This document shows, in pieces, positions 1 through 64,000 of a DNA stretch of 64,000 nucleotides (positions are counted from its first letter, which is position 1; the number at the start of each line of letters is the position of its first letter). The translations under genes and the position numbers were made by a program. This DNA comes from Trypanosoma brucei (taxonomy: Eukaryota). The stretch lies in the NCBI GenBank assembly GCA_000002445.1, contig CP000071.1, positions 2,400,001-2,464,000 of the forward strand, given 5' to 3'. The notes below the pieces were generated by a model. The model was not told the origin of the DNA, searched no databases, and was given only the letters and a program-made list of their open reading frames with translations.

Positions 1-6
1 GCCTGC

Positions 7-666
7 ATGGCACTCACTGCTGTGTTCATGGAGGAGGTTATGAAACCAACGGAGAAATTGCAGCATCAACTCCACCAGCAGCAGCAGCAGGAGGGGAGCG
101 CGCCCCGGACGCCGAAAAATAGCGACGCTGTGCGGTCGGGTGAGAGGCAGCGGCTCGTCACGAATGTACATGATGCCATTGACAAGCTCTGCGACCGTGT
201 AAAGGAAAGAAATAACCAAGTAGACGCATCATATGACAAAGGGAAAGAGGAGCGTGATGAAAAGAGTGAAAGTACAGAAGGTGGGCCGATATGGTACGTA
301 TCTGTCAACACAGCAGCGTGTGAGGTGGCATTGGAGGAGGTGAGCGAGGCACTTGCGCGGGAAGCCTTTGCACAGTTGCTGCCGGAGCGCGTTGCTGGAA
401 CCCGCGGTGGTGGCCCATCCGCTGTTTGCGAGCAGGAAAATTTGTGCACCGCCCGGCTGTCACAACATGTGAAGTCTGAAGAGGAGAAGGCAAAAGCGGA
501 ATTGGAGAAGGAGATGCGGCGGCAACGGGAGTTGAGTCGCAAGAACCCAAAGGAGACGTTGGCGTTGCAGCGTGCCGTTGCCGTGGGTGTCGGCATTATG
601 GTCATTGCGCTGTGGTTGCGGGGGCGACAGTCTGCGAAGCCAGAAGGTGACGTGAAGAAGGACTGA
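7..666 (+). CDS. Hypothetical protein with a C-terminal transmembrane tail, possibly tail-anchored and possibly 5'-truncated by the window edge
   Basis: ATG-initiated 219-aa ORF. It has a poly-Q run, charged and coiled-like regions, and a single C-terminal hydrophobic helix (VAVGVGIMVIALWL) followed by a short basic tail. No in-frame stop lies between the window start and position 7, so the ORF may extend upstream. Confidence 0.4.
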   Translation: MALTAVFMEEVMKPTEKLQHQLHQQQQQEGSAPRTPKNSDAVRSGERQRLVTNVHDAIDKLCDRVKERNNQVDASYDKGKEERDEKSESTEGGPIWYVSVNTAACEVALEEVSEALAREAFAQLLPERVAGTRGGGPSAVCEQENLCTARLSQHVKSEEEKAKAELEKEMRRQRELSRKNPKETLALQRAVAVGVGIMVIALWLRGRQSAKPEGDVKKD

Positions 667-852
667 TGAGTTTTCTTTCTCTTCCGATTCCCCTCAATAA
701 TCAACGTTAGAAGGAGTTGTCCACTGAAAGGCTGTGTATTCGAGCCGGAGTTGCAACGTTTCAGTGACTTGGTTGCTTCCATGAACTAATGGGGGGGAGA
801 GGTACGCCGCAGGGTTCTCCCTCGTGGTGTGCCCTTGTTTGTGCAATGGTTT

Positions 853-856
<4 letters not shown>

Positions 857-890
<34 letters not shown>
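857..890. repeat. (TG)n microsatellite
   Basis: gtgtgtgtgtgtgtgtgtgtgtgtgtgtgcgtg is read directly from the sequence. A second (TG)n lies at about 1159-1182. Confidence 0.9.
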
Positions 891-1398
891 CTGAAACAAC
901 GCACTCGCCGAAAGCATCATTTTTTTTTTTTTCAAAGCATCACGACTCTTACCATTACCGTTGCCGTAAGTTTGATCACCTGCAGCTCAGTCACCGTTAA
1001 CTTTTGTTCCTGCTGAACCTTGCACTGCTGTTCCCTTTCCTTGGATCTCTGAGCGTCGCGTTAAAGGAGGTAAAGCGGGTGTAAGTGGGGTTGACACACT
1101 GGCAAACATCAATAACACCGGCTTTTCACCTTCTTTGTTGTTGTTGTTGAACTCGTCTTGTGTGTGTGTGTGTGTGTGTGTGGGGAGTGCAACAAAAGTT
1201 TGAGAGGGTGAGGATTACTGTTCCGTCCACAGTTGAACTCAACAGTGACCCGTAGACATACATACACGGAGACGCTTGTGCACTTCAGTGGTGCGTTAAG
1301 CACCGAACGCAAATTCACTACACCTGGCGGAATCGGTAACTGTTGTGCGTGATTGTGCCGTTCCCGTCTGCGTTTTTTAGTTTCTTTCTGGAATTGTA

Positions 1399-3549
1399 AT
1401 GGTAACGCAGCAGCGAATGATTTTGAAATGGCTTTCGTTTAAGAGGCCCCAGGCGCAAGGGGAGCCGGCTTCAGATGCAGAGACTTACCCCAAGTGGAAA
1501 AGACATGACCGTGATTCGTTGCCGTTCTGGCGTCGGCTTTTGTGCGCTCCTGAGGTTGGGGGTTATAGCGCCCCTACAACCAACCTCAGTGAGGCTGATA
1601 CGTGTGTGTCCTCGCAAACTTTTGCAGGTGAAATGGAGATTGACGACAATTGCGGACCAAAGCTCAAAAGTGTCTTTGCCGAACCACGGCGACAATCGCG
1701 TTCACTTTCTCACGATGGCTACCAACCCTTGGCCGCAGCGGACAAGTTTCGTAGCTGCCTTAATAGCAAAGAGCAGTGTAGTAGTTTAGGGAGTTGTGCC
1801 CGGTGGGTGGTGACGGATACGCGACGTATGCATTTTACATTAGATGGGGTGTCCACCAAGACCTTAACCCCAAGCAGCAGTGGTTCTACCATTCCATCCA
1901 TTCCTTTAACTTCAACAGTTTCATCGAGTGCACCATCTCCTTCACAATCGCCATTGCCACCGGACGACGATTCCCTTCGGCAGCAGCGGAAGGAGGAACA
2001 GAAGGCACAGTTGGTGGCAGAGCAGCGGCGACGGAGGGAACTCCAACGTGATGAACAGATGCTCTTGGAGGAGGAGAGAAACCGTATTTCCAGGGACACT
2101 CTCCAAACTCCAGGACAACTTACCGAAGAAAACCTTTCGAGACACGTTAGAGCTTCAGCCAACATGGCGCCCTCGGGGGACCGATCTGCTGGTTGGAATG
2201 ATACCATAAATCCACTGAAGTCCCTTTCAAGTTACAACGACGACAGCTCGACATACATTGATTGCGACGATGTCATTGATTTGCACGAACTGGACCGTTT
2301 GTTCGAGTACTGCAAACGCCGAGAGAAGACGGCTGCTCCTGCAGAGGAGGCGGAAGTGCCGTTGGGGTACTCGAACGCAGACCATTCGGTTGCACACGAC
2401 AGCGGCTGCAGCACCATTTCCACCGTTGTCCAGCCGCTGCACAAACCAAAGCAGCAACAGCGGTATCCACTTGGTTCCCGTAGGTATATCGAGCGAATTG
2501 TGCTGGCAGAACACTCCCAGCAGGTGGTTGCACTCATGTGGCTGCTTGCCGAATCAATGCGTCATGCGTGGCGTCTGCAGTTAAGACTTGCTCAGTTGTA
2601 CACTTACTATGTGCCGACGTATCTACAAGCAGAGTCAGCACGTAGGGCAGCATCTGCTGGTGCTGTTGGTGTGAACGCCGTGGATGACGGGCATGTCGGC
2701 GGTTGCGGCTGTGGTAATCCCAATGATGAAGTGTTTGGTATTACTCGAAACAAATATTACGCATACTTCTGCTCGGGGTCATTCGATTATGAATACTACG
2801 TGTATCAGTTCAATCAGGAATGGGGGGCAATCTTTGCTGCTGTGAAGAATTATCTGGAACCCACAGGTTCGACAGCTGGAACTACGACGGTAAATGGTGT
2901 CGAATCTGTCGGATGTGAGGGACCCGCACCTCGAGGGAGTGTTTGTTTTGTGGCTGCTTTACTTTACTCGATGAGTCTCTTTGAACGACAATGGGAGCTT
3001 CAGGTGGCGGTGCGGGAGGTTGAGCAGTGGGCGAAAAAATGTTGGAGCCGGCTGAACCAAGCACTAGCGACAGAATCGGATGGAAAGAAAATATCATCAT
3101 CCCCCTTTGGTGAAACTCAGATTCTTGACGGCGGCAACGACGATGGGGAGGAGATTGAAGTGGCGTGGAGTAAATGCCAAAAGGAACCAAAAGATGATGA
3201 AGCGAAGGATGAAGAGGAAGAACATGAAGATGAGGAGAGCCAGAGGATTTATCTTCCGATGGACTGGTGGCGGGCTCAGGACACAGATGTTCAGGTGCAG
3301 GTTTCTTGGAACCGAAGAAGGCGGAAGATGCGGCAGATTCGGATTAGTACAGCGGCGCTGCAGAAGGTCCGCTGTCTTGAGAACGCACCGCCGGTTGCCA
3401 CCTCTTTGTATCATGCCCCGTCCGTCGCGGAACCGTTACCGGTGACGCTTGAGGCACTACCGAACGGCAGAAGCGATGAGGAACCGGATTCCCACCACGT
3501 GGTAAATGTTGGGTGCTTCGGTTTCTCCTTCTTTTCTCCATGGGATTAA
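1399..3549 (+). CDS. Hypothetical protein of 716 aa with a charged coiled region and an acidic stretch
   Basis: Long ATG-initiated ORF (atg at 1399-1401) with codon usage like the other + strand genes. It contains a QQRKEEQKAQLVAEQRRRRELQRDEQ heptad-like segment and a DEAKDEEEEHEDEES acidic run. A polypyrimidine tract lies upstream. Confidence 0.55.
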   Translation: MVTQQRMILKWLSFKRPQAQGEPASDAETYPKWKRHDRDSLPFWRRLLCAPEVGGYSAPTTNLSEADTCVSSQTFAGEMEIDDNCGPKLKSVFAEPRRQSRSLSHDGYQPLAAADKFRSCLNSKEQCSSLGSCARWVVTDTRRMHFTLDGVSTKTLTPSSSGSTIPSIPLTSTVSSSAPSPSQSPLPPDDDSLRQQRKEEQKAQLVAEQRRRRELQRDEQMLLEEERNRISRDTLQTPGQLTEENLSRHVRASANMAPSGDRSAGWNDTINPLKSLSSYNDDSSTYIDCDDVIDLHELDRLFEYCKRREKTAAPAEEAEVPLGYSNADHSVAHDSGCSTISTVVQPLHKPKQQQRYPLGSRRYIERIVLAEHSQQVVALMWLLAESMRHAWRLQLRLAQLYTYYVPTYLQAESARRAASAGAVGVNAVDDGHVGGCGCGNPNDEVFGITRNKYYAYFCSGSFDYEYYVYQFNQEWGAIFAAVKNYLEPTGSTAGTTTVNGVESVGCEGPAPRGSVCFVAALLYSMSLFERQWELQVAVREVEQWAKKCWSRLNQALATESDGKKISSSPFGETQILDGGNDDGEEIEVAWSKCQKEPKDDEAKDEEEEHEDEESQRIYLPMDWWRAQDTDVQVQVSWNRRRRKMRQIRISTAALQKVRCLENAPPVATSLYHAPSVAEPLPVTLEALPNGRSDEEPDSHHVVNVGCFGFSFFSPWD

Positions 3550-5880
3550 GGTCGAATATGTTGAGCTCTACAGCTAAATTAAAAAAAAAAATTATTGGAA
3601 CCAGGAAAATAAAGTGGAGGTGAGCCTGGGGACTTACAGGTAATAGTACGGTGTAGGAAGAGTTGTTGATGGCGGGGATTTTTTTTTTTGGTTTGATGCT
3701 GCCGTTGCAGTGAGTTGCGCCACCCGTCCATAGGAACTTGTAGTAGTATAGAATTATAACAGATATATACACATGTGCATATTGATGTGTATATATATAT
3801 ATATATATTGGCAGTTGTGTTAGTGGATGTTAATATGAGAAGGGTGGATGATGGTATTGATGCACGATAAACTGTAGTTTCCCGTGATTGCAAAGTGGCA
3901 ATGGCTGAAAGAAATGAGGTGAAATAAAATTAAACCAAGTGTCCCAGCCGGATTTATGCATTGTGAGGAACAAGGTTCGCGCACGTGAGAGAAAATGGGC
4001 GGCGAGATCGATACCTGCTGTGGCGACTAAGCATAATTTTTCTTCTGTCAACATTTTTTAAAAGAGTTTTCATCCCTCTTGTTTAAGGTGGCTTTCTGCT
4101 TTATTATTATTATTACTAAAAAATTCCCCTCCTTCTTCTTGCTTGAGTTCCTCACTTTTGTTTACATGAAAAGATATTACACTGTTGGAGGCTGCCGCTT
4201 CTTCAAAACGGGGAGGTGGCTGTTGCGGATGTTTCTTACTCTTGTTATATACGTATATTTTTATATCTATGCATGCCCGCTGTGTGAGAATAGATTATAG
4301 TTTTGATTTACTTACTTACCAATTTGTTAAGTCAGCGATGACACGTAGGCAAACGCTATGTGGTAATATTGGGAGCTGATCAGTGTATGTATGTGACTGG
4401 GAAACTGGACACGTTAGTTTGTTTTTTTTTCGTTTGTGACAAGCGGGTACTTGGGAAATCTGCACGTCTTTATGTTTGTATGCGTTTAAAGGAAACACGG
4501 GCGCTTATAACGGTGGTGGGGCCTTTTTTTACCCCCTTTTTTTTTATTGGACTATTTCCAGTTTCGTTGCAGCCCCACCGCCACCATAAGCGAGCCGCAT
4601 GCCCTTTTGCTTCCCTTTTTTTGTTTATATATATATTAAAAAAAAAAGGAAACTGCGCTTCCTCTTGCTTTTAACCTTTCTTTTCGCCTCCGCTTCTTTT
4701 CCACACATTTTATTTGGTTCGAGCATTGGCTTTATTTGGCAGTTTTTGTGTGTGAGAAGTGGCTTTAGACAGGAAAGGGGAAGCATATGAAGCTTTTTTT
4801 TTTTGAAAATTTCGATTGTGATGATGAGATTGTTTAAGCGGGGATCCATTTGAGTATATATATATATATATAAATATATATACAAATATGTATGTCTTTT
4901 CTTTTTTTTTATTATTATGTTAATTTTTCCCTTTCCCCTTTTCTTTCTTTCATTACCTTTTGGTTTCCTGGGGCCGTTCAAACCGATTGTGATCCGTGTT
5001 GTTCCGGTTGGTTGTGTCCGATAGAGAAACGGAAGAGGATGAGAGGGAGATAACGAAGTAAAACGAGTTTGTTGAAAAGTGAGTTGTGGTTGCATTTATT
5101 ATTATTATTATTATTATGATTATTGTTTACGTAGAATAAGTTATTGCAACCATTGATGTGCGTGGGCGTGTATGAATGAACGCATACGCGTGTATGCGTG
5201 TTTTCGTGTGTTGAAGCAAATACACTTTTTAGTGGCGGCCCATCATAATCATAATCATCGTCATGTTGTTGTCATTATTATTATTATTATTATTAATGCT
5301 CCTTCTTTTTTTTTTTCAATGTTTCCCTCCTTCCCCATCTCCGCTTTGGAGTACTGAAATCACACCCTTCGCTGTTTTAACTGTGGTTTCCCTCCTGTCC
5401 ACGTGTTCCATTTCCATGCTCTTTATGTTTCATGTGGGCACAACACAAATACATGTGCCGTTCACCCATTTTCCAAAGGTTTCTGGAAAATTACTACTAC
5501 TGCTACTGATGCTTCTTTTTTTTTTTTTTTTACCTCAGCCTCATGTGTTACATAGGTTTTCTTTTCCCTTTTCTCATTATCTTTGTCTGTTGGTTTGAGA
5601 ATATCTGGCATTTAGATTCTTTTATTCATCAGGTAGTACAAAGTTATTTGAAAAGGAAGGGATTACAGGTATTAGCTCTAAAGGGGAAACCGGTACAAAT
5701 ATTGCTCTAATGCTGCGTCGTATTGAGTATCTTATTCATTTTATTGTTATTATTTTACTACTCTTGTGGTTACAAATATAAAAGAAGTTTCAGTTGGACA
5801 GTAGGTGCGGAAGGGGAATCAGCATATATATATATTTCATTTATTTTTGTTCATCCATTGGGAGGGGGAGAGCTGTGTGG

Positions 5881-5998
5881 GGCGTTTTTTTTTCTTTTAC
5901 CGTCTTTCTTTATTAAAGTTTTTCACTTTTTTCTTTCTTTCCCTTTCGCTGCAAATTGTGTTCGTTTCGGTATTTTTCTCTTTTTTTTCTCTTTACCG
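5881..5998 (+). promoter_or_regulatory. Polypyrimidine tract plus AG acceptor upstream of the Rab-like gene, a candidate trans-splicing and polyadenylation signal
   Basis: About 120 nt of almost pure C/T (ggcgtttttttttcttttaccgtctttctttatt...ctcttttttttctctttaccg), followed by AG dinucleotides at about 6001 and 6015 and then the ATG at 6019. Confidence 0.5.
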
Positions 5999-6018
5999 AT
6001 TAGCGGGTGCTGTAGGCA

Positions 6019-7917
6019 ATGCGTGTGGAGGACCCGAAATCACTGGATGCCGTAGCCGATGCGGAGGAATCCGTTAAGGTCGAGGCTCCACTTGAAGGAA
6101 GAAATACACGAGAAGAAAAGGATGAGCAGATGTTTGTTTTTAAGATTGCGGTGGTGGGCGACTATAATGTTGGCAAGACGTCCATCGTGAAGAGATTGCT
6201 CGATATTCCATATGAGAATATTTCACCGTTGCCTCAAGCCGAAAACAAACAAACGAGGGCCAACGGCGCAGAGAAGGGTGACGACAAAAGTGGGAATTCG
6301 GCAAATGTGTCTGCAGAAGGGGCTAACAAGTATGAAGCGGAGGTAAATAGTGCTCAAAATGGTGCCAACACTCGAACTGATTGCAACGACAAGGCGGATG
6401 TGGCTCTTATGACCAAAAACGTGTTGGAACCGCTTCCCGCCACAACACCAACCGTAGGCACCGATTTCTTTTCCCGTGTCGTGCGGAGTGTGCGACCGGG
6501 ACAACATGTGCGACTGCAATTTTGGGACACTGCCGGCTTAGAGCGGTACGCCTCTGTGCACGACTCCACATTCCGCCGCGCCTCTGCGCTCATTGTTGTA
6601 TTTGATGTGAGAAACAGAGAAAGTTTTGCCCATGTAACTTCACAGCACCTTAAGCGTGCCATGCAGTACAATCCCGATATTAGTGGCCGTCACATATTTA
6701 TTGTTGGTAATAAAGTAGACCTTGTTGATAACAGCGAGCCTGAGGATATGGATAGATTTGTTACGCAGTCTGAGCTGCAGTCCGGACTGTTTAGCGCGTT
6801 CCCCGACGTGCATTATTATGAAACTAGTGCGCAAACCAATTACGGTGTATGGGAAGTGTTGCACGGCCTTTGTCAGTCGCTTCCTGATAACTACGCTGCG
6901 ACCACTAGTGGGGAAGCTAAAGAGGAAAAGGCAGCGGTAACGGAGCGAGATCCGTTGCATTCGCTTCTTCCTTTATGTTATGAGCCCGAAACTACATTAG
7001 ATGAAGGAACAGTGGCGGAGGATCCAGCCCTCACTGCAGATGGAACCCTGGCGTCACTGTCGTCACCCTCTTCCATTAAATCGAGGGATGTTCGGAAAGA
7101 TACAAAAGCGTCCGAGGATGAGTTATTTTCTCCAAGAGAATGTGCTGACGAAGATGATGTTTGCCATGGCGGCGCGGATGCGGCTGATAATTTGAAGAGC
7201 GCACGGGGGCGTGGCTCAAATGGGACTGTTGCTACAGTTATGGCTGATCCTATTGACGGCGATGGAATTGATGTTGATGTTGATGTTGATGTTGAGGGTG
7301 AGGATGAGGATGTTATAGCGGACGCTGCTGCAGAGCCCGAGTGTACCGTGAATTCCAGCAAACATGTGGATCCAAACAAATCCTCCCCAGTAAAAGAAGA
7401 AGGTGAAGAGGATGCAGTGGCGGTTCATAGTGAGCGCTCGGCCCCGGGTGATGGTGTTGTTGATAAGAAGGTTAAATGTAATGGATCAGACGGCGAGGTT
7501 GAGACGGAGGACGCCACAGATGTTGAGTGTTTTCCTCAAGAGGATAATGCGGCTCCACCGAGTGTACAAAATACGGCTAGATTTGGTGGCAATTCGTTGC
7601 AGGCGCGTGCTTCATCATTTGCAAATGGCGGTGATGGAGTTCTTTCATGCAGTCGTGCCGCCAGGGGCAAAAGCGGAGAGGACAGTAAAGCTGATGAGAA
7701 CCCTCAAGTGACTTCACATCGCAAAAGAATTGATGATATGTTGAAACGCATCGATGAAGACGCCGGCGTGGAGGATTTTTCTGAGGGAGGGCGAAGGGTT
7801 GAGCAAATGCAAGAAGAGGCATCGGATCAAAGAAAAAAGGAGAAGTCTCCAGTTAAATTGTCAAGGTGTTTTTGCTTCGGTTCCAAGGGCGGCGGGTCTA
7901 AACGTTCAGGTTGCTGA
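6019..7917 (+). CDS. Atypical Rab-family small GTPase of 632 aa, with a large insert and a long acidic C-terminal extension
   Basis: Rab/Ras G-box motifs are present in order: G1 GDYNVGKTS, switch I TVGTDF, G3 WDTAGLERY, G4 GNKVDL, G5 ETSAQ. About 90 aa are inserted between G1 and switch I. The catalytic Gln of DTAGQE is replaced by Leu. There are DVDVDVDV and E/D-rich repeats. The C-terminus ...CFCFGSKGGGSKRSGC lacks a canonical Rab CC/CXC end. Confidence 0.75.
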   Translation: MRVEDPKSLDAVADAEESVKVEAPLEGRNTREEKDEQMFVFKIAVVGDYNVGKTSIVKRLLDIPYENISPLPQAENKQTRANGAEKGDDKSGNSANVSAEGANKYEAEVNSAQNGANTRTDCNDKADVALMTKNVLEPLPATTPTVGTDFFSRVVRSVRPGQHVRLQFWDTAGLERYASVHDSTFRRASALIVVFDVRNRESFAHVTSQHLKRAMQYNPDISGRHIFIVGNKVDLVDNSEPEDMDRFVTQSELQSGLFSAFPDVHYYETSAQTNYGVWEVLHGLCQSLPDNYAATTSGEAKEEKAAVTERDPLHSLLPLCYEPETTLDEGTVAEDPALTADGTLASLSSPSSIKSRDVRKDTKASEDELFSPRECADEDDVCHGGADAADNLKSARGRGSNGTVATVMADPIDGDGIDVDVDVDVEGEDEDVIADAAAEPECTVNSSKHVDPNKSSPVKEEGEEDAVAVHSERSAPGDGVVDKKVKCNGSDGEVETEDATDVECFPQEDNAAPPSVQNTARFGGNSLQARASSFANGGDGVLSCSRAARGKSGEDSKADENPQVTSHRKRIDDMLKRIDEDAGVEDFSEGGRRVEQMQEEASDQRKKEKSPVKLSRCFCFGSKGGGSKRSGC

Positions 7918-9565
7918 GAGTACGGTGTGGTGGGTACGTGAATAATGTTTTTTTCCCCTCTTTTCTCATTGTTTTATTTCGCGACAAAACACACGTGTGC
8001 GTACGGTTGGCGATTATATCGTTTCGCTTTCTTTCCCCTCTCTTTTTCATTGAACGGAAAAAAAAAGACCGTTGCTTAACTTTTGCTGTGATAACACGCC
8101 ACGTGTTTCTTACAATTGGGTGAAAGTTGACCGCCTTGTGATTTGTTGTGTGCTGCTTTCAAAATTAGGGGCTACTAAAGTAAGTGCTGTAAGAGAAATT
8201 GTGGTTTTTTAAGAGAAGGAGGGATGACTGGCGTGTCGCCTCTGTCTTTTTTTTTGTTTTCTTTCTGGTTTGTCTGGATCTTCGGCCGTTTTTCTGTTGT
8301 TTGAACTTTTTTTTTCCCTATTCGTTCTGGACCGCTTGCCGATTGATGCCGATCAAATATTGTGTGTGTATGTGTGTGTATATACGCGTGTGTGTTTGTA
8401 TTAATGAAAATTTGCTTATGACGCGAAGTGATGAGGAAAAAAAAAGGAATAATTGGGTTCAGCAGTTCCGTTCTCTCCTGATAATCGTCGGCCGCCACTT
8501 TCATAACCTTCTTTTCTTTTTTTTTTTTCATTGTTCCTCCCCTAATGCGGATTTTTTTTAAAAAAATTTCTTTCGTCATTCTCTTTGTTTGTTTGTTCGT
8601 GTTTTTTTTTTCGTATATTCCTTTCCCGTTCACTGCGTTGGCGTGTGTGTGTGTGTATATATAACTCAAACTTATTATCCGTAGTTTGAGAGGGATTTTT
8701 TTTATGGAGTTAAATGCGAGCGGCTGCGGCACAATACAGTGGAGGGGAATTCTTTTCTTTTTTTTTCCTTTTTAACGTGCAGGGCTTTATTATCGGCTGA
8801 CAGCAACGTAACGTATTTGTGTTGAGGGGGGAAGTGGGGAGTGGGGAATATACCAAATGAGGCGTAAGTGAAGGGTTCGTTTAGAGAATGCGGAGGGAAT
8901 GGGAAAATAAGTGACATCGTCCCTATGTTTTGTTTTTCTTTTTGAGGTTAACTTTGCTCATCGTCTTTTTTTTTTTGATTGCGCGAACGGACATGCCTAC
9001 ACTACAAATACGTGATGATAAATAAATAGTATATATATATATATATATCCATTTTACGTTTTTTTTCGGTTTGTTTATTTGTGACTCATTAGTTTTACCA
9101 TTAGCATGCAGTGCACCCAGTTGGGTAATTACGCCCTCAAAGTGGGTCATATAGAAGAAAAGAAAAGAAAAGAAAAAGCTAGAGAAAAAAAAGGATGGAA
9201 TGTGGAAAAAAGAATTGGAGGGAAGGAATAAGGAATGTTCGGAATTGTAACACGTTTGTTCAGTACAATAGATACTTAGCTATTCCCTTTTTATTTTGTT
9301 TTTCTTTTGCATTTTTTTTTGTTTTGCGGGGTCCTTCGCTGTGTGCTCGTGTGGTTCGCAATTGGGAAGAGGTAGCGATAAATGCCATTAAACAATAAGT
9401 AGGAGTACATCATCATTTGTCGCTTTTCCCCTACAACTTGTTACACCTCCGTTCATAACATCGATTATTCTTTCTCCCCATCAGGTCATTTTTATGCCAC
9501 TTTGTATCTACAACATAGCAGCTTAAAGTCAGCCTGTGGATGATTTTTCTACTGCTATACGCACA

Positions 9566-9601
9566 TATATACGGATATATACGGATATATACGGATATAT
9601 A
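9566..9601. repeat. 10-bp tandem repeat (cggatatata) of about 3.5 copies
   Basis: atatatacggatatatacggatatatacggatatatat. Confidence 0.85.
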
Positions 9602-10062
9602 TATTCTCTTTTACCTGTTTGCCCATTTTACCTCACCACAGTGTTATGGAGGTTCGTTCCGCTTTTTTGCATTGGTCGATGCGGCTGCGGCTGCGGCATT
9701 GGTAATTGTATTGCTCTGCGCATAGCTTGCTGCTAAAGAATTACATACGCCGCGAGTTGCGCGGCTACTTGGCGTGTGTTTGTGTTCGATAATACTCACT
9801 TTCCTAGTCTTTCTGCCTTTAACTGTTTACGTTTCCCCTTTCTTTCTTTCTTTCTTGTGCTGTTACTCGAATCTTTCTTGCCAAGCAAATATTAGTTTGA
9901 TCATCGTAGCGCGCACTCATTGGGGTGGTACTGTTTCTCGATTACGGGGTTCAGGGTAGGTTGCAATTACTGTTTTCACCTTCAATTTCATCTGACGCAT
10001 TTTCCGTCTTGGGCCCAGTCACGTTGTTGGGGTTTATTCTTCTTTTCTAAAAGCCCTCAGGA

Positions 10063-10065
<3 letters not shown>

Positions 10066-10114
<49 letters not shown>
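10066..10114. repeat. (TA)n microsatellite of about 24 units
   Basis: An uninterrupted tatatata... run lies in the intergenic region upstream of the C2-domain gene. Shorter (TA)n runs lie at about 3791-3819, 4855-4880, 14604-14620 and 15645-15662. Confidence 0.9.
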
Positions 10115-10115
<1 letters not shown>

Positions 10116-10659
10116 TGCAGGATTAATATGCGCTGAATCCTTTAGGTGATTGGAACGCCAACTGATCGAACTGTGCACCGGCACGTCCGATTGTCGTGTT
10201 TGTTAATTTTACTGCTATGAAGAGATCACTGCGGTCCTGTGGAAGTGACGTGTGTGTGTATGGATGCCGTTATATTGTTTGAAAGAAACATGTTGTCTGC
10301 GCCTCTTGTTGAGTTCCCTGCTTTTGCGGAGAAATCAAAGTGTAACCATTGGTTAGAGGAAACTGCCTTTACATACGTATAAATTCATTTCAGTCCATGG
10401 CTTCCTGTGCGGACGTCGCATTTCTTCATGTCAATCTCTCTCTCTCTCTCTCTCTGTTTTATCGCATGCTTTTAACAAGCCACTCTCATCTGTTTTATGC
10501 AGTTGTTATTGTTGTTGTTGATTCAAACACCTTTCTTTCATTGCTTCAACTGTATTCATCACAACCCACCTCTTTATTCGTTCTACTGTATGTGAGAGTG
10601 TGGTGTCATAACACAGGTTGCGTTTATCAGGTGCTGCATACATTGGAGAGGAAACAGAA

Positions 10660-11208
10660 ATGGGGAAGCTTCAGGTTTGTATTTGTGCCGCGCGGAGCCT
10701 GCACGACAGGAGAACGCTTTGCACACCTGATCCCTATTGTTGTGTACAGGTAGGCGACACAATACATAAGACAAAAGTCGTGAACAATACATGTAACCCT
10801 GTGTGGAACCAAACATTTCGGTTTCACGTGGCCAACGAAGCTAACGCACAGGTGTGTGTCGAGCTTTGGAACAGAGACATCGTTGCGGACGAAATATTGG
10901 GATCTCTCTGCCTTCCTTTGACTGATCTGACGATGGGTATCGCTCAGGATTCATGGTATCTTCTTTCTCACTCTGCCACAAATGCGGAGTTGCGCATCCG
11001 TGTTTTAGCTTGTGACTTCGGTAAAAAACCGCAACTCAGTGAGCGGTGGAAGGTGACGAATGATATCAATAACTGCCCCGTGTTGGCCGCCGGTGGAAAA
11101 CCGCCCGCGTCTGCCGACCCCGTCACCGTCCCCACAAACTCCAACAACACGCCATTCGCATCAAAGATGGGGCCGGCTGTGGTTCCTGAAGCTGTAGCCT
11201 CAGCATAA
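10660..11208 (+). CDS. Small C2-domain protein
   Basis: The ORF track start at 10618 is TTG, and the first in-frame ATG is at 10660 (MGKLQV...). C2-domain hallmarks are present: LQVCICAARSLHD...DPYCCVQVGDTIHKTKVVNNTCNPVWNQTFRFHV...VCVELWNRDIVADEILGSLCLPL. The last motif is a Ca/lipid-binding C2 beta-sandwich signature. Confidence 0.6.
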   Translation: MGKLQVCICAARSLHDRRTLCTPDPYCCVQVGDTIHKTKVVNNTCNPVWNQTFRFHVANEANAQVCVELWNRDIVADEILGSLCLPLTDLTMGIAQDSWYLLSHSATNAELRIRVLACDFGKKPQLSERWKVTNDINNCPVLAAGGKPPASADPVTVPTNSNNTPFASKMGPAVVPEAVASA

Positions 11209-11938
11209 CTTTTCTTCATGTATAGTTTCTCTTCATGGGCAAAATCTTCTCTCTAGAGTGTTAAACTGTTATACGAAATTGCCTAAAAATGCATACAAGT
11301 AAAGAAACGGGTATGAGTGATCATGTGCTTTTGCTTTTTCAGGGGTGGAAAGGGAAGGGGCCGCCGGTAAGGAACGCCCGCTCTCTCCCCATTTTTTTTT
11401 CCTTGTATCGAGAAGAAACGGAACTCCTTTTCGCGGCGCGTGAATGTGGTCGGTCCATCCGAACAACAAGAATGAGGGAGGGAAGGAAATCAAAGTTAAA
11501 GTGAAACTAAAGGGCATACATGTATTATTATTTCAAGTGATGGTGAAAGTTCCCCCCTCCTGCGTGTAGAATTGAAACTAGCTTACCTTTGTGTCTTGCG
11601 TGTTTTTTCCCTTCTCCCTTTCAACTTGCCCCCCCTGGGCTGCTGCTTTGATGCATACGAGGCTGAGTCTAACAATAAATTGAAGGCATGTTGTGTATAA
11701 AGTGTTACTCGCCACCACATATTTCGCGCTATCATGTATCGGCATCAATATATACACATAAGTAGATAAATGTATCTGCTTTCATTTGTCCTTCTTTTTC
11801 TTTTGAGGTTCACTACTTCCTACCTTTCTCTCATATAATTATAAGCGTCTGTTTTTCGTTTCTGTGAAAAAAGATTTCACTGAACTTCCAAGGACTTAGA
11901 GCCCTCAAAGCGGCGCAGCTATAGTAACACCGATCAAG

Positions 11939-14404
11939 ATGAGCGATTCGGAGTCCATTCAGTTTAATGTAATGTCAGAGCTCGAGTCTCCGGTAGTCGG
12001 TCGAGAGGGAAGGAACGCCTGTCGTGGTGAGAGTAGGAAACCTTCCGTGAAGGATTTGAAGCGGCCACCACTTCATGGAGCTCCTTCCCCCACTTCACAC
12101 AAGAGTTTGAGACGTTCGTCCGGAGGATCAAGTTTGCAGTTTGTGGTGTGTGGCGAGGCGGGAGGGGATGACTCGGATAATACAGACACCATTCAGTTTA
12201 ATGTAATGTCAGAGCTCGAGTCTCCGGTAGCCGGTCGAGAGGGAAGGAACGCCTCTCGTGGTGAGAGTAGGAAACCTTCCGTGAAGGATTTGAAGCGGCC
12301 ACCACTTCATGGAGCTCCTTCCCCCACTTCACGCAAGAGTTTGAGACGTTCGTCCGAAGGATCAAGTTTGCAGTTTGTGGTGTGTGGCGAGGCGGGAGGG
12401 GATGACTCGGATAATACAGACACCATTCAGTTTCAAACTGAAGGAGGTTCGCGCAATATATCTCTTAAGGCAGCTTCCCCCACTTCGATAGCGGGAAACC
12501 GACGTAATGACTCTAACGGTAGGAGCCTTCGGCGGTCAAGCACGGAGAGTGGAGATGAATCAGTTGTTTTCGTCATAGAGGACACGCAGTCGACTGGCGG
12601 CAAGAAACCTCTTTCACGGCGTGAGGCTTCGAACGATGACACCATCAGCTTTGTTGTGGGTGATTCGGGGGGTGGTGATGAAGAAGGTGCGGACGGGAGT
12701 AGCATGCAGAAGAGTTTGAGTTTTACTGTTGTTGGCTCTGGAGAGTTGCCTGTCGCACCGCCGGTCTTTACTGGGAAGCAAGGCTCATCATCGCCGCAAC
12801 TAATGTCTCCTTTGGAGGCTCCGTCGAAGCCTGGTGTTGGGTCAAAGGATATGCAGAGACCACCAAAAGCAGTTTCTCGACCCAAGGAGGCAAATAATCT
12901 GAAGGGGAAATATCGGTCTTCTAGTCGAGAGAATACCGGAGACGGCGGTATGACGCGGTCGGATAGCTACGATGTGGTAGAGGAAGGTGGCACCCTTAAG
13001 ATTTGTGGCACAGCCAGCAAGCACACAAGGGCAGGACGGTTGGACATACCGCATACCACCACAAGGGGAAAAGACGTGCTTCCACCTACGGCGAGTGAAG
13101 CTGGGAAGCTATCACCTGGGGAAACGCGCACATCAACTGCGTTAGCGCCTAGCGCCTCTGCTCTGGTTCCGCTACCATTTCCACATCCGTCGCAGAAGAA
13201 ATTTTCCTTGAAAGCTGCTGATATAGAGGAGATGTTTCTTCAGGCAAAGGTGTACACAGAACATTGGCGAATGTTCAACGACATTCAACGAGAGGAGGTA
13301 GCACGACTGGCACAACGAATTGTAGAGATACGCGATGGGGGTTCCAACACTGCGGGCAAAATGAAGGGAAAGAGTGGGGAAGAAGGAAAGGACAAACCCC
13401 TGTGCTTTGCTGATCTCTTCCGAGTAAAATCCTTCTTGAAGGAGACTGACTTGCCATGGAACACAGAACGCTTAGGTAACCAGAAGAAACGGTTGCCCCC
13501 GGGTCGACGGCCAGCGGCCCCCGCTCACTTAGTTGAAGGAGGTAAATTACCTGCTGGTCGTGGAATGAGCCGTCGTGACGATTCCGGTGCGAACAGGCGC
13601 CAGCGGCCATCCCCACAGGGAAATAAGGGAACACGGGTGCCTAAAGGTGCCAAATTGGGCGTGCCGCATTTTGAGAATGTAGCCAAGGAAATGGAGTGTG
13701 ACGCGGTAGCACAGTTTGCGGAGATATATGGTGTCGCGTGGCCTCCATCGTCGAAAAATGAATTGTTCTTCTTGACGGGCGTACGACTCACGCCGAAGCA
13801 GTGCGAAGAGTTCTACGATTCAATGCGGCTTTACGTTGTGGCATCATCAAAAGTAAACGCAAACATGAACCTGCTCAACGCGAACGAAAGAGATTTGAGC
13901 CCGTCCCGCCTATCGGACGCGAAGCGAAAGGTGCGAGTGACACGCACGACCCTTTTACGCAAAGCGTTTACGGTGATGGATGTGGAGAAGAATGGTGTCA
14001 TAAACGCTGCGTTACTTCCTTCGATTCAACGATTACTTGAGGAGGAACGGAGGCATTTGCAAAGCGTATTAGGTGGTGACGTGACTCCGGAGAATTTCCT
14101 GTCGCGGTCACGAGGTGAGAAGGCTAAACTTAACGGCAACGTAGAAACCGTAGTTTCCCCTAAAGTGCCACAAAATAGCACTGCAGTGAATGCTGTGGGC
14201 ACACTGCGCATATATAGCTTGGTTTTGGACGTACTCCTCCCGCTTCTCTGTGCCTCGGGCCTATTAACATTCGACTTCACAACGGTGGGCTTACTCGTCT
14301 TCGGCACGTTGAGTTTATCCACGGCGGGCGCTAGTCCCAGTTTTCTGAAGTGGCGGGAAGCCGCCCAACGCTGTTTTGAGTCCCTGCTCAAAAACCCCGT
14401 ATAG
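11939..14404 (+). CDS. Repeat-containing hypothetical protein of 821 aa
   Basis: ATG at 11939. The N-terminus carries two near-identical 80-aa repeats (IQFNVMSELESPV.GREGRNA.RGESRKPSVKDLKRPPLHGAPSPTS.KSLRRSS.GSSLQFVVCGEAGGDDSDNTDT). Degenerate copies of the S/T-x-QF-VV-G-GGDD motif follow. There is an EF-hand-like segment (VMDVEKNGVINAALL) and a hydrophobic C-terminus. Confidence 0.6.
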   Translation: MSDSESIQFNVMSELESPVVGREGRNACRGESRKPSVKDLKRPPLHGAPSPTSHKSLRRSSGGSSLQFVVCGEAGGDDSDNTDTIQFNVMSELESPVAGREGRNASRGESRKPSVKDLKRPPLHGAPSPTSRKSLRRSSEGSSLQFVVCGEAGGDDSDNTDTIQFQTEGGSRNISLKAASPTSIAGNRRNDSNGRSLRRSSTESGDESVVFVIEDTQSTGGKKPLSRREASNDDTISFVVGDSGGGDEEGADGSSMQKSLSFTVVGSGELPVAPPVFTGKQGSSSPQLMSPLEAPSKPGVGSKDMQRPPKAVSRPKEANNLKGKYRSSSRENTGDGGMTRSDSYDVVEEGGTLKICGTASKHTRAGRLDIPHTTTRGKDVLPPTASEAGKLSPGETRTSTALAPSASALVPLPFPHPSQKKFSLKAADIEEMFLQAKVYTEHWRMFNDIQREEVARLAQRIVEIRDGGSNTAGKMKGKSGEEGKDKPLCFADLFRVKSFLKETDLPWNTERLGNQKKRLPPGRRPAAPAHLVEGGKLPAGRGMSRRDDSGANRRQRPSPQGNKGTRVPKGAKLGVPHFENVAKEMECDAVAQFAEIYGVAWPPSSKNELFFLTGVRLTPKQCEEFYDSMRLYVVASSKVNANMNLLNANERDLSPSRLSDAKRKVRVTRTTLLRKAFTVMDVEKNGVINAALLPSIQRLLEEERRHLQSVLGGDVTPENFLSRSRGEKAKLNGNVETVVSPKVPQNSTAVNAVGTLRIYSLVLDVLLPLLCASGLLTFDFTTVGLLVFGTLSLSTAGASPSFLKWREAAQRCFESLLKNPV
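11953..12432 (+). repeat. Two copies of a 240-bp tandem duplication inside the coding sequence
   Basis: The nucleotide stretch cattcagtttaatgtaatgtcagagctcgagtctccggtag... recurs at about 11956 and about 12190, with very few substitutions over 240 bp. Confidence 0.8.
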
Positions 14405-16020
14405 ATATATCGTTATTAAGTTGTAAACGTGTGGGTGCGTTTGTATGTCTTGCCATATGATGATTATAGCGGCCAGGTGACTGCTTAAAAGAGGCGTTAC
14501 GGTGTGCCAAAGCTGAAGGTAAAGGTGTCGATCAAAAAGAAAAGAAAAGGGTTCGTCTCCCTCTGCGGCTGATACACCAACATAAATAAACAGAATTATG
14601 CATATATATATATATATATGAATGCCCGTTTGCTTTGTTGCCCTTGGAGATATGATGTCATTGCACCGGCGTGACGTCGAGCATGTGATGATAGTTTCCT
14701 TTTACTTTTGATGATGCTCGGGCCAACTTGTACCAGTGTTAGGGAGGGAACCGAGGTATCTTCTATTTTAAATTTAATGTCATTGCTGTAGTTTTGTTTC
14801 CTTTTGATCATAGAGGACTCGCGTACATTTTCCCTGTTCAAACTTATGTTTTTCTTTTTCCGCTGCTGAGTTTTACGTCTGCCTGTTTGGGTAAGTTGCC
14901 CTTGCATCGCCTTTCATTTTTGCCAAATATCTCAGGCTGCATCACTAACTTTAGTTGCCGTGTGGTGCCCAAATGAACAGGTAAGTTTCTTTCCCCATTG
15001 TGCAGTTGCGCCTCCGTAAGAAAAGCCTACGATTATGCATCACCCGCTTTTCTTCGTTTTTCCTTCGGTGTGTACGGCGGTTGTGTTGCTGTGTCTGCGA
15101 TTAAAAAAAAAAACCGCAACTGTTTTGTAGCGAAGCTGAGTCAAACTGAAGAAGGCAGTTGAGAACCACTTTTTTTTTTTTTCTACGTCAAGGAGACAAT
15201 GCTCGCATATGGTTTGCATATTGGTGGGGTGCGACACCGTATGGTGCACGCGACGTCACTGCATTACTGAATTATTTGATGCAGGTAGTTAAACGCAACC
15301 TTTATAGACCCGAACGGATAATTGAAGGTGTGAAGATATTTTTTTTTTTCTGCAGCGCGTGAAATATCTGGTCATTGCGCCACGTGAGTTGTTTATGTCT
15401 TTTGTTACGTTACATCGCACCATCGCCGTTGTTAACTTTAGTGTCGAGGTGATGCTGGGAGTGCCGTAGCTGGACTTGCACCTTAATTCATCTGTTGGAA
15501 CATATATTCTCCGAACCCCCGCCCAGTGGAGAATTTCGCTTCTTAAACATCGACGCACCTGTAATGGTTAACATTTAAAAATAAATACGATATTCCGCTC
15601 CCGTTTCAACAACATGTTCCCCGCCTCGGGGACGTACGTGTACATATATATATATATATATGGCGCTGCCTGTGTCCTTCGGTTGGGAGCATATAAATTC
15701 AATAATAGTGTGGCATACATTGCAATGTGTTTTTGTGTGCATTGCTGCTCGTATTGAAGGGTTTCGTAAGTCACCTTTCATTTATGTCGCGGAATCTCCG
15801 CTGGGTTTCGAAACCTCTCAATAGGGGATGTGACGTCGGGGTAGCGAATATTGTTGAACTTGTGCGGTTAGAGTTACTGGTAGTGTTTAGGTTGTTTTAA
15901 CAAGGAGTTTTTACTCCGCTCTCCCTCTTCTATTTGACATTGTTTAACCTATCTTCCTTAACGAATTCCGTCAATGTACTCTTTTTTGTGGCATGGCGGA
16001 ATCGAAGCACGTGAGACTTC

Positions 16021-16090
16021 ACACCGCTCCTTTTTTTTTTAAATCAATTCCTTTACACTCACCCTTTCCCTTCCCCCTTTTACAATAATT
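16021..16090 (+). promoter_or_regulatory. Polypyrimidine tract upstream of the 16165 gene, a candidate trans-splice signal
   Basis: ctcctttttttttt...cctttacactcaccctttcccttcccccttttac lies immediately 5' of the gene. Confidence 0.45.
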
Positions 16091-16164
16091 TTTGCTGCAT
16101 TTATTCCTAGTATTTTTTGCATAGTCGTCGGGGAGTGTAGGGAAGAGAGGGAGAAGAGGAAAGC

Positions 16165-18882
16165 ATGCGACGGCTAAGCCTTCTTCCACGCAGGAGCGCT
16201 GCAGTTGTGGGCTCCGCTTACGCTCGATTCGCGACGCCAGCGGCCCCAACGAATTTAAAGGCTTCAACTCTGGAGTTAAATAACCCAGTAGTTACGCACA
16301 CTGCTCACACACCCGTGACACTAACTGCCACTACTGACGCTGCCAGCGGTAATATTTATAGTAGCAAGGAAGTTGAAGCTGAAGTCGCAGTGCCCGCCGC
16401 AGGTGCGAAGGAAAAAATTCAAGCCAGCAGGCGTAAGCATGTTAATACAGTTGAGCTTTTGATATCCATGGCAGTTACCCTACAGAAGAAATCTAGTGGC
16501 GCCGCCGCTGCTGCCGTCACAGACAGCGCTTGTGGGGACGAAAAGAAGGAAGCAACCGATGGGGATGCAACCGTCGGTATTGCGCCCCGGCCGGTAGACC
16601 CACTGCAACTCCTGAAAGCACTTCGGGCGTATATTCGTAGTGAGGACATTTTGGCCGAGTTGTGTCGTTCCAAGGTGCAGGCCGTACGGCAGCGCTACGT
16701 GGCCATTCGTGCGCGGCGGCAGCGAGTTCCCGCCTTTCATCGTGATATCCTTTTGAGTGAAGTGACCCGCGTTGTTGAGCGGCGCGAGGTGCCATACATT
16801 GAAGTCGCTCGGTTACTTCGGCCCCATTGGCCCGCACAACTTATGGATGCTTCTGGTGGCCGTTACCATTCCTTCCTGCAGCGGAGTCTGCTGGCGTGGA
16901 TTGCGGAGTTGTTGCGAGAGGGCAAACTCTCACCAGAAGAGGCGCGGTCGGTACTGTCACAGTGCCCACGACTCTTTCATGGGCATTTATCGCTCATGAG
17001 TTCTATTGTAGAGTGTGCACTCCTTGATATCAACACAATACAAAGCCCTGATCCAATCATAGGTTTGATGTGGTCTGTGAATGAAGCGGGCACACATGCA
17101 CCAAGCCACTTTTGGCAACGTACCGTGGGTAGGTTGGCACAATTGAATCGCTCGTTGAGGGATACATTAGGAGATGCGATGCAACTGGGGAAATGTGGGA
17201 ACGGGCCCAAAGATGGCACTACCATCCACAGCGGTCCCGGTGGTAGGGAAAAAAAAGGTGAAAAGGGTAATATCAAAAGTAACAACGATAATAAGGGGGG
17301 TAATATTAATGACACCAAGCAAAACTATACGGTGGGCCATGTGTTTTCTGGACTTACAACTAGGCAGCTATTCCGTGTATTACGAGTACTTCGAAAGGAA
17401 TGCTGGTGCAACGATGTCTCTACCGTTTACGACTTTGTCGACAAGGCTCTAAAAAATATTGCCTTTGAGGTGGAGGCTATTGGATCATGTGAAGCCACTT
17501 CTCAAAAGCGCCCAATGTCAAGGCAAACAATCACCCAGCGCGTAAAAAAATCAGCGGACCTCACTCCGAAGGAGTTGCTCTCGCTGTTGAGCATCGCGGG
17601 CGAACTGGGTGTTGACTTCCATGCATCACTTGCGAGGACATCGGACTTTCTCCTGGCGCCAATGGTACATTATTTGGACCGCGAGGAGTTGTTACAGTTG
17701 TCTTTATTTGTTCGAAAGACACGCTGTGATTCACTAACGCTCGTACAATCGATAGCAGATGAAATTGTACGGCGTGGGGTGAATTATCCACTTTCGGTTA
17801 GTCTGAGCAAGGCGGCCCTGCGCACGGCGCTTCAGAAGCCAGTTCTGCTTTCACAACTTACCCTCACACCACTTGTTGATCATGTCATATCTTTATGCAG
17901 GACGTACGGCTGGTATATGCGAGCGTCGCAGCTGCTTGGTTGGGCGGAAGTGTTATATGATCTTTCTCGTCGCTACGCTCCATCGTCATCTGTTGGCGTC
18001 AACGTACGTTCGTGTGTAGAAGCACTCGCAGCGCCGTTGCGTGCTATGCTTGAGGCGGGCGTGGTGCCGATGCCCGTCGTTTCCCGCTTCATTGAGCTCA
18101 CGGTTATTCTCGGCATGCGCGCAAAGCCACATCAATATACGCAATCTATCAAACTGTGGGAGGAGCGCAATGCTGCGGCGAACGCGCGTATAACTTTTGC
18201 GAAGAGTGTCTTGAATAAAGAGAGTGACATGTTGATTCCGATGTCGGAGCTCCTGTACGACGCAGCGGAATTGGAGGATTCTGGTGAGGTGGGCGAGGTA
18301 ACCTCCCGTCCTACTGCTGAGCTGTGCAGAGCAGCGCGTCAGGTGTATGATGAGCTAATTTACTTGTTTGAGATGCAGATGATCATGCGCTCGCCGATTA
18401 CACAAAAGGAGGAGGATCGGCTGAATGACACGTTTAGTCACGTCGGGTTGTACAACATTGTTGTTGGTGCCAGAGCCATGTGGCGGGTACATCTTCAGCC
18501 TTCTTCTTTTCCTTCAGCCAATGCCTCTTGTGTTGAGGGCGTCGTTCCATTGAGTTCGCCTCACCGTATTTCCTCTACACCGCCTCGAGCACTACCTGTG
18601 TGGGTGGAGCGACGCATTAACGCTACCATCGAGGGCCGCATAAGGCGGGCGAATATAAGCCCCACCTCAACCGACGAGGATGTGCTCCGTTTGTTCGGGC
18701 AACGCCACTGTAACGCAGCAAAAGTGCGTCACTTCATGCAACTGCTAATGGAGGAGTCGTCGTTGGTTCTGGTTAAGCAGCAGCGTTTCGTCTGGATTTT
18801 TACGGCGGAACTGGCGCGCCGATTTGGTGGGGGACAGGAGCAGCAAATGGCGCAGAAGATGTTAGCGAAGGTATTTTGTTAG
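16165..18882 (+). CDS. Hypothetical protein of 905 aa with an N-terminal mitochondrial-presequence-like segment
   Basis: ATG at 16165. The N-terminus MRRLSLLPRRSAAVVGSAYARFATPAAP is Arg/Ser/Ala-rich with no acidic residues. The rest is a long, mostly alpha-helical, Leu-rich sequence, and I did not recognise a catalytic motif. Confidence 0.6.
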   Translation: MRRLSLLPRRSAAVVGSAYARFATPAAPTNLKASTLELNNPVVTHTAHTPVTLTATTDAASGNIYSSKEVEAEVAVPAAGAKEKIQASRRKHVNTVELLISMAVTLQKKSSGAAAAAVTDSACGDEKKEATDGDATVGIAPRPVDPLQLLKALRAYIRSEDILAELCRSKVQAVRQRYVAIRARRQRVPAFHRDILLSEVTRVVERREVPYIEVARLLRPHWPAQLMDASGGRYHSFLQRSLLAWIAELLREGKLSPEEARSVLSQCPRLFHGHLSLMSSIVECALLDINTIQSPDPIIGLMWSVNEAGTHAPSHFWQRTVGRLAQLNRSLRDTLGDAMQLGKCGNGPKDGTTIHSGPGGREKKGEKGNIKSNNDNKGGNINDTKQNYTVGHVFSGLTTRQLFRVLRVLRKECWCNDVSTVYDFVDKALKNIAFEVEAIGSCEATSQKRPMSRQTITQRVKKSADLTPKELLSLLSIAGELGVDFHASLARTSDFLLAPMVHYLDREELLQLSLFVRKTRCDSLTLVQSIADEIVRRGVNYPLSVSLSKAALRTALQKPVLLSQLTLTPLVDHVISLCRTYGWYMRASQLLGWAEVLYDLSRRYAPSSSVGVNVRSCVEALAAPLRAMLEAGVVPMPVVSRFIELTVILGMRAKPHQYTQSIKLWEERNAAANARITFAKSVLNKESDMLIPMSELLYDAAELEDSGEVGEVTSRPTAELCRAARQVYDELIYLFEMQMIMRSPITQKEEDRLNDTFSHVGLYNIVVGARAMWRVHLQPSSFPSANASCVEGVVPLSSPHRISSTPPRALPVWVERRINATIEGRIRRANISPTSTDEDVLRLFGQRHCNAAKVRHFMQLLMEESSLVLVKQQRFVWIFTAELARRFGGGQEQQMAQKMLAKVFC

Positions 18883-19529
18883 TCCGAAAGGCTGGATGAG
18901 CAACTAAAGAGGCAAATTAAGGAGCCTCAAAGGTACTGGACCGTGGGTAATGCGTGCATAACTGGAGCTAGTTGTGCAGTTGAGGAGGGTATTTGGTGGG
19001 ATTTTGCGTGATCTATGTGTCACATCAACCACGCAGATGCGGATTGCTCCTTTTCAGTTTTGCCACTTATCTAACAAGTTAATTCGCTTTTAAGCGCATT
19101 GGTGTGTGGCAGCCGGCAGTAGGCTGAGGCCAGGTGAAACTAATCCGCGAAGTGAAGTTTGAAGTAAACATCATCGCACGAAATGATGACTTGGGACATG
19201 GCCGCAGCTCGTTACGTACACAACATGAAGGGGAGCTGTGTGGTCCAGTTTATGCCTTCGCAGTTCCTTTTTCTCTGTTCGCAGATGTCTGCATTTACTG
19301 ATTTCTGAGTTTTATGCTCGCACTGAGGGGGGTTGTTAAGCGTACTGCATGATTTCTTTTCGTCGATGTGTCACTCACACCAGTCGCGTAGTTTGCGTTA
19401 TTCTGTTTGGGACACACGTTATTATTTTATTTTATTTTTTACACCAATAAAAAACATTGGGGGTATACTCTCTCTCCCTTCACTTCTCCTCATTATGTGT
19501 TTGTAGGTCAAGTCAATAAAATTAGCTTG

Positions 19530-22334
19530 ATGTACCGTCTTTATCGTCGGACTGTAGGTTATCAGTCGCTACACCAGAGGTTGTCAGCGTGCCACGTTAT
19601 GTGTCGCCACGTCTCTACGGATAACAGCGATGGCACAACACCACCCAAACCGCGACGCAGCGGCATCAGGCGGGTTGTCCCTTCTGATGAGGAAATGGCG
19701 GAACTGCACGATCTCGAGCAGGAGGTGGCATCCACAACTTCCTCTCGGTCGAAGCAGTCGGCGCTCTCTGGTGTCATGGTGGAACCCATGCGCTTCTCCA
19801 CTTCCGGTGGCTCGGGAATGGAAGGCGATGGGGACGATTTAGGGGAGTTAGAAGCCGAAGGGGACGAAGAGGGTGTAGGAACAAATTCGTTGGCTGAAGC
19901 GGAAAACGTATACAAAAGACACAATGATGGAGGTGCGCTGGAGAAGCAGGGCTTAGCGATCCCTCCATCAGGGAAACCGACAGACCCGCTGCTGGCCAAC
20001 AGGGACGATGAAGGAGAAGGGGGCGCGGTGCCTTTGTCACAGGCGGAGGAAATGACGGTGAGTCGCAGCACACTTGAACGACAAGCTTGTGTGCGCTCGC
20101 TTTCCCTAGAGGAGTTGGTGGAGGCTGTGACTCTTTACCTGCGTGCGACGAAGAACCCACGGCTGGTGTCCGCCGATGAGGAACATATCTTTTTTCCTGT
20201 TCTCATGGAGCGTCTGAATGAATTCCACGTCAGCCAGTTGCTGGATGTTGTGGAATGCCACTGGGCCCGTTCCACACTTGTGCGGTACGGTACAACCTTC
20301 AAGGATATGGTTCGTGACAGAATTGCACTTATCGCAACCGCGGCGGCAAAGAGCGCCTCCAAGCGGCCGGCGGCTGCGGGGAAGAGTGGTAATGATAACA
20401 GGGATGGTGGTGCCGTGGAGGAGGAAGCTGATGATTATGATGAACAAGGAGATGCAGTGTACGTGCACGAGGCAGAGGAGAAAACTTCAGACCTTATCAT
20501 CCTTCGTGCGGCCGAGGAAATGTCACCCGAGACGGTGCTGCGGTGCATCATTGTTATGGGCATGAGTGCTGGCCGTAGAAAGCGGGACCTGCAATTCTTT
20601 CAGGCGATGGGCATGTTTTTAGTTCACCACATTAATCACTACAAAGATCCACATGAATTGGTGCGTGTGCTCACGGCTTTTGCTCGCGCTAAGATCGTTC
20701 CACCTAAACGTTTCCTGGCGCTCTTAGGTCGGCGTTTTGCTGTGCTCAACAAACGGAAAAAGTTAGGCTCATTGCCTAGTTACCGAGCGTTCGTTAACCT
20801 TTACAAAATGGGCCACGATCAGATGAACACTTTTCGGTTTCTTGCGGACTGCATTTTGGAGACAATTGATTCCAACATTAAAGCGGAGAAGAAACGGCTG
20901 CGCTTGGCCCAACTTCAAAGCAGCTCTAACATTACCGCCGCTACGACCAACGAAAACGGTGCGACTAATGAGAGCGGATGCGGTGGCTCCACAAGTAGTT
21001 CTAACCCAACTGTAACTAATATTACTGGCGCGGGGGATTTAAAGGCAACACACACATCTGAAGGAGCTTCCGACGTTGCATTCATCGGGGATTTGGACCC
21101 GCATCTGCTACAGAACCTGAGAGCACGGGAGCGGTTCAAGAGGCTAACGGAACTAAAACCGTCAATGTTTACCAAGCTTCTCCTTGTTCTTGCACGCTTT
21201 GGCGCACCGCATCAACAGTACTTACGACCCACAACTGTGCCGCTCATTCTTCCCACATTGCGGGCCTTCCCACCACCGAGTTTTACACGTTTACTTCGCG
21301 CCATGTCTCTCTTCAGGACGACGGATTTGGACCTCATCGAACCTGTCATCGACTTCATGGCCGATAGCCTTGGTCCAACAAATGTTGTACCCGCAGATGT
21401 GCTGCAAATGGTCCGCCTGGTGGCGCCGCCTGACGTACCGGTACCCCGCAACCTTGTAAAGCTCATATCGTTATGTGAGGCAGTGTACTCCAGCTCGGCC
21501 TCGTTCAGCCACTCTGATGGGAAAAGTAGCGATAGCGCTGATGCCGCTGCGTGTGCAATGACCACGTTATCCCCAATACGACCTGGGGATATGTGTGCCG
21601 TTGCAGTTGTTTTATTAAAGATTCAAATGAAGGACGATGTGCCACTTGAGGCGTTGGACCCACTCACCCGCTTGATGGAATTCTTTGCAGAGCGAATGTA
21701 CCTTCTAATGAAGTTACATATCGTTTCATTGACGCACGTTGACGTCTTCACGGATCTTTGCCGACAGCAACAACATCCGGACGTGTCGGGGCATATTGAA
21801 CGGCTTTGTGCTGAACGGCGTCGTGTAAATGATGCAGAAGGTGATGACGAATATTACAGCCAGTTGGACATTGATGTGCGCGAAACCCTTCACCGCATCC
21901 TTATCGTAAACGACTATAACACCTACGGTCAGTACCGCCCCACACCTGGCGTTCTGCAAGTGGACTTCAAGCAGGCACTAACAGAAGTTAGTGCTTTCGA
22001 TGTGCTTGAGGCGGCAGACCTTTTCGCTCAAGCTTTCTCCAATGCTCTAAAGCCAGCTGTGGAACGGCATCTCAGCAGAAGTATTATCGCTAAGCTGGAC
22101 GGTGGTGGGGAGGAGGTCATTACGGAGGGGAACAGCATTGTCCTTCGGCCTCCGCGCGAATTACTGCTTACGCGTGAAGATCTTGGGAAGTTTGTGTGCT
22201 TGCTTCAACGGACACCGCTGAGGCGGGTGCGGGCATCGCCAGTTGTGTGGCGATTTGTTGAAGAAAAAGCGAAGAAACTGGGGATGGATGATGTACTGAG
22301 GGTGGTCGAGAATAAACTGGCCACAGCAGTTTAG
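19530..22334 (+). CDS. Hypothetical protein of about 934 aa with a presequence-like N-terminus
   Basis: The ORF track start at 19407 is TTG, and the first in-frame ATG is at 19530 (MYRLYRRTVGYQSLHQRLSACHVMCRHVS...). The protein has acidic and Ser-rich linkers and a Leu-rich helical body. Confidence 0.55.
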   Translation: MYRLYRRTVGYQSLHQRLSACHVMCRHVSTDNSDGTTPPKPRRSGIRRVVPSDEEMAELHDLEQEVASTTSSRSKQSALSGVMVEPMRFSTSGGSGMEGDGDDLGELEAEGDEEGVGTNSLAEAENVYKRHNDGGALEKQGLAIPPSGKPTDPLLANRDDEGEGGAVPLSQAEEMTVSRSTLERQACVRSLSLEELVEAVTLYLRATKNPRLVSADEEHIFFPVLMERLNEFHVSQLLDVVECHWARSTLVRYGTTFKDMVRDRIALIATAAAKSASKRPAAAGKSGNDNRDGGAVEEEADDYDEQGDAVYVHEAEEKTSDLIILRAAEEMSPETVLRCIIVMGMSAGRRKRDLQFFQAMGMFLVHHINHYKDPHELVRVLTAFARAKIVPPKRFLALLGRRFAVLNKRKKLGSLPSYRAFVNLYKMGHDQMNTFRFLADCILETIDSNIKAEKKRLRLAQLQSSSNITAATTNENGATNESGCGGSTSSSNPTVTNITGAGDLKATHTSEGASDVAFIGDLDPHLLQNLRARERFKRLTELKPSMFTKLLLVLARFGAPHQQYLRPTTVPLILPTLRAFPPPSFTRLLRAMSLFRTTDLDLIEPVIDFMADSLGPTNVVPADVLQMVRLVAPPDVPVPRNLVKLISLCEAVYSSSASFSHSDGKSSDSADAAACAMTTLSPIRPGDMCAVAVVLLKIQMKDDVPLEALDPLTRLMEFFAERMYLLMKLHIVSLTHVDVFTDLCRQQQHPDVSGHIERLCAERRRVNDAEGDDEYYSQLDIDVRETLHRILIVNDYNTYGQYRPTPGVLQVDFKQALTEVSAFDVLEAADLFAQAFSNALKPAVERHLSRSIIAKLDGGGEEVITEGNSIVLRPPRELLLTREDLGKFVCLLQRTPLRRVRASPVVWRFVEEKAKKLGMDDVLRVVENKLATAV

Positions 22335-22962
22335 CATGAACTCTTTTTGATACCAGAGGCTGTGATCCTCTGAGGGGAGGGGTAATTTAATTATTCACAC
22401 AAACTGCAGTGGGATGTGCCGCGAGTTGTTGTTTGGGTGAGGAGCGGCACACGGGGAGAGCAGTGGAAAAAGAAGGCAACTGCAATGAGGAAGCAAGTCA
22501 GATGTCTTTCCTGTGCTTTGGTAAGGTTTCAACAAGGCCGGAGGTCACTGTGAAACATCGTGTTATGTTTTTTTTTTTTGAGATTTGCTCATTTGTTGCC
22601 TCGTCATTTTTTCTTTTTTGCTCGTAACACACCCCTAAAGCAGACGCTTACCGCTAAAACAACATCTCCGATGATACACACATGGTGGTCACACAGATGA
22701 ATTTCTTACCTATGCATCCAATCACAGTACCGGCTTCAGCGGGACGTGTTTTTCGTACATTCGTGCTTTGGGTACCAGCAGGGATGCATCCCGGAGTAAA
22801 CTTTTAAACGGTTGTTCATCGCGCACAGTGTTTCTTTGGTATCATTGTTTCTAATGTATTTCTAATCCCTACCCGTTGTGTGTGTAGTAGTATGGGTCAA
22901 AACAGTCAAAAACTTTTGTAAAGGAAGAGAAAGGACATACATACCTTTGTTTAGGGTGCGCA

Positions 22963-24951
22963 ATGACTGCAGTTAAGGAGCCTCGGGTAGATTTTGAACT
23001 GCACAACTCTTCCATAGCGCGTGACGACGCCTGCCTCCAGTGGCTTTTCTCACGATACCGCGCACACACATCAACTACGTTACCGTCAAGGAGTGACACC
23101 AGTGCTGCACCAACAACAAAGGGGAATGATAACATTAAAAACGCTACAGAAGCACTGTTAGTTCAATTGGAGAATGACGTTACCGCCTGCAAGGCTCTCC
23201 GCTGGGAGAAATTCAGGTACAGCTCACCAATATATGAGGCAGCATCACCAACTTACCCACTGCGAAGGGGCTCCACAATTGAAACGGTTGTTGAGGAGGT
23301 TGAAGATTCCGCTGCCACTACCGGAACAGTGGGGAAACCGCATCGCGTTCTCCGCGTAAAACTTCAGGAATCCTCTCCCAAACATGATCATGAAGCTCGC
23401 GTCAGGAGCGTGCAGGAGGAGCCATCCCGCCACGTATTCGCTGAGATGTTGAGGAAGAAGAATAGGGAGAACCTTGTAAGGAGCATTGAAGAAGCGGAAG
23501 CCGCTCGTGGCCACAACGGACACTCGGGATGGTTGCGACCGTATTTTGGTGGTTATTTCCACATGCCGCTTCCCCGCGGCCCCACAAGGTTCCTCGTTTT
23601 CCCACAGTGGCACCACGACGTCACTGTCGCAACTGAGAAGCAGCAATGGTTTCCATACTTCCTGCGTGGGAGTTGTTATCAAAAGGTCCCACATGCACGT
23701 GTCCCTATTGTTGGCGACGCTGTTGGCCCACTCCGCATGCCGTGGAATGACTTAGTTCTGGCTGTGTCTTTTGCGCGAGAATTCCCGAGAGAACTCTCCG
23801 AGGACTTTGGGGATCGGGTGAGGTTGTGGCGGGATGTTGATGCCATTTACTTGGATGGGCACGCCAATCAAGTGCGTACTGAGCGCCTGGTGCTCTGCAA
23901 GACACGTAGCAAGTCACCAGAAATGAGCCATCTGTCTGCAGGTGAGACTGCAGTAGTTGGCATGACAGAAGAGGCGGAGGCCGAGGGGAAGGAGACGGAG
24001 ACGGAAATCATTACCACAAAACTTCGTGAGTCGGGGTTTCGTGCGTCACTGCAATTTCGCAACCCACGTTACTCACTCACCGTGAAGGGTACCACTTGTA
24101 TCCCAGAGAGGGCACCGAATCAAAGAATTACTTCATTGTTAGTGCTGGATGAGTATGACAGCTTTGTTCAGCACTTCACGTCCCCATTTTTGCGTTGGCT
24201 TTTTCCACGTGCAACGTACTGTTTGCGGTGGGCTGGTGGTCCCGGCGTGGACTTCAATAGCGATGAGCGTTCATTGACATTCTTCGGTAAACTGTGGTCG
24301 GAGTGGTGGGTTGAGCTGCCACTCCGCGCGGACCGTTTCTTTCTTCGGCTTCGAAACAAATCATCCCTCGTGCAGCCGCTTACCGCTGGGCAGTGGAAGC
24401 AAACATTTTCGGACGTCCAAGTCAACGGAAGCCATGGGAACCACGCGGTCAGGAGCGGAGAACACTCTTTATTTTGGGCTACGCAAGGCCCGGTGTGGGA
24501 TGCGGGTCTCATACGCGGATTCCGTGACATATATCCGGGTATGCACTACGCCTCGAGGTGGTATACGGTGCTCTCCATGGAATTGGGCTTCGGCGGCAAG
24601 TTGCGGGACGAATCCAAAATGCTCGTTGACGGAGCGTCTCAAACCGGTTGGAGAAAACCAGGTGGAATGATTTATGCGAACGCCTGTTTGATGGACTCCT
24701 TCAAGAACCCACCGCGAGCATCTATGGGATTCTCCTTGACTAGCGGGCCACGTGCCAAAGAGGACGCCTTCAACACCCTTGCGCCCTCGTCCTTTGAGTG
24801 TAATTTTAACTGGTGGTTGAAGTTTGGTAGGGACGGTATGAAACTTTTGTCAGGTCTTGTTGAGGGTCAGTCGGTCGATAAAGCCGTATTGCGACCCTCG
24901 GCAACGGAGGCGTTTCACCATCTTCGCTGCGGGCTGACGTGGAACTTATGA
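22963..24951 (+). CDS. Hypothetical protein of 662 aa
   Basis: ATG at 22963. It is a long ORF with coherent composition and Trp-rich motifs (WHHDVTVATEKQQWFPYF, WSEWWVELP). No family could be assigned by eye. Confidence 0.5.
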   Translation: MTAVKEPRVDFELHNSSIARDDACLQWLFSRYRAHTSTTLPSRSDTSAAPTTKGNDNIKNATEALLVQLENDVTACKALRWEKFRYSSPIYEAASPTYPLRRGSTIETVVEEVEDSAATTGTVGKPHRVLRVKLQESSPKHDHEARVRSVQEEPSRHVFAEMLRKKNRENLVRSIEEAEAARGHNGHSGWLRPYFGGYFHMPLPRGPTRFLVFPQWHHDVTVATEKQQWFPYFLRGSCYQKVPHARVPIVGDAVGPLRMPWNDLVLAVSFAREFPRELSEDFGDRVRLWRDVDAIYLDGHANQVRTERLVLCKTRSKSPEMSHLSAGETAVVGMTEEAEAEGKETETEIITTKLRESGFRASLQFRNPRYSLTVKGTTCIPERAPNQRITSLLVLDEYDSFVQHFTSPFLRWLFPRATYCLRWAGGPGVDFNSDERSLTFFGKLWSEWWVELPLRADRFFLRLRNKSSLVQPLTAGQWKQTFSDVQVNGSHGNHAVRSGEHSLFWATQGPVWDAGLIRGFRDIYPGMHYASRWYTVLSMELGFGGKLRDESKMLVDGASQTGWRKPGGMIYANACLMDSFKNPPRASMGFSLTSGPRAKEDAFNTLAPSSFECNFNWWLKFGRDGMKLLSGLVEGQSVDKAVLRPSATEAFHHLRCGLTWNL

Positions 24952-26271
24952 CAATCTCAGCGTATCATTTGTTTGTTTACATGCTCATTTTGTCCCCCTC
25001 TTCGTTTTTATTTTTTCCGCTCCGGCAAGACGTCTACACAGTGTATTATTACTCAAGTGTACTGCTAGGCGGAGAGAGTAAGGCTGCACGGTTGAGAGTG
25101 AGTTGGTGTGTGTTGTGTCCCCTGGCGATGGCGTCCGGTCTTCGGCAGCAACGATTTCAATGAAGACACAAAGAAAATACGAACAAGAAAAAAAAGTGTT
25201 ACGCTACTTCTGTGCTGACTGCAACTCCCCATTCAGTAGTGGTGTTTTGGCTCCACACGTTATGTATTTGAGTTGCTGTTGAAGGTGCCGGGACCCAAAC
25301 CGTCCTCCTATCACATCTTATTTTTAACATTCTTCCTTGGCAATTCCCTGCGTTGGTATGTCTTCCCGCGCATTTATTTCGGACCTGTTTGGGTTGGTGT
25401 CGAATTTGGTTTGGCATCAGCGGCTGTGGGGGAGGGAGAGGTACGAGTGCTAATTGGAACAGGGCGAATGACCTATGTGAAGGATACCAAAATAATGCAA
25501 AAAATAGCAGCGGTTCATGTCCCTTTCTTTTCCGGCTGTAATCCTTAGTTTCTTTTTCGGTGTATCTGCGATTAACCTTGTCTTTTTTTTTTACGCTGAT
25601 TTGCACGGGCATGCTTCGCCGAGCTGTGTGTTACGTGTGCCACGTGATGGTACTGTAATTCTGTCGCAGGGGTAAACGTGCAACGAACGGAACTCTGGTG
25701 AGTATTTTCTCGTGTTTTTTTTTTCACTGGCGCGGGGGTTTTGAGTTGCCACACACCTCCTCGTCTGGCTGTTGAAGGGGAGTTGTGCCTTCAGTGTACT
25801 TTCTGCATTACGACCAACTGGTGATTGGAAATCATACATGTTTTGTTAAGAACTGCACATTTTGCACTCCTTCCCGGCCTATCATGTGGTGACACACATA
25901 TACATGCATAAAGAGGGATAAACAAAGAAACTTCAACGATTCGCCTGAGCGGCCGGTATCCAATTGCCGTTTTGTTCATCTCTTTGAAACTACGCACCAT
26001 TGTTGTTGTTTTTCCCCCTCCTCTTCCCAATGGACCAAACGCGCATCGGTTCTTCACTATCGTCACGAGCAAATTCCTGGATTCACACATATTCCCCGTT
26101 GTGGTGTTCTCCTGTGTGAGGTGCAGCGGCGATCACCGTTCCGCATCACTTTTTTTCTGAATTTAACCCCATTGTTTTCACTTCTATCGCTGGTTTCTCA
26201 AACAATTCACAAACTTGTTTTTCGTCCTTGCAACACTTTTTAAATTAGAAAATAATAATACATACATAGGT

Positions 26272-28842
26272 ATGAATCTTGAGGTCGTGGATGCCACGGC
26301 TGAAGCACTGCCGCTGGAGTTGCTGAATGCGGTTAACAAGGAGCTTACTGCGCAACTCTCACGCCATGAAGAAATACATGACGGACACGTTCGGGAAGTT
26401 CAGGACCAGCGGCGCCGTCTGGAGTTTGTGAAAGAACACCTGGGCAATGTGCGTGGCGAAATTGTAAATACGCAAGCCCTAGCTGACAGTAAAAAGCGCG
26501 AAATGGAGTCCGAGTTGCACATGTACCGGTTGCTGCTTCGTGAGTGCGGTAGACTCAAGCAGAGACAGACGCAAATGCAGGCGGAGCAGGCAGATGTGCA
26601 AGAGAGGCTGCAGGTCGTGCAGGACCGCTTATTCACGGAGAACCTCCGCATGGCGGAGCTGAAGAATTCTATGGCGTACAATCAGGAGGCGCTTGAGCAG
26701 TGGGACGCGGCACGCCAACAAAAGGAGTCGGATGAAGCGGCTGTTGCGCGGTATGCGAAAGATGATGCGGTAAAGTTACGCCAACTCGACAATGCAGTTG
26801 AGCGGCATGAGGCGCAGTTGCGGGAGCGACGAAGACAACTTCAGGACGAGGTCGCAGTTATGTACAGTGTGCAGTTGGAACTTAATCGCGTGGCGACGGA
26901 CTACCGGCGCCAACACAAAGAGCGCGGTGACTTAATCAATGAGTGGGAGCGCGTTGTGAAGGAGATCCGCGAGCGTGACAATTCCATCCGAGCAGCAGCC
27001 CAGCAGTACGCGGAAGGGGCTGAATGGATTGAGCAGCGGCGCGTAGCACTGAAAAAGTTGCACGATGACTACGACGCTGCGCGTGCGGAGGAGGCACTCA
27101 TGCAAGCGGGCATTGAGGAGCGCGAGCACCGTGCGGAGAAGAGCCGCCAAACCCGATCATCACTGGAAACGCATGTCACTGGATTGGAGAATGAGGTGGA
27201 AACAATACGAGAGGAACTTGGACGCTCCATAAAGGAGCGCAACAACGCCCGTATCCGTTTGGAGCAGTCAAAGGCGGCAGTGCGCGACAAAACAGCAGCT
27301 CACCAGCGTCTCACGGCTAAAAGGGATGACTTGAAAGAACAGAAGAGTAGCGTGTACAGTAAGGGAGCGGATCTTTCGACGCAGTTGGCCACGATCGGCA
27401 GGCTCTTCAAGGAGGCGCAGGATGCTGAAAAGCAGATGGATAAGGAGACTGAAATGTTGAAGAAAGAAAATTTTACGATGAGTGAGAGGCTCAAAGAAGT
27501 GCGCCGGGAACAATCAGATCTTCTCGCGGAGATAAGTGGTGGGCAGCTGCAGGCTCAGAATCTGAGGACCAAAATCGGGCAACTCGACGGCCAGTACTTC
27601 GCGCAACAGCAGGTGCTTTACGGTGTAGAGTTTTCCGTTCAGCAGATGCAGCGGAAAGTTAACCGCGCCAAGGGTGAGCGGTCTTTGGATGAGCGCAACA
27701 AGCTGCATGAAAAAATAGCAGCTTTGCAGAATACATTGAACGATTTAACAAAGCAGCAGCGCGCGATGGAGACTCAGGTTAAGCGTGTGCGCGAAGAAAC
27801 GTGGCACGCAAATGTCGAGTTGGAACGGCTTACTTCAGAGAAGAAGGTCGCGGGGGAGAAGTTGTTGCAGCTGAGTCTAGGTTGCGACAGCTGCACTGCC
27901 GAACTGACAAAGCTTCGCAAACAACACGAAGAGAAGTTGGTGCTTGTTGACACTCAAGAGCTGCAATTACAGGATCTGAAGCGCACATTGCATCAGCGGA
28001 ATGGTGAGCTCGGTACTCTCGCCGAGCGGAAGCGACAGTTAACATGTGATATCGCGGAGCGGCTTTCTGAGATTGCCGTGCATCATGATATGATGAAGAT
28101 GGAGGCTAAACTCGTAGAGGAGCAGCGGCGGCGTCTTGTGTCAGATTTGCGTGAGAGGCAAAAGGCGCTTGTCGGCCTTCGCAACCGTTACGACGTTCAG
28201 CTCGTGCGTCTTGATCCTGAGAAGGCAAATTGGACTCCAGCGCAAGTTGTTATGGAGGCAGCGCGCGAGCGGGAGGATTTGCAATTGCGTGGTGACACCT
28301 TAGATGCCCGCGTGAGCCGAATGGAACGGGAGATGGCAAAGTTAAAGCGGACACTAGATGTCATTCGCGCGAGCAATTCGAACTACCGCCACATGTTTGA
28401 CCCCGTGCCGGAGAGTCACGACATGGTAAAAATGCGCATAGCACTCCAACAGCAGCAACGAGACTTAAAGGCAGCTGTGAGTCGACGCGTGATGGAGCTG
28501 AATGATTACCAGCAGGTAATGGAAAGCAAGGAGCAAGACCTCCGGCAGACACTGGAAAAAAAGGAGAGGGCGCGAGCTACCGTAGAAAACCTGCAGCAAG
28601 CATGCGAGCAGGTACATGAAGGGATTATGCAAGCCCGGGAGACAGTTATTCGCTACACCCAAACCATACAGAAGGCAAGCGCCAATGTAGCACCGGAGGT
28701 TGTGGCAGATGTCGAACTCCAGGAGAACCGGGAGATGTTCAACAGTGCGTTGGGTCGTTTGCTGCAGTTGGCACAACAGCATGGTGATGAAGTTCGCCAC
28801 CATGTGCAGACCTTGCTGGCCAGTCGTTTTGTAGTTGAGTAG
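26272..28842 (+). CDS. Large coiled-coil protein of about 856 aa
   Basis: The ORF track start at 26215 is TTG, and the first in-frame ATG is at 26272 (MNLEVVDATAEAL...). Nearly the entire protein is E/R/Q/L-rich heptad-like sequence (e.g. RRRLEFVKEHLGNVRGEIVNTQALADSKKREMESELHMYRLLL), typical of cytoskeletal or flagellar coiled-coil proteins. Confidence 0.65.
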   Translation: MNLEVVDATAEALPLELLNAVNKELTAQLSRHEEIHDGHVREVQDQRRRLEFVKEHLGNVRGEIVNTQALADSKKREMESELHMYRLLLRECGRLKQRQTQMQAEQADVQERLQVVQDRLFTENLRMAELKNSMAYNQEALEQWDAARQQKESDEAAVARYAKDDAVKLRQLDNAVERHEAQLRERRRQLQDEVAVMYSVQLELNRVATDYRRQHKERGDLINEWERVVKEIRERDNSIRAAAQQYAEGAEWIEQRRVALKKLHDDYDAARAEEALMQAGIEEREHRAEKSRQTRSSLETHVTGLENEVETIREELGRSIKERNNARIRLEQSKAAVRDKTAAHQRLTAKRDDLKEQKSSVYSKGADLSTQLATIGRLFKEAQDAEKQMDKETEMLKKENFTMSERLKEVRREQSDLLAEISGGQLQAQNLRTKIGQLDGQYFAQQQVLYGVEFSVQQMQRKVNRAKGERSLDERNKLHEKIAALQNTLNDLTKQQRAMETQVKRVREETWHANVELERLTSEKKVAGEKLLQLSLGCDSCTAELTKLRKQHEEKLVLVDTQELQLQDLKRTLHQRNGELGTLAERKRQLTCDIAERLSEIAVHHDMMKMEAKLVEEQRRRLVSDLRERQKALVGLRNRYDVQLVRLDPEKANWTPAQVVMEAAREREDLQLRGDTLDARVSRMEREMAKLKRTLDVIRASNSNYRHMFDPVPESHDMVKMRIALQQQQRDLKAAVSRRVMELNDYQQVMESKEQDLRQTLEKKERARATVENLQQACEQVHEGIMQARETVIRYTQTIQKASANVAPEVVADVELQENREMFNSALGRLLQLAQQHGDEVRHHVQTLLASRFVVE

Positions 28843-29624
28843 CATTTCGAGGGAATTGGCAAGCGGTGATTTGTCGTTCCTTGCGTATGTGGAGGAGACA
28901 AAGTAGCTTTTATGGGAAGCATCATCTATGTATATGTTGAATTGTGTGAAACTTTCTGTGTCGCCCACAACTATCGAATTGTTAGGACAGCAACTCCTGC
29001 GCATCCTACGTTGTAGTTCCTGTCAGTATCGCCACATTTGTTCTGACCTTTTCTCCCTCAGTGATGGTGATTATCTTTGTGAGGAAGAATTGCGACAAAA
29101 AACTGTTAATCGCACGTATCTGAGTGCAACATGTATGACAGAGAGTCTGTCGTGCTGACTGGATGTAGTGAACAAACAAAGGGCGATGTGTTAGTGTTGT
29201 TTAATGCCCTCCCAGGTGGGCACGTCGCATGTGACTCGCAGCCACGTTAGCAGCTGGGGAGAGGGGCCACAGTGACTTATTGAAATCAGTTTGTCCCGTG
29301 GGGAAGTGCCGATGCAGTTTAATGAATATATAATTTCCCTTTCACAACTGTTATTTGGAAGCTAATGTGCGGCCATCCCTCTCTGCGCGGTTGATTTTCA
29401 CAGGAAACTGTGCGCGCCACCGCACTTCTCAGCATGCCTAAACTTACGGGACAAAACACATTCTCCTCCGCTTGTCTTATTCCTTGTTACAAAAACCGAC
29501 TATTTTGACGTGTGTTCTCGGTCTAGCATAGTTCCACCAAACCAGCAATCATTTACTCGAAGCGTTAAGCAGAATTAAGACCATTGTTGGTAAGTTTGAT
29601 CGACTGGCTCATTATCTGTAGCAC

Positions 29625-30023
29625 ATGTACTTCGAAGAGGAAGAGAATAATGATGACTACAATAAGGCTGAAGGTGATGAGTCACCACGCAGTCGAGCAT
29701 CTTCAAACGTGTCAGACATGCCGATGCCTCCTCTTCCGCCCCCAACACCACCAGCCGATGTATACGGCTTAGCTACAGAGGAGATTTACAGCATCATCAA
29801 AGAATTACGGCGGCAGATTGATGACCCAACAACCCACCATGACATCAAGGCCATGCTGAAGAAGGAACCTTCCATTCTTTTGGCCGTCACTCGGGTCCTG
29901 CATGAGTCCGGACTCCTACGACGTGGTGTTGTGAATGCACATGGACAAGTGGAGGAGCAGATTGTGCCCCTTCCTGAAGCCCCAGCCCCGCCGTTGCCAA
30001 CGGGGTATAGCAGTTGGGTATAG
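29625..30023 (+). CDS. Small hypothetical protein of 132 aa, weakly supported
   Basis: ATG-initiated ORF with an acidic N-terminus, proline-rich tracts (PMPPLPPPTPP; PEAPAPPLP) and a helical segment (EEIYSIIKELRRQIDDPTTHHDIKAMLKKEPSILLAVTRVLHESGLL). It is short, so it could be a chance ORF. Confidence 0.3.
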   Translation: MYFEEEENNDDYNKAEGDESPRSRASSNVSDMPMPPLPPPTPPADVYGLATEEIYSIIKELRRQIDDPTTHHDIKAMLKKEPSILLAVTRVLHESGLLRRGVVNAHGQVEEQIVPLPEAPAPPLPTGYSSWV

Positions 30024-31225
30024 GTGAATGTCCAAAGCTGTTGTTGCACACAAGTTAATAACATCCGCTTCGCCGTTAACACTCCGTACACATTTCAGGC
30101 TCGTCGTGGGAATCGGACATGTAGGTTTATACGCGTGCCTGACTGTTACGCATTGCACCAACCCCCAAATTTACGTTTGGTTGACTAGGAAGTTAGGGTT
30201 GAAACTAGTAGGAAAGTAATGGCAAACACGGCTCTGCTGGAGCGAGAATATGCGCTACCACCGATGGGCGAGCTGTGCTTAGCGACCGCAAGCAGCGGCG
30301 GCGCTGCAACCGTTACGCTTCTTGCTCATAGTGTCGGTGAAAGTCTGTAACCGCGCGCTAGTGCTTTTTTGACAGAGTTGTTTCCAGGTGTGCGTTACCC
30401 TAATTATTTTTTTACGTGCTTCCTGTAGCTTAAACACCTAGCTCTTCTTCCTGATAGTCGCTACGGAGATCATGCTCTTCATCGGATGAAATCGTCGCTG
30501 TAGTCCACTGAAAGAGGCGGCACATCAAAAGGCAGTTGCAATGAACGGCTTATATGAAACACTCTCGTTAACGCAGGGAAAAAGTTGTTGCTATAAGAAT
30601 GTTTGCTACTCTACTTACTCAAATACACGGTAAGATTAGCCCAAGTTGTCAATGCCAATATCTCAGTGTCACCACCTCTTTCACGGATACAAAACTTTCA
30701 CTTCTCATATTAAGGTTTCGCAGTCGATCTCACCGCCACCAGATGTCACCAATAAGAAAATACTCCCCTAGTTCTATACATGCGCCCTAATTTCTGCCAC
30801 ACATTCTACTAATTTTGTTGTTTCGTTCCTTCTCTTATCCTTATTGCTTCAGGGTTTGTGTAGGTAAAGAAGTGTCATGACGTGATGTGTATTGGCTGCG
30901 TGTATTTGAAGCCAGACGCTGGTGAAGACTGACAGCTTATAGTCGGTAAGAACTGTTAGTTTACTATACGTGTGGGTTAACAGTAACTATCCCCTCCTTC
31001 TGTTGCCGTTTCATGGTTCGATGGCGTAGAGAAATTAACTGTGCGTTGTTATACTGACAGTGCTTCTATTGTTGCAGTGGGATTTTGTTTTCTTGCGATG
31101 TGAGCAGCATTACACTTTGCTGCTTTCCCTTTTTCCAATGCACATGTTCACCTTTCGTGTTTAATTGCTTGTTATCACAATTCCAATAGGTTAGGTCACA
31201 TTATTCCTTGCGTAGTGGAAGTGAA

Positions 31226-32608
31226 ATGCGAGCCACCAAAAAGCATCCGAATGATGGAAAGGGAGCCACTACCGATCCATTTGTTGACGGCAGCGATCCA
31301 ATTCCTTCTGAGGTCGCTGCTTTCGATCCTTTGCAGCAGGAACATGTTGATGTGGTAAAGGAAGTGAAACCCTCGCTTTTCGCCGTACTTCTTGAGAAGT
31401 TTATTCCCCATGGTGGATTGTGGTCCTGTGCCCTGAACCTGGCCTCTGCTACATTGGGTGCTGGCATTTGCTCACTGCCTGCAGGTTTCAATTTGAGTGG
31501 GATTGTTATGTCCTGCATTTACCTTGTTTGCGTTGCGGTTGGCACGGTGTACTCTCTTAATCTTCTTGCAAAGGTTGCAGTGAAGACGGGATCGCGTAAT
31601 TACGGAGAAGCTGCCAAAGCAGTGATGGGTCCACTTGCTGGTTACTACACGGCAGCGCTTATGATAGTGATGTGTTTTGGCGGCTCCGTTGCTTACATCA
31701 TCATTATTGGTATCATTTTGAAGGCTGTGCTCAATCGTGATGGTGTTCCGGAATATTTGAAATCAGAAAGTGGTAATCGGCTAATGACATCCATGGTGTG
31801 GTTGGTGATTATCTTGCCTATGTGCATTCCCAAGCAGGTTAATTCATTGCGCCACTTATCCTTTGTGGGTGTGATGTTTATTGTGTATTTTTCATGTGTT
31901 GTTATTGGCCATTCCATTAATAAGATCATTAATGAGGGTGTCGCTGATGGCATCGTGTACATGCGCACTGGAAATAGCGCTTTAGATGGCTTATCACTAT
32001 TTCTCTTCTCATTTATCTGCCAGCCGAACGCATTTGAAATATTCCGTGAGATGAAACACCGGTCGCCGCAACGCTTCACAATATATGGTACTGTCGGCAT
32101 GTCAATGTGTGCTGTGCTTTACTTCCTGGTTGGTTTATTTGGTTATTTGGAGTTTGGAGGGGATGCCATTGACACAGTGCTGTCTCTATATGATCCAGGT
32201 GAGAATGTTGCCGTTGCAATTGCGTACATTGGGGTTGCTGCCAAGGTTTGTGTTGCCTTTGCTTTGCACATCATACCAATGCGTGATGCACTGTACCATT
32301 GTACGGGTTGGCATGTTGATACTGTACCGTACTGGAAGCATTCCCTCATTGTGACGTCTATTACTTTAGCGGCTCTACTAATGGGACTCTTCATTCCGAA
32401 AGCATCCACTGTTTTTGGTCTCGTTGGTGCTTTCTGTGGCGGTCATATCGGACTTGTGTTGCCTCCGTTGTTCTACATGTACTCAGGTGGCTTCACGAGG
32501 GAAAAAGTTGGTAATATTGATTTCTTTGGCACTTATCTCCTTCTTTTTGTTGGTGTTGTGGCTGTTGTATTTGGCACGGTTTCAACAATATACAACACGG
32601 TGCCGTAG
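31226..32608 (+). CDS. Amino acid transporter of the AAT/AAAP family, type 1 copy
   Basis: The ORF track start at 31208 is TTG, and the first in-frame ATG is at 31226 (MRATKKHPNDG...). There are about 11 predicted TM helices. The conserved N-terminal AAAP motif is present (SCALNLASATLGAGICSLP). The protein is near-identical to the 39465 copy. Confidence 0.85.
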   Translation: MRATKKHPNDGKGATTDPFVDGSDPIPSEVAAFDPLQQEHVDVVKEVKPSLFAVLLEKFIPHGGLWSCALNLASATLGAGICSLPAGFNLSGIVMSCIYLVCVAVGTVYSLNLLAKVAVKTGSRNYGEAAKAVMGPLAGYYTAALMIVMCFGGSVAYIIIIGIILKAVLNRDGVPEYLKSESGNRLMTSMVWLVIILPMCIPKQVNSLRHLSFVGVMFIVYFSCVVIGHSINKIINEGVADGIVYMRTGNSALDGLSLFLFSFICQPNAFEIFREMKHRSPQRFTIYGTVGMSMCAVLYFLVGLFGYLEFGGDAIDTVLSLYDPGENVAVAIAYIGVAAKVCVAFALHIIPMRDALYHCTGWHVDTVPYWKHSLIVTSITLAALLMGLFIPKASTVFGLVGAFCGGHIGLVLPPLFYMYSGGFTREKVGNIDFFGTYLLLFVGVVAVVFGTVSTIYNTVP

Positions 32609-33365
32609 TATGATGATGATTTCTACGCGGGTATGTTCTTGGTGCACACATACTTTATTTTTTATCCATAGGTATTGCTTGTGTATATCCACATGCGCAA
32701 ATATATATTTATATATTTGTACCGTGTAATATTTAATGGGTTGTGATTTCTTTCATTTTCTTTGCAGTAGCAATATTTCTATGGATCTTCATCTTTCGGT
32801 TGCTCCCACATCTTGTCAGTGATTTATCACTATTATTACATTCTTTTGTGAAAATTATATATGTCGTTTCTTTATGATAACTGAATCCAGTTATTCATTT
32901 GTCGTACTCCCTTTTGTTTCCATTTTCCCCAAAAGGAGAGAGCACACACAACGGTTGGTGTCCCTTTCCACACTTGTTGTTATTGTTATCATTATTATCG
33001 GGCTAAACTTAGCATTATTCCTCCCCTAGTGTCACTGCTGCTGTCAACTGGGTTATTGTTGTATCTCTTCTCTTTTGTCAGTCTTAGTGATTCAACTGTT
33101 GGAGGAAAAGATCAGGGGCAAGACGTTGTGGTAACGTGTAACGAGATCGGATATCTGTGTTTGAGTTACTGGTTCCGTTTTTTGTTTGCAGTACACATCT
33201 CTTTGTTTGTCGACTTCCTATTGACTTCCAGCACTTTGTATAGAGTTTGCTACAGATGTATTTATTATCTTCTTTCTGGTATGTCTTTCAAAATCTCTTC
33301 GTTTTCACTTGGATGTTATATTACTATCTTGAAGCGTAAGGTTCGTATCATAATACGCTACCAAT

Positions 33366-34751
33366 ATGACGAATCAATCCAGCGGGGGCAATGACAGGGG
33401 CCGTCGTGACACGGATCCTTTTGCTCACGCTGGTGATGTAAAATTATCTTCTGACGCTATTGCACTTGATGTAACTCAGAAAGGCCAGGATGATGTGGTA
33501 AAGGAAGTGAAACCCTCGCTTTTCGCCGTACTTCTTGAGAAGTTTATTCCCCATGGTGGATTGTGGTCCTGTGCCCTGAACCTGGCCTCTGCTACATTGG
33601 GTGCTGGCATTTGCTCACTTCCGACTGGTTTCAATTTGAGTGGGATTGTTATGTCCTGCATTTACCTTGTTTGCGTTGCGGTTGGCACGGTGTACTCTCT
33701 TAATCTTCTTGCAAAGGTTGCAGTGAAGACGGGATCGCGTAATTACGGAGAAGCTGCGCGGATGGTGATGGGTCCACTTACTGGTTACTACGCGGCAGCG
33801 CTTATGATAGCGATGTGCTTTGGAGGTAACGTTGCTTACATCATCATTATTGGTATCATTTTGAAGGCTGTGCTCAATCGTGATAGTGTTCCGGAATATT
33901 TGAAATCAGAAAGTGGTAATCGGCTAATGACATTCATGGTGTGGTTGGTGATTATCTTGCCTATGTGCATTCCCAAGCGGGTTAATTCATTGCGCCACTT
34001 ATCCTTTGTGGGTGTGATCGCTATTGCTTATTTCGCATTTTTCATTGTTGGCCATTCCATTAATAAGATCATTAATGAGGGTGTCGCTGATGACATCGTG
34101 TACATGCGCACTGGAAATAGCGCTTTAGATGGCTTATCACTATTTCTCTTCTCATTTATCTGCCAGTCGAACGCATTTGAAATATTCCGTGAGATGAAAC
34201 ACCGGTCGCCGCAACGCTTCACAATATATGGTATTGTGGGTGTTGTGATGTGTGCTGTGCTTTACTTCCTGGTTGGTTTATTTGGTTATTTGGAGTTTGG
34301 AGGGAAATCTGTTGACACAGTGCTGTCTCTATATGATCCAGGTGAGAATGTTGCCCTTGCAATTGCGTATATTGGAATTGCAATTAAAATAACAGTTGCT
34401 CATGCTCTACACTCTATTCCCATACGTGACGGTCTGTACCATTGTGTGGGTTGGCATGTTGATACTGTACCGTATTGGAAGCATGTTGTTGTGGTTGTAA
34501 CTATTAACTTTACCTCACTGATTATTGGACTCTTCATTCCGAAAGCATCCACTGTTTTTGGTCTCGTTGGTGCTTTCTGTGGTGGTCATATCGGACTTGT
34601 GTTGCCTCCGTTGTTCTACATGTACTCAGGTGGCTTCACGAGGGAAAAAGTTGGTAATATTGATTTCTTTGGCACTTATCTCCTTCTTTTTGTTGGTGTT
34701 GTGGCTGTTGTATTTGGCACGGTAACGACCATAGCCGGTGCACTGTCTTGA
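33366..34751 (+). CDS. Amino acid transporter of the AAT/AAAP family, type 2 copy
   Basis: ATG at 33366 (MTNQSSGGNDRGRRDTDPF...). It shares the conserved TM core with type 1 but differs at the N-terminus and in a central block (FIVGHS, ADDIVY, IVGVVMCAVLY, VALAIAYIGIAIKITVAHALHSIPIRDGLYHCVGW, VVVVVTINFTSLIIG). It also has a distinct C-terminus (TVTTIAGALS). Confidence 0.85.
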   Translation: MTNQSSGGNDRGRRDTDPFAHAGDVKLSSDAIALDVTQKGQDDVVKEVKPSLFAVLLEKFIPHGGLWSCALNLASATLGAGICSLPTGFNLSGIVMSCIYLVCVAVGTVYSLNLLAKVAVKTGSRNYGEAARMVMGPLTGYYAAALMIAMCFGGNVAYIIIIGIILKAVLNRDSVPEYLKSESGNRLMTFMVWLVIILPMCIPKRVNSLRHLSFVGVIAIAYFAFFIVGHSINKIINEGVADDIVYMRTGNSALDGLSLFLFSFICQSNAFEIFREMKHRSPQRFTIYGIVGVVMCAVLYFLVGLFGYLEFGGKSVDTVLSLYDPGENVALAIAYIGIAIKITVAHALHSIPIRDGLYHCVGWHVDTVPYWKHVVVVVTINFTSLIIGLFIPKASTVFGLVGAFCGGHIGLVLPPLFYMYSGGFTREKVGNIDFFGTYLLLFVGVVAVVFGTVTTIAGALS

Positions 34752-35229
34752 CACATTAGATTGCAAATGGAGCGTCTATGGATGTTTAACCTTTATGAAT
34801 CCTCCTGTAGGAATTTGTGTGTGTAAATGAGAATTTCTTGATTCAATAAATAATTCTTTTGATAGAACCAAAAAAAGTAGTAATTAATTAAATGTGGTAA
34901 ATATCTTTTCTTATATTTTTGTTTTCATTCCTTTGGCTGCCTGCACGGCGTCGGTAATAATTGTAATTTGTACCGGTGCTGTTGGGACAGGTTGGTAGTT
35001 TGGCCTCCAGCTCAACCTGTAAGGGTGAGGGGGAATAGCCATGGTGATGGCATTAATTTTAACTTAAGGAGAAAGGGACCAACTGAGCATAAAGGGCAAC
35101 TTTAAGGAAATATATAAGGTTTAGGCAATATATACACGCAGGTATGTCTTGGGTGTAGAAACCCATGTGACTTATTTGCGTGACGTTTTTGCTTTCATTT
35201 TTCATTTTTTTTTTTTGGAAACCCTGCGT

Positions 35230-38200
35230 TACCAATGGTTTTGGATATGGGATTACATGGTATTATTTTGTACGAATTTCCTTATATAAATACACTGTCT
35301 TCTCCAATATTTTACAGCTGCCTGCCAGAGGGTGTAAGTTCTAGAAAGAAAAAAATATGTTTTATGATATCAAAGATGCTGCCTCATACACGATCGATTT
35401 TCAGAGAGAGAGGGTAATAAATGTCACGGCTTTTATGGAATCTGTTCGCCAAAAGGGACCAGCATCTTTTTCTTTCGACTTTGAACCAGTACAGAACCCG
35501 AGGGATGCATACCACGTGGATGGAATTCTGACAATCGAGGATGAAAACCCTAATGGTGTTTACTTTGACCGCGAACAGAAAATGGATCTGGGATCGCTGA
35601 GGCAATTGATGGTAAGTTTTGTGTTGCCTAGAAACTCAGATTTCCTAAAGGCTTTTTGAAGAGGCGAGAGAAGCAATGAATTTGGGGGCTTTAATATTTC
35701 CCTACCTATACTCCACCACAAGGGAAAAAACCAACACAACGGAGAAAGTTACACTGGAGGACGGTAACAACTACTACTACTCCTACCCTTTGTCCGCCAA
35801 TGAGTTACCCGACACGGACGGGAATAGTACGACCCTTACGCGCAGAAAAGTCGACAGCAGCTCAACGTATGAGAGGAGCCTTTCAAGAGATCTGGGAAAT
35901 GTCAAATGGAAATTAAAAACATGCAACAAGGTGGTCGTCGGTGAACGACGTCAAGGTTATTCTAGCTTCTACGCACGATTCGTATATTGTGACACTGGTT
36001 TCAGAAGAAAACAAAGTAGCAAAAAGGATGTGGACACACACAACTTGGGACAAACAGAAAGGGTCCATAATCCGAAGGTTCTATGCGTTTGCAGACAAAC
36101 ACGGACTACCGGCTGTCGAAACGACAATCCCCTTGTTTATTGTAAGTTTGCAACTGGCAAAGAGCACCACCATACAGTACACAAGGACACTACTATCATT
36201 ACTAGCCGCAGAGCATACACCAGCGCGAATGTATTTGTAGCCGGACTATGCAGAATGACAGGGGGAAATACCATAAAACAGGCTTGACCCATGTTGCGTT
36301 GGGAGCTCGATCTCGTATGCGACACTTTAACACTGGAGCGGGATCGAGTAGCTTTAAGACTATCCTGAATCACAGCTAGCAGATGGGGAGAAATAGCAGA
36401 GCTACAACAAGAGAATTTTGTGCTCCATCCACAAGACAAAAAAGATGATGCCATAGTGGTAAACTGAGGAGCACTCCCAAAGACATTCAAAAGCGACACA
36501 CACAGAACCGCGAAGTATGTGGTGATAAGCGGAGAAGATGCAGGAAGGATCCGAAGGGTAATCAGGGAAATGGAGGGTAGTGAAAAGCTCATAGCCATTA
36601 CAACGAAGGGAATGGAAACAATATTCTGCCCATTTGGGGTGACTGCACATTCAATAAAGAGAGGGGCTTTGGCACACCCAGAGTTGGCATTAGTGGCGTA
36701 AAAACACACGCCCTCGATTCAATATTATTAACACAATTGGGAAAGCACACAAACCCTCAGGAGCTTCCTCGAAGCACGGTAGGACGCTATCTGTGTCTAT
36801 GGACCGCCACCATCAACAAGTCGGAGTTGCGCATGACTGTGCTGATGTAAAACCCCTGAAAAGGGGAAAAACAGATTTACCATGGGATATGCCAGATAAT
36901 TCCCGCCAAGCAGGGATAGCTTTAGTAACCAGGAGTAAAACATTTTCAAGGGCATAGCATCACACGACGTTCGCAAGGACCACGGGTGGCGTCTAAGGAA
37001 GAAGAGATGACATTGCCTCTTCAGGAAGTAAATGTGGGCACATTGTATTTAGAACGGGTACGAAGACGAATGAAGGAGGAGACGCGGCAACGGTTTGAGA
37101 AGGTATGGAACTTGAAGATTGCCACAGAAGGAAAATCGAAAGAAAGAGACAGGGAGTCACATTTGCGGATTGCGGAAAAAGACGCTGTAATCATAAAAGA
37201 AGCAGGTGTTATAAGCCAACCTTCGGATCTTCCTACAAAGGGATGGGTCATACCTTTTTCAGTTGTGGAGTAGAAGTCGGCAGGAAAAAGACGCCGATTT
37301 ATTGCTTGGTCCAAGGTAAAAAATGCCAAAAATGATTACGAGGCCGAAGTCCCGTTGGGATATATATCCCAATATCTAAGTGCAGTTTATGATGAATCCG
37401 CAGGGTTGTTTGATTTAAAGGCTTCTTTTTTTCCGGATGAACATGCCACAAAAGACATTTGAGTGTGTCTCCGCTGTTGCACAGAAAAGTGGGGAACTCG
37501 TAGAATTGAATCAACTCCAATTGGTTAATAAATGAAGTCATGAAATTGTAAAGACATCACGAGAGTTTTGGCAGGAGATCCTGGGGCAGCGAAACCACAA
37601 TATGCGGCCACCAACGAATTGAGGGCGCACACATGGATCGACAACATCCGTATCAGTAGACCACACAAAACGGTCAAGGAATGGGGGGACCACATTGCTA
37701 AAAATATGAAAGAGTGCGGAGTAAATGTTGATGAGCAAAGAAATGGCAACACGTTACGAATTTATCGGGTTTTTATTTGAGCATGACAAACAGACGGTTT
37801 TGTTGAATGCAAAGACAATGCGGCGGATTCGAGAATCGGCTCCACTCGAGGTAGCGACCATACAACAGATGGAGAGAGTTGTATTCTGCATGATATATGC
37901 GGCTGGGGTTAGGGGAGAACCACTTTTTTCTTACTATACTTTCTTTTAAATGATGCGTTGGCGTTTATCTCGCCTAAATATGGGTTTGGTAAACCCCTCC
38001 GATTTGGTTTTTCTGCCAAAAAGTGTATTGAAGCTGGAGAAGCAGTGGATGAGCGAGTTGTTGAAAAATGTGCCAGTGGTTCCACCACAGGCTCAGCCCA
38101 CTACGGCCACGCTGGTGACAGATGCCTCCGTGCAGGGATGGGGAGGGATGTCATTTAAAGGTACAGGAGAGATTATAATAGCAGGAGGCTCCTGGGAAAC

Positions 38201-38560
38201 GGCACCTCATATGATATCATAAGGAGAAGTGCGAGCGATTCAATTCGCATTGTTAGCGATTCGGGGGCGTTTCGATGGGCCATTGCACATATGTGTGGAT
38301 AACACTGCTGTAATGCATATTATGAGAAAAGGCAACACGCATTCAAGCGCCCTAGTGCGATAGGCATCTGCAAAAAACAGGATATTACGACAAGAACGGA
38401 TAAGTGCCATATGGAGCTACGTACATTCCGGGATAAATCCGGCCGATGGGGCGTCTCGAGGGTTACTTGCCATGGGGTAGGACTTAGCGAAGGAAAGCGC
38501 GGGAGGCGGGATGAGAACGCTTTCAGCTCTTCCACATAGTTAGTAAATTATCGTTTAAGA
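35230..38560 (+). mobile_element. Degenerate retrotransposon remnant with an LTR/DIRS-type RT-RNase H (VIPER-like), interrupted by frameshifts and stops
   Basis: Several motifs sit in neighbouring broken + strand frames. There is an RT motif-C-like HTWIDNIRIS with downstream VKEWGDHIAKNMKECGVNVDEQ (about 37630-37740). The RT thumb reads YEFIGFLFEHDKQTVLLNAKTMRRIRESAPLEVATIQQMERVVFCMIYAAG (about 37750-37900). RNase H has TDASVQGWGG (D at about 38121), then GEVRAIQFALLAI...ICVDNTAV...HSGINPADGASRG (about 38220-38460) with one in-frame stop. The element lies exactly between the two AAT array copies. Confidence 0.55.
37300..38480 (+). pseudogene. Reverse transcriptase-RNase H pseudogene of the retroelement
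   Basis: The RT and RNase H motifs run across three short ORFs (37568-37780, 37725-37949, 37950-38222) plus a stop-containing continuation. The catalytic D, E, D and D of RNase H are retained in order. The HxxGxxNxxADxxSR terminal motif is typical of LTR/gypsy/DIRS RNase H, not of non-LTR elements. Confidence 0.5.
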
Positions 38561-39464
38561 TCATAGTTTGTGTAGGATGATGAGGAACGCTTACTGTTTC
38601 TTCAGCATGATAGTTATTTCCTATATATATATTTCTATGAAGTAAAGGGAAGGTGAACACAAAGCTATTCGGTTTTCAGTTGAAAAAATAAATGTATTGT
38701 ATTAAGGTTCTTTTCGGATACTGTGATGACGTATGTTTTTCCCTCCTTGTGCTAAATTTCTTTTTCGCTGGTATTCCTCTTTCCATAGATTCGTGGCTTC
38801 CTACCGTTTGGAACGATTACGGACCCCTACACACAATAAGTAAATTTCTTATATATTTCCTTTATATATTTCCTTTATATATATTCTTTATATATTTGTT
38901 TTTGATTTCTTTGGAGTTTTTAAGTCTATTTCTCGTTTGTTTTTTTGTATTCCTGTCTCGCATTTGCCATGTTGTCATTATGTCTGTAACCGAGATTGTC
39001 GTCGAGTGATGCCTATACATGCGCCCTAATTTCTGCCACACATTCTACTAATTTTGTTGTTTCGTTCCTTCTCTTATCCTTATTGCTTCAGGGTTTGTGT
39101 AGGTAAAGAAGTGCCATGACGTGATGTGTATTGGCTGCGTGTATTTGAAGCCAGACGCTGGTGAAGACTGACAGCTTATAGTCGGTAAGAACTGTTAGTT
39201 TACTATACGTGTGGGTTAACAGTAACCATCCCCTCCTTCTGTTGCCGTTTCATGGTTCGATGGCGTAGAGAAATTAACTGTGCGTTGTTATACTGACAGT
39301 GCTTCTATTGTTGCAGTGGGATTTTGTTTTCTTGCGATGTGAGCAGCATTACACTTTGCTGCTTTCCCTTTTTCCAATGCACATGTTCACCTTTCGTGTT
39401 TAATTGCTTGTTATCACAATTCCAATAGGTTAGGTCACATTATTCCTTGCGTAGTGGAAGTGAG

Positions 39465-40847
39465 ATGCGAGCCACCAAAAAGCATCCGAATGATGGAAAG
39501 GGAGCCACTACCGATCCATTTGTTGACGGCAGCGATCCAATTCCTTCTGAGGTCGCTGCTTTCGATCCTTCGCAGCAGGAGCATGTTGATGTGGTAAAGG
39601 AAGTGAAACCCTCGCTTTTCACCGTACTTCTTGAGAAGTTTATTCCCCATGGTGGATTGTGGTCCTGTGCCCTGAACCTGGCCTCTGCTACATTGGGTGC
39701 TGGCATTTGCTCACTGCCTGCAGGTTTCAATTTGAGTGGGATTGTTATGTCCTGCATTTACCTTGTTTGCGTTGCGGTTGGCACGGTGTACTCTCTTAAT
39801 CTTCTTGCAAAGGTTGCAGTGAAGACGGGATCGCGTAATTACGGAGAAGCTGCCAAAGCAGTGATGGGTCCACTTGCTGGTTACTACACGGCAGCGCTTA
39901 TGATAGTGATGTGCTTTGGCGGCTCCGTTGCTTACATCATCATTATTGGTATCATTTTGAAGGCTGTGCTCAATCGTGATGGTGTTCCGGAATATTTGAA
40001 ATCAGAGAGTGGTAATCGGCTAATGACATCCATGGTGTGGTTGGTGATTATCTTGCCTATGTGCATTCCCAAGCAGGTTAATTCATTGCGCCACTTATCC
40101 TTTGTGGGTGTGATGTTTATTGTGTATTTTTCATGTGTTGTTATTGGCCATTCCATTAATAAGATCATTAATGAGGGTGTCGCTGATGGCATCGTGTACA
40201 TGCGCACTGGAAATAGCGCTTTAGATGGCTTATCACTATTTCTCTTCTCATTTATCTGCCAGCCGAACGCATTTGAAATATTCCGTGAGATGAAACACCG
40301 GTCGCCGCAACGCTTCACAATATATGGTACTGTCGGCATGTCAATGTGTGCTGTGCTTTACTTCCTGGTTGGTTTATTTGGTTATTTGGAGTTTGGAGGG
40401 GATGCCATTGACACAGTGCTGTCTCTATATGATCCAGGTGAGAATGTTGCCGTTGCAATTGCGTACATTGGGGTTGCTGCCAAGGTTTGTGTTGCCTTTG
40501 CTTTGCACATCATACCAATGCGTGATGCGCTGTACCATTGTACGGGTTGGCATGTTGATACTGTACCGTACTGGAAGCATTCCCTTATTGTGACGTCTAT
40601 TACTTTAGCGGCTCTACTAATGGGACTCTTCATTCCGAAAGCATCCACTGTTTTTGGTCTCGTTGGTGCTTTCTGTGGTGGTCATATCGGACTTGTGTTG
40701 CCTCCGTTGTTCTACATGTACTCAGGTGGCTTCACGAGGGAAAAAGTTGGTAATATTGATTTCTTTGGCACTTATCTCCTTCTTTTTGTTGGTGTTGTGG
40801 CTGTTGTATTTGGCACGGTTTCAACAATATACAACACGGTGCCGTAG
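39465..40847 (+). CDS. Amino acid transporter of the AAT/AAAP family, type 1 copy
   Basis: The TTG start listed at 39447 was moved to the ATG at 39465. It differs from the 31226 copy by only a few substitutions (e.g. L to S in FDPSQQ, A to T in LFTVLL). Confidence 0.85.
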   Translation: MRATKKHPNDGKGATTDPFVDGSDPIPSEVAAFDPSQQEHVDVVKEVKPSLFTVLLEKFIPHGGLWSCALNLASATLGAGICSLPAGFNLSGIVMSCIYLVCVAVGTVYSLNLLAKVAVKTGSRNYGEAAKAVMGPLAGYYTAALMIVMCFGGSVAYIIIIGIILKAVLNRDGVPEYLKSESGNRLMTSMVWLVIILPMCIPKQVNSLRHLSFVGVMFIVYFSCVVIGHSINKIINEGVADGIVYMRTGNSALDGLSLFLFSFICQPNAFEIFREMKHRSPQRFTIYGTVGMSMCAVLYFLVGLFGYLEFGGDAIDTVLSLYDPGENVAVAIAYIGVAAKVCVAFALHIIPMRDALYHCTGWHVDTVPYWKHSLIVTSITLAALLMGLFIPKASTVFGLVGAFCGGHIGLVLPPLFYMYSGGFTREKVGNIDFFGTYLLLFVGVVAVVFGTVSTIYNTVP

Positions 40848-41604
40848 TATGATGATGATTTCTACGCGAGTATGTTCTTGGTGCACACATACTTTATTTT
40901 TTATCCATAGGTATTGCTTGTGTATATCCACATGCGCAAATATATATTTATATATTTGTACCGTGTAATATTTAATGGGTTGTGATTTCTTTCATTTTCT
41001 TTGCAGTAGCAATATTTCTATGGATCTTCATCTTTCGGTTGCTCCCACATCTTGTCAGTGATTTATCACTATTATTACATTCTTTTGTGAAAATTATATA
41101 TGTCGTTTCTTTATGATAACTGAATCCAGTTATTCATTTGTCGTACTCCCTTTTGTTTCCATTTTCCCCAAAAGGAGAGAGCACACACAACGGTTGGCGT
41201 CCCTTTCCACACTTGTTGTTATTGTTATCATTATTATCGGGGTAAACTTAGCATTATTCCTCCCCTAGTGTCACTGCTGCTGTCAACTGGGTTATTGTTG
41301 TATCTCTTCTCTTTTGTCAGTCTTAGTGATTCAACTGTTGGAGGAAAAGATCAGGGGCAAGACGTTGTGGTAACGTGTAACGAGATCGGATATCTGTGTT
41401 TGAGTTACTGGTTCCGTTTTTTGTTTGCAGTACACATCTCTTTGTCTGTCGACTTCCTATTGACTTCCAGCACTTTGTATAGAGTTTGCTACAGATGTAT
41501 TTATTATCTTCTTTCTGGTATGTCTTTCAAAATCTCTTCGTTTTCACTTGGATGTTATATTACTATCTTGAAGCGTAAGGTTCGTATCATAATACGCTAC
41601 CAAT

Positions 41605-42990
41605 ATGACGAATCAATCCAGCGGGGGCAATGACAGGGGCCGTCGTGACACGGATCCTTTTGCTCACGCTGGTGATGTAAAATTATCTTCTGACGCTATT
41701 GCACTTGATGTAACTCAGAAAGGCCAGGATGATGTGGTAAAGGAAGTGAAACCCTCGCTTTTCACCGTACTTCTTGAGAAGTTTATTCCCCATGGTGGAT
41801 TGTGGTCCTGTGCCCTGAACCTGGCCTCTGCTACATTGGGTGCTGGCATTTGCTCACTTCCGACTGGTTTCAATTTGAGTGGGATTGTTATGTCCTGCAT
41901 TTACCTTGTTTGCGTTGCGGTTGGCACGGTGTACTCTCTTAATCTTCTTGCAAAGGTTGCAGTGAAGACGGGATCGCGTAATTACGGAGAAGCTGCGCGG
42001 ATGGTGATGGGTCCACTTACTGGTTACTACGCGGCAGCGCTTATGATAGCGATGTGCTTTGGAGGTAACGTTGCTTACATCATCATTATTGGTATCATTT
42101 TGAAGGCTGTGCTCAATCGTGATGGTGTTCCGGAATATTTGAAATCAGAAAGTGGTAATCGGCTAATGACATCCATGGTGTGGTTGGTGATTATCTTGCC
42201 TATGTGCATTCCCAAGCAGGTTAATTCATTGCGCCACTTATCCTTTGTGGGTGTGATGTTTATTGTGTATTTTTCATGTGTTGTTATTGGCCATTCCATT
42301 AATAAGATCATTAATGAGGGTGTCGCTGATGGCATCGTGTACATGCGCACTGGAAATAGCGCTTTAGATGGCTTATCACTATTTCTCTTCTCATTTATCT
42401 GCCAGTCGAACGCATTTGAAATATTCCGTGAGATGAAACACCGGTCGCCGCAACGCTTCACAATATATGGTACTGTCGGCATGTCAATATGTGCTGTGCT
42501 TTACTTCCTGGTTGGTTTATTTGGTTATTTGGAGTTTGGAGGGGATGCCATTGACACAGTGCTGTCTCTATATGATCCAGGTGAGAATGTTGCCCTTGCA
42601 ATTGCGTACATTGGGGTTGCAATTAAAATAACAGTTGCTCATGCTCTACACGCTATTCCCATACGTGACGGTCTGTACCATTGTGTGGGTTGGCATGTTG
42701 ATACTGTACCGTATTGGAAGCATGTTGTTGTGGTTGTAACTATTAACTTTACCTCACTGATTATTGGACTCTTCATTCCGAAAGCATCCACTGTTTTTGG
42801 TCTCGTTGGTGCTTTCTGTGGTGGTCATATCGGACTTGTGTTGCCTCCGTTGTTCTACATGTACTCAGGTGGCTTCACGAGGGAAAAAGTTGGTAATATT
42901 GATTTCTTTGGCGCTTATCTCCTTCTTTTTGTTGGTGTTGTGGCTGTTGTATTTGGCACGGTTTCAACAATATACAACACGGTGCCGTAG
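41605..42990 (+). CDS. Amino acid transporter of the AAT/AAAP family, a type 2/type 1 mosaic
   Basis: ATG at 41605. The N-terminus and the block VALAIAYIGVAIKITVAHALHAIPIRDGLYHCVGW...VVVVVTINFTSLIIG are type 2. The central region (MTSMVW...FIVYFSCVVIGHS...ADGIVY...TVGMSICAVLY...GDAIDTV) is type 1. The C-terminus TVSTIYNTVP and the 3' flank are also type 1. Confidence 0.8.
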   Translation: MTNQSSGGNDRGRRDTDPFAHAGDVKLSSDAIALDVTQKGQDDVVKEVKPSLFTVLLEKFIPHGGLWSCALNLASATLGAGICSLPTGFNLSGIVMSCIYLVCVAVGTVYSLNLLAKVAVKTGSRNYGEAARMVMGPLTGYYAAALMIAMCFGGNVAYIIIIGIILKAVLNRDGVPEYLKSESGNRLMTSMVWLVIILPMCIPKQVNSLRHLSFVGVMFIVYFSCVVIGHSINKIINEGVADGIVYMRTGNSALDGLSLFLFSFICQSNAFEIFREMKHRSPQRFTIYGTVGMSICAVLYFLVGLFGYLEFGGDAIDTVLSLYDPGENVALAIAYIGVAIKITVAHALHAIPIRDGLYHCVGWHVDTVPYWKHVVVVVTINFTSLIIGLFIPKASTVFGLVGAFCGGHIGLVLPPLFYMYSGGFTREKVGNIDFFGAYLLLFVGVVAVVFGTVSTIYNTVP

Positions 42991-43740
42991 TATGATGATG
43001 ATTTCTACGCGGGTATGTTCTTGGTGTACACATACTTTATTTCTAGGTATTGCTTGTGTATATCCACATGCGCAAATATTTATTTATATATTTGTACCGT
43101 GTAATATTTAATGGGCTGTGATTTCTTTCATTTTCTTTGCAGTAGCAATATTTCTATGGATCTTCATCTTTCAGTTGCTCCCACATCTTGTCAGTGATTT
43201 ATCACTATTATTACATTCTTTTGTGAAAATTATATATGTCGTTTCTTTATGATAACTGAATCCAGTTATTCCTTTGTCGTACTCCCTTTTGTTTCCATTT
43301 TCCCCAAAAGGAGAGAGCACACACAACGGTTGGCGTCCCTTTCCACACTTGTTGTTATTGTTATCATTATTATCGGGGTAAACTTAGCATTATTCCTCCC
43401 CTAGTGTCACTGCTGCTGTCAACTGGGTTATTGTTGTATCTCTTCTCTTTTGTCAGTCTTAGTGATTCAACTGTTGGAGGAAAAGATCAGGGGCAAGACG
43501 TTGTGGTAACGTGTAACGAGATCGGATATCTGTGTTTGAGTTACTGGTTCCGTTTTTTGTTTGCAGTACACATCTCTTTGTTTGTCGACTTCCTATTGAC
43601 TTCCAGCACTTTGTATAGAGTTTGCTGCAGATGTATTTATTATCTTCTTTCTGGTATGTCTTTCAAAATCTCTTCGTTTTCACTTGGATGTTATATTACT
43701 ATCTTGAAGCGTAAGGTTCGTATCATAATACGCTACCAAT

Positions 43741-45123
43741 ATGACGAATCAATCCAGCGGGGGCAATGACAGGGGCCGTCGTGACACGGATCCTTTTGCT
43801 CACGCTGGTGATGTAAAATTATCTTCTGACGCTATTGCACTTGATGTAACTCAGAAAGGCCAGGATGATGTGGTAAAGGAAGTGAAACCCTCGCTTTTCA
43901 CCGTACTTCTTGAGAAGTTTATTCCCCATGGTGGATTGTGGTCCTGTGCCCTGAACCTGGCCTCTGCTACATTGGGTGCTGGCATTTGCTCACTTCCGAC
44001 TGGTTTCAATTTGAGTGGGATTGTTATGTCCTGCATTTACCTTGTTTGCGTTGCGGTTGGCACGGTGTACTCTCTTAATCTTCTTGCAAAGGTTGCAGTG
44101 AAGACGGGATCGCGTAATTACGGAGAAGCTGCGCGGATGGTGATGGGTCCACTTGCTGGCTACTACGCGGCAGCGCTTATGATAGCGATGTGCTTTGGAG
44201 GTAACGTTGCTTACATCATCATTATTGGTATCATTTTGAGAGCTCTATTTAGTCGTGATGGTGTTCCGGAATATTTGAAATCAGAGAGTGGTAATCGGCT
44301 AATGACATCCATGGTGTGGTTGGTGATTATCTTGCCTATGTGCATTCCCAAGCAGGTTAATTCATTGCGCCACTTATCCTTTGTGGGTGTGATGTTTATT
44401 GTGTATTTTTCATGTGTTGTTATTGGCCATTCCATTAATAAGATCATTAATGAGGGTGTCGCTGATGGCATCGTGTACATGCGCACTGGAAATAGCGCTT
44501 TAGATGGCTTATCACTATTTCTCTTCTCATTTATCTGCCAGTCGAACGCATTTGAAATATTCCGTGAGATGAAACACCGGTCGCCGCAACGCTTCACAAT
44601 ATATGGTACTGTCGGCATGTCAATGTGTGCTGTGCTTTACTTCCTGGTTGGTTTATTTGGTTATTTGGAGTTTGGAGGGGATGCCATTGACACAGTGCTG
44701 TCTCTATATGATCCAGGTGAGAATGTTGCCGTTGCAATTGCGTACATTGGGGTTGCTGCCAAGGTTTGTGTTGCCTTTGCTTTGCACATCATACCAATGC
44801 GTGATGCGCTGTACCATTGTACGGGTTGGCATGTTGATACTGTACCTTACTGGAAGCATTCCCTTATTGTGACGTCTATTACTTTAGCGGCTCTACTAGT
44901 GGGACTCTTCATTCCGAAAGCATCCACTGTTTTTGGTCTCGTTGGTGCTTTCTGTGGTGGTCATATCGGACTTGTGTTGCCTCCGTTGTTCTACATGTAC
45001 TCAGGTGGCTTCACGAGGGAAAAAGTTGGTAATATTGATTTCTTTGGTACTTATCTCCTTCTTTTTGTTGGTGTTGTGGCTGTTGTACTTGGTACTGGAT
45101 CGGCAGTATATTATGCTGTGTAG
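43741..45123 (+). CDS. Amino acid transporter of the AAT/AAAP family, a type 2/type 1 mosaic with a unique 3' end
   Basis: ATG at 43741. The first 150 aa or so are type 2. There is a unique ILRALFSRDGV segment. The remainder is type 1 (VAVAIAYIGVAAKVCVAFALHIIPMRDALYHCTGW, SLIVTSITLAALL). The last 16 aa (VVAVVLGTGSAVYYAV) match neither type. Confidence 0.8.
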   Translation: MTNQSSGGNDRGRRDTDPFAHAGDVKLSSDAIALDVTQKGQDDVVKEVKPSLFTVLLEKFIPHGGLWSCALNLASATLGAGICSLPTGFNLSGIVMSCIYLVCVAVGTVYSLNLLAKVAVKTGSRNYGEAARMVMGPLAGYYAAALMIAMCFGGNVAYIIIIGIILRALFSRDGVPEYLKSESGNRLMTSMVWLVIILPMCIPKQVNSLRHLSFVGVMFIVYFSCVVIGHSINKIINEGVADGIVYMRTGNSALDGLSLFLFSFICQSNAFEIFREMKHRSPQRFTIYGTVGMSMCAVLYFLVGLFGYLEFGGDAIDTVLSLYDPGENVAVAIAYIGVAAKVCVAFALHIIPMRDALYHCTGWHVDTVPYWKHSLIVTSITLAALLVGLFIPKASTVFGLVGAFCGGHIGLVLPPLFYMYSGGFTREKVGNIDFFGTYLLLFVGVVAVVLGTGSAVYYAV

Positions 45124-45594
45124 TTGTTTTTTATGTTAATCGTTGAATATTGTGGGAAGGCACTAGTTTTTTTTTCCTGGATGTTGTGGGGACACTGTTT
45201 TTTATGAGGCCAAGTAATGTTTTTCTGTTTTTTAATATTTGTTTAAAAATTTTTTCTTTGTGGTTTTTATTTTTAATTTATTTTGTTGTTGCTGATTAAT
45301 TGTTTAGTGTACGCCGCTTCGTGTTGTATCCTTATTTTGCTGTACTGTTAAGTGTAGTAGCTTGCTTTTGTTGTTACGGATGAATCGGGGTTGTATCGTC
45401 GCTTTGCGGGTAACCTCCGATGATTTTTTCTTCTTCCTTCTTTGCCCCAGCTGGATGCCGTACGCGACAATCTCGAAGGGAGTTTTCCTTTATTTAGAAT
45501 ATAAGATATTTCCCCCCTATTATTGCTGTCGTGTCGTTGCGGGTTTTAGCTTTATCGAAGCTTAATAATGTTTGTTGCTAACGGTGGGGTTCTA

Positions 45595-45809
45595 TACATG
45601 CGCCCTAATTTCTGCCACACATTCTACTAATTTTGTTGTTTCGTTCCTTCTCTTATCCTTATTGCTTCAGGGTTTGTGTAGGTAAAGAAGTGTCATGACG
45701 TGATGTGTATTGGCTGCGTGTATTTGAAGCCAGACGCTGGTGAAGACTGACAACTTATAGTCGGTGAGAACTGTTAGTTTACTATACGTGTGGGTTAACG
45801 GTAATTAAA
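45595..45809 (+). repeat. Truncated third copy of the array upstream element, marking the 3' boundary of the array
   Basis: This 215 bp is near-identical to 30777-30990 and 39007-39220 (atacatgcgccctaatttctgccacacattc...gtgtgggttaac). It then diverges into unique G+T-rich sequence. Confidence 0.8.
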
Positions 45810-46748
45810 GGAATTTCTTAAAAGTTTGTGTGTTTTTTTTTGTAATGGCACGTGGCCGGAGGTTTGATGCGAAGTGGTGTCTGGGGTTGGGCGCAGCTGT
45901 TGCAAAATGAGTTACAAGTTATTTCCTTGTCTGTAATTGCGTTGATTTATACTGGAATGGTGACCTGATGCTTTTGTGAGTTTATGATGTGTTTGGATGT
46001 GCTGCGTCTGTTGTTGGATCGCTGAAGTGTAGTTCCTTTAGTGGCGACGTTGAGGTTTGATTTGTGGTTATGTGGTCTCTTTTGTAGCTTTGTGGTGTTT
46101 ATGTAGTTTTTTTTCATCTTTTAGCTCTTATTTGCTTCGAGATTCAGTGGTCAGTGAAGCAGTAGTTTTCGAATTTATATCTGTAGCCTTTCTGTGTCGC
46201 TGGGGTTATTGTTTTTATAGTTGAGTTGGATGGTTGTTGTTGTTGCAAGTTTGTGATTAATTGAGTTACATGTTCTCTAGGATCTTATTGAGAGATATTT
46301 AAAGGTTAGTTCGTGCTCTTAATTTAGAGTAAATGAAGATTATGGGGATTGTCTAGTGGCTTTTCAGTGCGTCATACAGCATTTACATAATCGGCCGTCT
46401 GCTTATCTTTTTTTTTTTTGTGTGTGTGTGGTAGAACCTAATGGAGATATTATTTTTTGCACATTGGTTTTGTGACTTTAGTTTTGGATCATCATGCGAG
46501 GTATCCCTCCATATTTAGTTGTTTCTTATTATTGCCATTTGCTGTGTGCTTGTCCTCACATCGTTAAGCCATGGATTTGTTATCTGCCGTTGTCGATTGT
46601 GATTTTGTTGAAAGCAGGTGCGTTATTGCTTCCAATCCATTTCTCTTTTTTTCCCTCATCCGTTTCAATGACACACACGTAAGGGATACATATTAGTCCC
46701 GTTTGTCTTACTTTTGTTCCTCCCTTCTCACCTTTGCAGCTCACTTTT

Positions 46749-49571
46749 ATGTCTCACAAGCGGGTGGCTCGGCAGCAGCTGCCGATGCCGTGTTATACAT
46801 CCACGGGAATGACAGGGATATGTGCCACGTCTCCGACACCCGCAACCCTCCCACTCGATGCGCTGCAACGTATCAGTAGCTTGCGGCAGTCACTCAGTAG
46901 TGTTGTCGCGTCACAAGCGCCTTCACTGGACCGCCCCGATACGCTCAGCTTACATCTACTACAGAATAGTGGCGTGTCCAAGGAGAGTACAGTCATGTTT
47001 TTGCTCACCTCGTCCCAGCGGCGGATGAAGGAGCTTCTGAATGAGAACCACAGACTTGAACTCCTCTGCATTAAGCAGGAAGACACCATCAAGGAAATAC
47101 GAGCTGAGATGTCGATAAACAAGAGGCATCAACATGCAACTGTTGCGGATGATGTGGTCGCCGAAAAGCCTGCCACAAGTTGCGTTCGGTCCACTCCCTT
47201 TGGAGCTCGCCGAATGGGTTTGAGGGATAGAACAGACCGCGGATCTAAGAATGAAGAGCTTGAAAGCCCAGGAAGTTTCATTGGGGCGTTCCGGAGTTCA
47301 TCTATCGCTGCAGAGTTGGATGATGTGGTACAGCAACTTGTGAGTACCGCCATCGCATTGTTTCCAGAGCTGGAGGTACGTATGGAGTCCGCCTGTCACA
47401 ATGGCGCTGACGAGTGGAGCACCGCTCGCGACATACTTTACTTCATTGAAAGCCACCTTGAAGAGTGGAGCGGCTGCGCATCTCGAGAAAATGTTAGCTT
47501 TAGGGAGACAAGCATGTTGCTGTCACGGGTCCTTACATGTATAGACACGGACCAGCGGGAGTGGTGTGAGTGTCTTTTCGACATCGCGTATAGACTTCAG
47601 GCGGCTTGGAGGGGACAAAAGCACGCTATGGAAAGGAGGGATGCCCTCATCTGCAAGCTCGAGGACGATGTCAAGTCGCTCGCCACGGAGTTATCTGATG
47701 CGGTGGAGGTGCGCATGCAATGTGAGTGTCGGTGCGCGGAGTTGGAGGAGACACTTTCACGTATGATGGATAAACGTGCAGTACACGATGGCAGTGTGCA
47801 AAGCTTGCAAGAAGAGCGTAGAATAGTGCGTGATGAGGCCAATTCTCCCTTGGCGTTAGCTGACCAGGAGGGTATCACCGTTATCGAGGCCTCTGGCGTA
47901 AAGCGGGACGTGCCGGGAATGAGCGATGGGACCATGCCCAAGATGTCTGAGGATTCCCTCCGGAGAGCTGTAGTGGAGCACGATGCGGAAGCGCTGCGAC
48001 TCTCGTTGGATCGCATCACCAAGGAGCGGGATGAGCTGCGGGCGCAGCTCAGAGTAGTGAATGATGCGTTAGATGAAGCGGAGCTGCGTGTGAAAGTTGT
48101 GGGGACGGAGCGGGAGATGCTTCAATCTGAAGTGGGAGAGTTAAAGTATTGCGGTGGCATGCTAACAGTCGGCTCCACGGCTGCGCCACAGCCATCGCTA
48201 AGCTCGACAAGTGAAGCAATGAGGCCGTGGTGCGGACCACTTCTTTCCCGTGGCTGTGACCATGATCTCGCTGAAGGTGGTGATGCTGCTTCGAATGTTT
48301 CTATTACCGGTCTCTTACACGTGATTAGCGATACAACCGTTGATATTTTCTCGGTGGCGCATGAGCATAGTAGTTTGAGGTCTCCAGGGCTGCTTTTCCA
48401 CGTTGGCTGCGCCATTGCTCTGGACTCTGGGGCCTTCAACAACATGCCAAAACCGGATTTATCCTTAACTGCGTGGAAGCGACTACTGCTTCACTTTCAG
48501 AATGGGTTTGTGGATGTCCCCTTCCATAACGCCGATCGTGCAGCGGACAGTTTGCAGTTCTTCTATAGTCTTCTGTTCCATTCGGGAATGGTGGAGCACA
48601 TGGCTGATGTGGAAATCATTGCTTCCATTACGTCTGCATTATGTGCTATGTACGTTTATGTCACTCCTTCAAGTGAGGGGTGCAGGTCATTAGATGTTTA
48701 CTCGAACAGTTGTGCTGGTGGCAGCTCGGATTCTTGTGAACCTCTGCTACTGGAACATAGCTGTAGTTATGAAACCATCTGTCGGCTGATGGAGCGCAGC
48801 CGGTTTGACTTCGCGGCGCTTTGGGAAGCGGAGGATCGTGCACTTCTTTTCCAGACGATGAAGGCCCTTCTGCTACCACAGGTGTCGTTGTACCAACTGG
48901 AGAGTCTCATGTACACTAGTGGAATTGAGGCGGTCAGCAACATTTCTTCACGACTGCATGACCCACCGGTTCGCCATCAGCTCATTCGGTTGCTCGTTGC
49001 ACTTGCCCACCATGCCTTTACTATGCGCAGTGCTTCCGTGAACAAGTACTGGGCAAATGAGAGGTTTAGTTTATACCAACACCAGATGCGCTTCAGAAAT
49101 GAGTTTGGCGAGGAGAGTATTGAGGTTCCATACAATATGAGAGCGGTTGCGGAAGCGCAGTTGTTGTTGATCAGTACTACTGTACTTCCACTGTGCGAAG
49201 CTGTGGTTGGTGTGTTTCCTAGATTGCAACCGTGCTTAGTAGCTCTTCGAGGGAATTTGCACATGTGGACATTATGTGGATCTAACGGCGGCAGCACGTC
49301 TCCCTCCTCCATCGCATCAGTCCTTGAGCAGGTGACAACACCCTCAACATCCGAAGAGAAACTTCCGCCCGGTGCCGCCAATTTCAAGCTTGTTTCATCG
49401 GAGGAAATAAAGCGTGGCTCCCTTGTGGTGGATACCGGTGGATTCATATCAATGCAGGAGGAGATATCGGCTCTTTACAAGGAGAATGCAGTGCTCCGTG
49501 ACATGCTGCAGAAACTTTTTCATGAGATGGATTCGGCCCGACAACATGTGAGGGTCGTGGGGGATGAATAA
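46749..49571 (+). CDS. Hypothetical protein of about 940 aa with coiled-coil segments
   Basis: The ORF track start at 46734 is TTG, and the first in-frame ATG is at 46749 (MSHKRVARQQLPMP...). It is a long ORF with coiled regions (e.g. RRAVVEHDAEALRLSLDRITKERDELRAQLRVVNDALDEAELRVKVVGTEREMLQSEVGELK). The C-terminal coiled segment reads EISALYKENAVLRDMLQKLFHEMDSARQH. Confidence 0.55.
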   Translation: MSHKRVARQQLPMPCYTSTGMTGICATSPTPATLPLDALQRISSLRQSLSSVVASQAPSLDRPDTLSLHLLQNSGVSKESTVMFLLTSSQRRMKELLNENHRLELLCIKQEDTIKEIRAEMSINKRHQHATVADDVVAEKPATSCVRSTPFGARRMGLRDRTDRGSKNEELESPGSFIGAFRSSSIAAELDDVVQQLVSTAIALFPELEVRMESACHNGADEWSTARDILYFIESHLEEWSGCASRENVSFRETSMLLSRVLTCIDTDQREWCECLFDIAYRLQAAWRGQKHAMERRDALICKLEDDVKSLATELSDAVEVRMQCECRCAELEETLSRMMDKRAVHDGSVQSLQEERRIVRDEANSPLALADQEGITVIEASGVKRDVPGMSDGTMPKMSEDSLRRAVVEHDAEALRLSLDRITKERDELRAQLRVVNDALDEAELRVKVVGTEREMLQSEVGELKYCGGMLTVGSTAAPQPSLSSTSEAMRPWCGPLLSRGCDHDLAEGGDAASNVSITGLLHVISDTTVDIFSVAHEHSSLRSPGLLFHVGCAIALDSGAFNNMPKPDLSLTAWKRLLLHFQNGFVDVPFHNADRAADSLQFFYSLLFHSGMVEHMADVEIIASITSALCAMYVYVTPSSEGCRSLDVYSNSCAGGSSDSCEPLLLEHSCSYETICRLMERSRFDFAALWEAEDRALLFQTMKALLLPQVSLYQLESLMYTSGIEAVSNISSRLHDPPVRHQLIRLLVALAHHAFTMRSASVNKYWANERFSLYQHQMRFRNEFGEESIEVPYNMRAVAEAQLLLISTTVLPLCEAVVGVFPRLQPCLVALRGNLHMWTLCGSNGGSTSPSSIASVLEQVTTPSTSEEKLPPGAANFKLVSSEEIKRGSLVVDTGGFISMQEEISALYKENAVLRDMLQKLFHEMDSARQHVRVVGDE

Positions 49572-51685
49572 CATCTAAAGAAAGTGAGGGGGGCAAAAAA
49601 GAAAAAAAGAAAAAGAGAAACAGAAACAGAAAAAAAAAGAAATTGTTAAGTGAGAGATTCGGACCATCTACTGTCTTTCTTCCTCTACCTACTGCGTGAT
49701 TTCTCGTTTTGTTTTTGGTTTTAGTTTTGCCCTCTTCCTTCTTATTTAGCTGATGTCGTGTGAGGTGTTAATTATTTGTATAATTTGTTGTTCGGAGGCC
49801 AGCAGCCGTGTGCCAGCGGCAGATAAAAAATATATTGTTGTCGATGTTCTTGAGATTTTAGGTCAACCTGTGCGGTTCTTTCCTTCTTCCTCCGCTGCTA
49901 CGCATTAGTTGTTTACCTTCTGTTTTGTGTTACTTTTCGCCATTGCGGGCCGCAGTTATGACATTTCCTTCTTGGAAACTGTATATTTGAATCATGGAAA
50001 AGGCCTATTGCTTACTGCTTCCCGCTTGTCAGTTTTTAATTTTTATATACCTTCTTGTTCAACCTTCACGTATTTGAGTATTTGCTTTAATTTTTTTCCT
50101 TAATTTCGTCGACAACCACGGAACCCGTGCCCTATTTTGTGCAGAAGCGAATATATATGTATGCAGATACGTACAAACGTAAGCCCAAATATAATTAACG
50201 ATGCATGTGCCATCACTTTTGTTTGGTGTTCGCAGTTCTGCTGGTACGTTGTGCTGCTGCGCACGCGTTATCTCATAAGTTGGGCGAATATATTCGTGTA
50301 AGTGTATCGTGCTCAAATAATTAATATCATTCATATGTTTCTTCCATATGGTGCGACCGTCAGGTGCTTCAGGTTTATATGCTTGCGTTCACATCTACAT
50401 TTGCATTCACTTGTTTGCAAATCCAAACGTTTCACCCCCTTTTCTCTACGCTGTGTATCGTTACTTTGCACCAAATACACATGCCCTGGAAAAGTAAAAC
50501 AAAGGAAAGCTAAGCAAGAAGTGTCTAAGCTACGTAGAGAAATATGTTGCAGTAATGAGACAATGAACAAGATGGAGCAGCAATTAAAAATAAATCGTGC
50601 GATTGGATTTGAAGTGAGTGCCTTAACATGCACCTCTCGTTGCGTTTAGTCTGCTGTAACTGAGCCGAACGTTTGTTTATTCTTTGCAAGCGCATCGCCA
50701 GAGAGACCTCTGATCATTTGGTGGCAATTCAATCTTTCCGTCGATTTGTCCTCTGTAGCTTTTACATTTTAATAATAATGTTGCCAATAGTGATGGCAAA
50801 TATAGTTCGATGACCATTACGCGTTAGTTGTAATTATTATTCACATGTGTGTTTTCTCTTTTCACCGATGGTATGTAACACTTCATTGCGTCTGAAAAGT
50901 TGTTGTGAGAAGTACGCGTAGACGCGTGGAAATTGTTGTCATATGAGTCGCTTAAAGCTATCATATGTAGATATTTAACAGGGCGTGGTGGGAGAAGCGT
51001 CACGAATCAGATCTTCAGTTCGGTTGCACCAAAACATTTGTGTGCTGGTGTTTCCGTTTTGTTTGCTCTTTATAACGGAAACTGTAGCATCATGGAAGCT
51101 ACGGAGACTCATTGCTTTTTGCTTTTTATTAATTGTTATTTATTTGTTTACTTCATTATTAACGGTACCGATGTTAAATATAATGACGTAACAAAACACG
51201 GAGAAGGGTGGGAGGGGCTGGCGGTTGGATGAATGAATGAATGGGAAAATGTATGAGGCGATTCATATGTTATTTGAAATATGGCAATATTGGCTTCTTC
51301 AGGTCAGTGGTTACACATTTGGGCCATCAGTGAGTCTATGCCCTTATTTTTGTTGAACTCATTGCCTTAACTAAGAAAAAAAAAAATAACAGAGAATATT
51401 TCTTTAAGAGTTCCCTTTTATTTGTTATTGATGCATTCTGTATTTGCGCTTTTCTTTGTCTGTGCTGATTTGGCACTAAAAGTGATGATTTTTATTTCCC
51501 CTCTCTATTTCTTTCTTCACGTATACTGTTTCAAGACAAGTAACTTCTTGGAAACTCGTTTGTTAGAGAGCGAAAACGAAAACAACCCGAGAAAACAAAA
51601 CGAAAAGAGACAAGCACATACCTGAACACCATTACTATTATTATTATTATTATTGGTATTGATATTATTAGAATTGAGCAAGATA

Positions 51686-52474
51686 ATGGAATATGAGGGG
51701 TGTGCATCGGAAGTAATAAACCATTCAGCTGTTGAAGAAACCGCCATGTTGGGAGGGATTTTGGTTCAGGAGGAGGACCCCCTTTTTGCCGTGGTTTCTC
51801 GTCTTGCTGCTGGTGAGACGTTCGCACGTGAAAATTTGTGTCAGCGATGGTACCGCGGTATTACAAAATTGAAATGGGCAGAGGAATTGCAGCGGTCAGG
51901 TATTCTTCTCGTGCAAAAGAACGCCGCGGGTGGAAGCAACCCTGAGGGCAACAAGGAACAAAAGAAGGATGAAAATGATGATGCAGATGGGGAAAATGTA
52001 GAACAGGGAGAGGAGGAGTACATCAATGCAGATGAATGCGTCGCTCGGTTGAGGCGTGAGTTCAACTTTCAACGTGTGCTGAATGTCGTCATTTATGGTG
52101 AAGATGATGAGCGCGCGGAGATTTTAAAGGAAGAACATGATAACATTTCTCAAATTGTCATGATGATGGAGGAGTGTATGGATCGCCAGTCATTGATTGA
52201 AGAGGCTCAGTCACGAGCTGCGCTTGTTCTTGAAGTAATGAAACCCCGTATTACCAGTCGCTACAGTTACGCATGGGGAGTGAAAACGTACTCCACTTTT
52301 AAACCCGTGAAAGCAGAAATGGATCGCCTTCGTCCCGCTGACCGACACAAACCCGCATATATGCGTAGCAAACAACCGACCTGTCGTGTGCCTTTTGAAC
52401 ACGCTCATTATTTACCCAATGGTGAGCAAAAAATGGTAAGGGTCAGCGAACTTAATTTCGAAAAGGGGAATTAA
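51686..52474 (+). CDS. Hypothetical protein of about 262 aa
   Basis: The ORF track start at 51653 is TTG, and the first in-frame ATG is at 51686 (MEYEGCASEV...). The protein is acidic with no recognised domain. It is flanked by AT-rich intergenic sequence. Confidence 0.45.
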   Translation: MEYEGCASEVINHSAVEETAMLGGILVQEEDPLFAVVSRLAAGETFARENLCQRWYRGITKLKWAEELQRSGILLVQKNAAGGSNPEGNKEQKKDENDDADGENVEQGEEEYINADECVARLRREFNFQRVLNVVIYGEDDERAEILKEEHDNISQIVMMMEECMDRQSLIEEAQSRAALVLEVMKPRITSRYSYAWGVKTYSTFKPVKAEMDRLRPADRHKPAYMRSKQPTCRVPFEHAHYLPNGEQKMVRVSELNFEKGN

Positions 52475-53207
52475 AGTGATATTTGAATGCTTTTGCATTT
52501 CACTATTTTTATTTTTGTTTTGTTTTGTGTTTTTTTTTTTCATTTGGTAGTCATTTCGGGCTTATGTTTATTTATTTGTAACGCCCTGCTCATTTCGTTG
52601 AGTTTACCCCCCGTTACACTGGATTGTCGTTTCCCTTCAATTTCGTTTTTCACTCTTATTCGTCGTGTAACTTTTGCTACTTTACTAATGATTATTCTCG
52701 CTTCAGTTTGATGCTGTCCGTAAACAATGTTTGTCATTTTTGTTATTATTGTTGTTGTTATGTTTATACGTTTAGGTTGCAATGGAAAATGCAGCAATGA
52801 TACAACCGATAGCATGTGCCTTGCAGAGTTGAGTGCCAACCATTTTTCGAGGTTCAACGCCTTCCCCCCTCTTTTTGTTACTTTCTCTCCGTTAGTATTT
52901 TGTTTCTCTCTCCCTTTTTTTAAACTGCTACGAGGTTACCATCTGCAATCGTTGTATTACTACTATATATATATATACATTTAAAATGTACAACAGCGTA
53001 GGGAAGAAAAGAGAGAGAGGAACTAAAACAACAAAAAAAATATGTAGAGTGTATCGGAATAGAAACGAAAGAAAGAAGCACAAAAAAAGAAAAAAGAAAC
53101 CCGTCGCCATATAAATGATAAAAAGGCGTAAATAAACGAACAAATAATCAAAGGGATTTGTTTATGTATTTTAATTGTCCAATTGTTTTATTTTCCATCT
53201 CACCACC

Positions 53208-53245
53208 TTTAGATCCTTTTTTCTTTTTCTTTTTTTCTTCTTCTA
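53208..53245 (+). promoter_or_regulatory. Polypyrimidine tract upstream of the 53345 transporter gene
   Basis: cctttagatcctttttttctttttctttttttcttcttct lies immediately 5' of the gene, consistent with a trans-splice acceptor region. Confidence 0.45.
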
Positions 53246-53344
53246 TGATATTTGTTTCATTTACTGCAGGTGAGGTTTCTGTTAGTAATTGGTGATTTCA
53301 GCCAGCGACCAACTAAATCAGACCCTAAGCTGTTATTGGACCTA

Positions 53345-54760
53345 ATGAGTAATGTCCGTGGAAATATAACCCCCGCCGTTGTTTATGCTTCCAATGAGCC
53401 GAATGCTCTTAATGCCTCGGATGATGGCATTAAAAACTATGAGGCCTACGAAGACATTCAATCAAACAATTCAGAATCTAAATTTGCTCCATTTTCCAAA
53501 CTGAGCAAAAAAATTGCCGCCGTCATTCCTCCTGGAGGGATTTTTGCCAGCGCCTTTAACATCGCGGCCACGACGTTGGGCGCCGGCATCTTTGGTTTGC
53601 CGTCAACCGCCAATGGAAGCGGACTTGTGATGGGAATATTATATCTCGTCATAATTAATTGCATGACCATATATTCCATGTATAATCTCGCCCTTGCAGC
53701 CGAACGTTCTAAAGCACTCACATATGAAGGCGTTACATTTGTGGTGTTGGGGCGCTGGGCTGCATATGCCATCGCTGCTGTTCGAGCATTTGATGGCTTT
53801 ACGAGTTGTATTGCCTACGTGATTTCAGTGGGAGATATTTTCTCTTCTATTTTGAAGGGAACCGATGCACCTGAGTTCTGGAAGGGAAATACGGGCAACC
53901 GACTTTTGACCGCGCTTCTATGGCTCTGTTGTATGCTTCCACTTGTGATACCGCGACATGTGGATTCACTTCGTCATGTTTCCACCTGTGCCGTTACTTT
54001 CATGGTGTATTTTGTCATTGTGATTGTTGTGCACTCGTGTCTAAATGGGCTTCCGGAGAATATTAAGGATGTTAGTGTTGGAAAGAGTGATACAGCTGCT
54101 ATCATTCTCTTTAATAGCGGGAATGCAGCTGTTGAAGGATTGGGAGTATTTATGTTCTCATACACGTGCCAGGACACGGCGTATGAAATATATATGGACA
54201 TGAAGGATCGCTCCGTGCGTAAGTTCGTTATTTCATCCGCTATCGCGATGTGTATGTGTACCGTGTTGTATATACTCACCGTATTTTTCGGTTACATGGA
54301 CTTTGGCCGTGATGTTACCGGTTCAATTTTGCTCATGTACGATCCCGTGAATGAACCTGCGGTGATGGTTGGTATGATTGGTGTGCTTGTGAAGCTGATC
54401 GCCTCATATGCGCTGCTCGCTATGGCGTGTCGTAATGCGTTATACAGCATTGCAGGAAAGAATGCGGATGTATTGCCCTTTTGGAAACATTGTGCCTCAG
54501 TTGTAACCTTATCTGTAGCGGCACTGGTTTTGGGTCTCTTCATCCCAAAGGTTAATACGGTTCTTGGTTTTGCTGGTTCCATTACTGGTGGCTCACTTGG
54601 TTATATTTTCCCTTCGCTACTTCTTATGTACTCGGGTGGCTTCACATGGCAACGCGTTGGGCCTTTTCATTATCTCGTAGCGTACGGGTTGTTAATTTCA
54701 GGTGTTGTCGGCGTTGTTTTTGGTACCGGTGCCACCATTTGGGGCACAATTGTTGGCTAA
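53345..54760 (+). CDS. Amino acid transporter of the AAT/AAAP family, second subfamily, copy A
   Basis: The ORF track start at 53252 is TTG, and the first in-frame ATG is at 53345 (MSNVRGNITPAVVYASNE...). The AAAP N-terminal motif is present (IFASAFNIAATTLGAGIFGLPS), with about 11 TM helices. The protein is clearly related to, but divergent from, the 31-45 kb array genes. Confidence 0.8.
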   Translation: MSNVRGNITPAVVYASNEPNALNASDDGIKNYEAYEDIQSNNSESKFAPFSKLSKKIAAVIPPGGIFASAFNIAATTLGAGIFGLPSTANGSGLVMGILYLVIINCMTIYSMYNLALAAERSKALTYEGVTFVVLGRWAAYAIAAVRAFDGFTSCIAYVISVGDIFSSILKGTDAPEFWKGNTGNRLLTALLWLCCMLPLVIPRHVDSLRHVSTCAVTFMVYFVIVIVVHSCLNGLPENIKDVSVGKSDTAAIILFNSGNAAVEGLGVFMFSYTCQDTAYEIYMDMKDRSVRKFVISSAIAMCMCTVLYILTVFFGYMDFGRDVTGSILLMYDPVNEPAVMVGMIGVLVKLIASYALLAMACRNALYSIAGKNADVLPFWKHCASVVTLSVAALVLGLFIPKVNTVLGFAGSITGGSLGYIFPSLLLMYSGGFTWQRVGPFHYLVAYGLLISGVVGVVFGTGATIWGTIVG

Positions 54761-56464
54761 AACTGAGCAAAGTAAAGTAAAAAATAAAGTAATGTGAGAG
54801 ATCATATAGCTCTCGGTATTTTAATTGTTGTTGTTGTTGTTTTCCCCCCTTTTCTTTTCTGATTGTAATTTTTCATCTTTGACTTCCTTTTTTTTTTTTG
54901 AGTGCAATTAAGTCGAGGCAACAGTTAAAAAACAAAACAAAACGAAAAGAAGAAATGATATGCCCGTCTATTACTAAAGAAAAACAAACTAACTAAAACT
55001 TATTAAGCACAAATGAATTAACAGGAGGAGGAGGAGGAAGAAGAGATGTTGAACGACATCAGGTTGTAATGGTTGTTTCGATCCGATGCACTTTAAAGCA
55101 AGAAAAATTTCCCCTTTTTTTAAAAAAAAAAGAAAAAAGAAACAACAATATTCTCAAAGATCAGAAGAGAGAAAAATTAAAAAAGAAGAAGCAAAAACAA
55201 CAACAACAACAACAGCAACAACGAAGTGGTGAATAGAAGAAAGAAAGAAAGAAAAAAAAACTAAAACGTCTAATTATTTATTTTATTGTGAGGCATATCG
55301 ACTTTATGAAATGAAAAAATTGTTTTTCACTGTCAAAGGAATTACAAGAAAAAGAAGTAGAAGACAAGCAAAACGGTTTTTAGAACGCATTCGACACTAG
55401 GGAAAAAGGCAAAATTAGGAAAAGTTTGGTTATTAAACTTTTTTTTTTCAGTAATAAAATACAATATAATTCTATCTTATTTTTTTTTTCAATTTTTGTT
55501 TTCCTTAACCTCATTTAGCAAGTAGTTGCAGCTACCAGTGCAAATAATGCAATTTCTTTTTTTTCTTTTTCTCTTTCTCTTTTTGTATGTGCGTGTTCTT
55601 TCCTTCTTTTTTTTTCGTTTTAATTTTTTTTTTTTACTATTTCCCCACTGCGTCACGGTATTTGCCCCGCATGAGTTCCTCTTAAACACGCCTTTATTAT
55701 TCATGTGAGTGCAGGAAATATAAAAAGAGGAGGAAAAGAAAAAAAAAAGAGGAGGATTTGGGGATGAGGGCGGCAGGACTTTAACGATATTAATATATTT
55801 ATTTATGGGTCACAATTTCCTCGGCACTTCAGTACTTTCAATGCAAACAATTGTGATGACTCCACACGCATTTGTGAATAATTACTCTCCATCCTCGAAC
55901 ATGCGGTGCTTCATGTTGCTAAACAGAAGCCACCAAATAATTTAAAAAAAAAGTAAAGAGTAAAAAAGGGGGAAAAAGAAACATTATTTATTTTTCAGAG
56001 TTCTCTTTTTTATTTTTCTTCTTCTTTTTAAAGCCATCATTTCACGCTGTTAAAAAGGTAAAAAAAAAATATGCACATGGCGGTCAAAGTACGCATTCCT
56101 CCAAGACTCAAAATGGGTGAAAGGTTAGCTTGAAACTGTGAGCTGCAGCTTCCACTGATGGAAGGAACCGCTTCAAAAAAAAAAAAGAAAAAAAGGGAGA
56201 CAACCGTAACATAACGAAGGTTTCCGCACTTATATATTCCGGTGTAGGTTCAAATGCAAGTTTTTTTTTTTTGTATCCAATTGAAATAAATGATACGGTA
56301 CTTTGGACCTTTTATGCCGGCTGCGGTGTAACCCTTTATTGCATTAGTGGTGCTGACGTCCTCCACTTTGCCCTACAGAGGGAATGTCGCTTTGTTTTGT
56401 TTTGTTACACTTACCACATAACCATCATCACCGTCACCACCGGTATTTTTTGCATGCTGTCACA

Positions 56465-56600
56465 TTATTATCATTATTATTATTATTATCATTATTATTA
56501 TTATTATTTCCGTTATTCCTTTTAATTTCTTTTTGTTTTATTGGTTGTGGAATTTTACAAGGGCCTTTGAAGCACACAACACACACACACACACACAAGG
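56465..56600. repeat. Imperfect (ATT)n run followed by an (AC)n microsatellite, just upstream of transporter copy B
   Basis: attattatcattattattattattatcattattattattattatt at about 56465-56510, and acacacacacacacacacaa at about 56581-56600. Confidence 0.85.
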
Positions 56601-56616
56601 AGCGCGTGAAGGAGTG

Positions 56617-58032
56617 ATGGACAGATCTGGCAGTCAATCCGCAGCATCAGCGGCGTCGGAACTTGCTGACAGTCGGGGTTTTGTGGGGCCAATATCGGAT
56701 GCCCATGACCACGGAAATACTGACGAGAAAAATACCTCAAAAGCAAAGGATTCAAATGGTTTCTTCTCGAAGGTGAGTTTATGCATCGCCACTGTTTTAC
56801 CTCCAGGCGGCATTGCGGCGAGTGCTTTCAACATGGCCTCAACAACTCTTGGCGGCGGTATTATTGGGATGCCAGCAGCAACCAACAGCAGTGGACTTGT
56901 TATGGGATTATTTTATCTCATGCTCATTTCCTCCGTAACCGTTTTTACAATGCACAACCTTTCCATTGCAGCGGAGCGCACCAACACCCACACGTTTGAG
57001 GAGGTGACTCGTGTGCTTCTTGGCCGTGGGGCTGCATATATTCTCGCTGCTATCCGAGCATTCCTTGGGTTTAGTGCCTGTGTTGCTTTTGTTATATCTT
57101 TGGGGGATATTATGTCTTCTATTCTAAATGGCACTAATGCACCGGATTTTTGGAAAGAAAAATCAGGTAACCGCGTCTTGACGGTAATAGTTTGGGCATG
57201 TTGTATGCTTCCACTTGTGATACCGCGACATGTGGATTCACTTCGTCATGTTTCCACCTGTGCCGTTACTTTCATGGTGTATTTTGTCATTGTGATTGTT
57301 GTGCACTCGTGTCTAAATGGGCTTCCGGAGAATATTAAGAGCGTTAGTGTTGGAAAGAGTGATACAGCTGAAATTATCCTTTTCAACACCGGAAACAAGG
57401 CAATTGAAGGATTGGGAGTATTTATGTTTGCCTTTATTTCGCAAGTTACAGCATATGAGGTCTATGTGGACATGAAGGATCGCTCCGTGCGTAAGTTTGT
57501 TATCGCAGCCACCGTAGCCAATGCACTTTGTTTTGTTTTGTACGCTCTAACGGCCTTTTTCGGTTACATGGACTTTGGCCGTGATGTTACCGATTCAATT
57601 TTGCTCATGTACGATCCCGTGAATGAACCCGAAATGATGGTTGCAATGGTTGGCATATTGGTGAAGTTGTGTGTATCGTATGCACTGCTTGCCATGGCAC
57701 TTCGCAATTCATTGTACAGCATTGTTGGAGTAACTGCGGATAAGCTGCCTTTTTGGAAGCATTGCGTTACAGTTTTGGTCTTGTCTGGTATTATTCTCCT
57801 TTTAGGGCTATTCATCCCAAAGATCAATACAGTATTCGGTTTTGCTGGTTCCATTACTGGTGGCTCACTTGGTTTTATTTTTCCCGCGCTGCTTGTGATG
57901 TATTCGGGTGACTTCACATGGCAGAAGGTGGGTCCTGCATATTACATTGCAACTTACTTACTTTTGGCAGGCGGCGTGTTTGTCATCGTATTTGGCACCG
58001 GTGCCACCATTTGGGGCGCTGCTGTGGGTTGA
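56617..58032 (+). CDS. Amino acid transporter of the AAT/AAAP family, second subfamily, copy B
   Basis: The ORF track start at 56533 is TTG, and the first in-frame ATG is at 56617 (MDRSGSQSAASAASELADS...). It is a paralogue of the 53345 gene. The N-terminus and many positions are divergent, but a central block is nucleotide-identical. Confidence 0.8.
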   Translation: MDRSGSQSAASAASELADSRGFVGPISDAHDHGNTDEKNTSKAKDSNGFFSKVSLCIATVLPPGGIAASAFNMASTTLGGGIIGMPAATNSSGLVMGLFYLMLISSVTVFTMHNLSIAAERTNTHTFEEVTRVLLGRGAAYILAAIRAFLGFSACVAFVISLGDIMSSILNGTNAPDFWKEKSGNRVLTVIVWACCMLPLVIPRHVDSLRHVSTCAVTFMVYFVIVIVVHSCLNGLPENIKSVSVGKSDTAEIILFNTGNKAIEGLGVFMFAFISQVTAYEVYVDMKDRSVRKFVIAATVANALCFVLYALTAFFGYMDFGRDVTDSILLMYDPVNEPEMMVAMVGILVKLCVSYALLAMALRNSLYSIVGVTADKLPFWKHCVTVLVLSGIILLLGLFIPKINTVFGFAGSITGGSLGFIFPALLVMYSGDFTWQKVGPAYYIATYLLLAGGVFVIVFGTGATIWGAAVG

Positions 58033-60088
58033 GCCAAAGCCGTACGAGCAAACCGCTTTTTATTTTTATTTTTATTATTTTTATTATTATTTTTCGATCA
58101 TCCCCTCATTTGTGTTTCCTCTGCACCGCTTATTCATTTATTTTCCTTGTTTTATTTCTTCTTCTTTTCGTATTATGACGGCTCCAGTCGATATATGCAA
58201 TGCACTGTGGTGTGTATGTAAGTTTTAAATATGATATTGTGTTAATTATATATGCTCATTTATGGTTGATATAAAAGTGATTGTAGGAAACATAATTAAT
58301 AAAATGTGGTAGTTGTTCAGTTATTTTTAACAAGATACCTTCGATCGCACGTGTACGTCCCCTCCCAAAAAAAAGTAGTGTTTCAAGACGGCTTAAATTT
58401 TGTTTGTTTGTTTGTTGATCACTTCTTTGTTTTACCGTTATTATTATTATTATTATTTTCCCTCTCGCTTTGTCGCATCTTTCAGTTTGTTGTAATTTAT
58501 CTTTTTTTTTCTTATTTCGTTACTTTACCTCCTCATTTTATATTGTTTACAGACATGAAAAAAAAAGATATTATGTTTCTTGTCTGCTAATAATAATAGA
58601 AAGGGGAGGAATAAGCTGTTATCTGCAGGTCGTCCTTTTTTATAAATTTTATAAATTTTTTCTTCCACTTACCTTTTTAAAAAAAATTTTCATTTCTTTT
58701 TCTTTCTCCTTTCAGATTTATTTTCCTTTTTATTTTATTATTTAGCAAGTGAGTGCGATTGTAAAGTTTTTACAAACGTGCGCGCACGGATGTGTGCGTC
58801 TGGGAGTCATTCCACCTCCTTTCCGTCTGTTGCAGTTATTTTACCGCTTCACTTTTAACTTTCTTCCTTTGTTTTCCTCCCTATTTTATTTTGTTATATT
58901 TTAACTCAATTTAATTGTCTTTCCTTTTTTATCTTTTTCATTTTTTTCCATTTTATTTTGTTTCGTCTTTTCCCTCTTATTTGTTGTATTTATGATTGTT
59001 ACGTATAAGTACATACACACGTGCGCATTTGTCTCAATAAATATATACATATTTGTTTATTTTTATATTTGCGGGTGCGCTTGTATATATGTACCCCTGA
59101 TTTTATTTATAGATGGCAGTGAAGGAGGGGCCAACACATTTATTTGTTTTTTTTTAAATTCCTTTTTTCTTTTATTTTTCCTTTATTTTATTTCCTTTCT
59201 CTCTAAGTGGTAACTCCCTCTTTACTGTTTTTTTTCTTTTTTCTCTTCCTCTTCTTTTAACTGACTTTAATTGGTTACTACCACGCTTCAACTAACACAA
59301 GACTGTTTCTTTTTATTTTTTCCTTTAATTATGTCATTACCACTCACTATGAAAATATTAATATTCCTCAGTATCTTTTCACCTCATGTCATCTCATCTC
59401 ATCATTTCTTTTTTTTTTGATTTACTTCTCTTTTAAATACTTTAAAGGAAGTTGAAGAAAAGGTTAAATATGTTCACTTAACAAATGGTCGGAACTCCGC
59501 GCGTACTGGAAAAAAAAAATTCTTTAGGAAGATGATGCGTTACGACCACCGCTGTGTAGTGTTTCCACTCTTTGAGAAACTTCTTTCCTCACTTTTTTTT
59601 TTCCTCAGAGGATATACGCTAAAGTTTAATGATATGTTGCTGTGCCCTTAAAAAAACTCCACAAGTTCTGTTGTCAGTCTTTTTTAATAAATATAAGAAT
59701 AATAATATATGAGTTAAATGAACGTATGCCACCTTCTTGTTTCTTTTTTTTTTCTTTCCCCTTTCGTTTTTGATGTCTTTAATGCCACTTAAGTTTTGCG
59801 GTGTGTTGTCACTCAGCATATGTGTACCATCCTGAAATGCTAAAATGGTGAAATGTTAACGCACGGTTGCCGCAAATGGTGGTGATGCCGCCTTTATTAA
59901 TTACATGCGGGGTGATTTGTTGCAAGCGCGCACGTGAAGTTGTCTTTTTAAACATATATTTGACTTGTGGTTATTATATTTCTGCTTTATTTCATTATAT
60001 ATATATATATATATATGTATATTAGCATGTGCGACACTCTTATTTTCTATTCTCCTTATACTTTTCGTCATAAGTAACAATCAATAAA

Positions 60089-61534
60089 ATGAAGAAAGAA
60101 TCCGTTCCTTCCAAATCAGAAAACACAACGGACTTGCAACCGGAAGGTGTTGATATGCCCGGTGAGCCTCTTGATGTGATCGGTCGTGCCTTTTCAAATC
60201 GTCAACCCAAACATATCGGGCAGGGACTTGCGGATGCCGTCAGAAATGTTGCGGTAGGACTTGGAGTAGGAATAAGTAGTTTTATTGCACTTCCAATTGC
60301 TGGTGGTAAACGAGAAGGTGCCACAGGTGTTGCTAAAGGAATTGGATTTGGACTTCTCGGGCTTGCAGGTGGTGCCGCTGCCGGTTTGGTGACGGGTGCC
60401 AGACAGTTGGGTCGTGGAGTTGTCAACACAAAAGCGGCTGTTGAGGAAACCATACGAAGGGAACGGTATTGGTGCAGTATAACTGGAGGTTGGATTGAAG
60501 TACGTCTAAATGAGATGTTGGCCGACATTCCCGTAACGGATGATGACATTTATTGTAAGGCACGTGAAGAATACCGTAAAGTCAGTTCGTCATCATGGGA
60601 TGGCGCGGCATCTCCATCTGGAAGTGAAGGCAACGACCCCAGTGAGGAAGGTTGTGAAGGTTCATGCGGAAAGGAAGATTACTACAGTCTAATTGGTGTA
60701 GAGAGAACAGCAACAACATCTCAAATACGTGCGGCTTTCCACCGCAAGGCATTGACGTTGCATCCAGATAAAAATACGGGCGATGCGGAGGCTACTCAGC
60801 GCTTTCAGGCCATACTGGAGGCTTATAATGTGTTGAGTAATGACGCACAGCGCTCCGAATATGATGCACGCGGATCTGTAGATATCAACGCGGGAGAAGG
60901 CGGGTTAACTTCTCCAATTGAACAGTCTCTTGGCGCCACGCAATTGGAGCCTTTCATTGGTCGCGTGGAGTGGGCGGTTCATCTCACTCCATATGTATAT
61001 TTTGACAGCGAATTAAGAAAAGAGCTGAAGAAACGGAGGGTTCTGCGTTTGGCCCAAAACCTCGTGCGGTTTGTGGATGGCGACGAGTCGACGCTCGAAT
61101 CCGTGCGACCGTTAATTATCGACGCCGTTTCCACACGAGGTGGCGCGAGACTTATGCCAGTGGTGGCGCAACAATACGCCGCGGCTGCACGGCAGCATTT
61201 GACGAGCTCTTCCCTTTTGCGCGAAGTGGACAACTTCGGTACGTCAAAATTAGCCTTTTTAGGTGGCGTGGCGGATGCAACAGTGGCATGTTTAACGACG
61301 GCGGTTAAAGCTGCGCGGAAGCGTCTGGATGGAGATGAATTCCTTGACACAGTGTTAGCGCTGTGTGAGTGCGATGTACAGAAAAATGTTTTGCGCGCGG
61401 CCCGCCTTCTTTTTTATGATTTATCAGCATCTGCTGAGCAACGCAATACGCGGGCATATAACTTGTTGAAGCTTAGCAATATGATCAAAGATATTTGCCT
61501 GTCATGTTCCAGTGTGGTAATTGAAGCACAATAA
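60089..61534 (+). CDS. J-domain (DnaJ/Hsp40) protein of 481 aa
   Basis: ATG at 60089. A central J domain is present: DYYSLIGVERTATTSQIRAAFHRKALTLHPDKNTGDAEATQRFQAILEAYNVLSNDAQRSEYD. The HPD tripeptide is intact. The N-terminal region is Gly/Ala-rich and hydrophobic (GLGVGISSFIALPIAGG...GIGFGLLGLAGGAAAGLVTGA). No canonical Gly/Phe linker or zinc-finger CxxCxGxG repeats are present, so it would be a type III J protein. Confidence 0.75.
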   Translation: MKKESVPSKSENTTDLQPEGVDMPGEPLDVIGRAFSNRQPKHIGQGLADAVRNVAVGLGVGISSFIALPIAGGKREGATGVAKGIGFGLLGLAGGAAAGLVTGARQLGRGVVNTKAAVEETIRRERYWCSITGGWIEVRLNEMLADIPVTDDDIYCKAREEYRKVSSSSWDGAASPSGSEGNDPSEEGCEGSCGKEDYYSLIGVERTATTSQIRAAFHRKALTLHPDKNTGDAEATQRFQAILEAYNVLSNDAQRSEYDARGSVDINAGEGGLTSPIEQSLGATQLEPFIGRVEWAVHLTPYVYFDSELRKELKKRRVLRLAQNLVRFVDGDESTLESVRPLIIDAVSTRGGARLMPVVAQQYAAAARQHLTSSSLLREVDNFGTSKLAFLGGVADATVACLTTAVKAARKRLDGDEFLDTVLALCECDVQKNVLRAARLLFYDLSASAEQRNTRAYNLLKLSNMIKDICLSCSSVVIEAQ

Positions 61535-62058
61535 TATTCCTTATGAAATCAAAAACCAAAAAAGAGTAAAAAAAAAAGAGTTCTCTACTCACACTCATCT
61601 CATGGGTATACCTTAAGAAACACTAGTAAAGCATCTTTCGCGCTTCCATAAACGTTTTTTAAATTCCAAACTCAAACAGAGACACAGTCACGAACGTGCA
61701 TTTACACCCATAAAGGTATGCGAATACAAATGAATATTCAAATTTATTTATGTGATGTCTATCCACATCTGTGCTGTGCCACCGTTGCTATACGGTTGTG
61801 TTGTTAAGCAGTAGGCACCTTGGGGTGGCTGCTTGAAAGTTTATGTCATATATACAAAAATTTATTTTTCTGCTTTACCGTTTGTTTCTGACAGTGATAT
61901 TCTTTTCATGGTTTCTTCCTCCATTTACTTTTTTATTCATTCTCCGTAGCCTCACCGCGCGCCTCCCCATTTTGTGTTGGGGTCTCAGTGTAGTTGGCGC
62001 TTCCGTTTTGCTTTTCGTTTTGTTTTGATAGTTTTTTTTTAATTTAAATTTTGATTAA

Positions 62059-63369
62059 ATGAATGTACTTTCTGACATTGCTCACTCGGATAGTAGTTTT
62101 GGTTCACCCACTGAGAGGGGTGAAATCGCGCAAAGGAAACCAGCGGATGGTAAGCGGGGAAATGATCGGCTGACTATAATGAAAGATTCGATACGTGCGC
62201 GATCGCGTTTTCATGCGGCAGGTAACTTACGTGCAGCGAAGTTGGCGGATGATGACAGTTCATATGGGACAAAATGCAAAGGAACTCAAGCCGATGGGAA
62301 CAGATCAGGAAGAGGTACCCCTCTTTTGAATAATGCTTTCTTTAATTTGTGTCCCTTTTATGAGAAGGAGGCATCTGACGGAGCTGAGCTGCAGGAACAA
62401 TCAAAGCATGAAGCCGCCATTGCGAGAAATGATTTGGCAGAGGGGGATGCGGCATTTGATGTACAGTCACTCAATAGCCTCTCCGATATGCTAAATAATG
62501 ATGCAAAGGAGGATTACAATCGAGTTTGTACGGTACGACGTCATCACCACGTGGAGCCGCACTTCGGTCTTCTCCCACAACGTTCGCACCGACTTTCTAC
62601 GGTTTCCACTGGGAAAATTAGTAGGGACGAGAAACTTCAGGCTCACCCTGAGCGTGTTGTGGACTGTCGTTTTCTCCCAATGGAGGAAAAATCTAGGAAT
62701 TGGTTGCAGAGTTGTTCCGCAAAGGAAGCCTGCAATAGCGTGACGTTGTTGGTGAATCGTGCTGTCGACAACTTTGTTTTAAAGGAGGCGTCCATCTCCT
62801 TTGCGGAAACCGCGTCGAGTCACTCCATTCTCTCACTCGATGACGAGTTAGTTTTTCATAACCCTCTCACTTTCCCCGTGTTTAGTGAGCCTGGCGAATC
62901 CGATGATCAAAGTGAAGCACTGATGAGGTCTAACTTTGTGGCGCTGCTGCCAACATTTGAATCACAGAAGGCCTCGAGTTGTATGAGTGGAAGTGCGTTC
63001 CTACAAATAAATGGGGAACTTTTAACACCAGACGCGAGCAATGCGGTTGAGCTGGCGCCGGAGACCTCACCTGCTATACCAAAAAAGCATCAGCGACCAC
63101 CGTTGTCTGTTGAGGGAGAAGGAATGGAATTATCTTTGCAAGTTGCGCCGAGTGCGTCACTTTACTCGAATGGTGCTGACGAGTTGAATGCCAATAACAG
63201 TTGGAGCAGTTCAGCGAATTGCACGAGTTCTCTTCTTGATTCCTTAGCGGCACTCCCGTTGGAATGGAGTTTAGCCGTAATTCAACTTGTTTATCGGGAG
63301 GAATTGACGCGGAGCGCATTGGTATCAGCGGAGCGTGGCGCTCGAGCGTGCATGATATCCCTCAAGTGA
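62059..63369 (+). CDS. Hypothetical protein of 436 aa
   Basis: ATG at 62059. The ORF has coherent composition and no recognisable domain. It is followed by AT/CT-rich intergenic sequence. Confidence 0.45.
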   Translation: MNVLSDIAHSDSSFGSPTERGEIAQRKPADGKRGNDRLTIMKDSIRARSRFHAAGNLRAAKLADDDSSYGTKCKGTQADGNRSGRGTPLLNNAFFNLCPFYEKEASDGAELQEQSKHEAAIARNDLAEGDAAFDVQSLNSLSDMLNNDAKEDYNRVCTVRRHHHVEPHFGLLPQRSHRLSTVSTGKISRDEKLQAHPERVVDCRFLPMEEKSRNWLQSCSAKEACNSVTLLVNRAVDNFVLKEASISFAETASSHSILSLDDELVFHNPLTFPVFSEPGESDDQSEALMRSNFVALLPTFESQKASSCMSGSAFLQINGELLTPDASNAVELAPETSPAIPKKHQRPPLSVEGEGMELSLQVAPSASLYSNGADELNANNSWSSSANCTSSLLDSLAALPLEWSLAVIQLVYREELTRSALVSAERGARACMISLK

Positions 63370-64000
63370 CACGGGTCTCCACTTATTGCTCAAGCGGATC
63401 CAAACAATGATATGGGGTCTTCTCCAACTTTCTCGGGTGTGAAGAGGCCGTCCACTTCGTTTACGGAACAAAATACTGTTGAATTTTTTAATAGCCAACC
63501 TCATAATTAGTTTTCCAATGTTGATGGTGATGCTTTTCTTTTTTTTTTCCCCTCTTCTTCTTCTTCCCCGTTTTGTTTTCTTCTTTCTTTTTCTGAGGAA
63601 TGGTGCAGGTGAAGCAACTTTCCTCACACCCCTATTGGATTTTTTTTTTGCGTTCTCCCTCTTTTCTGTGACGTCCGCTGTGCTGGTACGCCGCTTCTGA
63701 TGTTAATGATGATCGAAGAAAGGAGCGGATTTGTTTTGCTTTGTTTTTATTTTTCCTCTCTTTCACCCTCCTCTTTTTTTTTTGTGCGTTTTCCATTTCT
63801 CTTTGGTCTTCACTAGGATCGGGAGAAATCGCTTATTGAATCTAAAATTTTTCTTTTTAGATTCGCTCCTCTGTTTATTCTCAACTTTCTCTTTAACTTT
63901 TTCCACCCGTTTTAAGCCACATTGCACCCTTATGTTTCTATTCTCCTGCACGGTTTCATTTTATATTTATTTATTAATACACATGTTTTATTATTATTAA

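What the first reader, a model, noticed from the sequence alone, without database searches (positions are those of the whole stretch)
30777..45809. Tandem amino acid transporter array with finely mosaic genes, evidence of ongoing gene conversion
There are five AAT genes of two sequence types. The first two units (T1-T2 and T1-mosaic) are near-identical over several kb, including a 758-bp spacer. The gene at 41605 alternates T2-T1-T2-T1 blocks. The gene at 43741 is T2 at the 5' end, T1 in the body, and has a third, unique 3' end (VVAVVLGTGSAVYYAV). Breakpoints fall inside conserved TM-core sequence, as expected for homology-driven conversion. Such arrays generate transporter diversity, which is relevant to nutrient and drug uptake in trypanosomes.
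Basis: seen in the sequence. Interest (0 to 1): 0.65.

Follow-up and report, generated by a model that had tools for sequence, protein, structure and literature searches.

The report
Mosaic amino-acid transporter array, already described
This is the five-gene AAT9 amino-acid transporter array on Trypanosoma brucei chromosome 8; its block-wise mosaic genes are real products of recombination between neighbouring copies, but this locus and the phenomenon were published in 2007 and 2010.

Summary
The window is T. brucei brucei TREU927 chromosome 8. Region 30771-45807 carries five Aa_trans (PF01490) genes of two types: G1/G3 are T1, G2 is T2. G4 reads T2-T1-T2-T1. G5 has a T2 5' end, a T1 body and its own 3' end. 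Two 3.95-kb units are 98.7% identical, or 99.5% outside one 493-bp tract.

A runs test on diagnostic sites gives 8 runs against 72.6 expected for G4 (z=-12.4). Synonymous divergence between T1 and T2 swings from about 1.4 to 0 between adjacent blocks.

Copies in the same array position in T. b. gambiense DAL972 (6 copies) and T. b. equiperdum IVM-t1 (9 copies) carry different block combinations. Recombination is therefore recent or ongoing, and the mosaics are not a single-assembly artefact.

The mechanism is homologous recombination between tandem paralogues, both gene conversion and unequal crossing-over.

It is not new. The locus is AAT9Tb (Tb927.8.8220-8260). Jackson 2007 reported its dimorphism and a conversion from copy 3 to copy 5. 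Jackson et al. 2010 showed subspecies-specific mosaics in 31 of 35 T. brucei arrays.

The PHI test it proposed is non-significant on the five genes alone.

The parts
30771..30989 (+). R1: about 216-bp repeat that opens array unit 1
   Evidence: 98.2-98.6% identical to 39013-39225 and 45589-45807
31226..32608 (+). G1, type T1 AAT gene (Tb927.8.8220, AAT9.1), 460 aa
   Evidence: Aa_trans E=2.4e-50. 100% identical to a TREU927 protein. 99.42% nt identity to G3.
32609..33365 (+). Spacer S1 (757 bp) between a T1 gene and the next gene
   Evidence: 4 differences from S2; 9 mismatches plus a 7-nt indel against S3
33366..34751 (+). G2, type T2 AAT gene (Tb927.8.8230), 461 aa. Its last 28 nt (C-terminus ...TVTTIAGALS) abut the retroelement.
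   Evidence: The same 3' end precedes the same insert in DAL972 gene c.
33885..34377 (+). 493-bp tract where G2 differs from G4 at 33 sites (6.7%). The rest of the 3.95-kb units differs by 0.5%.
   Evidence: Most of G2's state here (T2 state at G2 CDS nt 520-882) is found in none of the 19 other copies from three strains; part of it (around G2 CDS nt 940-946) does occur in gambiense and equiperdum copies.
34752..39012 (+). 4.3-kb degenerate retroelement relic with frame-shifted RT and RNase H remnants, probably VIPER-like
   Evidence: Only broken ORFs. The RNase H-like part is 75% identical to another T. brucei ORF. Distant relatives are trypanosomatid RT/RNase H proteins. A tyrosine recombinase is not confirmed.
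39013..39228 (+). R2: repeat that opens unit 2
39465..40847 (+). G3, type T1 (Tb927.8.8240), 460 aa
   Evidence: 8 nt differences from G1
40848..41604 (+). Spacer S2 (757 bp)
41605..42068 (+). G4 block 1, T2-type (G4 = Tb927.8.8250, whole gene 41605-42990)
   Evidence: 89 of 89 diagnostic sites are T2
42124..42616 (+). G4 block 2, T1-type tract flanked on both sides by T2 sequence (a conversion tract)
   Evidence: 32 of 34 diagnostic sites are T1. 3 differences from G1 in columns 526-1014.
42621..42822 (+). G4 block 3, T2-type. It contains the ancient 'block C' (columns 1015-1170).
   Evidence: 50 of 50 diagnostic sites are T2. dS against T1 is about 1.2-1.3.
42963..43740 (+). G4 block 4: T1-type 3' end (42963-42990), continuing into spacer S3 (42991-43740), which is of the type that follows T1 genes
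   Evidence: 16 of 16 sites are T1. S3 is about 98% identical to S1 and S2. This is the signature of an unequal crossover.
43741..44204 (+). G5 5' part, T2-type (G5 = Tb927.8.8260, whole gene 43741-45123)
   Evidence: 88 of 89 sites are T2. 0 differences from G2 and G4 in the first 132 columns.
44260..44901 (+). G5 body, T1-type, including block C. This corresponds to the published conversion from copy 3 to copy 5.
   Evidence: 81 of 83 sites are T1. PMC1810246 Table 3. The last-position copies in other strains differ here by 26/156 and 51/156.
45088..45123 (+). 3' end specific to the last array copy (...LGTGSAVYYAV)
   Evidence: It differs by only 1-2 of 36 nt in the last copy of DAL972 and IVM-t1.
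45124..45588 (+). Unique 3' flank of the last copy
   Evidence: No match elsewhere in the array
45589..45807 (+). R3: repeat that closes the array

Best explanation
Region 30771-45807 is the AAT9 tandem array of T. brucei brucei TREU927 chromosome 8 (Tb927.8.8220-8260). It holds five genes for AAAP-family (Aa_trans) permeases.

Shown:
- An old duplication produced two paralogue types, T1 and T2. They remain saturated at synonymous sites (dS above 1) in three short blocks: the N-terminal tail, a block of about 150 nt covering residues 337-388, and the last 30-40 nt.
- Everything else has been homogenised (dS 0-0.1).
- A unit R-T1-spacer-T2 then duplicated recently; the two units differ by 0.5%.

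Inferred mechanism:
- Homology-dependent repair between misaligned copies moved tracts of a few hundred bp without crossover. The example is the 493-bp T1 tract inside G4.
- The same process also produced unequal crossovers. G4's T1 3' end plus a T1-type spacer gives the G3-G4-G5 triplet, and copy number differs between strains.
- The process continues on the time-scale of strain divergence.

Speculative consequence: the array is a shuffled set of permeases in which N-terminal tail, core block, C-terminus and 3' UTR are recombined.
For: Identity of the locus:
- The G1 query matches TREU927 proteins at 100% on a 2,481,190-bp contig. The five TREU927 array proteins carry consecutive accessions AAZ13579-13583.
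- There are five copies, with the first and third clustering together.
- A PDE-like gene and then two more Aa_trans genes (AAT10) lie downstream. This matches Table 1 of PMC1810246.
- The S28 phosphosite is assigned to Tb927.8.8230.8250 and .8260, which fits the T2-type N-terminus shared by G2, G4 and G5.

Mosaicism:
- Site patterns.
- Runs tests: z=-12.4 for G4 and z=-11.4 for G5, with 0 of 20000 shuffles reaching the observed value. The control gene G3 is not significant.
- dS between G1 and G2 by block: 1.47, 0.115, 0, 0.08, 1.33, 0.022, 1.08.
- The units differ at 18 of about 3457 sites outside one tract and at 33 of 493 sites inside it.
- PHI with the DAL972 copies gives z=-33 (6 copies) and z=-31.5 (11 copies), with a minimum of 11 recombination events.

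Recency:
- Background divergence between strains in the downstream single-copy flank is 0.9-1.4%.
- Copies in the same array position nevertheless differ in block C by 26/156 and 51/156 (last copy), 51/156 (copy before the retroelement) and 47/156 (copy after it). Neighbouring blocks differ by only 0-2.

Unequal crossover:
- S3 is the spacer type that follows T1 genes.
- Copy number is 5, 6 and 9.

Prior report: PMC1810246 Table 3 lists a conversion in AAT9Tb at 739-1066 from donor 3 to recipient 5, GENECONV p=7.9e-17.
Against: - PHI on the five window copies alone is not significant (p=0.57-0.58). Their main site patterns (13|245 and 24|135) fit a single tree, so the within-window case rests on spatial clustering and dS heterogeneity.
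- Direction is unresolved for the 493-bp tract: either G4 was converted by T1, or G2 received or retained a variant. G2's state is seen in no other copy.
- Differences between strains could partly reflect sorting of old allelic array haplotypes rather than new events.
- The IVM-t1 assembly is a hybrid with only 7,508 PacBio reads. Three of its nine copies are frameshifted, so its copy number is provisional.
- No reads were available to verify the TREU927 assembly.
Confidence: 0.9

Rival explanations
1. The mosaics are old, stable gene types. Present variation comes only from unequal crossing-over or allelic sorting of whole genes, not from continuing short-tract conversion.
For: The G4-like pattern recurs in DAL972 gene e and IVM-t1 copies 3-8, with 13-16 nt differences over the whole gene. 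The 470/526 junction and the 1224/1365 junction are shared across strains.
Against: The last copy is anchored by its own 3' end and flank, yet it shows three nested extents of the T1 tract in three strains. G4's T1 tract ends at 1018 in TREU927 but at about 882 in the others. The gene after the retroelement is pure T1 in TREU927 but carries T2 block C in DAL972. Whole-gene reshuffling cannot produce these differences.
Confidence: 0.15
2. Assembly or haplotype chimera: the TREU927 mosaic genes were created by mis-joining reads from near-identical copies or from the two homologous chromosomes.
For: Tandem arrays are prone to collapse, as PMC1810246 itself warns. No read data could be examined here.
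Against: Near-identical mosaic types appear in two independently produced assemblies. Every ORF is intact. The two units are separated by a unique 4.3-kb element, and the copies differ enough in block C and at their 3' ends to anchor Sanger reads.
Confidence: 0.04
3. No recombination: the blocks reflect local differences in mutation rate or selection along genes that diverged on a single tree.
For: The five window copies are nearly tree-compatible (PHI p=0.58).
Against: Synonymous divergence differs more than 50-fold between adjacent blocks: 24 of 39 synonymous sites against 1 of 46. G2 and G4 are identical over kilobases, including non-coding spacer, except for one 493-bp tract. Adding DAL972 copies gives massive incompatibility.
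Confidence: 0.01

Closest known systems
AAT9Tb locus (Tb927.8.8220, n=5) as described by Jackson 2007, BMC Evol Biol 7:26 (PMC1810246)
   Same: It is the same locus: chromosome 8, five tandem copies, copies 1 and 3 clustering apart from the rest, and partial conversion of copy 5 by copy 3 detected with GENECONV and SISCAN.
   Different: The paper lists only that one event. Not reported there: the T2-T1-T2-T1 structure of copy 4, the crossover signature in the 4-5 spacer, the retroelement between copies 2 and 3, and the comparison with DAL972 and IVM-t1. The paper says AAT9Tb could not be tested for concerted evolution.
Dimorphic AAT4Tb and AAT7Tb arrays of T. brucei (PMC1810246)
   Same: Two sequence types alternate along the array and short tracts are exchanged between types.
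   Different: They are different loci (chromosome 4; Tb927.8.7600) and different AAT clades. Their reported tracts are 19-205 bp, against about 0.5-0.6 kb here.
Subspecies-specific sequence mosaics in T. brucei tandem arrays (Jackson 2007, PMC1855330; Jackson et al. 2010, PMC2854126)
   Same: It is the same general phenomenon. Mosaics were found in 31 of 35 arrays compared between T. b. brucei and T. b. gambiense, with PHI, LRT and GARD breakpoints.
   Different: Table 2 of that paper lists the AAT arrays at Tb927.8.7600 and Tb927.8.4740 but not Tb927.8.8220.
Segmental gene conversion that generates mosaic VSG genes in T. brucei
   Same: New mosaics are assembled from related donors by homologous recombination (mentioned in PMC2854126).
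   Different: VSG mosaics form by transfer into a telomeric expression site under immune selection. Here the exchange is between adjacent chromosome-internal copies, with no expression site and no shown selection.

Membership tests
AAAP / Aa_trans permeases (Pfam PF01490) | Full-length match to the Aa_trans profile above the gathering score | tested here: met
   G1, G2, G4 and G5 score 161-172 bits against a cut-off of 25.6, covering profile positions 4-409 of 410
AAAP / Aa_trans permeases (Pfam PF01490) | Multi-pass membrane topology (about 11 transmembrane segments) | tested here: inconclusive
   A crude Kyte-Doolittle scan finds about 9-10 hydrophobic segments. No dedicated topology predictor was run.
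AAAP / Aa_trans permeases (Pfam PF01490) | Amino-acid transport activity | not testable with these tools
   No functional study of AAT9 was found. The literature holds only a phosphosite and a proteomic mention.
AAT9Tb locus of T. brucei (Jackson 2007) | Located on TREU927 chromosome 8, with proteins identical to the annotated ones | tested here: met
   The G1 query matches TREU927 proteins at 100% on a 2,481,190-bp contig. The array proteins have consecutive accessions AAZ13579-83.
AAT9Tb locus of T. brucei (Jackson 2007) | Five tandem copies, with the first and third clustering apart from the others | tested here: met
   G1-G3 identity is 99.4%. G1 against G2, G4 and G5 is 87-92%.
AAT9Tb locus of T. 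brucei (Jackson 2007) | Followed by the two-copy AAT10 locus (Tb927.8.8290/8300) | tested here: met
   Aa_trans genes at 53252-54760 and 56533-58032 follow two intervening genes. Table 1 of PMC1810246.
AAT9Tb locus of T. brucei (Jackson 2007) | Copy 5 carries a tract identical to copy 3 | tested here: met
   G5 is T1 at columns 526-1167. It has 2 differences from G3 in block C, against 51 from G2/G4-like copies.
Gene conversion / unequal crossing-over in a tandem array | Block-wise switches of parental similarity beyond chance | tested here: met
   Runs tests give z=-12.4 and z=-11.4, with 0 of 20000 shuffles reaching the observed value
Gene conversion / unequal crossing-over in a tandem array | Heterogeneous synonymous divergence along paralogues | tested here: met
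   dS ranges from 0 to 1.47 between blocks
Gene conversion / unequal crossing-over in a tandem array | Phylogenetic incompatibility between sites (PHI) | tested here: inconclusive
   Not significant for the five window copies (p=0.58). Highly significant once DAL972 copies are added (z=-31 to -35).
Gene conversion / unequal crossing-over in a tandem array | A donor-type tract flanked on both sides by recipient-type sequence (non-crossover conversion) | tested here: met
   G4 42124-42616 is T1 between T2 blocks. The surrounding unit is 99.5% identical to unit 1.
Gene conversion / unequal crossing-over in a tandem array | Copy-number change between lineages (unequal crossover) | tested here: met
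   5, 6 and 9 copies in TREU927, DAL972 and IVM-t1. The IVM-t1 count is provisional.
Gene conversion / unequal crossing-over in a tandem array | Dependence on the homologous recombination machinery; events observed in real time | not testable with these tools
   This needs experiments or long-read population data
VIPER-like (tyrosine-recombinase) retroelement, for the 34752-39012 insert | RT and RNase H coding remnants | tested here: met
   A T. brucei paralogue is 75% identical. 707 distant relatives were found. The four top representatives looked up are a Trypanosoma melophagium, an Angomonas and a Diplonema protein plus one unnamed Logan contig; the six scanned give RVT_1, RVT_3 and RT_RNaseH matches, mostly weak or below Pfam's cut-off.
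VIPER-like (tyrosine-recombinase) retroelement, for the 34752-39012 insert | Tyrosine recombinase domain | tested here: inconclusive
   There is only a motif-level resemblance (…HSIKRGA…). Pfam gives no integrase hit. PDB integrase hits have E=0.5-1.3.

The most novel reading that the evidence does not exclude
The three blocks that have escaped homogenisation are the N-terminal cytosolic tail, the block of about 50 residues at 337-388, and the C-terminus with its 3' UTR. All three have dS above 1, while the rest of the gene is near 0. They may be functional cassettes kept distinct by selection. Recombination would then reassort them almost freely. By my own tally of the site patterns, not a computed count, 9 of the 12 possible combinations of N-terminus, block C and 3' end occur across three strains. 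On this reading the array would be a combinatorial generator of transporter isoforms with different specificity or regulation, not just a dosage array undergoing neutral concerted evolution.
Probability: 0.2. Interest if true: 0.4.

Novelty: already known. Interest (0 to 1): 0.15.

Why it matters
It confirms that the first-stage reader can recognise real recombination mosaics from raw sequence. Biologically it adds only detail to a published picture. T. brucei tandem arrays, including this AAT9 array, evolve by concerted evolution punctuated by partial conversion, which gives strain-specific isoforms. The practical points are modest:
- AAT9 copies cannot be treated as one-to-one orthologues between strains.
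- Short-read mapping, peptide assignment and RNAi or knock-out designs for Tb927.8.8220-8260 must allow for block-wise identity.
- Any functional difference between T1 and T2 most likely lies in the three non-homogenised blocks.

Tried and rejected
- PHI and a minimum-recombination count on the five window genes. PHI was not significant (p=0.57-0.58) because the main site patterns are mutually compatible. I replaced it with triplet runs tests, block-wise dS and multi-strain PHI.
- Exact-protein look-ups of G5, G4, G2 and P0001. These are not on record. Related loci were reached through the DAL972 and IVM-t1 proteins instead.
- The AAT10 genes downstream as donors for G2's private tract. Rejected: about 40% amino-acid identity and no nucleotide match. 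No T. brucei paralogue closer than the array itself appeared in the protein search.
- A trace of G5's 3' flank after G2 or before R2. None was found.
- Pfam and PDB searches for a tyrosine recombinase in the insert. Nothing was significant.
P0091 was used instead.
- Rfam and tandem-repeat scans of 28-50 kb. These found no RNA family and only one 13-bp microsatellite at 38849-38897.
Full report
**What is there.** ORF listing shows five intact genes of 460-461 codons on the + strand. After choosing the first ATG they are G1 31226-32608, G2 33366-34751, G3 39465-40847, G4 41605-42990 and G5 43741-45123. The four scanned (G1, G2, G4, G5) match Pfam Aa_trans (PF01490) end to end at E=1e-47 to 1e-50. 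A CCDC39-like gene lies upstream. A gene with a faint PDEase match lies downstream, followed by two further, distantly related Aa_trans genes at 53252-54760 and 56533-58032.

**Identity of the locus.**
- A protein search with G1 returns 100% identical proteins of Trypanosoma brucei brucei TREU927 on a 2,481,190-bp contig.
- The five TREU927 array proteins carry consecutive accessions AAZ13579-AAZ13583.
- Table 1 of Jackson 2007 (PMC1810246) lists locus AAT9 = Tb927.8.8220 with five copies, followed by AAT10 = Tb927.8.8290 with two.
[quoted passage not shown] That is the pattern here: G1-G3 identity is 99.42%, while G1 against G2, G4 and G5 is 87-92%.
- A 2026 phosphoproteome assigns one S28 peptide to Tb927.8.8230.8250 and .8260. 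This fits the T2-type N-terminus shared by G2, G4 and G5.
- The window region is therefore Tb927.8.8220-8260.

**Checking the repeats.**
- Self-BLAST aligns 30774-34723 with 39013-42962 at 98.73% over 3951 bp.
- Region by region, the two units differ at 8 of 1383 sites in G1/G3, 4 of 757 in the spacer, 1 of 471 in the first third of G2/G4 and 2 of 337 in the last part.
- They differ at 33 sites within 33885-34377 (6.7%).
- Outside that 493-bp tract the units are about 99.5% identical.
- A repeat of about 216 bp (R) opens each unit (30771, 39013) and recurs after the last gene (45589).
- The layout is R-G1-S1-G2-[4.3-kb insert]-R-G3-S2-G4-S3-G5-[465-bp unique flank]-R.
- S3 (750 bp) is the same spacer type as S1 and S2, with 9 mismatches and one 7-nt indel.

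**Checking the mosaics.**
- G1 is taken as T1 and G2 as T2.
- G4 reads T2 at columns 4-470 (89 sites) and T1 at 526-1018 (32 sites plus two isolated T2 sites). It then reads T2 at 1023-1224 (50 sites) and T1 at 1365-1392 (16 sites).
- That is 8 runs against 72.6 +/- 5.2 under site shuffling (z=-12.4; 0 of 20000).
- G5 reads T2 at 4-470 and T1 at 526-1167, then has its own 3' end (z=-11.4).
- The control gene G3 shows no clustering.

**Why this needs recombination.**
- PHI on the five copies alone is not significant (p=0.57-0.58). The dominant site patterns, {G1,G3 | G2,G4,G5} and {G2,G4 | G1,G3,G5}, fit a single tree, and G2's private differences are uninformative.
- The decisive within-window evidence is the distribution of synonymous change. 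dS between G1 and G2 is 1.47 (columns 1-132), 0.115 (133-471), 0 (472-525), 0.08 (526-1014), 1.33 (1015-1170), 0.022 (1171-1353) and 1.08 (1354-1392).
- G4 and G5 have no differences in the first 132 columns yet have dS=1.2 in block C.
- G2 and G4 sit in units that are 99.5% identical, non-coding spacer included, apart from one sharply bounded tract.
- Point mutation on a tree cannot produce this pattern.

**Other strains.**
- The syntenic array in T. b. gambiense DAL972 has six copies: a, b, c, insert, d, e, f.
- In T. b. equiperdum IVM-t1 nine copies lie at a regular pitch of about 2.14 kb, with no insert.
- With the gambiense copies, PHI is overwhelming: z=-32.9 for its six copies and z=-31.5 for eleven copies, with a minimum of 11 recombination events.
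- A G4-like mosaic occurs in DAL972 gene e and IVM-t1 copies 3-8. It differs from G4 by 13-16 nt in all. This argues against an assembly chimera.
- Copies in the same array position differ in whole blocks, while neighbouring blocks differ by only 0-2 nt:
  - Last copy, anchored by its conserved private 3' end: 26/156 (G5 vs DAL972 f) and 51/156 (G5 vs IVM-t1 copy 9) in block C.
  - Copy before the insert: 51/156 (G2 vs DAL972 c).
  - Copy after the insert: 47/156 (G3 vs DAL972 d).
- Background divergence between strains in the downstream single-copy flank is only 0.9-1.4%.
- Block exchange has therefore occurred on the time-scale of strain divergence, or divergent array haplotypes still segregate.
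- Some junctions are inherited, not independent events. These are the 470/526 junction, present in every gene with a T2-type 5' end except G2, and the 1224/1365 junction.

**Mechanism.**
- Shown: two ancient paralogue types, extensive homogenisation, a recent unit duplication, an internal T1 tract in G4 flanked by T2 sequence, a T1 3' end in G4 that continues into a T1-type spacer, and copy-number differences of 5, 6 and 9.
- Inferred: homologous recombination between misaligned tandem copies. It resolves either without crossover (conversion tracts of about 0.5-0.6 kb) or with crossover (hybrid genes and gain or loss of copies, including loss of the insert in IVM-t1).
- Two of G4's three breakpoints lie in 55-nt and 140-nt stretches that are identical between the types. 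The third lies within 4 nt inside the variable block. All three fall in or next to hydrophobic segments on a crude hydropathy scan.
- Direction is unresolved for the 493-bp tract. Most of G2's state there (G2 CDS nt 520-882) occurs in none of the other 19 copies examined. The AAT10 genes are far too divergent to be donors.

**The insert.**
- 34752-39012 contains only broken ORFs.
- Its RNase H-like part is 75% identical to another T. brucei ORF.
- That ORF has hundreds of distant relatives. The four top representatives looked up are a Trypanosoma melophagium protein, an Angomonas protein, a Diplonema protein and one unnamed Logan contig.
- The six scanned gave mostly weak or sub-threshold Pfam RVT_1, RVT_3 and RT_RNaseH matches.
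- A tyrosine recombinase could not be confirmed.
- It is a degenerate retroelement relic. That it is VIPER-like is an inference: VIPER is reported as an extinct element in T. brucei (PMC6681497).
- DAL972 has it at the same junction, after a gene with the same G2-type 3' end.
- The two strains' copies are only 94% identical. The divergence is block-wise: about 15% in four stretches and 1-3% elsewhere.

**Comparison with what is known.**
- Jackson 2007 (PMC1810246) reported for this locus a partial conversion at positions 739-1066 from donor copy 3 to recipient copy 5, with GENECONV p=7.9e-17 and SISCAN p=1.25e-18. That is G5's T1 body.
- The paper also discusses conversion and unequal crossing-over as the forces acting on AAT arrays.
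- Jackson et al. [quoted passage not shown] It reports recombination in 31 of 35 arrays, though Tb927.8.8220 is not in its table.
- New here are only details: the four-block structure of copy 4, the crossover signature, the relic between copies 2 and 3, the strain comparison for this array, and the failure of PHI on five copies.
- No functional characterisation of AAT9 was found. The suggested relevance to drug uptake is speculation.

**Verdict.** Novelty: already known. Interest is low (0.15). The most novel reading left open is that the three non-homogenised blocks are selected cassettes that recombination reassorts. By my own tally of the site patterns, not a computed count, 9 of 12 combinations occur across three strains. 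I put its probability at about 0.2.

Noticed in passing
window 34752-39012: A 4.3-kb degenerate RT/RNase H retroelement relic, probably VIPER-like, sits between array units 1 and 2. It starts immediately after G2's stop codon; G2's last 28 nt differ from those of every other copy in the window.
   Followed up: partly
window 35700-36100, 36900-37100, 37900-38500, 38700-39000 vs L002 13530-18223: The relic is only about 94% identical between TREU927 and DAL972. The divergence is block-wise: about 15% in these stretches and 1-3% elsewhere, while the downstream flank (45124-49571) is 98.6% identical between these two strains. The relic itself looks mosaic, perhaps through ectopic conversion from other copies of the element.
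   Followed up: partly
L005 1437-19940 (T. b. equiperdum IVM-t1, CM010679.1): This array has nine copies at a pitch of about 2.14 kb and no retroelement. Six copies share one mosaic pattern, and three unannotated copies carry frameshifts. It could be a real expansion with loss of the relic, or an artefact of a low-coverage hybrid PacBio assembly.
   Followed up: partly
window 33885-34377 (G2): Most of G2's variant in this tract (T2 state at G2 CDS nt 520-882) is found in none of 19 other AAT9 copies from three strains. The differences are clustered and mostly non-synonymous (dN/dS about 0.8), in short patches, for example MFIVYFSCVVI to IAIAYFAFFIV. The donor or origin is unknown.
   Followed up: partly
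window 44240-44260 (G5): A short patch encoding RALFS instead of KAVLN looks unique within the window but is shared with DAL972 gene b. It is therefore a segregating micro-cassette, not a private mutation.
   Followed up: yes
window 53252-54760 and 56533-58032: Two further Aa_trans genes are 66% identical to each other and about 40% identical to AAT9. They correspond to the AAT10 locus (Tb927.8.8290/8300). One of them, AAT10.2, was recently described as a branched-chain amino-acid transporter (PMC13524880).
   Followed up: partly
window 31391, 33531 vs 39630, 41770, 43906 (alignment column 166): One site, coding Ala or Thr in ...PSLF(A/T)VLL..., groups G1 with G2 against G3, G4 and G5. It follows array position rather than gene type, which suggests very short local homogenisation between neighbouring genes.
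   Followed up: no
L001 6468-6567 / L002 4328-4427: The DAL972 record has a 100-N gap inside the CCDC39-like gene upstream of the array, which splits that gene's annotation in two.
   Followed up: no

What the first reader, a model, noticed from the sequence alone, without database searches (positions are those of the whole stretch)
35230..38600. Retroelement scar (LTR/DIRS-type RT-RNase H, VIPER-like) inserted exactly between duplicated transporter units
A 3.3-kb block sits between array copy 1 and copy 2 and carries recognisable but broken RT and RNase H motifs. These include WIDNIRIS, FIGFLFEHDKQ, TDASVQGWGG, ICVDNTAV and HSGINPADGASRG, with one stop inside RNase H. The HxxGxxNxxADxxSR ending points to a gypsy/DIRS-like RNase H, not the ingi/L1Tc non-LTR type that dominates trypanosome genomes. 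The placement suggests the element either seeded or was captured by the segmental duplication.
Basis: partly seen in the sequence, partly recalled or inferred. Interest (0 to 1): 0.55.

Follow-up and report, generated by a model that had tools for sequence, protein, structure and literature searches.

The report
Dead VIPER retrotransposon splitting transporter array
This is a decayed copy of VIPER, a tyrosine-recombinase retrotransposon long known in trypanosomes, sitting in the spacer that splits the Trypanosoma brucei AAT9 amino-acid-transporter array; it is an ordinary genomic fossil that was probably already catalogued.

Summary
All five quoted motifs lie on the + strand at the stated places. 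The block is a VIPER-family (DIRS-order) retrotransposon remnant. The RT/RNase H part matches the intact T. grayi VIPER ORF at E=8.5e-154.

The copy is dead. It has 10 in-frame stops and 5 frameshifts. The C-terminal half of gag is missing, and no terminal repeats are detectable.

The window is T. b. brucei TREU927 chromosome 8, at the AAT9 array of five genes. The element lies between genes 2 and 3, inside a 4.29-kb block that is unique in the window. That block is flanked by two 3.95-kb two-gene repeats that are 98.7% identical.

The same dead copy, with shared stops, is at the same place in T. b. gambiense. In T. b. equiperdum the syntenic array has nine copies in the assembly examined, and the whole block is absent. 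The array therefore expands without the element, so "seeded or captured by the duplication" is not supported.

VIPER in T. brucei has been known since 2006, and a chromosome 8 copy was listed in 2019. One modest curiosity remains: the brucei and gambiense orthologues differ in sharp ~15% patches, which suggests ectopic gene conversion between dead copies.

The parts
30774..34723 (+). Left two-gene unit of the AAT9 array: upstream segment U, gene 1 (31208-32608) and gene 2 up to 28 nt before its stop. It is a direct repeat of 39013-42962.
   Evidence: 98.7% identical to 39013-42962, with 51 mismatches and no gaps. Repeat families. Pfam Aa_trans E=2.5e-50 and 3.6e-47.
34724..35356 (+). Left flank, unique in the window. 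It holds the diverged last 28 nt of gene 2 (same length and frame, tail TTIAGALS*) and the spacer or 3' UTR. Its right-hand end may hold the element's 5' untranslated end.
   Evidence: No similarity to any other spacer of the locus. 98.4% identical to the T. b. gambiense orthologue. By analogy with the T. cruzi consensus (ORF1 starts at nt 169, PMC5146736), the 5' end would be near 35190.
35357..35722 (+). Remnant of VIPER ORF1 (gag-like), N-terminal domain only. There is one stop at 35657. The C-terminal half, including the zinc knuckle, is missing.
   Evidence: tblastn: T. congolense P0048 E=5e-23, T. theileri P0059 E=9e-12, T. melophagium P0053/P0061 aligned from Met1 to the ATG at 35357. 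The T. vivax ORF upstream of the YR ORF gives E=5e-9. HMMER search of representatives. No CX2CX4HX4C motif anywhere in the block.
35941..36847 (+). Remnant of VIPER ORF2 (tyrosine recombinase). It reads in three frames (35941-36231, 36219-36695, 36731-36847), so it has 2 frameshifts. It has 3 stops (36285, 36366, 36465).
   Evidence: T. vivax YR ORFs P0002 and P0003, E=8e-53 and 3e-46. The motifs ITASRWGEIA, GALPKTFKSD, TAHSIKRGALAH and LTQLGKH..RSTVGRYL match the published VIPER YR alignment (PMC6681497 additional files 13 and 18).
36938..38540 (+). Remnant of VIPER ORF3 (reverse transcriptase plus RNase H). It has 3 frameshifts (near 37430, 37556 and 37754) and 6 stops (37271, 37533, 37947, 38220, 38361, 38478).
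   Evidence: P0001 (T. grayi) E=8.5e-154 in the database search. tblastn HSPs cover 36938-37753 and 37428-38492. Lesion list. The RT motifs DLKASFF and WIDNIRI, and the RNase H motifs TDAS, GEVRA, VDNT and NPADGASR, align with family members.
38541..39012 (+). Right flank, unique in the window. It is T-rich and holds a 13-bp tandem repeat at 38849-38897. It may include the decayed 3' end of the element.
   Evidence: No similarity to other spacers. 98.2% identical to the T. b. gambiense orthologue. Tandem repeat. No split direct repeats.
39013..42962 (+). Right two-gene unit of the array: U, gene 3 (39447-40847) and gene 4 (41605-42990). It is a direct repeat of 30774-34723 and is followed by gene 5 (43741-45123).

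Best explanation
The block is a single, dead copy of VIPER. VIPER is the tyrosine-recombinase retrotransposon of trypanosomatids and belongs to the VIPER-like group of the DIRS order.

The copy lies in the sense orientation of the polycistronic unit, in the spacer between genes 2 and 3 of the five-gene AAT9 amino-acid-transporter array of T. brucei brucei TREU927 chromosome 8. It keeps the family's gene order: gag-like, then tyrosine recombinase, then RT/RNase H.

A live element of this kind would be copied by its RT/RNase H into cDNA and integrated by its recombinase. That mechanism is taken from published work on the order, not shown here. This copy cannot do either:
- Every ORF is broken.
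- Half of gag is gone.
- No terminal repeats survive.

It was already dead in the common ancestor of T. b. brucei and T. b. gambiense. It now behaves as passive spacer DNA. The transporter genes on both sides are homogenised and change in number by unequal crossing-over and gene conversion. The element with its unique flanks is an island that such recombination can remove whole, and this most likely happened in T. b. equiperdum. I infer that it neither caused nor is needed for the duplications.
For: Shown by tool results:
- Identity: RT/RH E=8.5e-154 to the T. grayi VIPER ORF, and YR E=6.6e-58 and 6.3e-46 to T. vivax ORFs.
- Collinear tblastn hits lie only at 35941-38492.
- The gag-like N-terminus matches T. 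congolense, T. theileri, T. melophagium and T. vivax ORF1.
- The T. vivax locus L002 has the same ORF order.
- A neighbour-joining tree places the copy inside the Trypanosoma VIPER clade.
- The motifs WIDN, TAHSIKRGALAH and NPADxxSR are typical of the published VIPER alignments.
- Family-level Pfam hits: RVT_1 in 10 of 17 members, RT_RNaseH_2 in 7 of 17, RT_RNaseH in 4 of 17.
- The predicted fold of the closest intact relative (P0001) matches CaMV, MMLV, foamy virus, HIV and Ty3 RTs at E down to 4e-20. No non-LTR RT is among the 50 matches listed.
- Decay: 10 stops and 5 frameshifts. No repeats between the ends. No zinc knuckle and no poly(A).
- Source: genes 2 and 4 are exactly XP_847648.1 and XP_847646.1 of TREU927.
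- The locus layout fits AAT9 (n=5) followed by AAT10 (n=2) of PMC1810246.
- Age: the T. b. gambiense DAL972 orthologue is collinear and shares the stops VVE*K, KQA*PML, RLS*ITAS and VVN*GAL.
- Dispensability: T. b. equiperdum has a syntenic array of nine copies with no trace of 34724-39012 and no Ns.

From the literature: VIPER is described in T. brucei at low copy number (PMC6390901). All analysed TREU927 copies are degenerate, including one on chromosome 8 at 2428219-2444677 (PMC6681497 additional file 2).
Against: - The true ends of the element could not be defined. No other T. brucei VIPER copy was available for comparison, so the 605-bp and 472-bp unique flanks may be element or host DNA.
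- Pfam alone does not recognise the window's own translation. The only hit is PF00336 at E=0.046.
- Absence from T. b. equiperdum rests on one assembly. It could in principle be an assembly collapse, or an ancestral empty site rather than a deletion.
- That this is the chromosome 8 copy listed in 2019 is inferred from position and size, not verified by coordinates.
Confidence: 0.93

Rival explanations
1. The element seeded the segmental duplication of the transporter units, or was captured and copied by it.
For: - The block is bracketed by two 3.95-kb direct repeats that are 98.7% identical.
- PMC1810246 infers a 'transpositive' origin for the AAT9 locus.
Against: - There is only one copy in the window, and it is not part of the repeated unit.
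- Unique DNA separates it from both junctions.
- The left junction lies inside the coding tail of gene 2. That tail has the same length and frame as the others, so the junction looks like a homogenisation boundary rather than an insertion site.
- Copy number to the left of the block differs: 2 genes in TREU927 and 3 in DAL972.
- The T. b. equiperdum array reached nine copies without the block.
Confidence: 0.05
2. It is a remnant of a non-LTR retroposon (ingi, L1Tc or DIRE), the class that dominates trypanosome genomes.
For: None was found. Ingi-type elements also carry RT and RNase H, so the idea was worth testing.
Against: - All significant homologues are VIPER ORFs.
- A tyrosine recombinase lies upstream on the same strand.
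- No endonuclease domain was found, and no poly(A) run.
- The RNase H matches the LTR-type Pfam families.
- The 50 fold matches listed are all retroviral, pararetroviral or Ty3 RTs.
Confidence: 0.01
3. It is a TATE element, the other tyrosine-recombinase retrotransposon of kinetoplastids, rather than VIPER.
For: TATE has the same ORF order, and the two families are sister groups (PMC6681497).
Against: - The YR motifs are of the VIPER type (TAHSIKRGALAH, LGKH..RYL). They are not the other type seen in the same published alignment (e.g. VRKGAARH...LTGHTRLDTLRRYLG), which I take to be TATE but whose labels I did not check.
- The RT carries the WIDNIR motif found in the VIPER alignment.
- T. brucei genomes gave zero tblastn hits for TATE proteins (PMC6681497 additional file 1).
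Confidence: 0.01
4. It is a domesticated, VIPER-derived host gene or regulatory module, like the VIPER-derived gene of Leishmania braziliensis and Crithidia.
For: - Domestication of VIPER ORF3 is documented elsewhere (PMC5146736).
- The block is kept at the same place in two subspecies.
Against: - Every ORF is broken.
- The two orthologues carry different lesions in RNase H.
- The block is absent from T. b. equiperdum.
- No Rfam family matches the window.
Confidence: 0.02

Closest known systems
VIPER of Trypanosoma cruzi (Vazquez 2000; Lorenzi 2006; Repbase consensus 4390 bp) and the degenerate T. brucei VIPER copies catalogued by Ribeiro et al. 2019 (PMC6681497)
   Same: - The ORF order is the same: gag-like, YR, RT/RH.
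- The signature motifs are the same: DLKASFF, WIDNIR, TDAS..GWG, NPADxxSR, TASRWxEIA, TAHSIKRG, LGKH..RYL.
- The host genus is the same.
- It is degenerate, like all TREU927 copies analysed in 2019.
- It is probably the listed copy Tb927_08_v5.1 2428219-2444677.
   Different: - It is about 0.9 kb shorter than the T. cruzi consensus because the C-terminal half of gag is missing.
- No split direct repeats (A1...B1-A2-B2) or SIRE-like ends are detectable.
- It shares only about 37% amino-acid identity with T. cruzi RT/RH. It is closer to T. grayi and T. theileri, at about 50%.
TATE (telomere-associated transposable element) of Leishmania (Viannia) and other kinetoplastids
   Same: Same order, same ORF architecture, and the same kind of terminal repeats in intact copies.
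   Different: The YR and RT motifs differ. TATE was not detected in T. brucei. This copy is chromosome-internal, inside a gene array.
DIRS-1, Ngaro and PAT tyrosine-recombinase retrotransposons
   Same: They use RT/RNase H plus a tyrosine recombinase in place of a DDE integrase and protease. No target-site duplication is expected.
   Different: Sequence similarity is too low to detect with the profiles used here. The published phylogeny groups VIPER RNase H with hepadnaviruses. That is echoed by the only Pfam hit of the window's translation, PF00336 at E=0.046.
Retroviral, pararetroviral and Ty3 RT-RNase H (CaMV 8r0s, MMLV, foamy virus, HIV-1, Ty3 4ol8)
   Same: The predicted fold of the family's RT plus RNase H matches them at E=4e-20 to 5e-16. 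Both domains align in the same order.
   Different: Identity is 10-17%. Motif C reads IDN rather than YxDD. There is no protease or integrase.

Membership tests
VIPER (VIPER-like group, DIRS order) | RT/RNase H ORF homologous to VIPER ORF3, with the family motifs | tested here: met
   E=8.5e-154 to T. grayi P0001. About 50% identity over 482 columns, and placement inside the Trypanosoma VIPER clade. WIDN and NPADG occur 40 and 22 times in the published VIPER RT/RH alignment.
VIPER (VIPER-like group, DIRS order) | Tyrosine recombinase ORF upstream of RT/RH on the same strand, with the catalytic boxes | tested here: met
   35941-36847 matches the T. vivax YR ORFs at E=8e-53. The boxes ITASRWGEIA, TAHSIKRGALAH and LGKH..GRYL match the published VIPER YR alignment. 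A profile search of the PDB found no recombinase, so the fold itself was not confirmed.
VIPER (VIPER-like group, DIRS order) | Gag-like first ORF, with a CX2CX4HX4C zinc knuckle in several Trypanosoma species | tested here: inconclusive
   The N-terminal domain is present at 35357-35722. The C-terminal half is absent and no zinc knuckle is found in any frame.
VIPER (VIPER-like group, DIRS order) | Split direct repeats: A1 at the 5' end and B1-A2-B2 at the 3' end (SIRE corresponds to A2-B2) | tested here: not met
   Only AT-rich low-complexity repeats occur within 34600-39300. No self-similarity was found by blastn. This is expected for a decayed copy, and it is the reason the ends are undefined. 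No SIRE sequence was available for direct comparison.
VIPER (VIPER-like group, DIRS order) | No target-site duplication on insertion | not testable with these tools
   The ends of the element are unknown. The property is stated in PMC12278014.
VIPER (VIPER-like group, DIRS order) | Coding competence (autonomous copy) | tested here: not met
   10 in-frame stops, 5 frameshifts and a truncated gag. It is a member of the family as a fossil, not as an active element.
Non-LTR retroposons ingi / L1Tc / DIRE | AP endonuclease upstream of the RT, a 3' poly(A) tail and target-site duplications | tested here: not met
   No endonuclease domain in any stitched translation. No A run of 8 or more in 34724-39012. 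A tyrosine recombinase occupies the upstream position.
Non-LTR retroposons ingi / L1Tc / DIRE | RT/RNase H closest to non-LTR RTs | tested here: not met
   Homologues are VIPER ORFs only. The fold matches listed are retroviral, pararetroviral or Ty3. No ingi sequence was compared directly.
LTR retrotransposons in the strict sense (Ty3/gypsy, Ty1/copia, Bel-Pao) | Long terminal repeats, aspartic protease and DDE integrase | tested here: not met
   No terminal direct repeats. No protease or integrase hits. Only the RT/RNase H resembles this class.

The most novel reading that the evidence does not exclude
Dead VIPER copies scattered through the T. brucei genome still exchange sequence by ectopic gene conversion.

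The TREU927 and DAL972 orthologues of this copy are about 98% identical in their unique flanks and in most of the element. They differ by 14.9% in three sharply bounded patches (35725-36077, 36919-37002, 37816-38478). Within those patches both versions still read as VIPER but carry different stop codons.

If this is real, these fossils are recombination partners and could also mediate rearrangements. The alternative explanation is a chimeric assembly of a repeated sequence in one of the two genomes.
Probability: 0.4. Interest if true: 0.35.

Novelty: already known. Interest (0 to 1): 0.17.

Why it matters
It matters little in itself. VIPER has been described in T. brucei since 2006, and a degenerate chromosome 8 copy was listed in 2019.

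The useful points are local:
- The AAT9 array is really two sub-arrays separated by a 4.3-kb island that holds a retrotransposon fossil. The published analysis of this locus (PMC1810246) does not mention a retroelement.
- The island is present in TREU927 and in T. b. gambiense but absent from T. b. equiperdum. That makes it a simple structural marker.
- The same contrast gives a natural demonstration that the array expands and contracts by recombination between the transporter genes, not through the element.
- The patchy divergence between orthologous copies hints at continuing conversion among dead copies.

Tried and rejected
- Pfam on the window's own stitched translations gave only a sub-threshold hepadnavirus polymerase C-terminal hit. 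Even the intact T. grayi ORF is below the RVT_1 cut-off. Family-level and fold-level tests were needed instead.
- A profile search of the PDB with the YR alignment found no recombinase.
- Exact look-ups of window proteins in the gene-position index failed. The source was identified through cluster membership instead.
- A search for split direct repeats, inverted repeats or SIRE-like ends found nothing.
- Tests of whether the unique flanks resemble the normal intergenic spacer, the spacer after gene 5 or the DNA upstream of the array were all at shuffle level.
- The T. congolense contig with a gag-like piece (L003) has no YR or RT. It shares only 267 nt of coding similarity, so it did not help to define the ends.
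The 100-aa ORF was used instead.
- Vazquez 2000 (PMC15765) is not held. The origin of the name TcC31.12 could not be checked.
- Rfam found nothing in the window.
Full report
**1. The observation.**
WIDNIRIS is in one frame and the other four are in the next frame. A six-frame view shows many short ORFs and stops across 35.2-38.6 kb. Pfam on stitched translations of the window gave no significant hit. The only match was the hepadnavirus polymerase C-terminal (RNase H) family at E=0.046, so motif spotting alone would not have been enough.

**2. What the block is.**
I searched the large protein collection with a stitched translation of 35941-38470.
- The best hit was a 649-aa T. grayi protein (P0001, E=8.5e-154, 50% identity), covering the RT/RNase H part.
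- Two T. vivax proteins (P0002 and P0003, E=6.6e-58 and 6.3e-46) covered the upstream part.

In tblastn these proteins match only 35941-38492 in the whole 64-kb window, collinearly but with changes of frame.

The upstream part is a tyrosine recombinase. Its boxes ITASRWGEIA, GALPKTFKSD, TAHSIKRGALAH and LTQLGKH..RSTVGRYL are almost letter for letter those of the VIPER recombinase in the published alignment of Ribeiro et al. 2019 (PMC6681497 additional files 13 and 18). The RT motif WIDNIR, which stands in place of YxDD, and the RNase H ending NPADxxSR are also typical of the published VIPER RT/RH alignment.

The 100-aa ORF at 35357-35656 is the N-terminal domain of the gag-like first ORF.
- It matches multi-copy hypothetical proteins of T. 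congolense (E=5e-23), T. theileri and T. melophagium.
- It matches the ORF that lies just upstream of the recombinase ORF in the T. vivax locus L002 (E=5e-9).
- One T. melophagium protein (P0054) joins this domain to RT/RH. In two others Met1 aligns with the ATG at 35357.

The element therefore has the VIPER gene order: gag-like, YR, RT/RH.

**3. Test of the rival class.**
A second search with the intact T. grayi ORF gathered 17 relatives from T. theileri, T. melophagium, T. cruzi (944 aa, 59 member sequences), unnamed assemblies and Diplonema.
- Ten of the 17 match Pfam RVT_1. Seven match RT_RNaseH_2 and four match RT_RNaseH, the RNase H families of LTR-type elements.
- A structure predicted from this alignment has pLDDT 80-96 over residues 140-615.
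- Its best PDB matches are CaMV RT (E=4.4e-20), MMLV, foamy virus, HIV-1 and Ty3. No non-LTR RT is among the 50 matches listed. A sequence profile against the PDB gave the same two families weakly.
- A neighbour-joining tree puts the window's RT/RH inside the Trypanosoma VIPER clade, next to T. grayi, T. theileri and T. melophagium. T. cruzi VIPER is the next group out.
- There is no endonuclease domain, no poly(A) run and no zinc knuckle in the block.

The ingi/L1Tc reading is refuted. The TATE reading is excluded by the motifs and by the reported absence of TATE from T. brucei.

**4. State of the copy.**
Following the frames set by the homologues, the copy has 10 in-frame stops: 1 in gag, 3 in YR and 6 in RT/RH. 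It has 5 frameshifts: 2 in YR and 3 in RT/RH.

Only 219 nt separate the end of the gag similarity from the start of the YR similarity. The T. cruzi consensus has a 446-aa gag, so the C-terminal half of gag is missing.

No direct or inverted repeats link the two ends. The split direct repeats of intact VIPERs are therefore not detectable, and the ends are undefined. By analogy with the T. cruzi consensus (168 nt before ORF1 and 176 nt after ORF3), the element would span roughly 35190-38716.

**5. Where it sits.**
Genes 2 and 4 of the array are exactly XP_847648.1 and XP_847646.1 of T. b. brucei TREU927, on a 2,481,190-bp record.

The layout is five Aa_trans genes, a phosphodiesterase-like gene, then two more Aa_trans genes. 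This fits the AAT9 (n=5) and AAT10 (n=2) loci of chromosome 8 described by Jackson 2007. That paper also notes that AAT9 copies 1 and 3 cluster together, and it never mentions a retroelement.

The array period is 2143 bp, with one interval of 6096 bp. The block that is unique in the window is 34724-39012. It is bracketed by two two-gene units, 30774-34723 and 39013-42962, that are 98.7% identical with no gaps.

The left junction falls 28 nt before the stop of gene 2. That tail is diverged but has the same length and frame as the others. It looks like the edge of homogenisation, not an insertion point.

The flanks 34752-35356 and 38541-39012 resemble no other spacer of the locus.

Ribeiro et al. 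list a degenerate TREU927 copy at Tb927_08_v5.1 2428219-2444677. The position near the right end of the chromosome and the implied hit length of about 2.46 kb fit this copy. This is an inference.

**6. Comparison with relatives.**

*T. b. gambiense DAL972.* The block is at the same place (L001 13379-17959), with three genes to its left rather than two. It shares the stops VVE*K, KQA*PML, RLS*ITAS and VVN*GAL. The copy was therefore dead before the two subspecies split.

*T. b. equiperdum (GCA_003543875.1).* The region between the same flanking genes is an uninterrupted array of nine transporter genes.
- There is no match to any part of 34751-39012.
- No VIPER protein matches it.
- No gene has the diverged tail of gene 2.
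- There are no Ns.

All T. brucei VIPERs analysed are degenerate, and the copy is shared by two divergent subspecies. I therefore infer that the block was lost in the T. equiperdum lineage by unequal crossing-over between the flanking genes. Either way, the array expands without the element.

**7. An unexpected detail.**
Identity between the TREU927 and DAL972 orthologues is 99.4% in single-copy DNA upstream and 98.2-98.4% in the unique flanks. Within the element it is mosaic.
- Three patches (35725-36077, 36919-37002, 37816-38478) hold 179 differences in 1200 bp (14.9%).
- The rest of the element holds 46 differences in 1984 bp (2.3%).
- The index of dispersion is 6.4.

In the RNase H patch both versions still match the T. 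grayi protein about equally (50% and 47%). They carry different stops: 38220 and 38361 occur only in TREU927. Uniform decay cannot produce this pattern. The two explanations are ectopic gene conversion from other VIPER copies, or a chimeric assembly in one genome. I could not reach other T. brucei copies to find donors.

**8. Verdict.**
The claim that it seeded or was captured by the duplication is not supported. The feature is a known kind of fossil in a reference genome and was probably already listed, so I score it low. The only mildly novel lead is possible conversion among dead copies.

Noticed in passing
window 35725-36077, 36919-37002, 37816-38478, compared with L001 (T. b. gambiense): Orthologous VIPER copies differ by 14.9% in three sharply bounded patches and by about 2.3% elsewhere, and their RNase H parts carry different stop codons. 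This suggests ectopic gene conversion from other VIPER copies, or a chimeric assembly.
   Followed up: partly
L004 and L005 (T. b. equiperdum CM010679.1, 1464456-1498680), compared with window 30774-45123: The syntenic AAT9 array has nine tandem genes and lacks the whole 4.29-kb block. TREU927 has 2+3 genes, and DAL972 has 3 plus at least 2. This is a large copy-number and structural polymorphism.
   Followed up: yes
window 45592-45804: A 213-bp, 98% identical partial copy of segment U lies downstream of the last array gene, ahead of the phosphodiesterase-like gene. Segment U otherwise precedes genes 1 and 3. This looks like a truncated further unit.
   Followed up: partly
window 34724-34751 and 45095-45123: Genes 2 and 5 have their own diverged C-terminal tails (TTIAGALS and GSAVYYAV, against STIYNTVP in genes 1, 3 and 4). 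Each is the last gene of a sub-array, which marks where homogenisation stops.
   Followed up: partly
window 37634-37657 and alignment A1/A3: RT motif C of the VIPER family reads (V/T)WIDN(I/L)R, or YIDG in a distant member, instead of YxDD. This holds in intact ORFs and in the published alignment too. The second catalytic aspartate is therefore not conserved in this family.
   Followed up: partly
window 35357-35656 (gag-like ORF) against P0047, P0049 and P0052: The gag-like N-terminal domain scores E=1e-25 against a 3889-aa Flavobacterium gliding-motility protein, through 20 short repeated stretches. It scores against two similar giant proteins as well. This is probably a summed-repeat artefact, but it was not examined.
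   Followed up: no
P0075 and P0076 (Diplonema papillatum): The VIPER RT/RH has clear homologues (E about 1e-50) in a diplonemid, outside Kinetoplastida. Ribeiro et al. 2019 reported few significant hits outside Kinetoplastida.
   Followed up: no
P0067, P0070, P0071 and P0072 (T. cruzi): T. cruzi VIPER RT/RH proteins carry the database names 'target of rapamycin (TOR) kinase 1' and 'rab1 small GTP-binding protein'. These look like propagated misannotations.
   Followed up: no
window 55001-56000 and 58001-60000: Stretches of very low G+C (0.31-0.33) flank the second AAT10 gene. They were not examined.
   Followed up: no
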